In this document: piece after piece, positions 1 to 64,000 of the stretch | How the letters are laid out: every line of letters starts with the position of its first letter | How positions within the stretch are numbered: the stretch's first letter is position 1 | NCBI GenBank assembly: GCA_049999805.1 | Contig: JBNGIO010005800.1 | Location: forward strand, 1 to 64,000 | Length of the DNA stretch: 64,000 nt | Source of the DNA: Folioceros fuciformis | Taxonomy: Eukaryota | Direction: 5' to 3' | The notes under the pieces: generated by a model | Database searches by the model: none | What the model was told of the DNA's origin: nothing | What the model saw: the letters and a program-made list of their open reading frames with translations, nothing else | Position numbers and translations under genes: made by a program

Positions 1-89
1 CTGCAATTGTCTCTTCGACATCCAGTCTCACTGGAATTTCAGGCCTGAGACTCCCAAGGAAGGAGGTAAAATTGGGTGACCACATTAAC

Positions 90-841
90 TCATTTGCCCA
101 ACATTGTTAGCATTTCCAATTTCACTTGTTCTGCCATCTTAGCTGTTTTGTTCTGCTGCCTGTGTCGGTGAACAATGCACTCCAGACAGTTTGTGGGTTG
201 CTGATAAATCTGACCTACAGGTGGGACAGAAAGTGCTGACAATGCTAATTTGTTTGCAAGTAGGTGCGGTTTAAGGATCAAGAGGAACTTTGTATCGAGT
301 GCTAGAAGGTGAGTATCTAAACTCATCAGCTGTGCTGCAATCTTAGACATAGAGTGAATTAAGACCTGAAGTTTGCTCACAACAATATTTTCTCTCTTGT
401 GTTTCGCTCTGTGCTCTTTTGAGTATTGTGGACCCTTGTGTTGATTTTGGACAAAAGATCTTGAATGACGTCTGCCGTGCCTGACCTGAACAGGTGGTGA
501 ATGCCCATAGACTCTGCAATGCTGGCACAAGACTGGACGCGGAGAAAGGGACGGCAGTTGGGTATATTTCTTGCTTGTCGCACCTGAACCCTCAAAATGT
601 GCAACCTCCCTGTTTTGATTGGTGACACCGAAGTTGATGGTCTACAGGTTGCGACTGGATTGGTTCCTCCTGGGCTCTCTTCATCTGAATTGTAGATTGT
701 GACTCAGACGATCGATGCAGGGCTCCATTCGAACCAACTCTCGCAAGAGCAAGAAAAACACCCGATTGCTATCGCATCTCCGCCTCCATCAGCGCCCTGA
801 TCCCGTGCGCTTCAACATTTGCTCGCGCTGCTCTGATACCA
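90..841 (-). mobile_element. Degenerate LTR-retrotransposon 5' internal region (tRNA-iMet PBS plus gag zinc-knuckle remnant)
   Basis: gctctgatacca at 830-841 reads TGGTATCAGAGC (Met-type PBS) on the minus strand. Downstream on that strand, CQHCRVYGH followed by a frameshifted TTC resembles a CX2CX4HX4C knuckle. No intact ORF, and no canonical CA LTR end next to the PBS. Confidence 0.45.
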
Positions 842-2118
842 AGACAAAATAGTAGGGAATCGCATCAGATTAAAATGGATTGTACATTAGCGCTCTGCCA
901 GCAGTCTCTTGTGTATGCAAACTATGACAGACACGTCCTTGGTGCCTGCTGACCTCGTGGTGGTTAGGTCGGCAGATAGGTAACGACTTAACGCTTCAAA
1001 TCTCGTATCGTTTATACTTAACTAACTACGCTACTCTATCGTGCTGCTCTTCAACTGTCCTCCCCACGGTTCCCCTTCCCCACCCGGACTCGCAGTTACC
1101 ATCCTGCTGGTGACCAACCCTTGACAGCCCAACTAATACGAGTGGAAGATCCGAGAGGCCCATGAGCACCACCATTCATCCCTGAACTGATTGTGCCCTC
1201 GACCTCTTCAAGCGCGTGCAAGCTGCCATCACCAGTGAGCAAAGCAATTAAGAATGAAATCCAGTTGCACTCCAGCAAAATTGCTGTTGTCATCAACTCA
1301 GACTCGTTTGAGCAAGATCCAATGCAACCACTGCTACTCAAAGCCGGGCCGGCTCGTCCACCCTTCCTTCTGAGTCACGCAGACCAGCCAGCAAGGCATT
1401 CACAGGTCCTGGAGGCATGGAACGTCGTCAGACATAGATTTCCGCTCCGGGTCTGCACCCGGCGGCTTGTTTGCTTGGCCACGGTAGATTCCTTTCAAGC
1501 CAGCCCACACGCATTCTGCTTCCCTTGGGAGACACCCACGCCTTCCGGCTTGAGAGGGCTTCCCAGCCCGAGTTTTGTTCACGTGTCTTGGTTTTTTTAA
1601 TCCTTTCTCTTGGGATGCAAAAACTAAGACTTAAGTGTAACTTTGTCAATTAACCATTACTTGGGCACTCAGATTTAGTTATGGTATAGTAATGTTGAGT
1701 AATTAAGTATTGTTATCATAATGCTGCAACTTAGAAGTTTGTACAAGAACCACTTTCATCATTTCTCATCGTTCCTCAGCTAAAAAAATAACTTCACCAT
1801 TTTCAAACCATTGAAAGTTCAATGACCAACTACACCACCTCTAGACTTGTAGTACAAAATTGATGAGATTAAGATTCATGTAAAGCATAAAATGACATCA
1901 TAATTTCCCCAATGAACCCGGGATGAGATTAGTATTCATGTATTGCAAACAACACTCTAGAAGTGAAGAGAACTTCAAGCAACAATAGGAAGACTTTTAC
2001 ACACACAAACCCTTTCAAATGAGACTACTTCAAAAATTTTTAAGAATCTCAATATTTCTCGACCAAACTGTAACAGAAAGGGAAAGCTTCCCACATACAT
2101 GCATGGGCTACATTTGGA

Positions 2119-2324
2119 AAGACAGACAAGAGAATCTTAAGCATCCACTTCTAGAATTGAAGACAGACAAGAGAATCTCAAGCATCCACTTCTGGGCTTG
2201 AAGACAGACAAGAGAATCTCAAGCATTCACTTCTTGACTTGAAGACACAAGAGAATCTCAAGCATCCACTTCTGGACTTGAAGATAGACAAGAGAATCTC
2301 AAGCATCCACTTCTGGACTTGAAG
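2119..2324. repeat. 41-bp tandem minisatellite, 5 copies
   Basis: Unit aagacagacaagagaatctcaagcatccacttctggacttg starts at 2119, 2160, 2201, 2242 (2-bp deletion) and 2281. No unique spacers. Confidence 0.95.
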
Positions 2325-2846
2325 TACAAAGGTATGAATGAAATTTTCATGCCAACATATATGAAAAAGGAAAAGAAAGCTCACGCATCAAGCTGTCTTG
2401 ACACTTTTCAAACATAAAGTTTCCAAGAAAGGAAGCTCAAGCATCAAGCCGGTTGACCAAGTCCATCTCCACGTTGAGATGACCGCAGCTGCAGGAAGCC
2501 TTCATTTCGTGATCTAACAGCAAGCTGGTGGAAAATTTCGATTTGTCAGGAGGCTACAGCTTTTGGAGCACTGGAAGCTACAGTTCAGATTATTCCAGAG
2601 AGTTTTTGCACGAACCCGACGACAACTCAGAACGGTCGTGAGCACTCAATCTGGGTTTTGATTTCGTCGTGTGATTGCCTGCTTAGTCCTTCCTGCTTAG
2701 CGAATGCTGCCGCAAGGTTGGTCATTGCTTGGGCTGAGCAACAATCCAATCGGCCTTCCTCACCTTATTTCCCACCATTCGTTGGCACCCAGTAGCCATG
2801 CCATGACTAGTGGTTGGAGACCAGCAACTCCTGATGCATATCCTTT

Positions 2847-3290
2847 CCTGCCCCACAAACAAACATTACAGAGAAGGGTGCGCGACATGGTGGACCACCA
2901 GCGCCTCCACTTCTTCATCTATCCTTACAACATTAACTATCCTGTGACTCAATGGTTCCTGGCTGCCTGTGGTTTCATCCTACTAGCCGTGGTCCGTTTT
3001 TGTCCAATTGCTTGAGCTCCGACCTGCCCCACAGATTACTATTACATACTATTAGATACGTGTCCCATATGGTCCACCAGGGCCTCTACCATCGTAGTCA
3101 TCTATCCTTGGAACAGTGAATTCCTAGCCTGCTGGTGGCTGGCTTGTGTGACTTGAACCTGCTGGCCGTGGTCCAGATTGGGCTGCCCTCCTGCCCCACA
3201 GATAGATACCACAATTGCATACAGAAGGGTGCCCCATATGGTCCACCAGCGCATCGGATTCCCCTTAGTAGTACTCATCTATGATTCCTT
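2847..3290. repeat. Diverged ~170-bp tandem repeat, about 3 copies
   Basis: Blocks cctgccccaca ... atggt(gga)ccaccag ... catctat recur near 2847, 3023 and 3190; gccgtggtcc follows in the first two copies. Confidence 0.7.
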
Positions 3291-3601
3291 GGAAAAGTCC
3301 TGCACCCTGTCAGGTAGGTCCTGGTTACAAGCGTAGACATGGATCTATCTATGGCATACCAAAGGGGACACTCTCTCAATATATATTTTTTAATGCTTTC
3401 CCATGGGGTATCTACCAGAATATTTATTTTTGATGCTTATATTTTTCCTGACCAAATCGGACTCCGCACAAAGGGGACACGAAAAAAATACACCACAACT
3501 CCAGAACTCCAAGGAAACCTCCGGATGAGCTACCGAGAAGGCATGGAGAGATGTCCTAGCTTGGAGAGATATGACTTGGGCTGGGCGAGCCGAAGTGTCC
3601 G

Positions 3602-5130
3602 TTAAAGACATGATAGCTGCTTGATTATCAATGAAAATTGTAACTGACGAAATCCTTGGGATGGAAGCATGATAGCTGCTTGATTATCAATGAAAATTGT
3701 AACTGACGAAATCCTGGGGATGGAAGCAAAGAGGGTGGGCAAGCATGAAATTGCTTTGACCACAGAGAGGAGTTCTGCCTCATAAACCCCATAGTATGTT
3801 TCTAAACCAAAAGATAATTGATGGACAATATCCCCTTTGAAGTAGAAAATAGCCGCGCCCCCGGCATGACCATCCAGAAGAAAACCATCAATGTAAATGA
3901 CAAGGGCATCAAGAGTCAAAAGATGTAGGGAATGTGAGGCAGTAGCAGAAGTGGGTGATTGAAAAATTACGATGGTTGTGGGTAAAGAAAGAGGAGAGGC
4001 CCAGGGAGAGACGAGAACNNNNNNNNNNNNNNNNNNNNNNNNNNNNNNNNNNNNNNNNNNNNNNNNNNNNNNNNNNNNNNNNNNNNNNNNNNNNNNNNNN
4101 NNNNNNNNNNNNNNNNNNTCGAGGAAAAATAGTCTCAATGGCAGTGGAGGTGGGCAATCCTAAAGTGGAGTCAGAGTACTAGGGGAAAGGAGTGTGAGGC
4201 AACTGCGGATAGCATTGTGGTAGCGTTTTTTGTAGTTAGTCGTAGGAAGAAAGACTTGATGGATGGGGTGAGAGGGAGGGCAAGAGACGTTGCGGAGGAG
4301 AGAATGAAGAGAATGGCATTGGAGGCACAACTCCGTGGGCAGAAGAAAAGCTTCAAATTCCAGTGCATTAGTGGAGGTAGTTCGAAACGCACCAGTAATG
4401 GCCCTACAGGCTAGACGTTAGACCCATTGGAGGTGTTGAATGTGTGTACAACCTCCGTTGAACCAGACATTGCAGCCGTAATCGAGCTTGGGCAAGACAA
4501 CACTGATGTATAATTGTCGAAGAAGCTTGGCATTGAGGCCCCAAACTGAATTCCCAAGAGAGATTATAGCTGACAAAGTACGCATGCGTGTTCAAAGTTA
4601 ACTTGGAATCCAAATAGAAGCCCAAAAACCTAATACACTCGGAGGGAGTGATAAGGGAACCATCGGGTAACGAAAGAGTACATTCCTTTGTTGATTCCTT
4701 ACGCTTCAGGGAAAAATGAATAAGTTCAAACTTGTTAGAATCGAACTCCACGAGGTGTGTGGAGGCCCACTCCGATGCCACACGAAGCATAGCCTGAAGT
4801 TTTTTTGTAGACTTTTTGCATGAAGGAGTGGTGACATATGCCCCCGTGTCATTAATCCTTCCTGTGCCACCGCCCATGGTTTGAAGTTGAGTGATGAGAT
4901 CAAAAGTGAAGAATAGTAAAAGAATAGGCGAGATTGGCGAACCCTAGGGTAACCTAAAACTGATGGGAGCAAGAGTGTCATATTGACCATCCAGGCAAAG
5001 TGACGTCGTCCGTTGAGACAGAAAGTGGAAGACCCAATGGATCAGCGGAGTTGGAAGGCCTTTCTGGAGTTGGATCCATAGTAGGAAGGGGAGAGGGGGC
5101 CTGAGCGCATGAACTTGCATGAGCATATAG
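3602..5130 (-). mobile_element. Non-LTR retrotransposon (LINE) fragment: reverse transcriptase plus RNase H, frameshifted
   Basis: RT motifs WVFHFLSQRT, GSPISPILF, FDSNKFELIHFS, IRFLGFYLDSKL and LRQLYISVVLPKLDYGCNVW; RNase H motifs IYIDG...GGAA...VYEAEL...IFIDNQAAI. Contains the N gap 4019-4118 and a 59-bp duplication at 3609-3727. Confidence 0.9.
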
Positions 5131-5695
5131 CTGCATATACCTAGCAGATGGGGGAAGGTGTGTGCATCAGAAGGTAGAAGGCATGCGAAACCCTAAATCC
5201 TGAATGGACGACGAGAGATTTGGCTAGGGTGTTGGGAGGTTTTTTTTCAATCCGAGGAAACGTGTTTCAAGTGGCTTCCACACAAGTTTTTTTCGAATGC
5301 ATCTATCAATTGTCCGGTTTGGTTTTAGCCCTCAAACTCGCGTATGTGCCAAAGGGGACGCATAACCCGTGTGTTTGTGAAAAAACCTAGAGAGAGGGGG
5401 CGTGTCCCCATTGGTATGCCATATCTGCCTGCCCATAACTCGACTTGTTGCGTACCATCCCATGTGTCTCGTTCGTCTAATACATGCANNNNNNNNNNTG
5501 TGTCTCGTTCGTCTAATACATGCATATAGTATGCTTGGGAACTTCGTGGGCAACAACGATGTTATCTGGGCTCTGTTCTGCCGAGAACTTGACTTGTTGC
5601 GTACCATCCCATGTGTCTCGTCCATCTAATACATGCATGCATGTAGTATGCTTGGGAACTTTTTGGGCAACAACGACATTATCTGGGCTCTGTTC

Positions 5696-5884
5696 GTTGC
5701 TCAGTATGGCATAGACCTCTTCGATCAAAGTTGCTCCGTATGGCATAGACCTCTTCTATCAAAGTTGCTCCGTATGGCATACCACTCTTCTGTCAAAGTT
5801 GCTCAGTATGGCATAGACCTCTTCGATCAAAGTTGCTCCGTATGGCATAGACCTCTTCTATCAAAGTTGCTCCGTATGGCATAC
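5696..5884. repeat. 34-bp tandem repeat (about 5.5 copies) containing the TIR motif TATGGCATA
   Basis: Unit gtatggcatagacctcttc(g/t)atcaaagttgctc(c/a) starts at 5704, 5738, 5772, 5806, 5840 and 5874 (partial). It is preceded by a ~130-bp duplication at 5440-5695. Confidence 0.95.
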
Positions 5885-6329
5885 CAAAGGGCATCAAAAG
5901 GAAAAATATAGGCATCAAAAGGGAATATTCGGATAATACCCGTGGAAACCTTATGTAGTGAGAGAGTGTCCCCTTTGATATGCCATAGCTCCGCCCTACT
6001 CGATCATTTCCTTCAAAGCGTGCGCAGCCAGTGGGCGACATTGACTTGTCATTGTTTACGGAAAGATCTAGACTTACATGTCAGAAAGTGACAGTGACGT
6101 GTAGACTTGACTGTACACAACCTGACCGTCTAGGAAGGCTTGCAAAGCAAGCTAGGCATGGCCGAGGAGCGGCGTTGGGCACGCCACTTTTCACGGCGTT
6201 CACAGTTCACGGCCTGGCCTGTGCACAGTAGCGCAGCTGCTGCTGGTTCACTTGCGTGCATACGGCATTGGGTGTTGCTCATGCATCGTATTATGATCAG
6301 TTTGCTGGAAAGGAGAGTCGATGACCAGC

Positions 6330-7420
6330 TCCAACTCTAGATCTCTTCGGTTCCCCATTGACAGGCCCAGGTCTGTTGAATTTTCTGGCAGACAAAAGAG
6401 ATAGTCTGGGCAAGAGCTTGGGCTTCTCAAGCTGGAACGCGAGCGAGGATACCCCGTGAGATTGGACACGGGTTGTTCTGTACCTTCGAGTTTGCTTTCC
6501 ACAGGCTCGATCTTTCGTCGTCCACTCTGACGGCGTGGTATGGGGTGCTGAGCACGCCATTCAATCACTTGCTGCCACAACAAGATCTGGGCAGTCGAGA
6601 GCTGGAGCGGTCTGATTGCAATTCCACTTTGTTCCTCCCCATGGCCAAACTTCCCAGCTCCAGTACCTAAATGCGGGCGGGACCGCATGGTGTAATTATC
6701 TCATCCACAGGTTCGAGGGACTGTGGGAGCTGGTTGCTTTCCCTCTTCCAAACAGTGAATGGGAAGGAGACGACGATTATGAGCCATTCATCACTGAAAG
6801 AGTGGGCCCAACTCAAGACCGTGGACCTGTCTCGTGATTCCTTGGTTGAAAAGATCCCCAGTTTGAAGAGACTTACACGTCTCACCCAACTCTCTGTCGG
6901 CAGGAAGCACCTGATCAGCTGGTATGTTCCCACAGCACCGCTACCCAATCTGCCATACCTGACACTGTCGCGAACCTCACGGATGCCCTCTTCCAGATGT
7001 CCGCTCCAAAGCAGGTGAACGTTCCCAGGAACATAAGCGTCAAGCCCAAGTTTCTTCTTGTCTGCGATCTGCCATGGAACGGTCTGCAGGCCCCCTACCA
7101 TCCGGGTTGACGAATGTAATGTGGCGTACCCGGTCCTGTCTAACACGACTTCTCAGGCCCTAGAGAGATGCTCGTACTTCCCTCTCAAAGTCGGGACGGA
7201 TGGGTGGATCTGCGTGGAAAAGAGTTGAATGGCAGCATTTCTGCCAGTTCGCTATATTAAGGCTCAATGTGTGAACATGTCCAGGAATTCTTCGGTCGCC
7301 AACATAACGACTATACCGGGACACTTGCACTTTCCATCATAGCTCGAGATTTGTGTTTTTCAGCATAAGCTCGGGTGGGTGTACATGCCTCCCGCCGATG
7401 CAGGAGGTAGATTTGGGGTT
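6330..7420 (+). pseudogene. Degenerate plant extracellular LRR (RLP/RLK ectodomain) pseudogene
   Basis: Across frameshifts: LRR N-cap FSSWNASEDTP*DWTRV..C...RLDLSSSTLT, then LRR-like IPSLKRLTRLTQLSVGRKHL, LPNLPYLTLSRT, VNMSRNS and QEVDLG. Several stops. Confidence 0.6.
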
Positions 7421-7799
7421 TTCTTCACAGCTCGGGTGGGGTATTCGATGCACAAGGCACTATCCTTCTCGCTCAAGAATGCTTGGTGCTGTAGTAAGCA
7501 GTAAGCTGCCCCTCCACCAACTCATCTTGATGATGGACAGGAAGGATCGTGGACGAGGTGGAGATGCCCTACCTCCGTCTTCAATGAACCCGAACGAAAA
7601 CATCCAGCAATGCCAGGTGGGTGCCTACAGCATTCCTGCTCACACCCTTCTGCATCCATGCTGCACCTCAAGTCCTGTATTTCTGAAGAGTCTGAACACC
7701 AGGTGCCAAGCAAGTCTTTGCAAAATGATCCGAGCAGTTGTCCACATCTGCGGTGTTGCCCAAGCTTCTAAGATACTGAAGACATCGAATGCCATGACG

Positions 7800-8756
7800 T
7801 CAAGTTTGCAGAGGTAACAATTGCAGAGTTCTGGAGAAGAGAAGTTGGCTGCCCACGATTCCAGCAATAATACAAGAGAGGACCGATGTACCTAGCCCTA
7901 CATTAAGCATTTGAATCTGCAGCTGCACAGCATCCAGAGGAGGTGTGCCCCCAAGGATCATCCCTGTCATGACACCAGGCATAGAGACCAGACCCATGGT
8001 CTTCAGAGCATCGAGCTGAGGAGCCAAGCCCAGGGCCAGAGCTCTCTTCACGTAGGGCTGGATGGCCTGCTGGGGAGTTGCACCCAAGGCGAGGGCAACC
8101 TCAATCTGAGACAGACGGCACCATCTATCACTGAAAAACGCAGGGAGAAGAGGACCATGTACATGCAAGCTGCAGATGAGTGAAGTCCCACAAACCTGCT
8201 TTTCATGGGTGGACACTTCGTGATGGAGGGTATCCAGAGTCATGCCAACCATGATCATGGCCATCCCGAGGAAGTGAGCTACGGCTGGAACAACAAAGCC
8301 CACTGAACGAGGGAACACGTGCAGCGCCACCGTACATGCCACTGGGAACAGCGAACCCAACGTCAAGGACACCACCCCGACCAGATGGCTTTTAGGAAAC
8401 TTGGAAGCTCTTTCACCAACAATATGGCCAGCCACCAGGACCTGTAGAGTCACTCAATGTCATGAAAACCCGGAACAGGAGTTGTCAGCACCTAACAAGG
8501 AAGCTGTCCATCCCATTTGCTTGCTCCAACGCCTCACCATGGCAAGCACGGACAGCGCACTCAACACTCTGCGATCTCCATCCAGCATGTACTTCAAAGA
8601 AGAGGAAAGAATCAGCAGCTGTGCTGTGCTCCGGGCCACGGCCACCTTGATGTCCTCCTCAAGACCTGTCTTCAACATGATGGACACCGTGACAGCCAGA
8701 GCCACTGGCGCGGCACCAGCCACGAAGGAGCTCCAAGCCGAGGGCGACAGCAGCAT
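7800..8756 (-). CDS. ALS3: ALS3/STAR2-like UPF0014 (FetB-type) ABC permease, 3 exons
   Basis: Exons ~8756-8538, 8441-8196 and 8105-7800 with GT-AG introns of 96 and 90 nt. Motifs GLE.DI.VAV.R...QL, IEVALALGATPQQA and KTMGLVSMPGVMTGMILGGTPPLDAVQLQI. First ATG at 8756; start not certain. Confidence 0.85.
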
Positions 8757-9759
8757 CTGTCGCGCATTCCGTATGGCCACAACCTAATTGTGGTTCCCAC
8801 AAAGGAAGCAGAGTGTCAATCAAGCCCTTCCCGGCCATCCGTACTCATCAGGACCAGAGCCAGACTCCAACACGAAGAATCGACTGTGCAGAACAGACTC
8901 ACCATCGAAGCCTCCACAGCCGATGTCGCCGGTACTAGTGGCACGCATGCCCGATTCCGGCCGCTCGAAGGCCTGCCCCGGGACACCAAAACCTTCCATG
9001 TCACATGGCCTTGCCTCCAAGACGAAGATAGTCTTGCTGCTACAACCGAAGAGCAGGGCCAGGTTGCCACATCCGCCATAGCCGGCCAGAAGTCATTCGC
9101 TTCGGCCAACCGCTTGGTTTGTGAAATTCTTGCTCAAATGCTGAGCGTTGAGACCTCAGATCAGAGTCGTGGAAAGCGGCACATACCCCTCGTCGAATTT
9201 TCCGTCGTTGGTATTGGTAGCCTGTTTGACACATACGTAGCTCGCCTGTACTAATGAGTACCATGTGATGTGATCACTAGGAAAAAGATTAACAGCCTTT
9301 AAGAGTTCATGGCAGTATGCCAAGGTACATGCTAATCCCTTCTCAAGAGCAACTATGGAGACTGGAGGAAGAAATAGCACTTGCAGTTGTGCATCTCCAA
9401 ATGCCAGAGGCCTTCGCAAAATCAGTAAAAGCTGGCTTGACCGACGAGGAGGAGAAGCTCGCGGAGACCACCGAGTTTCCTACACTCGGAAGTGCGAAAC
9501 GAGGGTTTCACGAGGTCATAGTAGAGTCCTCGCGAGCAGAGGAGACAGGCCAGGCTAGCCGATGCCCTAAAACGCTGTTTATTTTAACCTAAGCCTCCAT
9601 GGCCGGCTGCAACCCTTGTACGACCTCCACAAGGGACATTGCAATGAGAAGAGAAGTTCTCTTGCACTGCATCGAAGAGAAGTGAAGGGTTCCTGACCTT
9701 CTTGCTCGTCTTCATCAAAAAGGCGGTAGGCTGGATAGAAGACTGGTCAGTCTGTTCGT

Positions 9760-12108
9760 TCATGTAGATGGCTTGGGCGTGCTGCCGGAGGACGAGGAGC
9801 CGCGGGGCACGATGCTGGCGGAGAAGGCGCCGAAGGGATTCTGGACGGGTTGGGGCGCGATGAGCTCGTCGATCCCAGGGCGGGCAAGGCGGTTGCCGCG
9901 GCCGGAAATTCGGGCCAAGGCTTGAACGAGCTCGCTAGCAGAGGGCCGTCGGGAAGGGTCTGTGGACAGGCAACCTAGCACCAGCGTTAGGGCGCGCTCG
10001 GCCTCCCACTCCTGGTCAGGGGTCAGGGCGCAGCTGTCATCCCTGAGTAGGGGGTCGATGGCCTCCTTAAGCTTCTCATTCCGCGACATATACGCCAGCC
10101 ACGACGGCAAACCCTCCGGGAACTCTTGTAGGAATGAGGGATCGCCCGGGAACTTGCCGGTAAAGAGATAGGCCATGGTGACTCCGAAGCTGTAGATGTC
10201 GCTTGCCAGGGAAAACTTGAACGTCTTGTGGTACTCCGGCGCGATGAATCCAGGCGTTCCCCATATCGCGGTGGAAGTATGCGAGCGCCCGTCCGTCAAC
10301 ACCTTGGCCAGCCCGAAGTCGCCGATGTGAGCCTCGAACCTTTCGTCAAGCAAAATGTTCGCTGGCTTGATGTCCCGGTGCACAACCTTGGGGCGACACT
10401 CGACGTGCAGGTACTCGAGCCCGGTCGCCGTCCCCTGCGCGATCCTCAGCCGGCACGGCCAGTCCATCACCAGCTCCCCCCTTGCCACCTTGCTCATGGC
10501 GCCCGCCAGGCTCCCGTTTTCCATGAACTCCAGCACGAGCAGATGATCTTCCTGGCGTGCCACGTACGCTAGCAAGCCAACCAGGTTTCGGTGTCTGATC
10601 GCGCCGAGGGCGTTCAGCTCGGACTGAATCTGCCTACGTATGGCCACCCCGCGACCCTCGGGACTGCGAGGCGGCGACTGCGCCTGGTCGCCCGCCGCCG
10701 CCCCGAATTCCAGCCGCGGCATCGCCACCACCTTGATCGCAACCGTGAGGCTATCACCGTCGCCCGGCTGCAGGACCGCCTTGAACACGTCCCCGCTTCC
10801 GCCACGGCCGAGCAGCTCCACATCTCCTCGCAGAGCATCCGGCCCCGCCAACGAGGCCAGCACCTTCGGCGTGATGATCTTGTTGAAGGAGATCGGCCCT
10901 TGTACCACATCCGGCTTCCTCCTCAGGTACAGGGACAAGCGAAGAAGCGTGGCAACCATAGCCGCAGCAATGGACCCCGCGACTACCCCTAGCCCAAGCC
11001 CCAACCCCCATCGCTGCCCCTTCGACCGCTGCTTCCCCCTATGGTTCCCGGTCCCAGAACCGGGCGCCGGGGCCGACACCGAGTCCACGGTCCCCGGACC
11101 TGGCGCCGGGGGCGACACCGAGTCCCCGGACCCAGGACCGGGCGCGGGAGCCGAAGGCAAGTCCGCGATGCCAGGACCGGTCGCCGGGGGCGACGCCGGG
11201 CTCACATAACTGGGGCTTGCCTGAAGGCGTACGGCGCGGGCATGGGGGAGGCGATGACGCAGGCGAGCATTCCATCCGAGGTGCACAATCGACGCCGATG
11301 TCGGGGCCGAGACGTTGGGGTTAGGGAGGTGTTGGTACAGGCCAGTAGCGTCTTGAATCTGCGCCTCCTTCGCTGCTTCCAGGCTGTTCCCTGCGAGGTT
11401 GATGGAGGCCAGGCGTTTGCATCTCGCTAGTCCCAGGGGAATTGAGCCTGACAGGTGGTTGCCTGACAAATCCAGCGATTCCAGCTCCTTCCCTGCCGAG
11501 ACTCCAGCCTCCGCAGATCCGAACAATGCGTCCAGGCCGCCGACGAGATTGTTGTTGTCGAGGGCGAGATGCCGGAGCCGGGGGAGCCGCGCCAGCAGGC
11601 CATCCGGGATCGGACCGGTAAAGAAGTTCCTGGAAAGGTCGAGGAGGACAAGCTGGTGAGGCTGGCCCAGGGAGTCTCCGAAGAGGGCATCCAAACCGCC
11701 GGCGAAGCCGCTGTTGCGGAGTCTTAGAAATCTCAGAGCAGGGAGGGATGGGAGGAGGCCAGAGGGAAGGGGGCCGGAGAGGGAGCAGGAATCCAGCTGC
11801 AGGGACTCCAGCGCCGAGAGGCGGACGATCGCAGAAGGGACGGGTCCCGTAAGCCCGAGGCGTTGGAGAGAAAGGCTCACCACTCTGCCGTTCCGGCAGC
11901 CTACTCCCACCCAGGAGCAATGGTTGTCACCTGCCCAATCCCCCAGCACGAGATGAGAATCCACGATGGCCGCCTTCACCTCCAGCAGCGCCTGCGCATC
12001 TTGCTCCACACTGTAGCAGCCGTGAAGGAGGGAAATGGGGTTGAGGTAGAGATATAAGAGGGAAATGGCGAGCGAGAGCTTGATCCACACCCATCCCTCG
12101 TCGCCCAT
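9760..12108 (-). CDS. SOBIR1: SOBIR1/EVR-like LRR receptor-like kinase, intronless, 782 aa
   Basis: Signal peptide, LRR N-cap (CSWVGVGC), a few LRRs, Pro-rich stalk, GxxxG-rich TM (WGLGLGLGVVAG) and an RD kinase with LLGRGGSGDVFKA, RQIQSELNALGAIRHRNL, HRDIKPANILLD, DFGLAK and GTPGFIAPEYHKTFKF, as in the SOBIR1 clade. Confidence 0.85.
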   Translation of the reverse strand: MGDEGWVWIKLSLAISLLYLYLNPISLLHGCYSVEQDAQALLEVKAAIVDSHLVLGDWAGDNHCSWVGVGCRNGRVVSLSLQRLGLTGPVPSAIVRLSALESLQLDSCSLSGPLPSGLLPSLPALRFLRLRNSGFAGGLDALFGDSLGQPHQLVLLDLSRNFFTGPIPDGLLARLPRLRHLALDNNNLVGGLDALFGSAEAGVSAGKELESLDLSGNHLSGSIPLGLARCKRLASINLAGNSLEAAKEAQIQDATGLYQHLPNPNVSAPTSASIVHLGWNARLRHRLPHARAVRLQASPSYVSPASPPATGPGIADLPSAPAPGPGSGDSVSPPAPGPGTVDSVSAPAPGSGTGNHRGKQRSKGQRWGLGLGLGVVAGSIAAAMVATLLRLSLYLRRKPDVVQGPISFNKIITPKVLASLAGPDALRGDVELLGRGGSGDVFKAVLQPGDGDSLTVAIKVVAMPRLEFGAAAGDQAQSPPRSPEGRGVAIRRQIQSELNALGAIRHRNLVGLLAYVARQEDHLLVLEFMENGSLAGAMSKVARGELVMDWPCRLRIAQGTATGLEYLHVECRPKVVHRDIKPANILLDERFEAHIGDFGLAKVLTDGRSHTSTAIWGTPGFIAPEYHKTFKFSLASDIYSFGVTMAYLFTGKFPGDPSFLQEFPEGLPSWLAYMSRNEKLKEAIDPLLRDDSCALTPDQEWEAERALTLVLGCLSTDPSRRPSASELVQALARISGRGNRLARPGIDELIAPQPVQNPFGAFSASIVPRGSSSSGSTPKPST

Positions 12109-12907
12109 CTGGAATCCTGTCTTGTCAGTGAGGGAGGGGCTACAGGCATGGAGACGGAGATGAGAGATCTACGGGGTGTGAAGCAAGATGTGGAGTTCGA
12201 ATCTGTCCAAAGATAGATCAGCTGGAGGCTAAAATATTGCTTCCTTCGACTCTCCTTCGGACACGAATCCCATTCATTAAAAATGGACGAAGGCTCATCA
12301 GCTCCCACACAACCACGACGACTGGGGTCAGAAATGCACCTACACACTACGCGGTTGGTCAACAAACTGTACAGCTTTATAGCACTGTGTGCAGAACCAA
12401 TGTCGGAAATTGCTTCTCCACCTTGCTTTAAAGTTCCTTGCTACTCTCTCCGTGCAGAGGTCCCGCGATCTCCTGCACAGGACTATCTCTTTGGCGCCTA
12501 CTCAATGACGCCGACGGGCTACGAGACGGGGGAAAAGGATGCTGTACGGGCTGACAGGCACGAGCCACACAAAGCTTGTGCGAAGGACGCGTAAACTCTA
12601 AGCGAAGACAAGAGGACAATATACGAGACATCGAGACGGTATGGAAAAGGGAATCGGGACTTCGAATTGAGTAGTGGAACATTCGGCTCGAATACAGTAA
12701 GTACGATAAACGTGCTCCAAAATGTGGGCTGCACTGTTTCTCCCGGAGGACAAGCCAGTCTCCCGGCATTCAGAGAGACTGCTGAGAGAGACCTGAACCT
12801 TGACTAGGAAGTGAACGAGTAGGATTAGGCAGTGCGGGCTGATGATGATGCACGACCCTGTCGACGGAAAAAAAAAAAAAAAAGGGAAAATGGTTGTGGA
12901 CGTACAG

Positions 12908-15028
12908 CTACGAAGATATCTTGGATTGGGTGGAGAACAGAAATCCTTTACCGGGGTTGTCGGTGGACTTCTTGGTGGAGACATAGGAGACGACGACAGT
13001 GATATCATCCATCTTCCCGCCGTAGAAACGGATACCGGCGTCTTGAGCTGCAGCAGAGAAAGGTGTCTGTCTGTTCCTGTCCTGAGCTCGGTCCCTGGCC
13101 AAGGCCGCTATTCTCTGAGCTGTCACCTGCGGGTCTGCACCACCTCGGGTAGACTGCATGACGACGCTTGTCATCTCCGTGTCGTAAAGGTTGTCGAACA
13201 CGCCGTCTGTGCCGGCAATAATCACATCCCCTGCTGCCACAGGTACAGAGAATTCCTGCACACAGCTGTTGGAAGTTAGGCCTGATACTGGCCGTGGCCG
13301 ACGGTAGAGCAGACTTCTCGCGCATCTTCTCTAGGGGGATCACAGGGACTGCAAAGGCAAAAGCAATGGCAAGGTCATGCACCTCTGCGGCACTGGGTGG
13401 GTCACTGCCACCGCTTTCCAGTTGGAAGGGGATGTTGAACTGATGCTGCTGCGGAGGAGACTTGAAGATAGTGCGGCCATTTCTCACCACCACAAACCCA
13501 CTGTCGCCCAGATTTGCTGCTTGCAATCCCTATTACCGCAGACAAACAGGAAGGTCAATTCACAAAGTGTTACTCCCGGGTGGAGGAGGGCAGTGTTGCA
13601 CAAAGAATGAGAAGATGATCTAGAGCGACAACAACCTCGTTTGAGAGTGCAAGAATGCAGGCAGTAGATGATCCCCTGCATTTCGTCCTTGAATGAGCTG
13701 TTGCCATGACCCTGGCAGGATCCACGTAGCCATGTGGCTCTTGGCCCACTGCAATTGTCGCCTGTTTCATCAGCTCCCTGGCATATTCCCCAGCATCAAC
13801 TCCCACATCCGCCCATCCGCCAACGCCATCAGCAACACCGACCACCGGTGCGTCAGAGCAGATGAAGTATGCATCCTCGCCACCTGTTTTCATCTTCTCA
13901 GGATGGGGCAAGCAACAGGCTCCTGAAAATAGCCTCAGATTGTTCGTGTCCACCGACGTCCTGCACAACGTACAAGTCCAATTCCCAGTGAACAAAAAAC
14001 AATCAACCGACTCACGCAATAAGTTACTTGCATTCCTCCAGGGTTTGACCTCTACATGACATGAGAAGGGTTTGGTGCAGCATCACGCAGCACAATCAAT
14101 CTAGTGGGAAGCACAGATCAACTGGAGACACTCACGGTTCTTGTGGACGACTCGAGTCTTGGTTCCCATCGTCGCGATTGGCATCCATTCCCATGCCCGG
14201 AGCAGGAGCAGGAGCCAACTCTGCTCCAGAAGTGGCATCTTGAAGACATCTCACAAACCCACGATCCGCCGCTGGGACACCTGGTGCTAGGCGAAAAAAA
14301 TGATAGGCAACAGAAGTGCGCAACACATCCCGAAACGCCGATGCTCCGCCATCAAACAATCCGTCTCCATATTTCCTATCCCCATGGCTGCTCCCACCCC
14401 AGATGCTAGACTCACTGCCCCTGCCCAACGGTTCCTCCTCGTCCCCAGAAGGACCACCAGCTGCCAAGGAGCAAACCGTCAGCCCATCTCCAAATCGATA
14501 CCGACATTCCAACTCGAGATCCTCCCTCTTAAACCAGCCATTCCTCCTCCACACGCCGTCGGGAACGAGAGCGCACTGAAAACGTGACACCCCTGGTACC
14601 TTCACCCTACTAACTCCAAACCCCCAGTCCCTAGCCGCATCCAAGGTCAGCTCCGCATGCAATCTCGGACCCGTCCCCGAGCCCTTGTCCAACAACTCGT
14701 TCCTCCCAACCTGCTGGTAGCCGCAGGCAGGCCACACCGTGCCATGGGCAGACGGTGTGACAAACACACGGGCAAAGGCCTCCGAGATGGAGAGAGCCGT
14801 CTTGCTAACCGACGACACCTCAGGAACAGGTTTAGCCCCGCCGGATGCCGCACTCGCACGTACTGGCCACAAAGATGCCAAGAACGCAGCCGGCGTGCCG
14901 CCTTCTGCCTGCCACGACAACAAACCACTTCTATCCGCAAAACCCTTCACCCCAGGGTTGCTCCCCAACTGCTGTCGGACAGCTGCGGCGCCTACTTTGA
15001 GACTCCGGATGCTGTCCAGGGAGGGCAT
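12908..15028 (-). CDS. PTC7-type protein phosphatase 2C (PP2C55/80-like) with long N-terminal extension, 4 exons
   Basis: Exons 15028-14136, 13960-13636, 13529-13383 and 13255-12908 join in frame through GT-AG introns. Motifs [57 protein letters not shown] and [11 protein letters not shown]. Confidence 0.92.
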
Positions 15029-15821
15029 TTCCCGCTAGCTTGCTGCACATCAACGGCCGCAAACCTGCATGCTTCAGCTCTGGGCGCGTCAACAGCGGAA
15101 TCCCCCACACAATCGTACGCCCTTGCATCTTGCCTCCACGGCCACCACCTTGCTGCAAAAATCCATCTCCTCCTCCTCCGACAATCCCAAACCACGGCCC
15201 CTCCCAAAAATTCCCGCTCCTCCGAGCGTCTCTGCCACTGACTGCGTGTTCACTCTGCCTCACCGAACGCTCCAAATTTTTTGCACTCTGCTACGATTCC
15301 ACCTGTTGCGGAAAACCCGCCGTCACTTCAACCAAATCCACACCACATGCATCACATAATACCACGCCAGGGACCGCAAATCTCCAGCATCCTCCAAATC
15401 CAGGAACCCAAACCTCCCAGTCCCTTCCCTTCCCTTCCCTGCCCTTCTCGTAACAGCCACAAACAAGATCCTCTTCAGATACCGGTCTCGCTGTTTACTG
15501 TATGTTACTAAATCACTCACGGCTTTGTTTAGTTGGATGGCTTCGGGGCCGATCCGCTTGCCGCCTCCCGAGATCCTGAACAGGCATCGGATAAAACGCT
15601 CAAATATGCCAGCCTACCTTCACTGATTATAATAAGAGTGTATCATATTTAACAAGCCTATAATATCATATTCATGTACTGGGCAGAAACGAACAACAAA
15701 GTTTTGCAAAGCTCATGGATCGTGTCCAACTTTCTTCTCATATCTCCAGTCCAAGCAAAAAGCTTCCAACTACTACAAACCCACAAACCTAAAGAAGATG
15801 AAGCCAAACTTTGACATCCAC

Positions 15822-16208
15822 TCATCTTTGGTATCCATCACCCGGAGTGTCATTGACATGAAATTCAGCTCCCATGACATAATGCTTTCCTAAACCTATA
15901 GGTTTGCCTTTGGAATGTTTGCTTGCCATCTCCTTGGCTTTCACTTTAGTCACATAGCGATCCACCATAGCTCTTCTTGTGTCTCTCTTGTAGTAGTCAA
16001 TATCAAACACATTTTTGGGATAAGCTTGAGGAGTGATGGGGGTCTTGGGTGGTGTAGCTGGTGCATGGACACGATAATCTTTTGCATCAGGAAGTGCATC
16101 CAAATACTCAGTAGTAGCAGAAGGTCCTGTGATTTCCCATGGTCTTTTCAACCAACCCAAGAATCCTTCTGCCGTTTTGGAGGCTATGTTCTTCAAATAT
16201 TTTGACAT
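15822..16208 (-). CDS. Mitochondrial complex I accessory subunit B14.5a (NDUFA7)-like, intronless, 128 aa
   Basis: LKRPWEITGP...EYL.ALP.A.DYR...PAT, VFDI.YY.RD.RR and C-terminal GDGYQR match my recollection of the plant B14.5a subunit. AT-rich codons. Confidence 0.8.
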   Translation of the reverse strand: MSKYLKNIASKTAEGFLGWLKRPWEITGPSATTEYLDALPDAKDYRVHAPATPPKTPITPQAYPKNVFDIDYYKRDTRRAMVDRYVTKVKAKEMASKHSKGKPIGLGKHYVMGAEFHVNDTPGDGYQR

Positions 16209-16687
16209 GGTAGGAGTTCTTCTAACTTGCTTCCTCTATTGGCATCTTACTAACCTTCTTCCATGAAGGAAAGGTTGTATAAATATTTCCTATAGTTTCA
16301 TAATTACATTAAAAGGGATAAGATACATAAATAATTCATCAAATAAAATAAAATTAAAATTTCAAATAATATATAATTTTTTATTTAAAATATTTACTTA
16401 AAATAATAATTCTTTTACTTTATTAAATATGGTGATTTGAATTTTATATTAAATAAAATAACATAATTTTGTAGACAAGTTTCTTATCATGGTTTCACAA
16501 GAAGAAGTGTACTTCACAGAAGAGAAGATTTAGAGCAATAGCTTCATTATAACAATGGAATTAGAAGTTTGCCAAAAGCTCATAGTTTACATTGCCTTGA
16601 TTTATTAGTAGGAATTTTTGTGAAAGAGAAATATTTGACTACTTTGTCATAACTTGCTTGTTTTGTTGTTTGATCTTTTGAAGAACA

Positions 16688-18277
16688 ATGTTCAACACTA
16701 GCTCACAATTTCATCCAAGGATGATAGAGTTATCTTACAAATTTGATCACCCTTTGTACTTATGGCATAGATCAAACGTGATTAATATAAACATGAAAAG
16801 ATCTTCTTGGTTAGCAAAGAAAAGAAATCTTGCAATGGTAGCTATGAGCAAAGATAAAGAACATGGCTATAAGAAGGGGACAGAAGGAGAGTTCAGTTTC
16901 AAGCTTCCTCATATCACGGAGCAGTTTTCAATTGAACCTATGTCATCCACATTTTGTAACAAGACAGGAACATGTGTGGTACCGGATATTAGGCCAGGAC
17001 ATAGATTAGAAGATAAACATAAAGTGTTTGTCCATGATGATGATAGAGTGTTGTTAAAGGTGGTTAAATATGCACAAGATTCACATTCTTCAAGCGAGAG
17101 TGCTGTTGAAAGAAGAAATGGAGGAGACTTCCATCCTCAATGGGTTCCTCGAGCTGGGCCCCGTAGTAAAATCTATTTCGACCCGGATGAAGTGAAAGCT
17201 GCCATAGTGACGTGTGGAGGTTTATGTCCAGGTTTAAATGATGTGATTAGGCAAGTGGTCTTGACCTTAGAAGTTTATGGAGTCTATGAGATTGTAGGAA
17301 TTTCTTATGGGTATAGAGGGTTTTTTGATGAGAATTTGTCAGACATTCCATTGTCAAGGCATGTAGTGCAAAACATTCATCTGGTTGGAGGTAGTTTGCT
17401 TGGTGTTTCTAGAGGTGGAGCGAAAACTACAGACATTGTAGATAGTTTAGAAAGACGAGGAATCAACATGTTGTTTGTTCTTGGGGGGAATGGAACCCAT
17501 GCTGGTGCCCACGCAATACATGTAGAGTGTCGTAAACGAAAGCTAAAAATTGTTGTCATTGGAGTACCAAAGACTATAGATAATGACATCTTGTTGATGG
17601 ACAAAACTTTTGGATTCGACACAGCTGTGGAGGAAGCACAACATGCAATCAATGCAGCATACATTGAAGCTCAAAGTGCACATCATGGTATAGGAATTGT
17701 CAAATTGATGGGCAGATCAAGTGGTTTTATAGCAATGCATGCATCACTTGCAAGTGGGCAGGTTGACATTTGCTTGATCCCGGAAGTTCCTTTCATACTA
17801 GAGGGCACAAATGGAGTGTTGCATCACATTCGATATTTGTTGAATGAAAAAGGGTTAGCAGTGCTTTGTGTTGCAGAGGGAGCAGGGCAAGAGATGTTGA
17901 AGAAAAGTGTGGGCACAGATGCTTCAGGGAACCCAATTCTAGGCGACATTGGGGTTCATATTCAACAACAAGTGAAGAAGCATTTCAAAGAAAGTGGCAC
18001 ACCTTGTGATGTAAAATACATAGATCCCACCTACATGATCCGAGCATGTAGAGCTAATGCTTCTGATAGCATCTTGTGTGCTATACTTGGTCAGAATGCT
18101 GTCCATGGCGCCTTTGCTGGATACAGTGGGATAACAGTCGGTTTGTGCAACAACCACCATGTTTATTTGCCCATTCCCGATGTTATTGCATATGATAAAC
18201 ATGTGGATCCTCATAGTCGAATGTGGCATCGTTGCATGACGGCTACTGGACAACCGGACTTCATTGCCTCTTCATAG
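16688..18277 (+). CDS. PFK: ATP-dependent 6-phosphofructokinase, PFK5-like, intronless, 529 aa
   Basis: RAGPR.KIYF.P.EVKAAIVTCGGLCPGLNDVIR, GGSLLGVSRGG, LGGNGTHAGA (ATP-type Gly), PKTIDNDI, KLMGRSSGFIA, KYIDPTYMIRA and C-terminal TGQPDF. Confidence 0.95.
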   Translation: MFNTSSQFHPRMIELSYKFDHPLYLWHRSNVININMKRSSWLAKKRNLAMVAMSKDKEHGYKKGTEGEFSFKLPHITEQFSIEPMSSTFCNKTGTCVVPDIRPGHRLEDKHKVFVHDDDRVLLKVVKYAQDSHSSSESAVERRNGGDFHPQWVPRAGPRSKIYFDPDEVKAAIVTCGGLCPGLNDVIRQVVLTLEVYGVYEIVGISYGYRGFFDENLSDIPLSRHVVQNIHLVGGSLLGVSRGGAKTTDIVDSLERRGINMLFVLGGNGTHAGAHAIHVECRKRKLKIVVIGVPKTIDNDILLMDKTFGFDTAVEEAQHAINAAYIEAQSAHHGIGIVKLMGRSSGFIAMHASLASGQVDICLIPEVPFILEGTNGVLHHIRYLLNEKGLAVLCVAEGAGQEMLKKSVGTDASGNPILGDIGVHIQQQVKKHFKESGTPCDVKYIDPTYMIRACRANASDSILCAILGQNAVHGAFAGYSGITVGLCNNHHVYLPIPDVIAYDKHVDPHSRMWHRCMTATGQPDFIASS

Positions 18278-19422
18278 ATGCAAAAGCCACTAGTTTAAGA
18301 GGCTATAAAGGAACACTAGGCATATATCTACACACTTTCAAGTTGACACATTCATACAAGAAGATGTAGAAATGAACATCCCAAGCTTAAGCAATGGGAT
18401 CAGCATGATCAAATCATCAGAAGAGAAATTTTGACTTTATTTGAGGTGGGCATGACATTGTGTGGTTTCACTTATGTAAGATCGGGAGGCAAGGATATAT
18501 CCTAACATGGACCTAGAAGTTTGTAACTTGAAGTGGTGAAAGTTTTGCTTGTCCCAAATGTTGTTGAAGAAATTAGCAACTTCAACTGTTGGTTTCTTGA
18601 TTTCTCAATTTGCTCACCTTACCTTACCAGTTTAGTCTTCCTTGCATGATTCCATTCTTTTGGTTTGCACTTGGGTAGGTGCTTTTGAATGGGCTATACA
18701 TGAAATGTAAATGGAAAGCATAGATGGTCTAGTCCAAGACTGTTTGTTAAAGCACTTGCATTAAATTCAGATGCCACCATCTCTATTATGAGATTCTTGA
18801 TTCTTGTGTGAAGAGGAGGAGACTTCACTACTTCCTATGTGTTGCATTAGATGACAAAAAGGTAAGCAGCTTGAATTATTCTCTTTTTTTTCTAAGTGAA
18901 GAGCGGGAATATGAATTTTTTCGCATAAGACTAAAATTATATTTTTGAAGTAGTTATATATAATTTTATTACTAGCTCTTTTAAATGATATGAATTACTA
19001 ATGTACAATTATTTTTTAGATGGAATGCTTGATAGAACTATGAAAGTAAATTATATCAATTTTTCCCATCGGATCTCTAGATTAAAAAAAAATTAACCAG
19101 TACTATTATCATTTGTTACATTCACCTCTTCATGAGAAAGAACTTACAAAGTCAGGTTGGCTTTTGGCAGCTTGAACCGGCTGTGAGGAATGGAGTATGA
19201 GACGTTTTTCAGCCGTTTACGTTTCCTTTATCAGTGACTCGGACATCATGACTAGATGGTAAGGACACTTTTGTGTTTTACTGTACGTCGGTCGACCTGG
19301 ATTTGGTGATCTGCCCTGATTTGTCCTACAGTGGTTTGAGGAAGCGGGACTTCGCTTTGTCTCAGGAGACGCATTCGTCAACAGACAACTCTGTTCAGCT
19401 GAAGCCTCCAACCAGGGAGTCA

Positions 19423-22335
19423 TCATTGTTCACTGGAGGAATCGGGCGAAAAATGCGATTGCTGCAAATACTCGGCGAAGTGCATCTCTTGCGACACCAT
19501 AGCTGCCAAATCAAGCCTCCCTGCCTCTTTGTAGAAGTCTACTAGGCGGCTGTAGGTGACTGGGGTAGGTTGGCAGCCCTTTTGCTTCATTCTCTTGAAC
19601 ATTCTGGTGACAGCTTCGAGCAGACCCATCTTGCTGTAGACAGTGATGATGTTCGTGTAAGTCACCACGTTTAGGTGCAAACCATCTCGTTGCATGTCCA
19701 TAGACAGGCGGAGAGCCAAGTCGAACTTGCCAGCAGTTCCGTAAGCATATATCATGGCATTGTACGCGGCTACATTGAGCTTGAACTTGCCGTGCCTCAG
19801 CTGCTCACAAGCTTCCACAGCTCTGTCCTGCTTCCCAGCCAGGGCGAAAATGTTGATGGACCTAACGAGGGCTTCTTGCTCAGAGGGAACCTCTTCACTT
19901 TCAGATCCCGAAGAATGATCCGTAGGAGCCATAACCAATCCAGCTTTTCTAAGAACGCCTTCAATCATGTCATGAGCTGCATCGCCTATTTCAATTATGG
20001 CTTCCTGCATTTGCAGATAAATCTGCGTAGCTGCCTGCAGTCTTCCAGCCCTAGAATACAGGCCCATAACCGAGTAGAATCCTTCCAGGTCTTTCAGAAG
20101 GCCTCTATCTTGCATCCGACCAGCAATAACAAGTGCTTGATCCAGCAGGTCTGCATCCTTGTAAAGGTTAAGCATGATGGTCATCGTAACCTGATTTGCT
20201 AGTCCCATACGTTCCAGCTGACCATATTGCTTCTCTGCCTCGTCCAAAAATCCTGCCTTTCCAACAATGTCTATCATCAAATTACACACGAAGACATCCA
20301 TGTCAAAGCCAACCTGTTGCATTTCTACGAAGAGGGCTCTCGCCTCATCCACCATCCCCAACCTGCCCAACACTTTCAACAAAGATGTATAAGCCACAAC
20401 GTTGGAAGAGAATCCTGCCTTTTTCATAGCCTCATGTGTAATCTTCGCATCTTGCACGGATCCTGCTTCGCAGAACGCATTGAGCAGGGCTCCATATGAC
20501 ACTTCATCCGGTGAAATTCCATGCCCTTGCATCTGCTTAAAGGTTTTAAAAGCCTCTTTAGCTTGACCCGATCTACCATAAAGCCCCAAAACAGCACCAT
20601 AAGTAGCTTGCTTTGGCTTGAATCCACGACCAAGCATGACATTCAAAAGCCGTTCAGTTTCTTGAATAAGGCCCGAGGATGCACACATTTGTATCACCGA
20701 GTTGAATGTGATCTCATCTGCTGTGACTCCTGCCTCCTCCAAACCGTCAAACAGGCAAACAGCCTGCGTGCATCTTTTGTTCAAACCATACGCCTTTATC
20801 ATGGCGTTGAAGACACCCATTTCTGGCATCACTGCCGTCTCTCTGTACGTCCTGAAAACCTTCTCAGCGTCTTCCCACAGTCCTTGCTCCCCGTAGGCAT
20901 TGATGATGACAGAAAACGTCTTGGGCGAAAAGGCTTCAGCAGAATGAAAGGCCTGCCGTGCCCTCTCTGCGTCAGCCAGGAGACCAGCCTTAATGTACAT
21001 GACCACAATTTTGGCTATTACAGCCTGTCCCAGCACATACTTCGGCTGATTCATGTGCTTCAGAATATCTTCCGTCTCCTTCACCAAACCTGAATCACAA
21101 GTGACGAGAAGGAGCGTTCGGCACGTCACAGCGTCTGGCTCCAAACCACCTGTCTTCATCTTCCCCAGGTACTCCATGGCAGTTTGCACTTCACCTTCCT
21201 TTGCGCAAATGGAAATCAGAATGTTGTAAGTGGCCTCATCTGGCACAGGACCAAGTTCCTCCATTCGTTTGTACAGAGAAACCGCTTCATCTCTGCGTCC
21301 AGAGCACCCACATATGAAAATCATGGTGTTGAATGTAATCACGTCTGGGGACACACCTGCCTGAATCATGTCAGCAAAGACTCTGGAAGCTCGGATGTAG
21401 TGGCCAGCACGACCATACATACCTATCATGGTGTTGTAAGCGGCAGAGTCACGGGCCCTCCGACCAACTCCGTCTGCATCCTCCCCTCGGCCCGGAACCA
21501 ACCTCATTGTCTCCCCATTCAGTCCCAGCGACCCACTAAACACCATCTCAGCAGCCTCCAAATCGCCAGCCCTTTTATGCAAATTGATCACCGTGTTAAC
21601 AGTCACGTCATCAGGCTCCAACCCTCGTCCCTGCATTTCCTCCAACCACAACAATGCCTCCTCTTTCCTCCCTGTCCTCCCACACGCATCAATCAAAGTA
21701 GAAAAACTCACATTCGTCGGCTCCACATTCTCTGTCTCCATGCCCTCCCACAACCTATTCACCTCCTCCCACATCCCAGCTCTCCCAAGAACCTTAAACA
21801 TGATATTATAAAACACCACACTAGGCCGGTAATTCAGCTGCCTCTTGATCCAGCCAAAAACCTCCACAGCCCTGTGCCAATCCCGCTGCTCATTCAGAAC
21901 CCTAGACAAGTCCCTAGTACCAAGCCTGCCGGCCCAGGGAGCCAACACCCCCTCCACATCACTTCCAGAGCTCAGAGCTTCAAGCACGGCAGCAACTGCA
22001 CCCCCGTACTTCTTCTTCGCGTGCCTCCCTGTTTGGCTTTCCCACGGTCTCCAATCCTTATGAGCCGCCGTCTGTAGCAGCTGGTCCCCAGAGCTTGTAA
22101 CACAGGGCGGCAGAAAGACATTGCGCAATCCCTTCACCAGGCTGCTTGCATCCTGTTGTCCAAAATTCAGTCTCTCTGCAGCAGAAACTGAAAAGACCGT
22201 CTCCAAATATTGAACAGTTACAGCATGTCTTGGCAGCCCCACAATGAAGACATGCAGGCCACTGAAGATGCATGGTTGGCCGGGACCCGCTCCGTCAAGA
22301 AGCCCGGCCATCTTTGATACGATCTGTTTCACCAT
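19423..22335 (-). CDS. P-class pentatricopeptide repeat protein (At1g73710/At3g23020-like), intronless
   Basis: Long tandem array of 35-aa P motifs (VVFYNIMFKVLGRAG, VITFNTMIFICG, VSYGALLNAFCEAG, VVAYTSLLKVLGRLG and others), preceded by VLNEQRDWHRAVEVFGW. Confidence 0.93.
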   Translation of the reverse strand: MVKQIVSKMAGLLDGAGPGQPCIFSGLHVFIVGLPRHAVTVQYLETVFSVSAAERLNFGQQDASSLVKGLRNVFLPPCVTSSGDQLLQTAAHKDWRPWESQTGRHAKKKYGGAVAAVLEALSSGSDVEGVLAPWAGRLGTRDLSRVLNEQRDWHRAVEVFGWIKRQLNYRPSVVFYNIMFKVLGRAGMWEEVNRLWEGMETENVEPTNVSFSTLIDACGRTGRKEEALLWLEEMQGRGLEPDDVTVNTVINLHKRAGDLEAAEMVFSGSLGLNGETMRLVPGRGEDADGVGRRARDSAAYNTMIGMYGRAGHYIRASRVFADMIQAGVSPDVITFNTMIFICGCSGRRDEAVSLYKRMEELGPVPDEATYNILISICAKEGEVQTAMEYLGKMKTGGLEPDAVTCRTLLLVTCDSGLVKETEDILKHMNQPKYVLGQAVIAKIVVMYIKAGLLADAERARQAFHSAEAFSPKTFSVIINAYGEQGLWEDAEKVFRTYRETAVMPEMGVFNAMIKAYGLNKRCTQAVCLFDGLEEAGVTADEITFNSVIQMCASSGLIQETERLLNVMLGRGFKPKQATYGAVLGLYGRSGQAKEAFKTFKQMQGHGISPDEVSYGALLNAFCEAGSVQDAKITHEAMKKAGFSSNVVAYTSLLKVLGRLGMVDEARALFVEMQQVGFDMDVFVCNLMIDIVGKAGFLDEAEKQYGQLERMGLANQVTMTIMLNLYKDADLLDQALVIAGRMQDRGLLKDLEGFYSVMGLYSRAGRLQAATQIYLQMQEAIIEIGDAAHDMIEGVLRKAGLVMAPTDHSSGSESEEVPSEQEALVRSINIFALAGKQDRAVEACEQLRHGKFKLNVAAYNAMIYAYGTAGKFDLALRLSMDMQRDGLHLNVVTYTNIITVYSKMGLLEAVTRMFKRMKQKGCQPTPVTYSRLVDFYKEAGRLDLAAMVSQEMHFAEYLQQSHFSPDSSSEQ

Positions 22336-22411
22336 TCTTGTAAAGCCGGTTTCAGAAATTAGAAATGTATTTCTTTCAATTTATATCTATCTTTTACAAC
22401 TTGCAGAGCAG

Positions 22412-22492
22412 GTTGACATGGCCGAGTTGGTCTAAGGCGCCAGATTAAGGTTCTGGTCCGGAAGGGCATGGGTTCGAATCCCATTGTCAACA
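22412..22492 (+). tRNA. tRNA-Leu(AAG)
   Basis: Acceptor stem GTTGACA/TGTCAAC plus discriminator A; A-box TGGCCGAGTTGG; anticodon arm CCAGA-TTAAGGT-TCTGG; long variable arm; T-loop GGTTCGAATCC. Confidence 0.95.
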
Positions 22493-22746
22493 TCAAGAAA
22501 GTTAACGCCCGATACCTTTGGCTGTTTACTTCACATCAGCGCACCCCTTAGTTTTCTCGTCCTTTCGGCGCACAGCTTGCGCTAAGTGTGAGCTTGCACT
22601 CGGTGCAGGAGTCCTGCGGGTAACGCCTATGGAGAGGGACGGAACCACCAGTTCAGAGGGATATGGAGGCCCAGCAGCGGGTGTAGTGGAGCTGGGTTTT
22701 GTGTCCAGGTCTATCTCCATGGGCTCAACTTACGCTTGTGGGGACC

Positions 22747-25533
22747 ATGAGTGCTTGGAGCATTGCCATTCGTCCTTGCACACGGGTAGCACAGGTCTAT
22801 TTGACACCAGAAAAGCAAGACGTGTACGGTGGCATCAGATTGCTCCTAGAGACAACGTTTGCTTGCCCAGTACACAATGTCTACAAGCCAGCTGGGATAC
22901 ATGTGAATGAGGCTACTGGGGATACGAAGATGGGTCGCAGTGCCCCCACATCCAGCTGGAGCTTTTTGGATGATTCTCACCGTGGCAGGCCTGTAAATGC
23001 TGAAACTGTCAGCCGACTTTGTCAACAGGGCCAGATCAAGGACGCTGTGGAGGCTCTAGGACTTCTGGTGCAGGCAGACTGTCGTGTACGCGGGTCCCTG
23101 TTTCATACTGTGCTCAAAGAATGTGTAGTTCGTAGGAATCTGGTTCTGAGTCGTATTGTCCATGCCCTGACTGTGGAGAAGGGGTATGAGTCGGACACCT
23201 TCCTGGGTAACCACCTGGTGCGAATGTATGCCTCTCATTCCAGGTTACAAGAGGCGATGGATGTGTTTACCGTCGTGGCCATACCAGATGCCTTCATGTG
23301 GTCTTCCATAATCTCAGCGCATGTTAGGAACGGACAAGCTAGGGAGGCCATACAGCTGTATCATCAGATGCGAAGGTCAAGTGTGAAACCAGATGGGCAT
23401 GTGTTTGTGGCAGCCCTACAGGCTTGTGCAGCGGGAGCAGATTTGGAGGCCGGGCAGCAGGTGCATGCTGATATTTTGTCCAGTGGGTTTGAGCACAGTC
23501 TGTTCGTTTCTAATGGCTTGGTGGACATGTATGCGAAGTGTTGCTGCCTGGAAGGTGCTCGAAAGGTTTTTAACAGGCTCCGTCTGAAAGATGAGGTGAC
23601 GTGGAATGCCATGATTTCTGGCTATTCTCAGCAGGGAAAGGGTGAGGAAGCCCTTCACCTGTACACTCTCATGCAGGAAGACGGCATTGCTGCACCCACC
23701 CCTGTTACATTTGTGTGCCTCCTGCAGGCATGTGCTAGTGTAGGGTGTTCGGCTTTGGAGAAGGGGAAGCAGCTTCACGCAGAGATTGGAGAACGAGGAG
23801 TTTTGGTTGACGTGATCGTAGGTTCCAGCCTGGTAAACATGTATGCAAAGTGTGGTGGCATAGAGGATGCCCGTAGAGTGTTTGACGGGCTCAGGCTAAA
23901 AGGTGTGGTCACGTGGAATGCTATGATGGGAGCATACTCCCAAAAGGGCATGGGTCAAGAATGTCTTCGTCTTTACGCTGCTATGGTGGAGGGTGTGGTG
24001 GCCCCAGATTGTGTGACATTCGTGTGCCTTTTGCAGGCATGTGCAAGTATGGGCAGCTCTGCTTTGGAGACGGGAAGACAGCTTCATGCAGAGATTGGAG
24101 AACAAGGGCTTCAGACCGATGTGGTCGTAGGTTGCAGCTTGGTGAACATGTATGCGAAGTGTGGGTGCCCACAGGACGCACAGGGAGTGTTCGACAGGCT
24201 CAGTCAGAAGAATGTGGTGACGTGGACTGCGTTGATAGCAGGATACGCTCAGCAGGGTATGGGTCAGGAGGCCCTTCTTGTTTACAGTCGTATGCAAGAC
24301 GAAGGCTTAGCTCCACCCAATCCGGTGACATTTTTGTGTATCCTACAGGCGTGTGCAAGTGTAGGTGCCCCTGCTTTGGAGACGGGGAAACAGCTCCATA
24401 CGCTGATTACGGAACAGGGACTTGAAGCTGATGGGGTTGTAGGTTGTGGCTTGGTGGACATGTACGCAAAGTGTGGCAGCTTGGAGGATGCTCAAGTCGT
24501 GTTTGACGGACTCGTTAAAAAGGATGTGGTGACATGGACCTCGCTGATAGCAGGATATTCCCACCAGGGCAGGTGTCAGGAAGCCCTTCGCCTTCACAGT
24601 GCCATGCGAGAAGAACGTATGTCTCCACCCAACTCTGTTACATTTGTATGCCTCCTAAAAGCTTGTGCAAACGTGGCTGCTTTGCACTCGGGAAGGCATC
24701 TTCATGCTGAGTTAAAGGAGCGAGGGCTTGAGTCTGACATGTTTGTAGCCATCAGTCTGATCAACATGTACGCAAAGTCTGGTAGCATTGTTGATGCACA
24801 GCGAGTGTTCGATAAGTTACCTACAAGAGACGTCGTGTCGTGGAATGCACTGATCGCAGGATACACCCATCAGGGAGATAGTGATGCGGTCTTTGAACTC
24901 GTTCGCAGAATGCGAAAGGACGGCATACTACCCGACGCTGTCACATTTTTGAGTTTACTAACAGTATGCAGTCACGTTGGTCTAGTGAATAAGGGGCGAG
25001 AGAACTTTGAGGCTATGAGCAACCAGTATGGCATTGCTCCCAGTGCTAAGCACTACTCATGCATGGTGGATCTCCTAGGTCGTGCAGGTCATCTCGACGA
25101 AGCTTTGGCGATGGCTCACACAATGCCTGTGCAGCCTCATGATGCAGTTTGGCACACTCTGCTGGGAGCTTGTAGGAAATGGAGCAATGTGGAGGTGGGT
25201 CGCCTTGCATTTGATGAAGCAGTGAAGCTAGACGAGAACTGTGCCGCATCTTATGTTTTGATGGCCAGCATCTATCGTGTTGCCGAGATGTGGGAGGAGG
25301 CCCGCGAAATGCATGCAAGGAGAGTACGGCTTGGGGCATGGAAGCAGCCCGGGCAGAGCTGGTGGACAGACATGGTGGGACTCGTGCACTGTTTCGTGGC
25401 TGGGGATACAATGCTTCCCGAGGTTGACAAGGTATATGCAAAGTTGGAAGAGCTGGTGGCCCAAGTGAAGAAAGAAGGGATTTGGATTGTGCCATATCAG
25501 GACTCGGCTTCCGGGGACATTTCTCACAGATGA
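22747..25533 (+). CDS. PLS-class PPR RNA-editing factor, E/E+ type with PGQSWW box, DYW truncated
   Basis: About five P-L-S triplets, then P2-L2-S2 (HYSCMVDLLGRAG), E1/E2 (VWHTLLGACRKW...YVLMASIY) and KQPGQSWW...VHCF. Stops after KKEG..VP without HxE or CxxC. First in-frame ATG at 22747; true start uncertain. Confidence 0.93.
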   Translation: MSAWSIAIRPCTRVAQVYLTPEKQDVYGGIRLLLETTFACPVHNVYKPAGIHVNEATGDTKMGRSAPTSSWSFLDDSHRGRPVNAETVSRLCQQGQIKDAVEALGLLVQADCRVRGSLFHTVLKECVVRRNLVLSRIVHALTVEKGYESDTFLGNHLVRMYASHSRLQEAMDVFTVVAIPDAFMWSSIISAHVRNGQAREAIQLYHQMRRSSVKPDGHVFVAALQACAAGADLEAGQQVHADILSSGFEHSLFVSNGLVDMYAKCCCLEGARKVFNRLRLKDEVTWNAMISGYSQQGKGEEALHLYTLMQEDGIAAPTPVTFVCLLQACASVGCSALEKGKQLHAEIGERGVLVDVIVGSSLVNMYAKCGGIEDARRVFDGLRLKGVVTWNAMMGAYSQKGMGQECLRLYAAMVEGVVAPDCVTFVCLLQACASMGSSALETGRQLHAEIGEQGLQTDVVVGCSLVNMYAKCGCPQDAQGVFDRLSQKNVVTWTALIAGYAQQGMGQEALLVYSRMQDEGLAPPNPVTFLCILQACASVGAPALETGKQLHTLITEQGLEADGVVGCGLVDMYAKCGSLEDAQVVFDGLVKKDVVTWTSLIAGYSHQGRCQEALRLHSAMREERMSPPNSVTFVCLLKACANVAALHSGRHLHAELKERGLESDMFVAISLINMYAKSGSIVDAQRVFDKLPTRDVVSWNALIAGYTHQGDSDAVFELVRRMRKDGILPDAVTFLSLLTVCSHVGLVNKGRENFEAMSNQYGIAPSAKHYSCMVDLLGRAGHLDEALAMAHTMPVQPHDAVWHTLLGACRKWSNVEVGRLAFDEAVKLDENCAASYVLMASIYRVAEMWEEAREMHARRVRLGAWKQPGQSWWTDMVGLVHCFVAGDTMLPEVDKVYAKLEELVAQVKKEGIWIVPYQDSASGDISHR

Positions 25534-26490
25534 GAGGCAAGTCGATAGTGCGTGAAGCTCCTTTATCACGTCTTATAGCTTTCTCCTATTTGCTTCTTCT
25601 GCGAATGCGCGTGTTGGCTCGACCACAACTTGAGGCCAGAATGCGGGGCTATTCGTCTGCAACTTGCTCTTCTCATCGAATATATTTTTCTTCCATGTCG
25701 GCCATTGTTGGATTGTGATGAAGCCATCAGTCAGTAAGCAGTGTTTGGAATCTGGTATTTTAGAAGCTGAGAAGATCTCTGCACTGACGACAAGGGAGTC
25801 AGCAGTATGCGCAGATAGCCCTCGTTATGAGGGAGGGAGACGGGAGAGGAAATTTTTACATCGTCATGAAGCAGTGTTCAATCTTTACTAGGGGAAGGGG
25901 ATGGGGAAGGGAAGGAAATTTCTACACAGTGGAAGGAGGAAATTTCTAGATAGTGATGATGCACTGTTCAAGCTGACATTCGCGCACAAGCTTCGGAAAG
26001 GGGTTGATCGAAGCTTTGGAAAGGGGTTGATGGAAGCTTCGGAAAGCGGTTTGAGCAAGTCGAAATTGGGGCAAGTCAAGGATCCTTCTTTGGTCTCTTA
26101 CGTCACATCTGCCTGCCATCACACGCCAGCTTACATGGTTCTGCGGCTTGCTTTGAAAGTGTCCGACTTTTTCCGAAACAAAGGAAGCTGCAGTCATCAT
26201 CTCCTCGTCTCCTGTGGCTGAGGATACTGTATGTTCTCCCGAGATACGTGAACGAATTGCATTCCATTGTACGAGCTGTGTTCAGCAGTCGGTTTGATAT
26301 CATCACGGTCCTCCTGGCTGCGAGTTCACTCCAAAACAACAAGGACTTTGGGTAGCACTACTAGTCGTCGATGGGCGACACCACGCTTCTCATGTTCGAG
26401 TCCCACATGCTGCCGATTCCTGCGAGAGTTTAGGGTAATACGGTCTGCAGCGGATTCGGTGAGATGATTTTATGAAAGTTTTGCGATGGA

Positions 26491-29400
26491 ATGCTGGTGT
26501 CTGCCGGATGGTATGCTGCTCCAGGCGCTGACATTCACAAACCACAAGTCTCGCTGATGCTCTGTCTTCCTCCGTGGAGGCTGGCAGGAACTTTTGGGAA
26601 AGCTCCCTCGTGTTTGATTCGAAGGATCATCCCGCTAGCAGAGCATGGCAGCAGCTCGGCAAGGAGGCCAGGTCGACCAAGGGGAAGTCCAGCTGCAGAA
26701 GGCGGGTCTCCCAGTGAGGTTCATCGCCAGGAGCTCCCATGGCGACAATTTTTTCGGGACGCCACAGGCTTGCTGGATAGCAGGCAACGAAAGAGAAGCT
26801 CCCGATCTCCAGACTTCAGTCACAGGGAGTCCCAGCAGGTACTTCGGATGGAGGAAAGCCAAAAACCATCTCGGGCGGACGCGCAGCTGGCTACTCTTGA
26901 TGTGGAGATGGGCCATTCGGCTCTTTCATCTCGCGGGAGCCAGCGTGATGATGGTGATTTCCGCAGGTCTGCACTTTACGGAAGGGGGTTGAAGGCTGAA
27001 ATTGTGAGCAGATTATGTCGGCAAGGGAAGCTCAGTGTGGCCGTTGAGGCTCTGGGAGTTCTGGTGCAGACTGACTGGTGTGGAGACAGATCTCTCTTTC
27101 TTATGCTCCTGAGAGAGTGTGTGGGTAAGAAGGATCTGCCTCTGGGTCGCCGTGTTCACGCTCTTGCCGTGAAGAAGGGGTCTGAGTCGGACACGTTCTT
27201 GTGCAATCATGTTCTGCGAATGTATGCTTCTTATGCTCGGTTGGAGGAAGCTATGGATGTGTTCTCCAAAGTTGCCAAATTAGACGCATTCACGTGGTCT
27301 GCCATAATCTCTGCCCATGTGAAGCACGGACAAGACAAGCAAGCCTTGCGACTGTATTATAGTATGCGGAGCTCGAGGGTGAAGCCAGATGGGCACGTGT
27401 TTGTGGCAGCTCTTCAGGCTTGTGCTAGGGGAGCAGACTTGAAATCTGGGCAGCAGGTGCATGCTGATCTCTTGGCTAGCAGCATTGAGCCGAATCTGTT
27501 CGTATGGAATGGCTTAGTGGACATGTATGCCAAATGTGGCAGCTTGGAAGATGCTCAAAGGGTGTTTGATGGGCTCGACGAAAAAGATGTTGTGACATGG
27601 AGTGCCATGATTGCAGGATATTCCCAGAAGGGCATGGGGCTGGAAGCCCTTGATCTCTACAAGGCTATGCAAGATGAAGGCATTGTAATACCCAATTCTG
27701 TGACGTTTGTTTGCCTCCTACAGGCTTGTGCAAGTGTGGGCACTGCTGCTTTGGAGAAGGGAAAGCAGCTCCACGCGCAAATTAGTGAACGAGGACTTCA
27801 GGCTGATGTAGTTGTAGGTGGGAGCCTGGTAAACATGTATGCCAAGTGCGGCAGCATTGAGGATGCTCGGGGTGTGTTCGATAGACTAGGTCAAAAAAAT
27901 GTGGTGACGTGGAGTGCTATGATAGCAGGATACTCCCAGCAGGGAATGGGGCAGGAAGCTCTCCATCTTTACAAAGCCATGCAGGAAGAACGAATCGTCG
28001 CACCTGATGCTGTGACATTTGTGTCCCTCCTGCAGGCATGTGCAAGTGTTGGCACTGCAGCTTTGGAGACGGGAAAGAAGCTTCACTTAAAAGTCAAGGA
28101 GCAGGGGCTTGAAACAGATGTCTTTGTATCAAGCAGTTTGGTAAACATGTATGCAAAATGTGGAAGCCTAGAGGATGCTCAATCAGTATTTGATGTCCTT
28201 CGTGAAAAAAATGTGGTAACCTGGAGTGCCATGATAACAGGGTATTCCCAGCAGGGCAAGGGGCAGCAAGCCCTTCAGCTTCACAATGCTATGCTAGAAA
28301 AAGGTTTCTGTGGACTGGACTCTGTTACATTTGTGTGCCTGTTGCAGGCATGTGCAAGTGTTGGGCACTCAGCTTTGGAGAAGGGGAAGCAGCTTCATGC
28401 ACAAATTAAAGAAGAAGGCCTTCAGAGCGATGCATTTGTAGCCAGCAGTTTGATCAACATGTATGCAAAATGCGGCAGCCTAGTGAATGCTCAGAGCGTA
28501 TTCAACAAGCTTGGACTGAAAAATGTGGTCGTTTGGAACGCGATGATAGCAGGGTATTCCCAGCAGGGCATGGGGCAGGAAGCCCTTTGTATTTATACAA
28601 CTATGGAAGAAGAGGGCATGGTTGCGCCTAATTGTGTGACGTTTATGTCCCTCCTGCAAGCTTGTGCATGTCTTGGCCCACCAGCTCTAGGGAAGGGGAA
28701 GCACCTGCATGCACAGATACAGACACGATCGCTTCAACTTGATGTGCTTGTAGCCAGCAGTTTGGTCAACATGTACGCAAAGTGTAACAGTCTTCAAGAC
28801 GCTCGGGAGGTTTTTGATGGTATTGTTCAGAAAGATGTAGTGACGTGGAGCACCATGATAGCAGGATATTCCCAGCAGGGCGAGCTACAGGAGGCCCTCC
28901 ATCTTTATTGTGCTATGCAAGAAGACCAAATGGTTGTTCCCGATTCTGGAACATTTGTGTGCCTACTGCAGGCGTGTGCAAGTGTGGGTGCCCTCGCTTT
29001 GGAGAAAGGGAAGCAGCTTCATGTGGAAATTAAAGAGCGAGAGCTTCAGGCCGATGAGTATGTAGCCAGCAGTTTGGTGAACATGTATGCAAAGTGCGGC
29101 AGCTTAGAGGATGCTCGGGCTGTCTTTGATAAACTTGATCAGAAAAGTGTTGTGATGTGGAGTGCCATGATAGCGGGCTACTCCCAGCAGGGCATGGGTC
29201 AGGAAGCCCTGTGTCTTTATGGAGCTATGGAAGAACAGGAGGTGGTTGCACCCAATTCTGTAACTTTTGTCTGCCTTCTGCAGGCATGTGCAAGTGTGGG
29301 TACCCCGGCATTTGAAAGAGGGAGACACCTTCATGCCCAGATTAGAGAGCAAGGACTTCAAGCCGACGTGTTTGTTGCCAGCAGTTTGGTAAACATGTAT

Positions 29401-30672
29401 GCAAAGTGTGGTGGCCTAGAGGATGCTCAAAGCGTCTTTGACGGGCTTGTTCTAAAGAATCAGGTCACGTGGAGTGCCATCATAGCAGGATACTCCCAGC
29501 GCGATATGGGCCAGGAAGCCCTTTATCTATACAGGGCGATGCAAGAAGAAGGCATCGTTTCACTCGATTCTGTTATGTTTGTGTCCCTCCTCCAGGCATG
29601 TGCAAGTGTGGGCACCCCGGCTTTGGAGACGGGGAAAGAGCTTCATGGTCTTATAAGAGAACAATCACTTCAATCAGATGTGTTTATAGCCAACGGTTTG
29701 GTAGACATGTATTCAAAGTGTGGCAGCCTAGAGGAAGCTCAGGCCGTTTTTGACAGACATCATCAGAAAGATGCAGGAATGTGGAATGCTCTTATAGCAG
29801 GGTATTTCCATAAGGGTATGGGACAGGAAGCCCTTCGTCTTTACAGGAACATGCGAGAGGAAGGTAATGCACCGAACTCTACAACATTTGTGTGCCTCCT
29901 TCAGGCGTCTGCAAGCGTGGCGTCTTTACATCTAGGAAGGCAGCTTCATCTGCACCTTAAAGAGCAAGGTCTTCAATCTGATGTGCTCGTTGCTGGAAGT
30001 TTGATAAATATGTATGGGAAGTGCGGTAGCATGCATGATGCGCAGCAGGTGTTTGAGGAATTACCCAAAAGGGATATTGTCACTTGGAGTGCATTGATCG
30101 CAGGGTACACGCGTCAAGGGGACAGTGAGAAGGTATTTGACCTGGTTTCAAAAATGAGACAGGAGGGCATTCAGCCAGACGCTATCACGTTCCTTAGTAT
30201 ATTAACAGTATGCAGTCATACTGGTCTCGTGGCGAAGGGGCGACAGTACCTTGAGGACATGAGCAAACAAGATGGCATCATTCCCACAGCTGACCACTAC
30301 ACTTGCATGGTGGATCTTCTCGGCCGAGCAGGAGAACTTGACGAAGCGCTAGATTTAGTAAGGAAAATGCCTGTCCAGCCGGATGCTGCAGTGTGGCACA
30401 CTCTACTGGGTTCTTGTAGGAAGTGGAGCAACGTTGAGGTGGGACGCCATGCTTTTGAAGAAGCCCTGAAGCTAGACGAGGCAGATGCTGCAGCATATGT
30501 GTTGATGTCAAGTATTTATACTGGTGCCCAGATGTGGGAGCAGGCACAGGAGATGCAAGCGAAGAGAATAAGAACCAAGTCATGGAAGCAGCCAGGCGAG
30601 AGTTGGTGGACAGACATGGATGGATTGGTCCATAGTTTCTTGGTTGGTCATCCCGGGGGGAAAGAAGGATGA
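26491..30672 (+). CDS. PLS-class PPR RNA-editing factor, 1393 aa, about 9 PLS triplets plus E domain and PGESWW box, no DYW
   Basis: 312-nt (104-aa) periodic triplets (P motifs at 27901, 28213, 28525, 28837, 29149, 29461, 29773). Ends HYTCMVDLLGRAG...VWHTLLGSCRKW...KQPGESWWTDMDGLVHSFLVG then a stop shortly after. Tandem paralogue of 22747-25533. Confidence 0.94.
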   Translation: MLVSAGWYAAPGADIHKPQVSLMLCLPPWRLAGTFGKAPSCLIRRIIPLAEHGSSSARRPGRPRGSPAAEGGSPSEVHRQELPWRQFFRDATGLLDSRQRKRSSRSPDFSHRESQQVLRMEESQKPSRADAQLATLDVEMGHSALSSRGSQRDDGDFRRSALYGRGLKAEIVSRLCRQGKLSVAVEALGVLVQTDWCGDRSLFLMLLRECVGKKDLPLGRRVHALAVKKGSESDTFLCNHVLRMYASYARLEEAMDVFSKVAKLDAFTWSAIISAHVKHGQDKQALRLYYSMRSSRVKPDGHVFVAALQACARGADLKSGQQVHADLLASSIEPNLFVWNGLVDMYAKCGSLEDAQRVFDGLDEKDVVTWSAMIAGYSQKGMGLEALDLYKAMQDEGIVIPNSVTFVCLLQACASVGTAALEKGKQLHAQISERGLQADVVVGGSLVNMYAKCGSIEDARGVFDRLGQKNVVTWSAMIAGYSQQGMGQEALHLYKAMQEERIVAPDAVTFVSLLQACASVGTAALETGKKLHLKVKEQGLETDVFVSSSLVNMYAKCGSLEDAQSVFDVLREKNVVTWSAMITGYSQQGKGQQALQLHNAMLEKGFCGLDSVTFVCLLQACASVGHSALEKGKQLHAQIKEEGLQSDAFVASSLINMYAKCGSLVNAQSVFNKLGLKNVVVWNAMIAGYSQQGMGQEALCIYTTMEEEGMVAPNCVTFMSLLQACACLGPPALGKGKHLHAQIQTRSLQLDVLVASSLVNMYAKCNSLQDAREVFDGIVQKDVVTWSTMIAGYSQQGELQEALHLYCAMQEDQMVVPDSGTFVCLLQACASVGALALEKGKQLHVEIKERELQADEYVASSLVNMYAKCGSLEDARAVFDKLDQKSVVMWSAMIAGYSQQGMGQEALCLYGAMEEQEVVAPNSVTFVCLLQACASVGTPAFERGRHLHAQIREQGLQADVFVASSLVNMYAKCGGLEDAQSVFDGLVLKNQVTWSAIIAGYSQRDMGQEALYLYRAMQEEGIVSLDSVMFVSLLQACASVGTPALETGKELHGLIREQSLQSDVFIANGLVDMYSKCGSLEEAQAVFDRHHQKDAGMWNALIAGYFHKGMGQEALRLYRNMREEGNAPNSTTFVCLLQASASVASLHLGRQLHLHLKEQGLQSDVLVAGSLINMYGKCGSMHDAQQVFEELPKRDIVTWSALIAGYTRQGDSEKVFDLVSKMRQEGIQPDAITFLSILTVCSHTGLVAKGRQYLEDMSKQDGIIPTADHYTCMVDLLGRAGELDEALDLVRKMPVQPDAAVWHTLLGSCRKWSNVEVGRHAFEEALKLDEADAAAYVLMSSIYTGAQMWEQAQEMQAKRIRTKSWKQPGESWWTDMDGLVHSFLVGHPGGKEG

Positions 30673-31060
30673 GAGCGATGGAGAGATGTGGGGAATGAGA
30701 CACGCAGATGTCCTACGGGCAAATGGATATCGGCAAGTTGCCGATTTGAAACTCGAAATTTGCCGTTCGAACCTATATCAGATGGCTCGTGAGCTTTCTG
30801 GAGTTCATGTCCGTTTATCAGCTGTTTTCTTTCTGAAGTAAATTCTTAACCTCAGCCGCTTGTTTGTAGAAAAAACAATCCTGCAATTTGTTTCTAGAGT
30901 GATGTGCATTAATAGATCTCCCCACTTCGAAAGCACAGGCAGTGACAGTTGTCTCTGAGCTCTGCCGAGGTGCTAGAGACGCACATTCGTCATAACTGCC
31001 TCGGAGGGAAGCAAACCGGCCGTAGTAGTCGCCACAGCTGCTCGCGCCACGGACTCTCTC

Positions 31061-31333
31061 GTGCGAGACAGTGCTCTCTGGAAAGGTGAGTGGAAACTGA
31101 GAATCAGTGACCAAATCTTGCAGTTGCAGTGTAGCGAACTAGTGGCGCTGGCCGCAGCATCTACAGCTAGTATGGTGACTGCTGTGCTCATCAGACAGCG
31201 CGAAGAGAAGAGAGGTTACTATGACGATCTGGTACTGGAGTATCTCTACCTTGTCCATGATGTGCGAACCAAATTGAATCTCACCCATAGGGAGCTAGGC
31301 CCTGTTCTTTCCATGGCATCAGTGGTAGGTTAG
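31061..31333 (+). other. Possible orphan single-TM ORF or pseudogene related to 35233-35841
   Basis: Hydrophobic LVALAAASTASMVTAVLI, then RQREEKR and a helix that aligns by eye with the 35233 protein. No clear upstream ATG. Confidence 0.3.
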
Positions 31334-31627
31334 TATCACCCCGAGTGAAGGTGCGATCTCTGGTCTTCAGCTGGATCGCTGTCGGCATGGACATGGCGGA
31401 TTCCATAAGACGGCAATATGAGAGTATGTTGTGCTTTCAAAGTTGCGATTCTTACTATTTCCAATTCTTTGGAAGTGGTGATTCGTTTCATGAATGCTTT
31501 GATCGGCCATGAGAGATTTTCTTCCTACTTTACTATTACTATAGTTGGGAGTAAAAAAATATGTATTTATTTTAGAAAAAATCAGGAAGAGAAAGGGTTA
31601 CTACCACTGGAGTTACTGACATTGCCA

Positions 31628-31795
31628 ATGGCATTAGCCAACATTGTCTCTAACATGGCATTAGCCAACATTGTCTCTAACATGGCATTAGCCAATGTTG
31701 TCTTCCAATATATGGCATTAGCTAACATTGTCTTCCAATATATGGCATTAGGCAACATTGTCGTTCTTGTCATCCAATACATGGCCTTAGCCAAT
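31628..31795. repeat. 27/30/39-bp tandem repeat (atggcattagccaacattgtc core), about 6 units, in AT-rich probable TE debris
   Basis: Units start at 31628, 31655, 31682, 31712, 31742 and 31781. All unit lengths are multiples of 3. Confidence 0.9.
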
Positions 31796-33166
31796 GCTTG
31801 TTGTAGAATAATGAATGCTCTTTGCAAAAAAAATGTTATAATATATAAAAGAAGAAGACTAAGCCCATTTTCCCTATTGTGAACCGTCTTAGCATAACAC
31901 TTAAAAAACTTGGAAAATACCTTGCACATGGCCCTACGGGTCTCGATAAAGGTGTGTCTAGCCTGTAGAGTGTCGAGGGGTGTACTTGTGAACCTTGGAT
32001 GATGCACTTCCATCGTTTACTCAACCTAGAGAGTTGAGGACAACATGCTCGCTGACTATGACTCGTGTAGGGACAATTACGACCACATTAACAATAAAAA
32101 GTTTGTTGATCTTCTTGGACGAGGAAAAGGTCAACCCAAAGACAAACTCCCAACCAAACAACGGGCAAGATGAGTACTAGAGTTATTTAGAGGTGCCTCG
32201 CAATTGCTAGAAGAGGGAGAGCAGGCTAAAGGGTAGACCAAACCAAGGCAAAATCTCATCGCAGTATAAAATGTGGTTGGTGTGATTAGGAAAGCTTGGA
32301 TGCTAGGTCAAGCAAAGAGCCAAGAGCCTGCGCCCTTTCCTGGGCATGAACAAAGCCGCTCCATAACGGGGTTGGGGATAGAAGAATATAGAAGAAGATT
32401 AAGTTGCATCTGCGTGTATTTCTTCTCAAAAACAGAAGCTTGGAGCCCCTGAATTCCCACCACAAGAAGAGATGAAAATTAAGGCATAGCAATCCTAGCT
32501 GGAAAAGAAAGAGAGTCCTTAGCCGATCTTTGGGATACCTACAAAGGGAGGACACCCTTCTCAACACCAAGCACAAAATATATGTATACTTTCAAACATA
32601 GTATGTGGTAAGGCCTTTTTCACAAGCCTTGTCTATTGGAACTTGAAATACTTGAAATCTTCTGATTACCTCTTTCCTCTATTTGTATGTATGTATAATT
32701 GTTTTTCTTTAGGTTAGGTGTACTACAAAAATATGTATGCTATTCTAAAGATGATCATGGGTAATCTTGTGTGATATAAATCATACTTGGAATGAAACTA
32801 ATTTTTCATAGAGCAGAGCTTTTAAGATTAAAAAAAAAATGTGGTTTCAAAAACTCTTCCAAGCAAATCACTAGCAACGGAATGCGTTCCTTTAGTGGAG
32901 CATGGTTTGCTTGGATTGCAGAGTTTTTGTAGATTTGGGTGAGAACACTTAGTGACACAGCTCACAGCGCGTTTTGGTTCAGGTGCTAACACTCGTTCGA
33001 AGTGACATTGCGGCCGGTAACCCAGGCTGCCAGACTCGCTGCCGCCGCTCTGGGGGGCGAGGGGTCTCAATCTCTGGACTGCGATTCGGGCACTCCGGAA
33101 GGTCCCGAGCCCGGGGCGCTGGTCCAGGCCCCGGCGGTGCCACACCTGGCAGTTGGAATCGCGGAC

Positions 33167-34787
33167 ATGAGAGGTGTTGCAGCCGGGTGAGTGCACTGGC
33201 AGACGGGCGTGCCAGCATCCACTGATTCGCAGAGGAAACCTGAAAATTTGGTGCAAGGCGGCGGCGCTCAGGCTGCTCGGCAGAAAGATTCCGGAGCAGT
33301 CGGAAATATTGTTGTGTGCGATCGTGCACTTCCGGTGTGTTCCCTTCTGTAGAGTTATGGTGGCGAAAAAGACGGAAAGCGAGCAGAGTGTTGAGTTTCT
33401 GCCATTTCCAAATGAGCTCTGGTCGGTGGTGACAGTAAGAGCCTCCACTGCTTGCCGCTCAGCCACAAGAATGCTACGCTGTTGCAATCTGAAGCATGCT
33501 GCAGGGGCGAGGCTTTCTTCTTCTAACTTTGTCGTGCGCGCTATATAGGTTGGAGCAGACAGCCGAGCACTTCGAGAATTTGCAAGTGGTGCGCTTTCAG
33601 GAGCTTTGTCCAAGACGTTTGTTGCTCCTCTGGAAACTGTGAGGTAACCACGTGTACTATGCTGAAATCTTACTTCGATGACCGCAGATTGAGCTTCTTG
33701 CGCAGCTGCTGACAAGAAATGAAAAAAAACTGTGGCAAGCGGATGTGTGAGACGCTTATTGAGTGGACAAATTGGCAGGACCCGGCTGATTGTGGGTGTT
33801 GGACCAAAGAGCATCGGTGGCAGTCTTAAGGAAATACTACGAGAGCAGGGCTGGCGGGGCTTGTTTGCCGGGAACGGGATCAACGCATTTAGGACTGCTC
33901 CCGGTCAAGCAGTCGAGCTCTCCACATACGAGGCAGTGAAGCGCCATCTCCAGAGCTTCCAGGACCATTGGAGTCGAACGGGGCCACCGCAGATGCGCTT
34001 GCTTGGCCACAGTGTGGACATTCCAGTTTCCTTGATATCTGCTCCAGTGGTGGCCGGTGCCGTTGCCGGGGTTGTCAGCACCCTTTCCTGCTACCCCCTG
34101 GAAGTGCTCAAGGTTAGCTCTTGATTCATAACCTTGTTAATAAAACCTTCACATCACTAGGGTGATTTGCACTGCTTTGGTTCATGGCGAGTTTCTCATC
34201 TCGACTGCAGGACCGTTTTACTGTACATACAGGTGCCTACCAGAGCATTTGGCACGCTCTCGGAACGATAATTCGTGAGGAAGGAGTACGGGCCATGTAC
34301 AGGGGGCTTACTCCAACCATGGTTGGTCTGGTCCCTTACTGTGCATCCTACTATGCTCTCTACGATAGCCTCACATTAGGATATAAGAGCCGAGCAGAGA
34401 AGAAACATTTGGCACCCTGGGAAACTCTCTTTATTGGAGCTTTCGCGGGTACACTTACTCTCTCACCCTTTGCTGGGCTGTTTTCCATCCCTTGAAGTTT
34501 GGACTGTTGTCCTTGACCGTGGTGTCTGCTCACGTACAGGCCTTGGCTCCAGCGTCGCTACGTTTCCTTTGGAAGTCGCCAGGAAACGGCTGATTGTGGG
34601 GAGATTTCCAACTGGAAGGATACCACCTAACATGGTGAAAGTTCTGGTGCATGTGTTTCGAAAAGAAGGGCTGAGGGGCTGGTACAGAGGTGTAGGAGTT
34701 AGCTGTTTGAAAGTGATGCCCTCTTCTGGACTATCGTGGATGATTTACGAAGCATGCAAAGACGCGCTTCATGTCTGTCGAGACTAA
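33167..34787 (+). CDS. BTL1: Mitochondrial carrier family adenine-nucleotide transporter, BTL1 (Brittle-1-like)
   Basis: Firm exons 33549-33643, 33779-34112, 34211-34448 and 34540-34787; probable upstream exons 33167-33186 and 33353-33434. Three PxExx[RK] signatures (APLETVR, YPLEVLK, FPLEVAR), plus REFASGALSG, RTRLIVGVG and SCLKVMPSSG. Confidence 0.9.
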
Positions 34788-35232
34788 TAAACATTGCACT
34801 CTCAAACCGGATACACCACCGTGACGCCAAAAATTTTCGACTATGGATGGCCCTTGGAAATCAATTGTGTTCTTTTGGCAGCTAGTTTCCGGGCTTGTGA
34901 CGGAGTTTAAGCCCGTTTTCCCTGGGAGATTTTATTTGTCTCACATGGTAGCATAGTTCTTTGCCGTCCCATAAAGGCCGCTAAACTTTCTCTTCTTAGC
35001 CCTGCAATTATATATTCAGTATGTACAAGGGAAGGAAAAGACGTTCTAGACTCTTCCTCGGTCTTACAGGGCCTATAATTTGCACACAGTGACCATTACA
35101 GGCTGAATTTCAGTCAGCCACAGCACATGCCTCCCACAGTGCTCGGCAATCGCACATCCGCCTTGGACCTCGTTCACTCAGGCCGAAGGTTAACGCTCGT
35201 CTTGGAAGAAGCTCTTCAAAGGAGACGAGAAG

Positions 35233-35841
35233 ATGGGCGTGTTGCAGAATCTGCTCCTCTGTGATAAGCGGGAACCTGGAGCGCTGCTTTGGACGGTATT
35301 GGCCACAATAAGTGTTACGACATGTGCCGTTTATCTGCGGACTCTGTGGAGGATGCGTGAGTACGAGAGGAGAATGTCCCTCGTCGTGTCTGAGAACGGA
35401 CTTCTAGCGCAGTTGACAGACTGTGTGATGGATATCCACAGCACCCTGGACAGCATCGTGACGGTCATGAAACCAAACCTTCCAATGAAAGCGGTCCACG
35501 ACCTCCACAAGGCGAGCGAAGAAAATGAAAAGTTCCTCGACGAGATGGCAGCTCCAATCAAGGTGCGGTTCCTGTTCTCTCTTCAAGGTCGTGCGACTCC
35601 GGTCTTGAAAGTTTTGCGGTGATCTCCGGATCATCGGTATGAGCATAGAATCGCTGAAGTGCGAGGCTCTTGTTGGAGAGCGAAGAAATCTGTGCTCGAT
35701 TACCCCGCATTTATACGGTGTTTTTCCTTGCTCGCTCTGTCCTTTCAGTTTCAAGTCACTGAAAACTCTGAGCAGGATGAGAGCGAGTTCAACTACCATG
35801 CAGTACAAGTTGAGCCACAATTCAGTACATATTGGAATTGA
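35233..35841 (+). CDS. Hypothetical ~140-aa single-TM protein, 2 exons
   Basis: ATG at 35233; exon to 35562 (AAG|GT); polypyrimidine acceptor cctttcag; exon 35749-35841 in frame. N-terminal TM (ALLWTVLATISVTTCAVYL), helical middle, acidic tail. Confidence 0.55.
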
Positions 35842-37067
35842 CGACTATAAGGGATGTCTGTTTCCGGAAGATGATCCGCTCAAGATCTGATTGCTTCTCC
35901 TGTTTTCGACAGTCGCGATCTGATATTCGAAGAACTTCCGGCAGGCAGAAAGATCTGCAGTCAAGCTGCTTTCATCTGTTGTATGTGATACTAGCAAGAT
36001 CGTTGTAGGGACGGTGCAATTCTTGAGTTCTGACTGCGACTTCTTGCTTTATGTGAAATTGCCCTTGCGTTTTTAAATTCAAGAATCTCTTCTTTGGCAC
36101 TCACCAGCTTTTGAGCACTGAATGCATTGAATTCCGTTGATTGACTTGTCGTAGATAGCTCGCCGATTTTATCACACTTCACTGAAGTTTACACGAATCA
36201 TGATTCCCCGTCTGTGTCTCTACCTCCAAGTGGGACAATGGTTGTTTGAGTGACAGGAGGCTCAGTTCGAAGCACCGATCGGCAGACAGTTCAACAGCTG
36301 GAAATGAGACATGCGCTTCAAAGTGGAAGCGTCGACTCCTCACTAATTACTAACTCAGTCTGACGGATACCTACATGTGCTTGCAGATTGCTAGTTTTTC
36401 ACGTCTTCTGTTGGATGCAGTGTTCCCGCTCGTTGCACAGGCAACAGAACCTATACCGCTGGGCAGCAGAGGCACTCAAGCCTGCAGGGCAGAGGTGGAG
36501 AATGCCATGGTAAGCACCCTCCCCTCGCCTTCATCTACAGGACAATATCCGCCTCGTACAGAGGAAGAGGAATCTCAAGAAAGAGAACTTGCAAACACCA
36601 CGACAAAGCAGCACATGTTTGCAGGATCCGTTAATCGATCGCGACTTTTAGTTTTTTTTTTTCCCGTTGCTGCTCAAGGACTGCACATGCGAAATATATA
36701 TACATAAAATATTTGTCATAATGATTATATATTTATGCAAGTATTATTTAATCATATATTAATATATAAAATACTATAATATCAACAATAAGATATTGTA
36801 TGATCCATTAGCTTGAAGACATGCTACGTGCGGGATACCGGTGTGTGCTCCCAGAGGTTGATTGATAGTCAAATTTGATTCGCCCTACATCCTAAAATTA
36901 GGTTTAGATTTGAGGTAGCGAACGTCTGGTGTAGCGTCGCGTACTGTATCGGGCTGGTAATGCGTCCTTATAGCAGCCTTATCTTACATGGAGTGTTTGG
37001 GTTATGTTTTATTATGATTTTGTAAGCGTTTCCCATGCGGCCAGTTGTATGGTTGAATGCTAGTTGA

Positions 37068-38684
37068 ATGGCGGGGAGCAGCAGTGTGCACGCGGCCATG
37101 GCCGCCTGCACAGGCTGCGCGCTCGTCTCGTCGCGCTGCAGCTGGGAGCCGTCCGTGCCGCTGCATTTATCCGCCATCTCTCGCGCGCGCCTGCGTTGCC
37201 CGGGCGGCTGGGCTGGTGGCTCAACCCGCCTGCATTTCTGCTGGAAAGCCCCGAGACCTCAGGCGTGCGCAGGTTCCTCTCCATCCCGGTCTCCATCTTC
37301 ATCGCCGTCCCCGTCGCGGTCCCGGGCCCGGCAGGAAGCGCTGTCCGGGCTGTTGAGCAATGTGAAGCCTGGCGCAGTAGCGGGAGCGGCGGCGGCGGCG
37401 GGAGTCGGAGTCGCTGCCATCATTCTCCTGTCCTGCCTGCTGCACAAGGGGCCTGCTTCCGCCCGGCTCGCCAATGCTGCGGTCGCCAGAGTCGCCAATT
37501 CAGCTTCCCGCAACGCGGGTGTGGCAGGTGATGGCCGGGATGCTGCCCCGGCCATAATGCCGGTCCCGGCGGCCTGTTCGTCCGCTTTCTTCGTGCACGG
37601 GGCGGCTCGGGAGGCGGCGGACGTGCCCCCGGCCTACTCCATGCTCGTGGTGGGGGACCCCGTGGCGGGGAGCGTCGTGCGGAACCGGGTCTCGGTTTTT
37701 GTGGCCTCCAAAAAACAGGAGCAGGAGGTGGAGGAGGGGGAAGGGGAGGACGAGGCGTTTGCAGTGTGGTTGGAGGCGGTGAAGGATGATGCTGCCAAGC
37801 TCGGGGTTAGTAGGGAGATTTTGGAGTCGGCGCTGGAAGGGGTGACGGTGTCGCGGAAGATTCTCTTCTTGAAGGAGAATCAGCCGGAAGTGAAGCTCTC
37901 GGCGCAGGAGTATCTCGGGCGGATGGTGAGCGAGTACAGGGTTGCCAAAGGAGTCACGTCTTTTCTGGAGAATGAGGAGTTGCTGCAGCAGGTGGCTTCG
38001 ACGTATGGTGTTCCTGCGCCTGTGCTGGCAGCCATCTGGGGGGTGGAGAGTAGCTATGGTGGCTTTCCGGGGAACTGGGATGTGATTCAGGCTCTTGTTA
38101 CCATGGCTTACAAGGGGGAGAAGGATCCCAGGCGGGCTGCGTATTTTCGGCGGCAGGTGATAGATGCTCTTCTTATCATGCATGAGGGGCACGGTCCGCC
38201 TGGGGGGAAGAGGCTGGTGGGGTCTTGGGCTGGGGCTATGGGGCAATGCCAGTTCATGCCTGATAGCTTTCTCAAGTTCGCCGTGGATTATGATGGGGAT
38301 GGGAGGAAGGACATTTGGGAGTCCCGACCTGATGTCTTTGCATCCATGGCTAATTTTCTCTCGCAGCATGGATGGAAGGAAGGGGCTCCCATTGCACAGA
38401 AGGTTGTGGTTCCTAAGAAGATAGACAAGGCCGTGTTAGGGCTGAATGTGAAGAAGCCCGTGAGAGAGTGGAAGCGGAAGTATAGCATTTCTAAGGCAGA
38501 AGGGGAACCAGAGTTGCTTCAGGATGACATGGTGAGTCTGGTGGCGCCGGATGGCCCCTCCGGTGTCGCATATTTGGTGTGTGACAACTTCCGGACCATC
38601 ATGCGGTACAACCCCTCGTCTTTGTACTCTCTAGCCATCCTCCAGCTGGCCCAATTGATTTCCCAAAGGTCAGGGAGGCTGTAG
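37068..38684 (+). CDS. mltB: MltB-family (SLT_2/GH103) lytic murein transglycosylase with transit-peptide-like leader and TM anchor, intronless, 538 aa
   Basis: NQPE, YGVPAPVLAAIWGVESSYG (catalytic Glu), RRAAYF, GSWAGAMGQCQFMPDSF, EF-hand-like AVDYDGDGRKDIW, ASMANFL..HGW and NFRTIMRYNPSSLYSLAI. N-terminal ~90 aa is Ser/Arg/Ala-rich, followed by AVAGAAAAAGVGVAAIILLSCLL. Confidence 0.93.
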   Translation: MAGSSSVHAAMAACTGCALVSSRCSWEPSVPLHLSAISRARLRCPGGWAGGSTRLHFCWKAPRPQACAGSSPSRSPSSSPSPSRSRARQEALSGLLSNVKPGAVAGAAAAAGVGVAAIILLSCLLHKGPASARLANAAVARVANSASRNAGVAGDGRDAAPAIMPVPAACSSAFFVHGAAREAADVPPAYSMLVVGDPVAGSVVRNRVSVFVASKKQEQEVEEGEGEDEAFAVWLEAVKDDAAKLGVSREILESALEGVTVSRKILFLKENQPEVKLSAQEYLGRMVSEYRVAKGVTSFLENEELLQQVASTYGVPAPVLAAIWGVESSYGGFPGNWDVIQALVTMAYKGEKDPRRAAYFRRQVIDALLIMHEGHGPPGGKRLVGSWAGAMGQCQFMPDSFLKFAVDYDGDGRKDIWESRPDVFASMANFLSQHGWKEGAPIAQKVVVPKKIDKAVLGLNVKKPVREWKRKYSISKAEGEPELLQDDMVSLVAPDGPSGVAYLVCDNFRTIMRYNPSSLYSLAILQLAQLISQRSGRL

Positions 38685-39753
38685 CACTCATGTACTACTA
38701 CCGAAGCTCCCGAAGTCTATTCATGCCAAGATTTGGAGACACTCTACTGTCCGGGGATGGTTGCCATAACTACTGCACCAACTATGGCATCGGTGTGGCC
38801 TGCCCACGTGTTGTCATGCATCACTTCCTCCCTTCATGGGTTGAAGTCAATCCTGGCTGTGCAAGCTACTTGGCAATCAACCTCCCTGCAGGCTTGGAGA
38901 AAGTGGGAGAGCCTTCTGGATATGTCATCACCTCATCAGCCCCTCTGTTCTGATTCAAGATGGTCCTCCAAATTAGAAGCGTTTTGGGGTTTGCTCATGC
39001 CCGGGGCATGCCTTGTGCTGGTGTTCATTCTGCTTCACACTGTTGTTGTGGCTGTGGAGTCCATGTCCTTCGGCTTTTTCCCCGTGGTGCTGCGATTGCA
39101 GCCAAAAGAACCTCGTAGTTGAGGGTTGCAGCTTTTCTGGAACAGTTCTAATTGGTGCCCGTGAGGTCGAGCTGCAGTTCTCCGGCAACAAGGGAGGAAC
39201 TCCCTTTCTCCTGACTTCCTTCCGACATGGGCAGGCGTCCTTGGGACGTCGGACAGTTGGCAGTTGCCTCCCACCCTTTTGGACATGGACATCAGGAATG
39301 TATCATTTTCTCAGCTTTCACCTTTTGTTCCGTTTCAAGGGGAAAGTGGGACGCCTAACTAGATGAAGATTGTTAGGTGCGTGATATACCTACCCATAAC
39401 TTTATTGAACTATCTCAGTACCTCATGCTAATCGTTTAAGGCAAAACAGCAAATCTGCTCCTGAGTGAACATTTTCGCCTCATGGGCGTACTACGCAACC
39501 TCTTGTTCAGTATAAATTCAGAGATGCCGTTGTAGAATTAATCGATAATAGATTCTGATGGGTAGAATTTCTCAGATCTCGTCTCATCGGCTGTCACCTG
39601 ATCCTTCGTTATCAGTGTAAAGGGTAGGCAACGTGATAGCTTGCTGTTGTCTCGTGAACAATCCTAAAGCCTCAACTACGTTGGCTTTGTGTTATTGTAA
39701 TTGTACAGTTTTTATTTAACAAATTATTTAAGTTTACATTGGTTTGTACGTGT

Positions 39754-39826
39754 GGCCGCATGGCCCAATGGATAAGGCGCTGGTCTACGAAACCAGAGAT
39801 TCTGGGTTCGATCCCCAGTGTGGTCG
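39754..39826 (+). tRNA. tRNA-Arg(ACG)
   Basis: 73 nt. Acceptor GGCCGCA/TGTGGTC plus G; A-box TGGCCCAATGG; anticodon arm CTGGT-CTACGAA-ACCAG; T-loop GGTTCGATCCC. Confidence 0.95.
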
Positions 39827-39913
39827 TGATTATGCTCAGTACGGTGGAGGACGATGGAAGTTTTGCGTTTGACTTAACCTGTTTTGTAAAAGGTTCACTC
39901 TCATTTCTCTCTA

Positions 39914-40171
39914 TTGCGATGCGTGTCGGGTCAGGTCCATGGCTACTACAAATTCCTAGAGCCTGGAAAAAGCGGGTCCGTTGCCTATCGCGAGGCCAAG
40001 TGCACGACAGGCACCGGCGAGGACGACTGCGCCTTCTGCCTCACAACGCTTGACGAAAACGTGGAGGAAATTTGCCGAACGGCCCGTGGACCGGAAGTGA
40101 ACTACGTGGACTGCTCCATCAACTACAGAGACCACTCGTTCTGGCGCAACAGAATCTCTTACCATATATGA
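39914..40171 (+). pseudogene. Gnk2/DUF26 (stress-antifungal) domain, C-terminal half only
   Basis: C-X8-C-X2-C motif (CTTGTGEDDCAFC) followed by C....GPEVNYVDCSINYRDHSF. No signal peptide or N-terminal half in frame. Confidence 0.7.
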
Positions 40172-40289
40172 CACACGCATCACATGCCACATGCTTGTAC
40201 CCGGTCAAGTCTCCATATTGCTCTCGAAGTGGTAAATAAGTGGTACCAATGTATGTATCTGTGGCTTCTGGACTTCAAATATTTTATAT

Positions 40290-42180
40290 ACTTATTTGTA
40301 GTAACTAAGTGAGGTGCTGTGCATTCTTTTGCGTTCCTCTTCAGCAGCACGTTCTTCAACATGAGCATGTCCTCACTCATAATTTTTCTCATTGGATAAT
40401 GCATCCTGCCAAACTTCAAGACTTTTGTACTCTTGCCTGGCCTTTCCATCACTTGTCTCTTCGGATAAAGGCACCCTACAGACCTCCTGACGTTGTACGA
40501 CGATGGGCAAGGAGTGGCCATGGGGTTCCCAGCATCCAAGAAAGTGTGACGATACTCTCGAGCGACTGATTTTTCCCTTTATGTACACCTGATGGGATGA
40601 GATTACCATGTGCATGTGTACCGGATAAGTAGCTTGAACTTCATGCTGCCTAGCAAGCAGATTTGGTGGCACCTGTTGCTCGAGATGAGAAACTGCATTT
40701 CTCCTCGAATGCTCTGTTGTTCTACAGGGAGCTTCTTAGACGTGAGACGGTTTCTCATGAGCACGACAAAGTGTAGGATGCCTTGCCTACCTGTTACAGG
40801 ATTACGTACCAATGGACACATGTATCACGGTTGCCTAAACAGCAGATAGAGATGATGCTGAACTCTAGACACCAGCATCTCTATGGTGGAGCAAAGCATC
40901 AACGACTTGCTGAGCATCAACCATTCTCCCAACTTTTCATACATGCCTGTCAGACTGTCGGCTATCGGCAGATCCACCCAGACCCCTTCTCTTCAATCTA
41001 CGCGTGCAGTGGGCCCACGACGCTTGAAGCCCGCGACGACAGGCCCATGTAACGCTGCCACATTTGAAGGAGGGACGCAAATGTCATGCAGTGGGGTCCA
41101 AACCATTGCTTGTTCTAGCGTAGCACTAGCACTGTAACGGCAAAGCGCTTCCAGGCCCCTGCCCTGTTTGGTGTACCCTGCAATTAGCGCACTCCATACA
41201 TCTCGCTGACCACGTCCGTCAGAAACACCGTGAGCCCCTTGTACGCTGCCATACTTTGAACACATTTGTTCCAGACTGTTGGCTGCAGATAGATCTGCTG
41301 GCTCCTCTTTGCCAGATCTGGGAAGCCACAATTGCACATGCCAACAGGAAACAAACACGTCGGGGGATCAGAAACGCCCTCCGCTGGCAGAACACCATGA
41401 TGACAAATCGCCTCCTGAGTCATACCCTGTTGCGAATATCCTGCTATCTTGGCACTCGTCATCGCTATATCTCTTTGATTATGTCCGTCAAACCCACTTG
41501 CCGCACTTTCCAGATTCCCACTCTCGACACACATGTTCACCAAACCAATGGTCACAGACAAATCGGCTTCCATGTCCTCGCTTTCTACTTACCATTGACT
41601 TGATTTCCTCTTTCACTCTGCAATACATGCAGGAGGCTCCTCCCGCATAACCAAGACCAAGTGCCTATTCTCATAGGACGCACACAAACATCAAGGAATC
41701 AGGTGCGGTGACGCCTTCTTCTCCTATAAGGGCTTCCTGCCCCATACCCCTTCTTCAAATATTCTGCGAATAGAGCAGCCCACGTTACGACGCAGTTTTC
41801 ACCAAGTCCATCATTTACCTCCTGAGCATCCTCCAAGCTGCCACACATGCGTACATGGGCACCAAGAAGTTGGTTACACCCACCTCAGCTTCGAGTCTTT
41901 GTACTCTGATATGCACTAGCAGACGGTTCCTCTTCTCCAGCGCGAGGGTACCGACAAAAGCACATGCCTGCAAGAGGCAAACAAAAGTCAAGGCATTGAG
42001 TACAGAAATGCTTCATTCTTCAAAAACACTGTAGACACTGAAGACCATCCCCGTCCCGACCCATACCCCTCTCGTCCGTATACCCTGCAACAAGAGCATT
42101 CCATGTCACCACATCTTTCTGACGAAGTCTGTCAAACAATATCTTATCATCTTCCACGCAGCAACACTTAATGCCTATAG
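40290..42180 (-). pseudogene. Decayed PLS-class PPR gene (same family as the tandem pair), many frameshifts
   Basis: Fragments LFDRLRQKDVVTWNALVAGY, GLVNMCVESGNLESA...IAGYSQQGMTQEA and MCSKYGSVQGA...VWSALIAGYTKQGRGLEAL; possible E-domain/PG-box remnants near 40300-40550. Confidence 0.85.
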
Positions 42181-44881
42181 TCCTTTTCATGTTTATCATG
42201 GGCAAAAAGAATGAAAAACCGCATGCCAGATTCAACCACCCCTTCAAACACGTCCAAACGGTCTTGCAGCCAGCTATGAGCAGCGTCCAGTCGCAGGTCG
42301 TGGTGCAAGGGAACATACCTACTCACACCCCGTTACCAGCATAAAAGCATTACACGGCAACTCCTCACAAGATCCCACTTCAGTAAAAAAAATTCATGAC
42401 AAACATAAAATAGAAATTTGAAAACACCAGCCTCTGTGTCCGCCAGAGATTCAGAGCCGCAGGAGCTTCATCGAGATGGCCCCCAACGGGAGCTTGCTGA
42501 GTGATCCTGACACCCGCAGGCCTGCAGGATGTGAAAGGGGCGAAACCATAACAAGACTTACTTACTCTCAAGGTTTCCCCCCTTTCATGCCCTGCAGCCC
42601 GACAGGAGTTTGCCGACGATCCTCACTTCCCCCCTCGGAACCTCCTACCTTGCCTGCCAACCCTGGAGGTTAGGGTGGGGTCTCTACACATCTGTCACCA
42701 TAACCACCCTTGGTCAACACATTCGGTGTGGGCTTTCCTGCAAAGGTCCTGCGCTGCACCTGACGGACCCATTATCCTACACCCATCGCTCCATTGAAGT
42801 CAGTTGATTGAGAGGTCAAAATGACTGTCATGGATCGAACCTTGTGTGAGTGGATGCCGCCGGCCAATCCCAGACGACCCTTCCGTGAGCTGCAAGTCTG
42901 TGCCCAACCTCACAACGGAACGACTGTGGAGAGCACCAAATACACCTATCACCAGCGCATGGCGTGCCCCATTTTGTTTTTAGCCAAAATGATCAGGATA
43001 CATTAACTGGAAAATATTTATGCGACTCGTACATCTAGCGAGGATTAAAAACAAAAAGTATATGTAAACCACTTGGAACCATAGAGTCCTAAGAATAAGA
43101 AAGGAACGCACATTAGGCTCAGAAGTCGAGGTTGGGCCTGGGGGCTATAGGCATCCTTATTGGAAAAAACACATGCTCTCCTTCAAGATTCTTCTATTGC
43201 TAAGCACACTAAGTACTTGTCTCGCTCCCCTTGGAGAAGGGAGCCAAACTTAGCCTCTCGCTCGGCCAAGTGTTAAGCGTTCTGCATTGCACCAACAACG
43301 TTCTCTATCGCAATGCATTTTGTGCAACCTCTTCTTACCGTTTTAGGTTGCAATCTGCAGTGAATTGTTTGGCGAGAACACGAGCTTCAAGTTTTGTTCT
43401 CCGATTGCACATCAAGATGCTTCCTCCTCGCCACGGGTGATCACGCCTCCATGTGCCTGAATGGAGGCAAACGAAGTCAAGGAATTGGGAACAGAGATCC
43501 CTTCAGTTTGCATGACGATATAGAGACGGATTAAGGGCTTCCCCTTCCGCACCCTGCCGGCTATGCCAATACCTTGCGATCAGGATACTCTTAAGCTATC
43601 ATAATAATCCCTAAACACAAACAGAGACAAACATAATCGCCTAGACGGCTCTTGGCGAGCTTTGTCGATGCCATTTCCGATGACGAGACAAGACCATTCC
43701 GCTCCAGTGTTAGAACTGAGCTCAGAGACCCCGGACTAGGACAAGGGTACATGCTTGGTACATGTAATGTATCAAGCATATGCGGGATACGATTTTCCTA
43801 AAGTCTCCGGGACGTAACATCTGGCGAGCTTTTGCAGTCGAGTGTGAGTAGAACACAAAAGATCCGCTCAATACACGCATGTGCAGCGCCGCCGCACATC
43901 ACAAGCTCTGGAAACTGTATCAGAGCCCCGAGGGCAGACTCCTCCAGTTCCTGTTTTTTTGCTGATACGTTTCTCCAAGATTCAAACTTCCGAGTGTGGC
44001 CAGCTTTCTGGTCGATCGTCATCCAGGCATTATGTGTGAGCCTCAATCCCTCTGCTTTCAACTAAACTGTCAGTTATCGATATTTTCTGCGTCCCTCTAG
44101 ATCCCACCTCAGGTGCATCTCTGGTCACGGACAGTGAGCGAGCTGTTGTTTATGGGCCTCCCCTGGCCCTGCGCCAGTTGGGACAAGTTGCCTGCCAACA
44201 CAAGCTACGGTCCCCTGCTCTGAACTGCTCGGCTTAGCTGGGCTCTGCCTTTGCCTCACAATTCAAGTGCTCAAGTCCCTGCCGGATGCGAGCAACGAGC
44301 GATGACGGAAGTGCATGCTGGAATCATGAGTACACCAAGGAGTTTTGCGTTGGATGGTCAAGAATGGATTTTATAAAAACAAAACTATTTTTAAAAAATG
44401 ATCAAAATGAAAATAATTGTGTAGTTTATTCAAACTAAATATATACTTAATCAGAGGGCTCGGCTGTCGTTTTCCTCTCCTCGTGCCTTCAAGTACACGC
44501 CGTACCAACCAAGCTGAAGCCACCCCGGGTGTCCCATGTGCCAAGTCAACTCGGTTTCAAGTCATACAGTCAGTCCACGAGGCCGAGCACGATAATGGGA
44601 AGATGCTGGGTGGCTTACTGGGCAACTGAAGTCTTGAAAAAGTCTGTTCACTTTCGAAATTTGCGAAACAAGGCTGCACGCCATCACACATTAGAAAACT
44701 CGTTAATCCTCTGCAATATGCAGAGTTGAAGTCCGGCGTCACAAACACAGTGACCGTCAAGTTATTCGTATACCACACACCCTATCCATTGGCATATCAA
44801 CAGCTCAGCTCAGCCAGACTTGCCCAGTCCACAGATGTTACATCACAAAACTAAGAAGGGGGAACGGCGTGAATGAGCTCC

Positions 44882-46481
44882 TTAATTGTAGTACGGGCCC
44901 TGGGGCTGCGAGGGATAGCCAGGAGCTTGAGCGGGATANNNNNNNNNNNNNNNNNNNNNNNNNNNNNNNNNNNNNNNNNNNNNNNNNNNNNNNNNNNNNN
45001 NNNNNNNNNNNNNNNNNNNNNNNNNNNNNNNNNNNNNNCCCTGAGGAGGGTAGCCAGAAGCCGGAGGAGGGTAGCCAGAAGCCGGAGGAGGGTAGCCAGG
45101 TTGTACAACAGGGTAAGGCTGGTAAGGAGCACCCCCAACAGTCGGAGGAACGGCGTTGTCTAAGCGTGACATTTGTTGAGCTTGAGGGGGTCGCATAGGC
45201 CCGTCACCGACTTTCCCATCACGCTTGTCCAGTTCCACTTTGTGCTGAGTCTGCAGGACGAGGTCAGAGATGAGTTCGCGAATCAAACACCTGGCACATG
45301 AGACAGAAAATAATCCCAGTGCAGACTCTTACCTGCATACAAGCGCAGACCCTACAGACAGGAAAAAAACGAGGGCAGTCAGTCAGGCATTGCCGTAACT
45401 GTTCAGAAAGGTGTAGGTACGTACAGTTGTGGACAGGCCACAGGGAAGGGTGAGAGAGAGCCTACGTGCAATAAACTGCGTTGGAGAGGCAGTTGAGGAT
45501 CTGTGAGGCCTCTGATAGCTCCTCACTCCCCACAATTGCAGCGACGATGGAGAAAATGCAAGCAACTTGAGACAAGCAGAACATAAAGCCCTGCAGACCG
45601 ACCACACTGCTGTGAGGACTTGCATCCCAGCATACGTGTGTGAATAAGAGGAGAGAAAAGCAGGACGAGGTTGCCCTACAATGATGCAGTTGTCGCAAGC
45701 TGTGGTCTGAATGTTAAACTCGTCTTGGATGAGAAACCGAGTGGACTGTACCGAGTTTGCAAAACAGCACCACACCTGGACAAGAAACACGCTCGAGGTG
45801 AGACCCCTCTGCCCTGCGCACTAGGCCTGCACCCCTCCTCTCCGTCCCACAGTCCGTAACCATGTAACACAGACCTCTGTGGCCAAGCAGAGTTCCGGAC
45901 ACTGTCTCTCCCCGCAACGACCACTGCACGGCATGTATCCTGCACAGCAAACGTATCTGCAACATGCCAAGCCGTTGTGTGGTTCAAAAGCGTGAGGTAT
46001 ACCAAAATTAGTTTTTATGGCCACATGAATCTTGGTGCACAGCAGCTCACAATCCCCTTCACCTGTTCATGTCACCGTACAGAGCCCTCTTCCGGAGCAT
46101 ATACGAGGCACATGGTGAACTGCAACGCAGCGCAAACCAGGAATTAACCTACAGCGTCCCCATCCAAGCGGACCCAACACCGAAGACGACAACTTAGGTA
46201 CTCACCACCACATCGCGAAGCAAAAATCTGTAAACCATCGCCAGCCACCAGGTTTGCACAGAAAGAAACAAACGCACAAGGGGATGATGAGCGTGGATCA
46301 GTAAGAGTCTGCAGGCACCTGCTTCCACACACGACTTCAATCAAAGCCCAAGCCCCAGCCCCAGCTCCAGCATACAACACATACATGGGCAGTCGGCAGA
46401 GGCAGTGCCCATTAGATCCGTGTGCCATAGATTGCGGTACTGCTGCCGGGCCTGCAACTTCTCCACATCCTCCTGCTTCAT
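44882..46481 (-). CDS. PLAC8 (Cys-rich) family protein with GYPPP-repeat Pro-rich tail, multi-exon with a 22-nt microexon
   Basis: MKQEDVEKLQARQQYRNLWHTDLMG | YFCFAMWC (46227-46206) | SPCASYMLRKRALYGDMNR | YVCCAGYMPCSGRCGE..CPELCLATE | VWCCFANSVQSTRFLIQDEFNIQTTACDNCII | GFMFCL... | VCACMQ | TQHKVELDKRDG...GYPPPAS repeats. N gap inside the repeat. Confidence 0.92.
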
Positions 46482-48065
46482 CTTGAGAGCGGGTGCGGTT
46501 CACCTGGCATCCACAGAGAGCAAGAGCAAGGGCGGCGAGCTGTAAGACAGGGAGGGGAAGCCGATCCGAGCGCGGCGGCAGCAGCAGAGGAGGAACAGGC
46601 GGCGTGCGCAGGGACAATGCCAAGACATGCGTCCCCTTGGCGGGATCAAACCCTGCAGCGGTGCCTCCATCAAGCAATCAAGAATCAAAAGAGGCGAGCT
46701 CCGCTTCCAGGAAGGACGGTCACCTTACCTCGGGAGGGCGAAGCGCGCGTAGACGAGCAGACACGAAAGACAAAAATGAGGCGGGAGGGAGCCGGCCGGT
46801 GTGATCTTTGATGCCAACGGCAAAGGAGCCTCCAGGTCAGTAGGACGGACGAGCTTAACAAGACAGGCAGGAGACGGCGGAAAGGGAGAGCCAAAACCGG
46901 GCAAAGCGAAGGAAGGAGAGGGAAGGACCGCTCTATGAAAGGAGGGAAAGGAAGAAAACCCGAAGACCAGAGTCTGGGCCAAGCGACCGGAGTTAACGGT
47001 TCCTACTTTCCTACTCTTTGGAGCTCGAATGGCCGGGGAAGCTCTAGCCCAGGTGCGCAGACGAGTGTTCTAGCATATCCAGATGAGCAGAAAGTACCTC
47101 GAACTCGGCCACAGCTACCTGACAAGACAGGAGGAGTGGACTACGTCATAATCCTCCCTTGCACAGCTTGACGGTTTCCCATGGTGTGATGGACACTGTA
47201 TCACCGTGAGGTGATGCTCCATATACAGAGGGACCTCTAAAAATGGGACTCCCCTCCATATGGCACGGCCGATCCTACTCCCTTCAGTTTACGGAGAGAG
47301 ATGACACATCTCCTCATTGGTAATTGAGATCTTCTGAAGTTGTAAAAAAAAAAATACTTTTTCCCCACATGGAGAAAACCTAATCGGTACGGCTGAAGGC
47401 ACTCTGAACTCCCAATGATGCGGCTGGACAATATAGCGTCCGTAACATCTCATTCACATACACACATTAAAACAGCGGATAGGGTAATTCACTTTGTCAT
47501 TGCAGGCACACTGATCGAAACAGGGGATAGGGTAATTCAATTTGTCAGCTCCAACATTGGAGGCACACTGATTGGGGAGTCTTTAAAAGAGTCTTGGCGC
47601 TTTCATTATAAAGCAAGAAGAAAGTCTCTACCTGACTAGAATGTTTGTTCCTGTACAAAAGCCTACTTGATAAGCAATTGTGAAGTCTACCGAAACCTAC
47701 CAGGCGCTGCTACCAGTGCTATCACTAAAAAGGGGTGGCTCACCTCACTCACGACCACATGCCCTACCCCTGAAAAGGGACAACAACAAACAGAGACGAT
47801 AAAGAGGAAAGAAGAGGAAAGACAACAGCTCTGGGCTTATTTCCACAACAGTCATGATCAGCACAGACCAGTTCAGAACCATCTGCAAAGACAGCCTTTC
47901 CCACACTGGGGACCATGTTCACCTCACAAAATAAGCATCATCACTCAAACCAAATAGCACAACGACCGCTGTAATATCCAGGAGTGCTGCAGCTAGACCT
48001 ATGCGAAGCTGTTTTGCAACTGCTAACTCAAACCAACTGGTGCACTGAAAGCATCGCACAAATGG

Positions 48066-49899
48066 TCAGGCAGCTACGGTTGCTGTCGCGCCTCCTTGCA
48101 TCGGCCCGTCGGTACGATACCCTCGGCCTCGCCCCCTGCCTCTTCCTCTGCCGCGACCGCGTCCTGCAACCCCAATACATTGCTCGTTCAGAAAACAAGA
48201 GCTACGAAGGCTTGAGCCAAGAAGTACCTTCAGCTATGCACATTCTGGTTGCTCATAGGTTAATAGACATTTTCACCTTCAGCGGGAATGCCACCTCGGC
48301 CCCGGGAAGCTCCTTCGCCAGATGGACCGGTGGCAGCAGGAGCATCTTCATAGCTGCCAGCTTCTTGCGCAGGGGCGTCAGAGCCACCAAACCCTCTTCC
48401 ACGCCCACGAAAACCACCACGGGCTCTTCCCCGACCCCGACCACGGCCCCGACCCCGGCCCCAACCTGCTTCACCGTTGAAGTCACCACCAGCTGGAGCT
48501 CCGTTCCCTGCAACCGAAGCAGTCCGGAGTCAAACGAAAGCAAACCATCAGCAGAACACCCTTCGAGTCTAAAGGTGTAGGGCGCCAGGTGTGCACCGTC
48601 AGTTTCTCTTCCCCTGCCACGACCACGACCTCGACCCCTTCCACCTCGTGGAGATCCCTCTGGACATACACATGCACAATCTCAAAAAGTATCCACTAAG
48701 CTTTGTCCCGTGATAATTTCACCCGTCCATGTAAACCCTTAAGTCACCCTCTCCCGGGAAACTACTTGACGCAAGAACGGGAAGCAGCACACCAGTAGGA
48801 GACTCCACAAGCAAGCAAACACTCACAAACCGGGAAGTGGAGTGAGTAACAACCTCCTTCATACTCAAAATCCGTCAGAGGTTTGACCTGATCCGCGGGC
48901 AGAGGTGGCTGATACCTGCAACCACAGAAACAAGATGACTGTCACCAGTAAATTCTGATACATCACCCTGAAGACCTTAAAGTCTACCACTCAGGTGGGT
49001 GGTGCGATTGTTCATCTTCTAACCACCTGTACCAGCTAGAAGGAAGAGCGACTTTACCCGGTGGATGTCTTGTCCAACTCCTTAGTCGACAAAGTGATGG
49101 TAATCATAGAAACATGTCTCGTAGTTTCCAAACTGATACAAAAAACATCCCGACGTGAGGATCAGGATAACACTCCACGTAGAGACTCGAGTTCACAGCT
49201 ACTGAAAGTGAAGGAAAATTTTAGTTCCATCGGCAGAAAAGAGATTGTGCTCACGGAAATAGCCCTTCTTCCAATGGCTCCCACAGATCAGTAATATCAG
49301 TAGATCCAATAGCAGTGTTCTGATGTAGGCCGGCAATTCTCCTCTGCCATAAATCCATCGCAAATCCAACAATCAACTTTCCAGCACAGAGCTCATGGAC
49401 AGCAGCTAGATCTTAGGTTAGAAAGCTGCATGTCAGAACAACACGCAGCCTTGTGAACTTCACAAGGCCAATAAATCCACAACCAAAAACCAAATCCATG
49501 CATGTAACACCAAACGGGTGGATGACCTTGATAATCTCGGCGATAGTGACCGTCTTGTTGATCGCCCGCCCCATAGCCTTGAGAACAATTTCAGACGCAC
49601 CTTTGTCCTGGCCGTCAACAAATCCAAGGAAAATCAAACACCAACAGAGAGCAGCGGACAGGATGAACACAGATCCAAAAAAGAGCGCATGCAAAGTCAG
49701 CAACATAGATTTCGCTTGCTCGAGGGGAGGGGGAACAAAAAATCTCCGCAGCCGGATCTGCGAAGGAGATGCGCACCTGCAGCAGTGTGGTGGCGTAGGT
49801 GATGTAATTCCTCATTTTCCCCTGCGTAGTGATGCGAATCTCATTCTCGCTTATAGGCGTCTCCGGCCGCGGTTTCTCCACTCTTTGATACCGATCCAT
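48066..49899 (-). CDS. ALBA: Alba (Rpp25-like) DNA/RNA-binding protein with RGG/RG tail, multi-exon
   Basis: MDRYQRVEKPRPETPISENEIRITTQGKMRNYITYA | KAMGRAINKTV | RRIAGLHQ...WEPLEEGL | LETTRHVSMITITLS | YQPPLPADQVK | RG-repeat exons; TGA at 48068-48066. Confidence 0.93.
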
Positions 49900-51699
49900 A
49901 CTCGGAGCACTTCCTAGACCACAGCAGAGGGAGCGTTGCACCAGCAGCAGGAACAGCAAGAAGCTCAACACGACCGGTGCCGTGGAATGATACGGCGGGC
50001 CGCTCCACTCCGGGGTTAGGGCGGCTGGCTATCAGGCCACACACGCGTATGCTGCCTCGCCTCCCTCCAGCAAGATGCGCGTCACGCGAGCACCGCGACA
50101 CGGGCGCCGGACGCCGGCCGCTCCCAACCGTAGCGGCTGAGACGCACAGCCAGTCGGTGCAAGAAGCTTCGCTCCGCTGGCCTCCGCTGGCGCGCTGCTG
50201 CCTGCTGCAAGAGAGCGGGATGGCCACAACAAGGGGCGGAGTGTGAATGAACGCCCGCAGGAAGGAGCGAGGGGTTAGGGCGGGAGGGAGGGGCTGCCCG
50301 GGCGCTTGGCTACAAGATGGCTTCCACTGTGCGCGACGGAACCAGGGAAAGCAAGCACGCATGCCCACCCCAGGCGGGAAAGAGGGCAAAGCACAAGGAA
50401 GGCGAGTACTGACCTGAGTCGGCCGGCGCGATGGGAACAGAATGTGACTCGCCACCCTCCGCAGCCGTGGCGTGCGCCCACGTCCAGGTGCTACACAACC
50501 TAAAGAAACAAGGACACTGGCCTTAATTTTGCGTCACGTTTCGTCCCTTTCTAAATTGAGCCCCGGCCACCCAGTTGGGCCTCCATCCCAGGCAATATGT
50601 TCCGCCTCTACCGTCCCCGATCGACGCTTCTAGTGACTTCTTACCACAGTCCCCAAAAGTGGTCCACCCGCTACGTAAAAAATCGCCAGGATAAAGCCTA
50701 CCCTTCTGAACCCTACTTTTATCTTTACTATATACAACTGAGGACTCGGTAACCACAAACCCTACACCCCTGCCTTTTCTCGGATACAACCACGGCAGAC
50801 CTCGCCAAATAACCCTTACGTTGGGGGCTTAACCTAATTTGTTTATTTTAGATATTTTTGAATTTGAAAATCATATGTAGACTACATATTTTAGTGCTAT
50901 ATTCATCTTACCATTAGATCAGCAAATAGACGTTTAGACGATTATTTTTGTTTTCTCTAACTCTAGGTATGGGTATACTAGGTGCAACGGACCAAATAAT
51001 GGAGTTGGAAGAGAGAGGGTTATAAATAACCCACCCCTACATAGAGAGAAAAGCTAACGAAGGGACTAGTAGGACAATTTCAAGGGGTGTAGAAAGAGAG
51101 GGCAGAGAGAACAAGCTCACACTACAAAGGCCGGCATAATGGGGAGTAACAAGCTAGGAGCAAACAGAATCAAGCACTCATGAAGCAAAAGGAAAGATTA
51201 TATCACAGTAAGGTGAAATTTGGACATAGTTGTGAGACTAAGCACGATGAGCAATCATGCAAGGGACAGTGGTGCAAGTGCAAAGGGGATGCATGCTAGC
51301 GAAGTAGCGAGCCGTGACTCAGGGTAAATAAACCATGGAGGTTGACTTGCTAACTATTTCCGTGGTTGCCATATTTCGCAAGAGTGGGTTTTAAGCATCG
51401 CTCACAGTATTGCAAGCAAAGTTTGAACGGCCTGGACCTCTAAGAACAACCGGGTTTGGTAGGGTAGCACTCAGACAAGGGGTCGACGATAGGCAAGAGT
51501 GGAATGGCTCAAGAGGAGCAATTGTACATTCACTTGTTTTAGAGGGCAACTAAACTATCGACACCTTATTGAGTCTCGAACCAAGGGGTAATGACCTATG
51601 TAACTAGAATCAATTTATGGCTGTTATTGGTCCTATGCTCATCTTGATTTGGTGAAAAAGTGCTACATTAAGCTACAACAGAGGGAGGAGGATCTCGCT

Positions 51700-52250
51700 G
51701 CCCTCTCAAAAAGGAATCATAGCATTGGCCCTCAATGTTTGACCATTCATAACATTTGTCAAGTTTATGGAAGAGTAGTAGTATTAGTATTATGAATAAG
51801 ACGACGAATGGAAAAAGGGTCCCTAATTCGACACCCCTGTGGCATCTTGAGCTTAATGATAGGAAGAGGCCAAGCCAAGATTGAGGATGGCTGCCTTGGT
51901 GGTTTTTTACCAAGATTGTATTGGGGATGCTTAGTTATCAACGTGTATCTTACTTTGGCAATGCTTTTCTTGACTTCCTTTGGGCCATCACACAAGTAGA
52001 GCACGTTGTTTTGGGGATTGATCATGTATAAAGCACATATTTATCACTAAGAGAAGCTTCCCAAAGCTAATCTTGTGGAAAAAAGTCGTGTTTAACATTG
52101 CCTCCTCACTAGGTATTTGATGCACCTCTTTAGTATGAAAGGCTTGTTGACAAAGGAGGAGATGAACAAGTGGGGAAGGTTGTGAGTACCGGAACTCCCC
52201 TTGAAATAATCGAACGACAGGGACTTGGTAGTTTTTTTGTGCTTTGGTCA
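51700..52250 (-). mobile_element. Gypsy integrase C-terminal (GPY/F-like) remnant
   Basis: KNHQG....WLGLF......GVELGTL, then after a frameshift VMNGQTLR, resembling K.HPGK...WLGPF...G.V.L..L...VNGxRLK. Heavily decayed. Confidence 0.45.
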
Positions 52251-52939
52251 ACAGAGTAACTGAATACAGTCTTGGCGGCCTCTTTTATACCCAAGAGCCT
52301 CCTTGGCCCATAGCAATTTCACTCTTCGGTGTGGTTTTGGCTACTAATAACAGATCCTTGGTCGCCCAAAGTTCCTTGGACATTGGCAATAGTATCCTTA
52401 AGTTGTTTTTTTTTTTTTGCAATAGTGAGTCTTTGGCTCATGGCCCACGAGGCAGGCCGGGACAGGGGTTCCTTAGCTCTTAGTGGTTTGGAATACCCAA
52501 GACCCTATATAAGGAGGCAAGGTATTCCACCACGGTCGCTCGTTCAGGTGGGGTGGTGGTTCGCGCCCCTACGATGGCTAAGTTAGGAGGGTGCTGAAGG
52601 CGGACTTGAGACAAACAGGGAGTGAAGGAAAACTTCTAGTCACGGAGCACAACTGGGAGAAAGCATTGACAAGCCATCACAGCCACGAGCAATCTCTGCG
52701 GTAATCAGAAGTCAAGGAAGGGAAGGGGGACACAGACCACGAGGACGGACGGTGACAGCAAGGCGGCGCAGTCATCCGGGTTGGGGTAAGCCCTGGAGAA
52801 GCACCGGATTGGAGAAATAAGCGGGAAGTGCAACAGCGACCTGGAGAGAGCGCGCAGCACCTGAGAAGGAGGCAGGTGTTTGAGGGAACCGGGACTAGAG
52901 TGGAGTGGAGGATGGCGACTTAACCAGAGCCAGCGATTT

Positions 52940-55141
52940 CCACTGTGCAGTGGCCCAATATAGACCATTGGAAAATAAGAGATAGTGGTCTTGTGCAAGA
53001 GCTGGGTCTGAGGTTCATGTAGAAGAAGTGGTGCTATGATAGTCTCACTTTCGTGCTAGAGTATGCTAGCTACTTGAAGAACAATGTACAGGGAGGGTCG
53101 TTGAGGTAGAGGCCACAGGATTGGAGTTCGGAGCTCTTCTGGGCAATTTACTAAATGGGGGAGGCTGAAGAGGGGGGCTTGGTGATGGATCTCCATAGGA
53201 AAAAGACCTTAAGGGAAGCAGCAGTAGCACTCACGAAGCCCGAGGAGGTGAGGGTTAACAATGGTTGGGTGGTCAGGCAGTTGGTCTCAGAGCAACTGGT
53301 TGGGCTAGCTAAGTGGATCTTGTGCTTTCTCCAGAGCAAAAAGCTGGATCATATGGCGGATCACTTCTTGGGTTTTCTCCATGAGGTAGTTCGAGGTGCA
53401 CAGGTGGACTGGGGTAGGATTATTTCCGAGCGAGCTTGTGAGGAAAGAATAAATTTGTTGGTTGCCTGCCCGCGCCCCTCCCTCATATCACCTTTTCTGA
53501 TCCACATTTTTATGTACTCCAAGTGTTTAACCAAGCTAGAAATCGTGTTCTCCCTTCATAGCTAGAAAGTAGTCAGGGAAGTTAAGGTGGAAGAGGAAGA
53601 TCCAAAGGAAGCCTTAGGGGAAGACTCCAGCAGCTAGGAGCTAGGAGCCTGAATCTCCTAAAGACTCTGAGGGGGAAGCCACGAAAGTCTGAAAGAGGAA
53701 GAGCCGGGCAACAAAGCGAGGTGTGGCTAAGAACGGGAAGACCCTAACAAGCGAATAGGAGGCAATGACCCCGACTCGTATCACCAGATCTAGGGCTATC
53801 ACATAATCGCGAGAGGAACCGGAAAAGTGGAAAAGATAGACCACCCCTACCATGGCACTGAAAAACGATGGGCTGGGAATTAATGAGACTATAGTTAGAG
53901 TAGGAGGGTAAGTGCCGGCGACGGAGGGTTCCGAGGAGTGGGAGGCCATCTTCGGGGACACTCCCCTGAACCGACTAACAAGGGTGGGAGCAAAGGGTCT
54001 AGCCCGAGCAAAAGAGTGGCTCTAGAGAAGGATGATGATAGGAGCAACCCAAATTGGCGATTTGCAAGGACTGACCTTAGACATGGCCCAGACCCAGACG
54101 GATCTGCTCAACTAGGCCCCCGTGCGGCTCACATGGCTCAACATGCACGGGCAGCATGAGAAGGTGCTGAAGGAAAAGCTGGAAGAGGTCGAAGGAAGAA
54201 ATAACATAGCGGAGGACCGAAGGAGGGCGAGTGACGAGTTGCTGGGCAAAGCACAAGAAAAATTGAGGGAACTAACGAATCAACACGAAGCCCTGGTGAA
54301 TCAGGTGAAAACAACCATGCCACAATTGAAAAACTTCAAAACAAAATCTTCCAAACTCAAGAGCTAGTGGCGAAACTGGAGAAATTCAAAAGGTTAGCTG
54401 AGAGGTACAAGCGGGAACGGGATGAGGCAAGAGCCAAGGTTAAGAGTGAGGTAGGGAGATCAAAGAAGGGGAAAGGTTCCGCTACCGCAGTGGCCGAAGC
54501 CGCAACCATGGTGAAATCGACCATGATTGTGGAACCCGCAACTAAAGTGGCTGAACCAGCAACCGTGGCAGAAGGAGGGACAAGGGGTAGTGGAACCAAC
54601 TACCAACAAACCTATGGCAGAGGAGCATGCAACACCCTTGGAATGTAGGAGGAAGCCACCCTAGGACTATCAGCGAGAGGATTGGGTAAGGACCTCTTCG
54701 GTAGAGGGCCACATTGTGCTATCACGTAGGGATGAAGAGACCTATGTCCCTAGCTTCCAATTGCATTATGAGCAGGTGCTCACTCTAAATGTGTATATGG
54801 TGGTTGGAACAGGAGGGGGCAGGAACTACTGGCTGCATCTTTAAACAGCCACGGGCTGTTACCAATCGTTCTTGCGAATAGGTGCTGGAGTGTGCCCCTG
54901 ACACGTAAGATTGCAGGAGATGATAGAAGAGGAACTGCAGGTTTGGGTGGAAGACCACACGGTAAGGTTGTCCAATGATGAAGAAACAAGGGGGAGCCCA
55001 TTGAGAGAGAAATGGGCTATGGACAGTGGAAGCGAAGTGGAGGTATTATGGAAAGATCTCCCGGATCAGCAACGGGATAGAAGGGCCAGGGGGATTCCAA
55101 CAGAGCGGAGGCCAAGGCAGCCAGAGCGGAGACGAGCATGA
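52940..55141 (+). pseudogene. Retroelement-associated extra ORF, copy 1 (stops and frameshifts)
   Basis: WPNIDHW...RPQDWSSE...EEGGL...NGWVV...VDWGRII...SLISPFLIHI, a coiled coil ending LAERYKRERDEAR, then QEMIEEELQVWVE...SEVEVL. Collinear with copy 2 at 60385-62816. Confidence 0.75.
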
Positions 55142-56167
55142 TAGTCTATGAAGCACTAGGTCAGATTTTTGTTATAGGATAATCAACTCATGAATTCTGA
55201 ACCAAGTAGTGTTAACCGTAGAAGAGTCTCTTTTGATACACAATTTTAGATGTGAGCTTTCTTGTGCTGAATTTGTGCACTGTGGGTTGGAGACATCCGA
55301 TCGATGGTGACCTGATTCGGCATGTTGTCCTCTCGTGACAAGAGGACTTGGAAGATCCCTGGGTGGTCGAGAGCTATGTGACCTAGCTCCGCGATTGGGG
55401 TGGCTAGTGGAAAGGGGTGCTCTAGACCTATGAGGAAGAGAAATTGCTGCAGAAGGTTAGGGTGGGAACGTGAGTTTCACGAAACCACTAGAAAGCCGAG
55501 AGGGAGCATGAGTTTTGCGAAACTCTTGTGAGCCGTACGGCTATGACTTTTTCCTTCCTCACTTCGCTGCCTAACCAGGCCGTGTTCAATCTTTGTGAGG
55601 GGTCTATGTGGCCCAAGCAGGACAATTGAGTGGAGATTTGGTGTGTGAGAAGTGTGTGTGGTTGAAATTGAGAAGTGTTGAGGAAGAGTGCTAATAGATT
55701 GAGTGGAGGAATCAGTGAGAATCAGTGATATAGTGTAGCGCCGAGGTGTGGTTGGCTTTAATCTGCATCTACCAGTGTGATATGGTTGTAGAATAATGTG
55801 AGCAGGGCTTGGTGTGCATGAGAATTAGTCCGCACACGCAATAGCCCCTTCACAGACATCGCCAGAAACCCCACATCATCCAAGCGCCGCGACACCGGTG
55901 CGCCAAAAGGGTGGGTCCCACCACGATGATCAAATCCACTACTATGGTGGCGAAACTCACTATGGTGGTGAAGCCAGGACGACGATTGTGAACTTAGCCA
56001 CGATGGTGGAGTACGTCCGAGTAGGAACTCACAGTAGAGAGTCTAGAAGTCATAGATTTAGAACAACTTGACACGAACCATTCCCTTGGGATCGAATCCT
56101 AGCACTATAACGATATAGAGGGTGAATGTGGGCCTCATTGTGTCCCTAGATACAAAATATCACATTT

Positions 56168-56185
56168 TGGTGCCGTTGCTGGGGA
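56168..56185 (+). promoter_or_regulatory. Primer-binding site complementary to tRNA-Asp (Athila type)
   Basis: TGGTGCCGTTGCTGGGGA directly after ...CA TTT. Confidence 0.85.
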
Positions 56186-57139
56186 ATGACCTGCTGTCAA
56201 GGTTTTAGATGGGACTAACCTTACCTTGTATGTTCATGCTTGAGTGTGTCAGATTGGTAGATGGATGCCACAAGTTGAGTTAGAGGATTCTGAGTCAAGT
56301 CGTGAAGAGCAGCCCCAAGTGACGCGACAACGCTAGGCAAAGGAAAGGTTGTGAAGGGCTGCAAATTGAGAGCTCAGGAGGGCTCAGTTGGAAGACGCAC
56401 TTTCTGGAAGGGAAAGGGGGGTAAGGAATAGATCGAGATTTGGGGGTCCAATCTTGTTGGAGCAAGATCCTCAATCTCTTGTTTTGGACGAGGTACCATG
56501 GCCAAGGAACCTTGGTCCAACCTTGTCTTCTAACCCTTCTCTTAGAGGTGTGCGAGCTGCTGCAACCCAGCCAACTTTTGCAAACGACGTTGCTGAGACA
56601 GACACGGTAGTGTCGTGCTGTGCCGCTAAACATCGAACTCATGCATAATTCATAAGTTAACAATACTCACACCACACAACATTACACACAAATTAAACAC
56701 TGCATGATGGTGCTGCAGCTCTATGTAAGAGTGAAGCGTTTACTTCCTTCAGTCACCACAAAATCTCCTCCACTTGCATCCATACTTCTCAAAGCTGTAA
56801 CTTGGGCTTCTTAAATCCTCAATTGGGTCACATAATCTTCCACACTGCGCAGACGCACACCTCAATCGGATTTCCAATAGGAGAATGCTCCCTCAAGAGA
56901 AAGTCTATTCTCAGAAAGCAAGAGAATACAAGCTTACAGTTGCAGCGGACACCATTGAGCTAGGCTTTTATGCCTGCTACTTGAGACTTGCTGTAGCCAC
57001 ATCCACACCTCTAGTTGTGTGTCTATCTAGTTGACTTTATATTATATTATAGTTTTCTAATCATGCTCACTAAATAGTTATTAATTATCACTAATAGCAT
57101 TCATTATTATCACTTAATTATTAAATAATTATTATTTGC

Positions 57140-57836
57140 ATGCATCTAAGCGACAACACACACGTGGCTGTCACCACCAAGCAACCTTATCCATTATATG
57201 GAGAGAAGAAGGGGTATGAGAATCCTGATGAGTTTGTTGAGCGTTTTGAGCAGCTAACAATTGCAAATCAGGAGGTGGGGGATGCTAAGTGCATTCATTT
57301 ATTCCATGGAGTTCTTCGAGGAGGGCCAGCTAAGTGGTATAGACACGAGTACTTCAAGATGGTAACACCCCCGATCACCTTTGAAGCCTTGAAGGACGCT
57401 TTTTGTGAAAGATTTAGGGAGATCGATGTGGAGGGCTGTGTTTTGTCCAAGTTGGAGCAGATGCGTAGGAAAAGGAAGGAAACCTTGCAAGCATATGTTG
57501 AGAGGTTTCACAACTTGCGTGATCGCAGTGGTCCTCATTCAAAACTATAGGCCATACGGTGGTTCGCTAGGGAACTAGGTACAAAAATGGGGAGACATGT
57601 GAGGCTGCAAGTGGAGAAGAGTTTGGATCGAGCAATTAGTGTAGCACTGAATTATGAAGAATCCAACTTGCAAGAGATAAAGAGAACGAGGAGGGAGGAG
57701 AAGAAAACCAAGAGGGATGGGAGGAAGCCCGCAAAAGGGAAAATGAAGAGGAATTTCTCCTCCTCCTCGGAAGGGAGCTCCACAAAAGGGAAGAACTCTT
57801 CAAAAGGTACTTTAGAGGATTCCATGGAGGAAGAAA
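57140..57836 (+). pseudogene. Gypsy gag (Retrotrans_gag) with internal stop, cut by an LTR insertion
   Basis: PDEFVERFE...LRGGPAKWY...FEALKDAFCERF...ETLQAYVERFHNL; TAG at 57548-57550; continues as SLDRAISVALNYEE. Confidence 0.85.
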
Positions 57837-59960
57837 TGTTACGGAATGGATAATCTACCCGTAACCCTACTGACCAGCTAGTTACCGTAGACCGTAATTA
57901 ATAGTGTTTAATAATTACGAACGGGTGTGCCTCTTCAGAAGAGACACCTAGTGACATTATTTAAGACACACTTTGTAAACACCTTCCGTAGATTAACACA
58001 AAATATCTTTCTAAGCATTGCGTCTTGATCATGCTAGACTAGATGCAATCCTAATCATGCTAGATTGGATGCAATCCTACTACTAGGATTTTCACATGGT
58101 ATCAGAGCTTCGGCTTACATGGTCTTCTGATCATGGCTAGAAACATGTTGTTGAGGTTGCGCAAGCGATATCCAAAGTTTTGAGAACCTTACCCGCTTGC
58201 TGATAAACCCTCTCGACGAGCTTTTCCGACACTGCAAAAGAAATCATGCATTAGATCATGATAGTCCTTTTTTCGTTCAAACTACAAAAAGAATCTTGCA
58301 GATGCTAGTCGAGACCTATCGATCTAGAATAGGGAAAATGTAAGCCAAAAGAAGGTTGTCTCTCCTAGAATGTCTAGGAAACATAGTGCCTAGGCTTAGA
58401 AAATCCTCTCAAAATTTTCTCTATAAAAATAAGGCAACATGGTAGTTCCCCCATTCGGGTAATGATCCAGGGCAAGGGCGCTTAATCCCGAATTTTGGGT
58501 GGAAGCCTAGCTAACCCCTCCCATTTTCTCAGCTTGCCTAAGGTTTGCAAGCCTGAAAATATGAGCAAAAAGAAAGTCTAAATGAACGTAAAAAACAACA
58601 ACGGGAGAGGCGCGGCGCCTTGTTAGCTGGGTCTCCATTCTAGTTCTTCAACTATGAGATGTGACAAAATAACTTCTGTCACCTGTGCTCATCAAGAAAT
58701 ATCCGGAACATAGACCCCCACCTTGTGGCTTTCCACAAAAATTGATGGGTAATAGTTCAAGTACTTCAACCACTGGTCGTGAAGACTTGAGTTTTGAACA
58801 TGGCTTGGTGTCTCATGATAGACAGCTGACAAGCATCATTAGCATCCAGGAGCAATATTGCAGGAAAGGTTGTTAGGACCCACATGCAAGGACTCCTCTA
58901 TGGTCAAAAAGAGTGTAACAGAGGGCACTCTGTTACTATAGCTGACAAACCATGACACAAACTGTCCTCATAAAATGCTGGAATGAGGTAAAGTGTCATA
59001 TCAAGTATATAACCTAATTCCTTGAGAAGGTGTGTGACTTCAGATGTTACTGTCAAGCTCACCGTACCCATGCCCTACAAATAAGAGACCTTGCATCTCC
59101 TAAGTGAATTTCATGCCCTTGACTATCAGGTACATGTCACAAAAAGGCTAAGAGACCTTGCGCCTCTTAGGCTGTAATACATGTTCTCAATTGACCTATA
59201 TGTCACAATTGAGCTAAGAGACCTTGCGTCCCCTAAGCAATAATACACATCCTTAATTGACTTGTATGTGAGAAATGTCTTCCAATCCAAACATATACGA
59301 GCACTAGCTGCTGTATGAAAAACACCACACTGCATGTGGTTTAACTTATGCTTTGGTGGACAGACACGTAGGTAGCAGAGGAAGATGAGACGCGCTAAAG
59401 CCTGGTTAGTACACAGTGAGCCCAACTCTTCTTGACTACCACGTGAGAGAGATCAACAAAGGTGCTCTTATTGCGAGAATCAGATTATTGCTTCTTTCTT
59501 CAATCACGTTCCAAGAGTGCGGGTATAAAAAACACCTAACTCGGAGTATGTTTATACACTGTTGTATAAATTTCTCCTTACTGTTTATACTCTGTTGTAT
59601 AAACTTCTCATGTAGGAAAGACCTCCATGAGAGCATCCTTCCGGAAAGTAATATGGTAATTTGGCTTTGCGCCTTCACCATTAGAGAAGTGCCAAACCCT
59701 GATGTTTGACAGAACGTCTGTGTAGGTACCTACTTATGTCGACTTTCGGCAGGACTTCCACTAGATCGCCAATTCCTGCAATTAGTAGATCTGCTAGCAT
59801 TGTGTCTTGGGCTTGAGCAAATGTGTTAGATGTAAAATATGTAACCAACTTGCTGGTGGAGAATGACATTTCTACTGAGAACCAGGTGCATTGGTGTGAA
59901 CGAAAAAAACTTTCGGAACCCCCATTTTGAGCGACGGAATGAGCAGGTTGTGATTCTTTT
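57837..59960 (+). mobile_element. Decayed Copia-like element nested in the gag: ~260-bp LTR, Met PBS, pol remnants
   Basis: TGTTACGG at 57837 to CA at 58095-58096, followed directly by TGGTATCAGAGC (58097-58108). Remnants YCRKG (knuckle), LRDLAPL-like motif three times (RT KDLG-like) and DYHVRE (RNase H). A second RNase H-like remnant lies on the minus strand near 59760-59960. Confidence 0.6.
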
Positions 59961-60005
59961 GTGAAGGGACAGGCGAATCGGCTAAGTAAGCGAGTAAGAC
60001 CGGGG

Positions 60006-63000
60006 TGTTTACCCCCAAAGTCCACCTTGGGCTTCGGGGTTTGGGGAGTACGGGAGATCGGGACAAGGAGGGGGAAGCAGCGAGTGCCTCCTTGGCCCTC
60101 GGGTCATTGAGAACATTAAGGTAGGCAAAAGTAAGGGCCCGAGGTGACGGGGCAACGGTAGCCGGCAGGGCAACTGTTACCGGAGGAACGACTCGAGCTA
60201 GCCCGACGGGCGTAAGGGGAGAAAGCAGGCAGGGTATAAAAACCCTAGAGAAAGGGGGGCTCTATCCAGCATCCGAAAGTACGGGGAGCAGGAGTAACTT
60301 GAAGCGTGAAGCGGCTGAAAGAGGGGAAAGCGCCAGGACGACAGGAGAGACGGCGCAGGGTGTGAGAGGAGGAGGACAGGCAGAATGAGGGCGCGGCCTG
60401 AACTGATCCTTGGAGCAGCAGCCTCTAGACAGGAGGGGGGGCCTCCTGTCCCCCGAAGTGACCTACTCCTGTGGCCCAATATGGAGCACTGGAGGGTCAG
60501 GGCAGGGAAGTTGGTGGCAGAGCGGGGTTTGAGCTTTATGACCCAGAAGTGGAACCATGCAGCACCCCAGCTGGTCAGGGAGTGCGCCCTATGGCTGATA
60601 GAGCCTGTACGCAAGGAGAGGATTAGAGGCAGACCCCAGGAATGGAGCCTAGAGTTGATTAGGAAGGTCTACGGGCGCGACCAACAGGAGGAGGGGGGAC
60701 TGGTGCTGGAGTCCCTAAAGAAGCGTGGCGGGACGGGAGCCGCGGAAACGTTGCTCAAGGCAAGCACGAAAAAGGAAGCGAACGGGTGGCTAGTGCGCGA
60801 CATGGCAAGTCCTTAGTTGTTGGGATTGGCCAGGTGGTTCCTGAGCTTCTTCCGAGTGCGTAAACAGGATTATATGTCCGACCAGATGCTCTTGTTTGTG
60901 CATGAAGTAGTGAAAGGTACCAGGATCGACTGGGGGCGGATTTTATATGTCCGAATGGATGAGGAGAGGCAGAACCTGATCCGACCCAATCCTGAACCTT
61001 CTATGATTTCCCCGTTCCTAATCCATGTGTACAGTTACTCTAACCTAGTCACTGAGCTAGAAATGCTGGCCTCGCTGCACCTGTGGAAGCCAGTTCGCGA
61101 TGTGAAGTGGAAGCCCGCTGAGCTAGCAAGGGCTGCCTCCAGCAGTTGGGAAGCTGACAGTGGAAATAGCTTGCAGGAGGAAACCCCAATCAAGCCCAGG
61201 AAGAGGATGGTGCTACAGAAGAAGACTCCTGTCAAGAGGAAAAGGGCCAGAGGACAAAGTGTGAGCATGGGGGCTGATCAGGAGGAAGAGGGGGCAACCC
61301 TGGAGCAGAAGGGCCAGTAGGAGGGAGGACGAGAACCAGCAGTCCAAGGAATTGAGGACCGAAGGTTGGAGGAGCAAGGTCAGGGTGAGACAAGACCTAA
61401 GGGGCCACAGGATCAGGTGATGGCAGCGGACACAGTTTCCTCCAGACAGGAGGATAAGTTAGGGCGTGTTTCAGCACAAGAGGGTTTCTCAGGGTGGGAG
61501 GACATTTTCAGGTGCAGGCCTCAGGGAGACAGGTTGCAGGTGGGGGACCTGGACAAGTTGCGAGAATTCCTGGGCATACAAATCACGGCAAGAGGAATGG
61601 GCACCGAACGGGTGTAGGAGGTGGACCTACCTGGGCTGACTGCTGCGGTGGTGCAAGCCCAAGCAGACCTCCTGGATCAGGCTGCTAGGGCCCTGACCTG
61701 GTTAAGTGTACAATCGGAGCGAGAAACCAAGACTCAAGGAAAGGAGGAGGAGTCTCGTGAGCGAGAGGTTGAAGTAAGGAGGCAACTAGCGGAGTCGTAG
61801 ACAGCGCGGCAACTGCNNNNNNNNNNNNNNNNNNNNNNNNNNNNNNNNNNNNNNNNNNNNNNNNNNNNNNNNNNNNNNNNNNNNNNNNNNNNNNNNNNNN
61901 NNNNNNNNNNNNNNNNGCGGCAACTGCTGGAGGAGAAGCAACGGGTCCTGGACAGGGAGAAGGCTCAAGCCAAGGAAGAGGCGCGCGAGGCGAGGGCTGA
62001 AGTGCAGGCGCTGAAGGAACAACAGGGGGCCCTGCTAGCTCAGGTGAGGGAGGCTCACGAGGCTAACCTGGAGTTGCAACAGGAAATGGCTAAGGCAGAG
62101 GAGATGGAGATAGCCGCTGTGGAGCAGGCCCAGAAGTTAGCTGACAGATACAAGCGAGAGCGGGATGAGGCCAGAGAGAGAGTGAAGGGGAAGAGCAAGG
62201 CTGGGCGCCCGAGTCAGTCGACGACCCCGGTAGCGGAAGGGGCTATCGGTAGCCAAACCAGGGGAACGGTAGTCGAGGAGGCTACCGGTAGCCGGGTAGT
62301 CCACGGGACTACCGGTAGTCGAGTAGCCGACGGGGCTACCGGTGGCCCAGTGAGGCCCAGGATAGCTGAGGAACCAACCCTGGAGAAGAAGGAGGCAGCA
62401 GTAGGGGCGCCTGCCCCTAGGCGCTCTAGGAGGGTGGCCCGTACCAGGAGAACAGAGCCGGAGGAGGCAACAGCTGGGCAGGCAGAGAACCTTCAGGTAC
62501 CCCAGCAGGAGGGGGAGCAGGCAACCCGAGGTAGCCCAAGGGAGGACGGGGAGGGACGCGGGGCTACGTCCTACAAGTGAGGACGCGCCTGGGATTCTAC
62601 CACTACAGATGGTGGGTGACAGGGCTGCCCCACTGCTATCCGGAGGCAGTTTTGGAGGAACTGACGGAAGAGGAGGCCCAGCGCTGGGTAGAACGGGAGC
62701 TTGTGGCTGTCCACAGCAACCAGAGAAGGAGGAGGGGTGGTGGACCACAGTGGCGGGACCCACCTGCGCTGCCAGCAAGGCCCAGCAGTAGCAGCAGTGA
62801 TGTGGAGATCCTCTGAGAGGATCTGCCGGACCAACGGAGAGGCAGAAGAGTGAGAGGAGGAGCAGTGAACGGTGACGTGCGAAGGCCAGGAGGAAGCCGT
62901 CATCGGCGTGGGACAGGGCGATAGTAAATGCAGGCTAGATTAGTTTTTTTTAGTGTGCTTTATTTGGACCCAAGTCGCTCAGAATTTAAGAGCGCACCTC

Positions 63001-64000
63001 CCCTACCTGACAGACTTTATGGCGGGAAAACCGCCATCACCGTGTACAAGAGGCCGGTTTGAAGGCCTAAGAAAGGAGCAAGAACCAGCCGAAAAGTCGA
63101 CCGTGCAGGGACCTAGCGATGGCCGTTGCTGGACGGGAGGTCCAGGCAAGCGAGCGCACGTAGCAACTTGGGGTGCGGGTGTAGGTGGTGTGCGCTCCGT
63201 GATCAGGTCCGGGGACGAATCGGGAGGAGGTGCGTCGCCGAGTGGGAGAGAAGCTCCCCAACTATCCTCGAAGTGGTCACGTGGTTGGTGTGGGTGATGG
63301 AGCCGAATCCGCGAGTGCGGAGTGGAAGGGATTCCTCTTCCCTTAGCTCCGGTACCTCACCATTCCTCAACATTCATAGGAGCCCAGGAGGGGCATTGCT
63401 GAGAAAGAAGACGAAAGAACCGGAGAAAGAGGAAGCGCGAGGGTGCGCGTGTGTGGGAAAGGGGAGAAGCGAGTGACCGAGTAATGAGTAAGGGCGAATT
63501 TGAAGGGATGCCAGAAGGAGTGGAAGCCGGAAGTGAAGCGAAGTGTGACTGATCGCGGTGAGCCTGGAGAGGTCGTGAAGAAGTTGAATTGAGACCGCAG
63601 AGGGTGTATCTAAGGTGTGAGATCCCTCGGGTGGAAGGCGACCGGCAGATTGTTGCTGTTCATGTGTGCGTGCGTTTGATCCTGAGGAGTGAGGGGCGGC
63701 TTTGTGGAGAACCAAGGAAGGGAAGCGCAAAGGGAATGCGCGGAAAAAACGGTCGGGAAGGGACGACTCGGAGAGAGAGAAAACTCTAGAGAGAGAGAGA
63801 GAGGGAGAGAGAGAGGACCCACGAGTGGTAGCCCGAAAGACAACGGTAGTAGCCCCCTGGGGAATGGAGAGTAGCCCAGTGGGCAACCAAGAGTAGTCCA
63901 GGGGGAGGTAGTCCCTGGAGTGACAGAGTGGTAGGGGAGTCGCCTGGAGGAAGAAGTAAGGGGGCTTGGTAAGGTCTGAGCATTGGACGTGTGTGGGTGG
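60006..64000 (+). mobile_element. Second LTR-type element beginning TGTTTACCCCC and carrying extra-ORF copy 2; runs off the window
   Basis: TG terminus at 60006; TATA-like gggtataaaa near 60233; purine-rich; ORF homologous to 52940-55141. Confidence 0.6.
60385..62816 (+). pseudogene. Retroelement-associated extra ORF, copy 2 (long reading frame with in-frame stops and an N gap)
   Basis: Adjacent same-frame ORFs separated by single stops: WPNMEHW...GRPQEWSLE...EEGGL...NGWLV...IDWGRIL...SMISPFLIHV, coiled coil ending LADRYKRERDEAR, GATGS repeats, then LEELTEEEAQRWVE...SDVEIL in a shifted frame. Confidence 0.75.

Follow-up and report, generated by a model that had tools for sequence, protein, structure and literature searches.

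The window analysed here, a 64,000-nucleotide stretch of Folioceros fuciformis DNA, harbours on its forward strand an ORF coding for a protein of 538 residues, hereafter called the MltB protein. Ten ORFs of at least 80 residues overlap positions 36500-39300, and this one is the longest. An in-frame TGA immediately precedes its ATG, and an out-of-frame ATG is found upstream at position 37057. The first-pass annotation had described an intact, intronless ORF with the complete motif set of SLT_2/MltB enzymes. Our analysis confirmed the exact coordinates and located the motifs IWGVES, GSWAGAMGQCQFMP and DYDGDGRKD at residues 323-328, 385-398 and 407-415, respectively. Another ORF of 289 residues on the opposite strand (37500-38369) was read as a by-product of the GC-rich SLT_2 coding sequence that it overlaps. 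The features of the locus are collected in Table 1.

Table 1. Features of the MltB locus and its immediate surroundings (positions in the window).
Feature	Position	Strand	Description
MltB_2-type lytic transglycosylase precursor ORF	37068..38684	+	single exon, 538 residues plus stop
Leader, residues 1-100	37068..37367	+	rich in Ser, Ala, Arg and Pro, nearly acid-free; transit-peptide-like by composition only
Hydrophobic segment, residues 101-125	37368..37442	+	predicted single membrane anchor; contains LLSC
Linker, residues 126-230	37443..37757	+	between anchor and catalytic module; acidic patch at its end
Linker motif SSAFFVHG...PAYSMLVVGD, residues 171-197	37578..37658	+	lies inside the linker
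SLT_2 catalytic module, residues 231-529	37758..38654	+	N-terminal helical, catalytic and alpha/beta parts
Codon of catalytic Glu327 (IWGVES)	38046..38048	+	aligns with the Glu of the SltB3 WGMES motif
EF-hand-like putative Ca-binding loop, residues 407-422	38286..38333	+	Asp407, Asp409, Asp411, Asp422
Contig of run X1, 2447 nt	37053..39499	+	collinear with the genome, no differing letters, no gaps
Mitochondrial-carrier-family gene, spliced, upstream neighbour	33434..34787	+	Mito_carr matches in ORFs 33723-34121 and 34380-34784
tRNA-Arg(ACG)	39753..39827	+	254 nt past the end of the MltB-covering contig

A single contig of run X1 spans the full MltB ORF, with 15 nt on its 5' side, including the out-of-frame ATG, and 815 nt on its 3' side; the ends of this contig are not transcript ends. 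As it is gap-free over the ORF, the latter is uninterrupted in that molecule, and no intron is present within 37053-39499. Run X1 has been typed by guess ('RNA?') and may be the sample behind the window assembly. Other contigs of the same run lack the introns of neighbouring genes, with at least eight GT..AG or CT..AC joints among 15 of 32 rows. Runs X2 and X3 contain next to nothing of the MltB gene.

The surroundings are those of a plant chromosome, in agreement with the initial description of spliced plant genes and a eukaryotic tRNA. Two GT..AG joints, 33434/33549 and 33641/33777, are evidenced by X1 contigs in the upstream mitochondrial-carrier gene. Besides the genes in Table 1, the window encodes an LRR receptor kinase, a phosphofructokinase (PFK), three PPR-E proteins and a tRNA-Leu, and its PFK, kinase and PPR genes are likewise single-ORF. 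Because runs of N are found only at 4019-4118, 5489-5498, 44939-45038 and 61817-61916, the sequence is continuous from the MltB gene to the PPR, PFK and kinase genes. The GC3 value of the MltB ORF, 0.71, falls inside the range of its plant neighbours (from 0.34 for PFK to 0.76 for the kinase), and composition is therefore uninformative on a foreign origin. MltB is thus a resident nuclear gene of the plant and not a contamination, as had been argued from the sequence at first sight.

The catalytic module matches the Pfam SLT_2 family (PF13406) over profile positions 2-292 of 292, with an E value of 1.5e-97 and a score of 326.8 bits for a gathering score of 24.3. No second Pfam domain was detected in the protein at E values up to 0.1, which includes PG_binding_1 (PF01471), the C-terminal domain of subfamily 3B. 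The protein stops 9 residues past the end of SLT_2, so that it has no separate peptidoglycan-binding domain, as first noted. Among the more specific profiles, that of NCBIfam MltB_2 (TIGR02283) was passed at 292.8 bits (cut-off 248.45), in line with the MltB_2-type core proposed earlier. Scores were below the cut-offs for the MltB equivalog of the Escherichia coli type (TIGR02282, 214.7 versus 281.4 bits) and for PRK10760 (149.9 versus 449 bits).

A sequence search of the PDB yielded eight matches at E values of 0.001 or less, all of them family-3 enzymes, with SltB3 on top (E=6.9e-57). An AF2 model of residues 228-538 was obtained with a pLDDT of 96.8 and a pTM of 0.93. It displays the three-part fold of family 3, with N-terminal helical, catalytic and alpha/beta parts. 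A Foldseek search with this model gave eight matches at the same threshold, all to SltB3, SltB2, SltB1 or Slt35 structures with TM scores of 0.81-0.87, the first being SltB3 (5ao8; E=5e-24, TM 0.87).

All 16 columns that are invariant across the 42 plant and bacterial rows of alignment A2 are retained in the MltB protein, and Glu327 (E100 of the domain) is found in all 42 rows. Gln393, Asn515 and Tyr520 align with the corresponding residues of SltB3; Tyr520 shows no variation across 20 green rows, and Asn515 almost none. Asp407, Asp409, Asp411 and Asp422 occur in each of these 20 green sequences and align with Asp positions of SltB3, and their spacing is that of the SltB2 ligands. According to the part of PMC12547810 used here, the Glu residue of family-3 enzymes is catalytic and is positioned by Tyr and Asn, and the Ca ion of SltB2 is bound by three Asp residues and one Asp 11 residues further. 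The Glu, Gln, Asn, Tyr and Ca-site Asp residues named in that part match the set of the MltB protein. Judging from profile matches, conserved residues and the predicted fold, the MltB protein is a genuine lytic transglycosylase of family 3 (SLT_2, MltB_2-type).

The N-terminal region had been described as a leader of approximately 90 residues rich in Ser, Arg and Ala, followed by a single transmembrane segment and an acidic linker. Residues 1-90 indeed comprise 20 Ser, 13 Ala, 10 Arg and 9 Pro, with no Asp and 2 Glu; extending the count to residue 100 gives 22 Ser and 14 Ala, the other numbers being unchanged. In the 17 full-length green homologues, the first 50 residues contain 6-17 Ser+Thr and 0-4 Asp+Glu. 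The most hydrophobic 19-residue window, residues 107-125, has a mean Kyte-Doolittle (KD) value of 2.43. All 17 homologues harbour such a hydrophobic 19-mer (KD 1.45-2.43), which in 16 of them reaches at least 1.6, the usual transmembrane threshold. An acid-poor N-terminal extension followed by one hydrophobic stretch is thus the layout common to all 17 of them. Positive charges are found on both flanks of the segment, and the positive-inside rule therefore does not fix its topology.

The single hydrophobic segment thus stands, but its reading as a segment ending in a lipobox-like LLSC does not. The letters LLSC are present at residues 120-123, and we rejected them as a lipobox (L-x-x-C) because Cys123 is not conserved. 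It is absent from all nine other aligned green sequences, and the sister sequence has ILLSS in its place. Among 78 bacterial relatives, only 7 display a crude lipobox-like pattern upstream. The acidic character of the linker was confirmed in its terminal patch, with 7 Glu and 1 Asp in the 17 residues from 214 to 230. From the hydrophobic leader end to the catalytic Glu there are 202 residues here versus a median of 106 in the 78 bacterial relatives. The linker motif (Table 1) is common to the MltB protein, three Sphagnum proteins and P0002, the sister sequence. Three fern-like sequences have a degenerate version of it, and it is missing from the Marchantia, Riccia, Ceratodon and Physcomitrium proteins.

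We analysed the phylogeny of the MltB protein with moss, streptophyte-algal and proteobacterial SLT_2 proteins in a careful maximum-likelihood tree of 56 rows and 354 columns (supports given as UFBoot/SH-aLRT). The MltB protein lies inside a land-plant clade of 14 rows (100/99), together with sequences of Marchantia, Riccia, Sphagnum, Ceratodon, Physcomitrium, Selaginella, Diphasiastrum and Psilotum. A wider green clade adds Mesostigma, Chlorokybus, Closterium and Cymbomonas, and the green rows together with P0216 are supported at 99/98. P0216, a protein of 358 residues, sits on a long branch and is unusual in composition, and for these reasons we did not take it as a hint to a donor. Within the land plants, the MltB protein groups with none of the liverworts, mosses, lycophytes or Psilotum. 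Its single sister is P0002 (100/98), which is 61% identical to it overall and 69% in the domain. More generally, its closest relatives are plant proteins, whose domains are 51-69% identical to its own, far more than those of any bacterium. By its sequence, the MltB protein is a member of the land-plant MltB clade, with the moss and liverwort proteins and apart from bacteria.

The core had also been thought to look more proteobacterial than cyanobacterial. The proteobacterial side of this claim holds, as the nearest named bacterial relatives, among the best 80 of 596 confirmed genome-contig loci, are mostly Alphaproteobacteria with 38-44% identity over the module. The contrast with cyanobacteria is tentative: the tree comprises plant, green-algal and non-cyanobacterial bacterial rows, and no cyanobacterial SLT_2 was found among the best 80 of the 596 loci, a fraction from which absence from cyanobacteria is not implied. 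A control search in 14 genomes gave matches in E. coli, Caulobacter and Corynebacterium.

Of the described systems, the plant MltB proteins of Physcomitrium patens and Marchantia polymorpha are the closest. The Marchantia protein, annotated as 'membrane-bound lytic murein transglycosylase B', is 58% identical over 57% of the query. The Physcomitrium row, with 45% identity over 328 columns, is an SLT_2 protein (XP_024379744.1) that may not be the published PpMltB; it is an isoform devoid of 44 internal residues, the catalytic motif included. The lack of these residues suggests that the moss gene is spliced, in contrast to the gene described here. The plant proteins have the same layout as the MltB protein, namely a leader, a single hydrophobic segment and a linker ahead of SLT_2, which is their only domain. 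The MltB protein is therefore a further member of a known plant family, described in moss and annotated in Marchantia.

The best relatives of solved structure are SltB3 and SltB2 of Pseudomonas aeruginosa (family 3B; PDB 5anz, 5ao8 and 7qvd), with E values of 6.9e-57 and 3.8e-50, respectively. Their folds superpose on the model with a TM score of 0.87 at 37% and 32% identity, and the catalytic Glu, the Tyr, Asn and Gln residues and the four Ca-site Asp residues are identical. The catalytic core is closest to these 3B enzymes even though PG_binding_1, a hallmark of subfamily 3B in the part of PMC12547810 used here, is missing. In addition, their cleaved signal peptide is replaced in the MltB protein by a eukaryotic leader, a predicted anchor and a linker of approximately 100 residues.

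Family 3A, with E. coli MltB/Slt35 and P. aeruginosa SltB1, shares the fold and the EF-hand-like Ca site, and a peptidoglycan-binding domain is absent from these proteins as it is from ours, but they stand further away (E=9.6e-31, with 29% of residues identical when the folds are aligned). E. coli MltB, a lipoprotein, is membrane-attached, as the MltB protein is predicted to be, whereas the lipobox-like LLSC of the latter is not conserved. Finally, the nearest named bacterial relatives among the best 80 of the 596 loci are short alphaproteobacterial MltB_2-type proteins (of Rhodospirillales, Azospirillaceae, Acetobacteraceae and others). Most of the bacterial matches listed carry SLT_2 alone, as here. 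The alphaproteobacterial proteins nevertheless lie on the opposite side of the 99/98 branch from the green sequences.

The link between moss MltB and chloroplast division on which the first-pass annotation relied is in print for Physcomitrella (Utsunomiya et al. 2021, Plant Mol Biol 107:405, in the part of that article used here), and the Physcomitrium SLT_2 protein falls in the same clade as ours. A full-text search of the literature for MltB and chloroplast gave, beyond one paper, no title on plant MltB among the matches listed, and a search for a lytic transglycosylase in the Physcomitrella chloroplast returned no paper. The review PMC10784329 makes no mention of MltB, transglycosylase, hydrolase or VanY, the word 'lytic' is absent from PMC12681378, both 'lytic' and 'anhydro' are absent from PMC9434261, and PMC6403190 offers no usable information on how SLT_2 is distributed among taxa.

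Taken together, these data make it likely that we are dealing with the nuclear MltB gene of a plant from a deep embryophyte lineage, probably that of the hornworts as judged by elimination, coding for a family-3 (MltB_2-type) lytic transglycosylase of the plastid peptidoglycan. Leader composition and family membership suggest that the precursor is targeted to plastids. It would be synthesized in the cytosol and imported by means of its acid-poor, Ser/Ala/Arg-rich leader. The segment at residues ~101-125 would anchor it in the inner envelope membrane with its N-terminus in the stroma. The linker and the catalytic module would then be located in the intermembrane space, the topological counterpart of the bacterial periplasm and, according to the parts of PMC12681378 and PMC8227023 used here, the site of peptidoglycan in moss plastids. 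By analogy with the family, Glu327 would serve as the single acid/base residue and the MurNAc-beta-1,4-GlcNAc bond would be cut without water, generating a 1,6-anhydroMurNAc end, with a Ca ion held by the loop of Asp407, Asp409, Asp411 and Asp422. Such cutting of glycan strands may enable the plastid wall to be remodelled, and split at division.

We weighed this interpretation against others. The gene might have been retained with a changed job, such as another plastid function, or be on its way to loss. The precedent is Arabidopsis MurE, AtMurE, one of the plant homologues of peptidoglycan genes to which the part of PMC8227023 used here ascribes other roles. We consider this very unlikely, since every catalytic and Ca-site residue is retained and an intact ORF is spanned by a contig from a run that also yields spliced forms of its neighbours. 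Moreover, the module is 69% identical to that of P0002 while the leader cannot be aligned, a pattern of selection on the enzyme. A full set of peptidoglycan biosynthetic enzymes is also reported for all surveyed hornworts in the part of PMC8964177 used here.

An enzyme acting outside the plastid, secreted or vacuolar and attacking the walls of pathogens or, if the plant is indeed a hornwort, of cyanobacterial symbionts, would require the N-terminus to be an endomembrane signal-anchor. Residues 1-19 are mildly hydrophobic (mean KD 1.08), with the strong segment at residues 107-125 downstream, and a fully intact catalytic module could act on any peptidoglycan. However, this mild hydrophobicity is not kept in the homologues, and an acid-poor, Ser-rich leader of approximately 100 residues is unlike a short signal peptide. 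The protein is moreover inherited vertically in a green clade that mirrors the relationships of the plants, with Mesostigma and Chlorokybus at one end and ferns at the other, and that includes plants without cyanobionts, and the family is tied to chloroplast division in moss in the part of the published work cited above. We therefore regard a non-plastid use as very improbable.

As for an artefact, that is, a bacterial gene in a plant contig through contamination or chimaerism, or else a very recent horizontal transfer, the absence of introns from the ORF and the 38-44% identity of the module to alphaproteobacterial proteins among the best 80 of the 596 loci might evoke it, but it is refuted as far as the data go by a surrounding sequence free of N runs over 6 kb (the closest run begins at 44939), plant genes on both sides along one gap-free stretch, a 230-residue N-terminal extension shared in kind with 16 other green homologues, nearest relatives in plants that are far above bacteria in domain identity, the 100/99 support of the land-plant clade, and the single-ORF PFK, kinase and PPR genes of the same window.

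Beyond a plant MltB acting on plastid peptidoglycan, a more elaborate scenario can be drawn, which we hold to be rather unlikely. The green MltB proteins might stem from an alphaproteobacterium-like donor, and not from the cyanobacterial ancestor of the plastid, before the split of chlorophytes and streptophytes, and might have been rebuilt as imported, anchored proteins. The plant-specific linker, with its SAFFVHG...PAYSMLVVGD motif kept here and in Sphagnum, or the Ca loop would then couple the cutting of the wall to the division or synthesis machinery of the envelope, in a manner comparable to the modelled contact between bacterial SltB1 and PBP2.

The MltB gene raises no new question, as the family and its link with chloroplast division are already published for moss. 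Being compact and single-exon, it would be readily cloned for tests of localisation, complementation and enzyme activity. It also provides a degradative member of the plastid peptidoglycan system in a land-plant lineage that is deep and has been little sampled. A single MltB clade, in which the order of leader, anchor, linker and enzyme is conserved, extends from prasinophyte and early streptophyte algae to bryophytes, lycophytes and ferns, which supports the view that turnover of the plastid wall, besides its synthesis, is ancestral in green plants.

The MltB ORF lies exactly where the first-pass annotation had placed it. Ten ORFs of at least 80 aa overlap positions 36500-39300, and this one exceeds all others in length; an in-frame TGA immediately precedes its ATG. 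SLT_2 (PF13406) is the sole Pfam family found in it (E 1.5e-97, 326.8 bits), with a match covering aa 231-529 and profile positions 2-292 of 292. We assign the protein to family 3 (SLT_2) and also to the MltB_2 subfamily, whose NCBIfam profile (TIGR02283) it passes with 292.8 bits for a cut-off of 248.45. It is not an E. coli-type MltB equivalog, scoring 214.7 bits where TIGR02282 requires 281.4, and it did not pass PRK10760 (149.9 bits, below 449). As the protein stops nine residues past the SLT_2 match, it has no separate PG-binding domain, in keeping with the initial description. According to the available text of PMC12547810, a C-terminal PG_binding_1 domain is the mark of subfamily 3B (SltB2, SltB3), while subfamily 3A (MltB, SltB1) is devoid of it. 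The core of our protein is 3B-like but without PG_binding_1, a combination also present in most of the bacterial matches listed (best 120 of 1067); strict 3B membership is ruled out because this domain is missing.

Two other ORFs overlap the MltB coding sequence. One starts from an out-of-frame ATG at 37057, 11 nt 5' of the main ATG, and runs into the first part of the MltB ORF; it may be an overlapping uORF, or transcription may actually begin 3' of that ATG. The other, antisense within the SLT_2 coding region, we regard as a side effect of the high GC content of the coding strand.

The closest solved structure by sequence is that of P. aeruginosa SltB3 (E 6.9e-57, aa 228-529), followed by SltB2, SltB1 and E. 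coli Slt35, and all eight solved-structure matches are family-3 lytic transglycosylases. An AlphaFold2 model of aa 228-538, built from a 42-row alignment, has a mean pLDDT of 96.8 and a pTM of 0.93, and Foldseek retrieved solely SltB3, SltB2, SltB1 and Slt35 enzymes at E <=0.001 (TM 0.81-0.87). The three motifs quoted in the first-pass annotation (IWGVES with the catalytic Glu, GSWAGAMG-QFMP and the Ca-binding DYDGDGRKD) were located at aa 323-328, 385-398 and 407-415. All 16 columns invariant in the 42 plant and bacterial rows are retained, including the catalytic Glu327. Asp407, Asp409, Asp411 and Asp422 occur in every one of 20 green (plant and green-algal) sequences and correspond in the alignment to the Ca ligands of SltB3. 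Their spacing is the one given for the SltB2 ligands in the available text of PMC12547810, three Asp residues, then one 11 residues further. The same source names residues around the catalytic Glu and subsite +1, to which Tyr520, Asn515 and Gln393 correspond.

We analysed the genomic setting by family scans, in which 6 of 14 long ORFs gave matches, before scanning 31 further ORFs, three of which matched mitochondrial-carrier or retrotransposon families (see the table). The gene layout is compact, and the window harbours two tRNA genes, one of which, tRNA-Leu(AAG), sits between the first two of three adjacent large PPR genes. The gag fragment is the sole transposon trace among the ORFs scanned. 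From best-match names, the phosphofructokinase is ATP-dependent and of the chloroplastic PFK5 type; its identity to proteins of liverworts, gymnosperms and angiosperms is ~70% in each case.

Features in and around the MltB gene (window coordinates)
Feature	Position	Strand	Description
LRR receptor kinase	9760-12168	-	family match, single 802-aa ORF
Phosphofructokinase	16682-18277	+	family match, single 531-aa ORF, complete
PPR protein with E motifs	19423-22380	-	family match, single 985-aa frame
tRNA-Leu(AAG)	22412-22492		tRNA gene
PPR protein with E motifs	22687-25533	+	family match, single 948-aa frame
PPR protein with E motifs	26476-30672	+	family match, single 1398-aa frame
UPF0014 fragment			among the six family-matching long ORFs
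Mitochondrial-carrier exons	33723-34121, 34380-34784		family match, two of the 31 further ORFs
ORF from out-of-frame ATG	37057-37356	+	99 aa
MltB ORF	37068-38684	+	538 residues plus stop
Antisense ORF	37500-38369	-	289 aa
Linker motif	37578-37658	+	aa 171-197 of the MltB protein
Retrotransposon gag fragment	57125-57550	+	Retrotrans_gag, E 1e-08, one of the 31 further ORFs

N runs occur solely at 4019, 5489, 44939 and 61817, and the MltB gene is therefore linked without a gap to the PPR, phosphofructokinase and kinase genes. A public sequencing run with contigs matching the window (X1), possibly from the window's own sample, contains a fraction of 0.82 of the sampled words from 36500-39300. We placed its contigs on positions 28001-48000 without using depth, and their ends do not represent transcript ends. 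A single 2447-nt contig spans 37053-39499, including the ATG at 37057, with no differing letters and no gaps. Other X1 contigs skip GT..AG intervals at 33434/33549, 33641/33777 and 35560/35747, as well as five CT..AC intervals between 45589 and 46385. We read X1, whose type is guessed, as an assembly of spliced RNA from the same organism in which the MltB ORF is uninterrupted. At 28.0-30.3 kb, contigs of X1 and of two further runs show many non-canonical joints, which seem to reflect matches between different PPR repeats or paralogues, not introns. With a GC3 of 0.71, the MltB ORF falls between the extremes of its plant neighbours (0.34 to 0.76). Given the gap-free plant neighbours, the X1 contig and this GC3 value, contamination or a chimeric contig is very unlikely, as had been argued initially.

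In a word-indexed search (1067 matches at E <=0.001 among 8000 candidates scored, the best 120 of which were used), transcript-derived proteins came on top. Next among the matches listed were a Marchantia polymorpha 'membrane-bound lytic murein transglycosylase B' (58%), then proteins of two Riccia species, Ceratodon, Selaginella, Sphagnum and Cymbomonas, with named bacteria (~43%) below the green proteins. An exhaustive search with the SLT_2 domain collected 7171 proteins at E <=0.001; the top 13 clusters are green (274-481 bits), and bacteria appear from 254 bits down. Cluster members add Psilotum nudum, Diphasiastrum complanatum, Mesostigma viride, Chlorokybus atmophyticus, Closterium sp. 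and Physcomitrium patens (XP_024379744.1). The latter protein, isoform X3, lacks 44 residues corresponding to aa 284-327, including the catalytic Glu. This hints at exon skipping in moss that yields a splice form without catalytic activity, and at introns in the moss gene where the window gene has none. A prokaryote scan with one genome per species confirmed 596 of 600 candidate stretches, hence at least 596 loci. By the class labels of the first tree, the best 80 of these comprise 53 Alphaproteobacteria, 11 Gammaproteobacteria, 5 Bdellovibrionia (Micavibrio) and single rows of others, with no cyanobacteria among them.

We built a quick tree of 134 rows and a careful one of 56 rows and 354 columns (LG+C20 PMSF, support as UFBoot/SH-aLRT), and the two are concordant. 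The careful tree included every third locus and 10 representatives but no cyanobacterial rows, and a partial Diphasiastrum row was replaced by a full-length cluster member. A 99/98 branch separates the green rows, together with a 358-aa protein from the sequence search (P0216), from the others. Compared with moss, streptophyte-algal and proteobacterial rows, the window protein falls inside the land-plant set (14 rows, 100/99). It is part of the plant MltB clade, which already includes an annotated Marchantia protein and has been the subject of work in moss. It pairs (100/98) with its closest relative in the trees, P0002 (61% identity over 391 columns, 69% in the domain). The two fall within none of the liverwort (100/100), moss (100/98) and lycophyte/fern groups, and join the mosses weakly (93/59). 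By elimination, and considering the even phosphofructokinase identities, the three large PPR genes with E motifs and the compact layout, the source is probably a deep embryophyte lineage, most likely a hornwort. P0216, adjacent to the plant and algal sequences, has a branch of 1.19 and an odd amino-acid composition; it could be from an unsampled alga or a bacterium near the donor, or represent a long-branch artefact. The bacterial sister group of the green clade was not settled by the 134- and 56-row trees. Among the best 80 loci, the nearest bacterial relatives look non-cyanobacterial, similar to the affinity reported for most plant peptidoglycan-synthesis enzymes in the available text of Sato 2021 (PMC8227023).

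Upstream of the enzyme domain, the features first described were largely recovered. The leader is rich in Ser, Arg and Ala (aa 1-90: 20 Ser, 13 Ala, 10 Arg, 9 Pro, no Asp and 2 Glu), the top hydrophobic 19-mer is at aa 107-125 (mean Kyte-Doolittle 2.43), and an acidic patch of 17 residues with 7 Glu and 1 Asp precedes the domain. The lipobox reading of LLSC was dropped, since its Cys is missing from all nine other aligned green sequences. All 17 full-length green homologues examined have the same layout, an N-terminal extension (6-17 Ser+Thr and 0-4 acidic among its first 50 residues) followed by one hydrophobic 19-mer (Kyte-Doolittle 1.45-2.43; at least 1.6 in 16 of them, 1.45 in Closterium). 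From the hydrophobic stretch to the catalytic Glu there are 119-312 residues in the 15 green rows where the motif was located, versus a median of 106 from the end of the hydrophobic leader in 78 bacterial relatives; the green proteins have therefore acquired a linker. Between membrane segment and enzyme, the motif SSAFFVHG...PAYSMLVVGD recurs in P0002 and in three Sphagnum species. Three fern-like sequences carry a degenerate form of it, and it is missing from the Marchantia, Riccia, Ceratodon, Physcomitrium and Selaginella sequences compared.

The leader would be a plastid transit peptide. After import, the hydrophobic segment would tether the mature protein to the inner envelope membrane and place the enzyme in the intermembrane space, which is topologically the counterpart of the periplasm. 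In moss, peptidoglycan is located there, according to the available texts of PMC12681378 and PMC8227023. Glu327 would cut MurNAc-GlcNAc bonds non-hydrolytically, yielding 1,6-anhydroMurNAc ends, and the resulting peptidoglycan turnover would allow the plastid wall to be remodelled and divided. A division role is proposed because Utsunomiya et al. 2021, in the text available, tied MltB to chloroplast division in moss. From the accessible part of MacLeod et al. 2022 (PMC8964177), every peptidoglycan-synthesis enzyme is present in all surveyed hornworts, which agrees with a plastid wall if the source is a hornwort. That the gene was retained but changed its role is unlikely, and a non-plastid antibacterial role of the enzyme is quite unlikely; an artefact is very unlikely. 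We regard a plastid-imported, envelope-anchored MltB that remodels the plastid peptidoglycan wall for division as the probable reading.

New but modest are the addition of a further lineage with MltB and the single-exon gene. Also new are the patchily conserved linker motif and the finding that the named rows form one MltB clade, from prasinophyte and early streptophyte algae to ferns.
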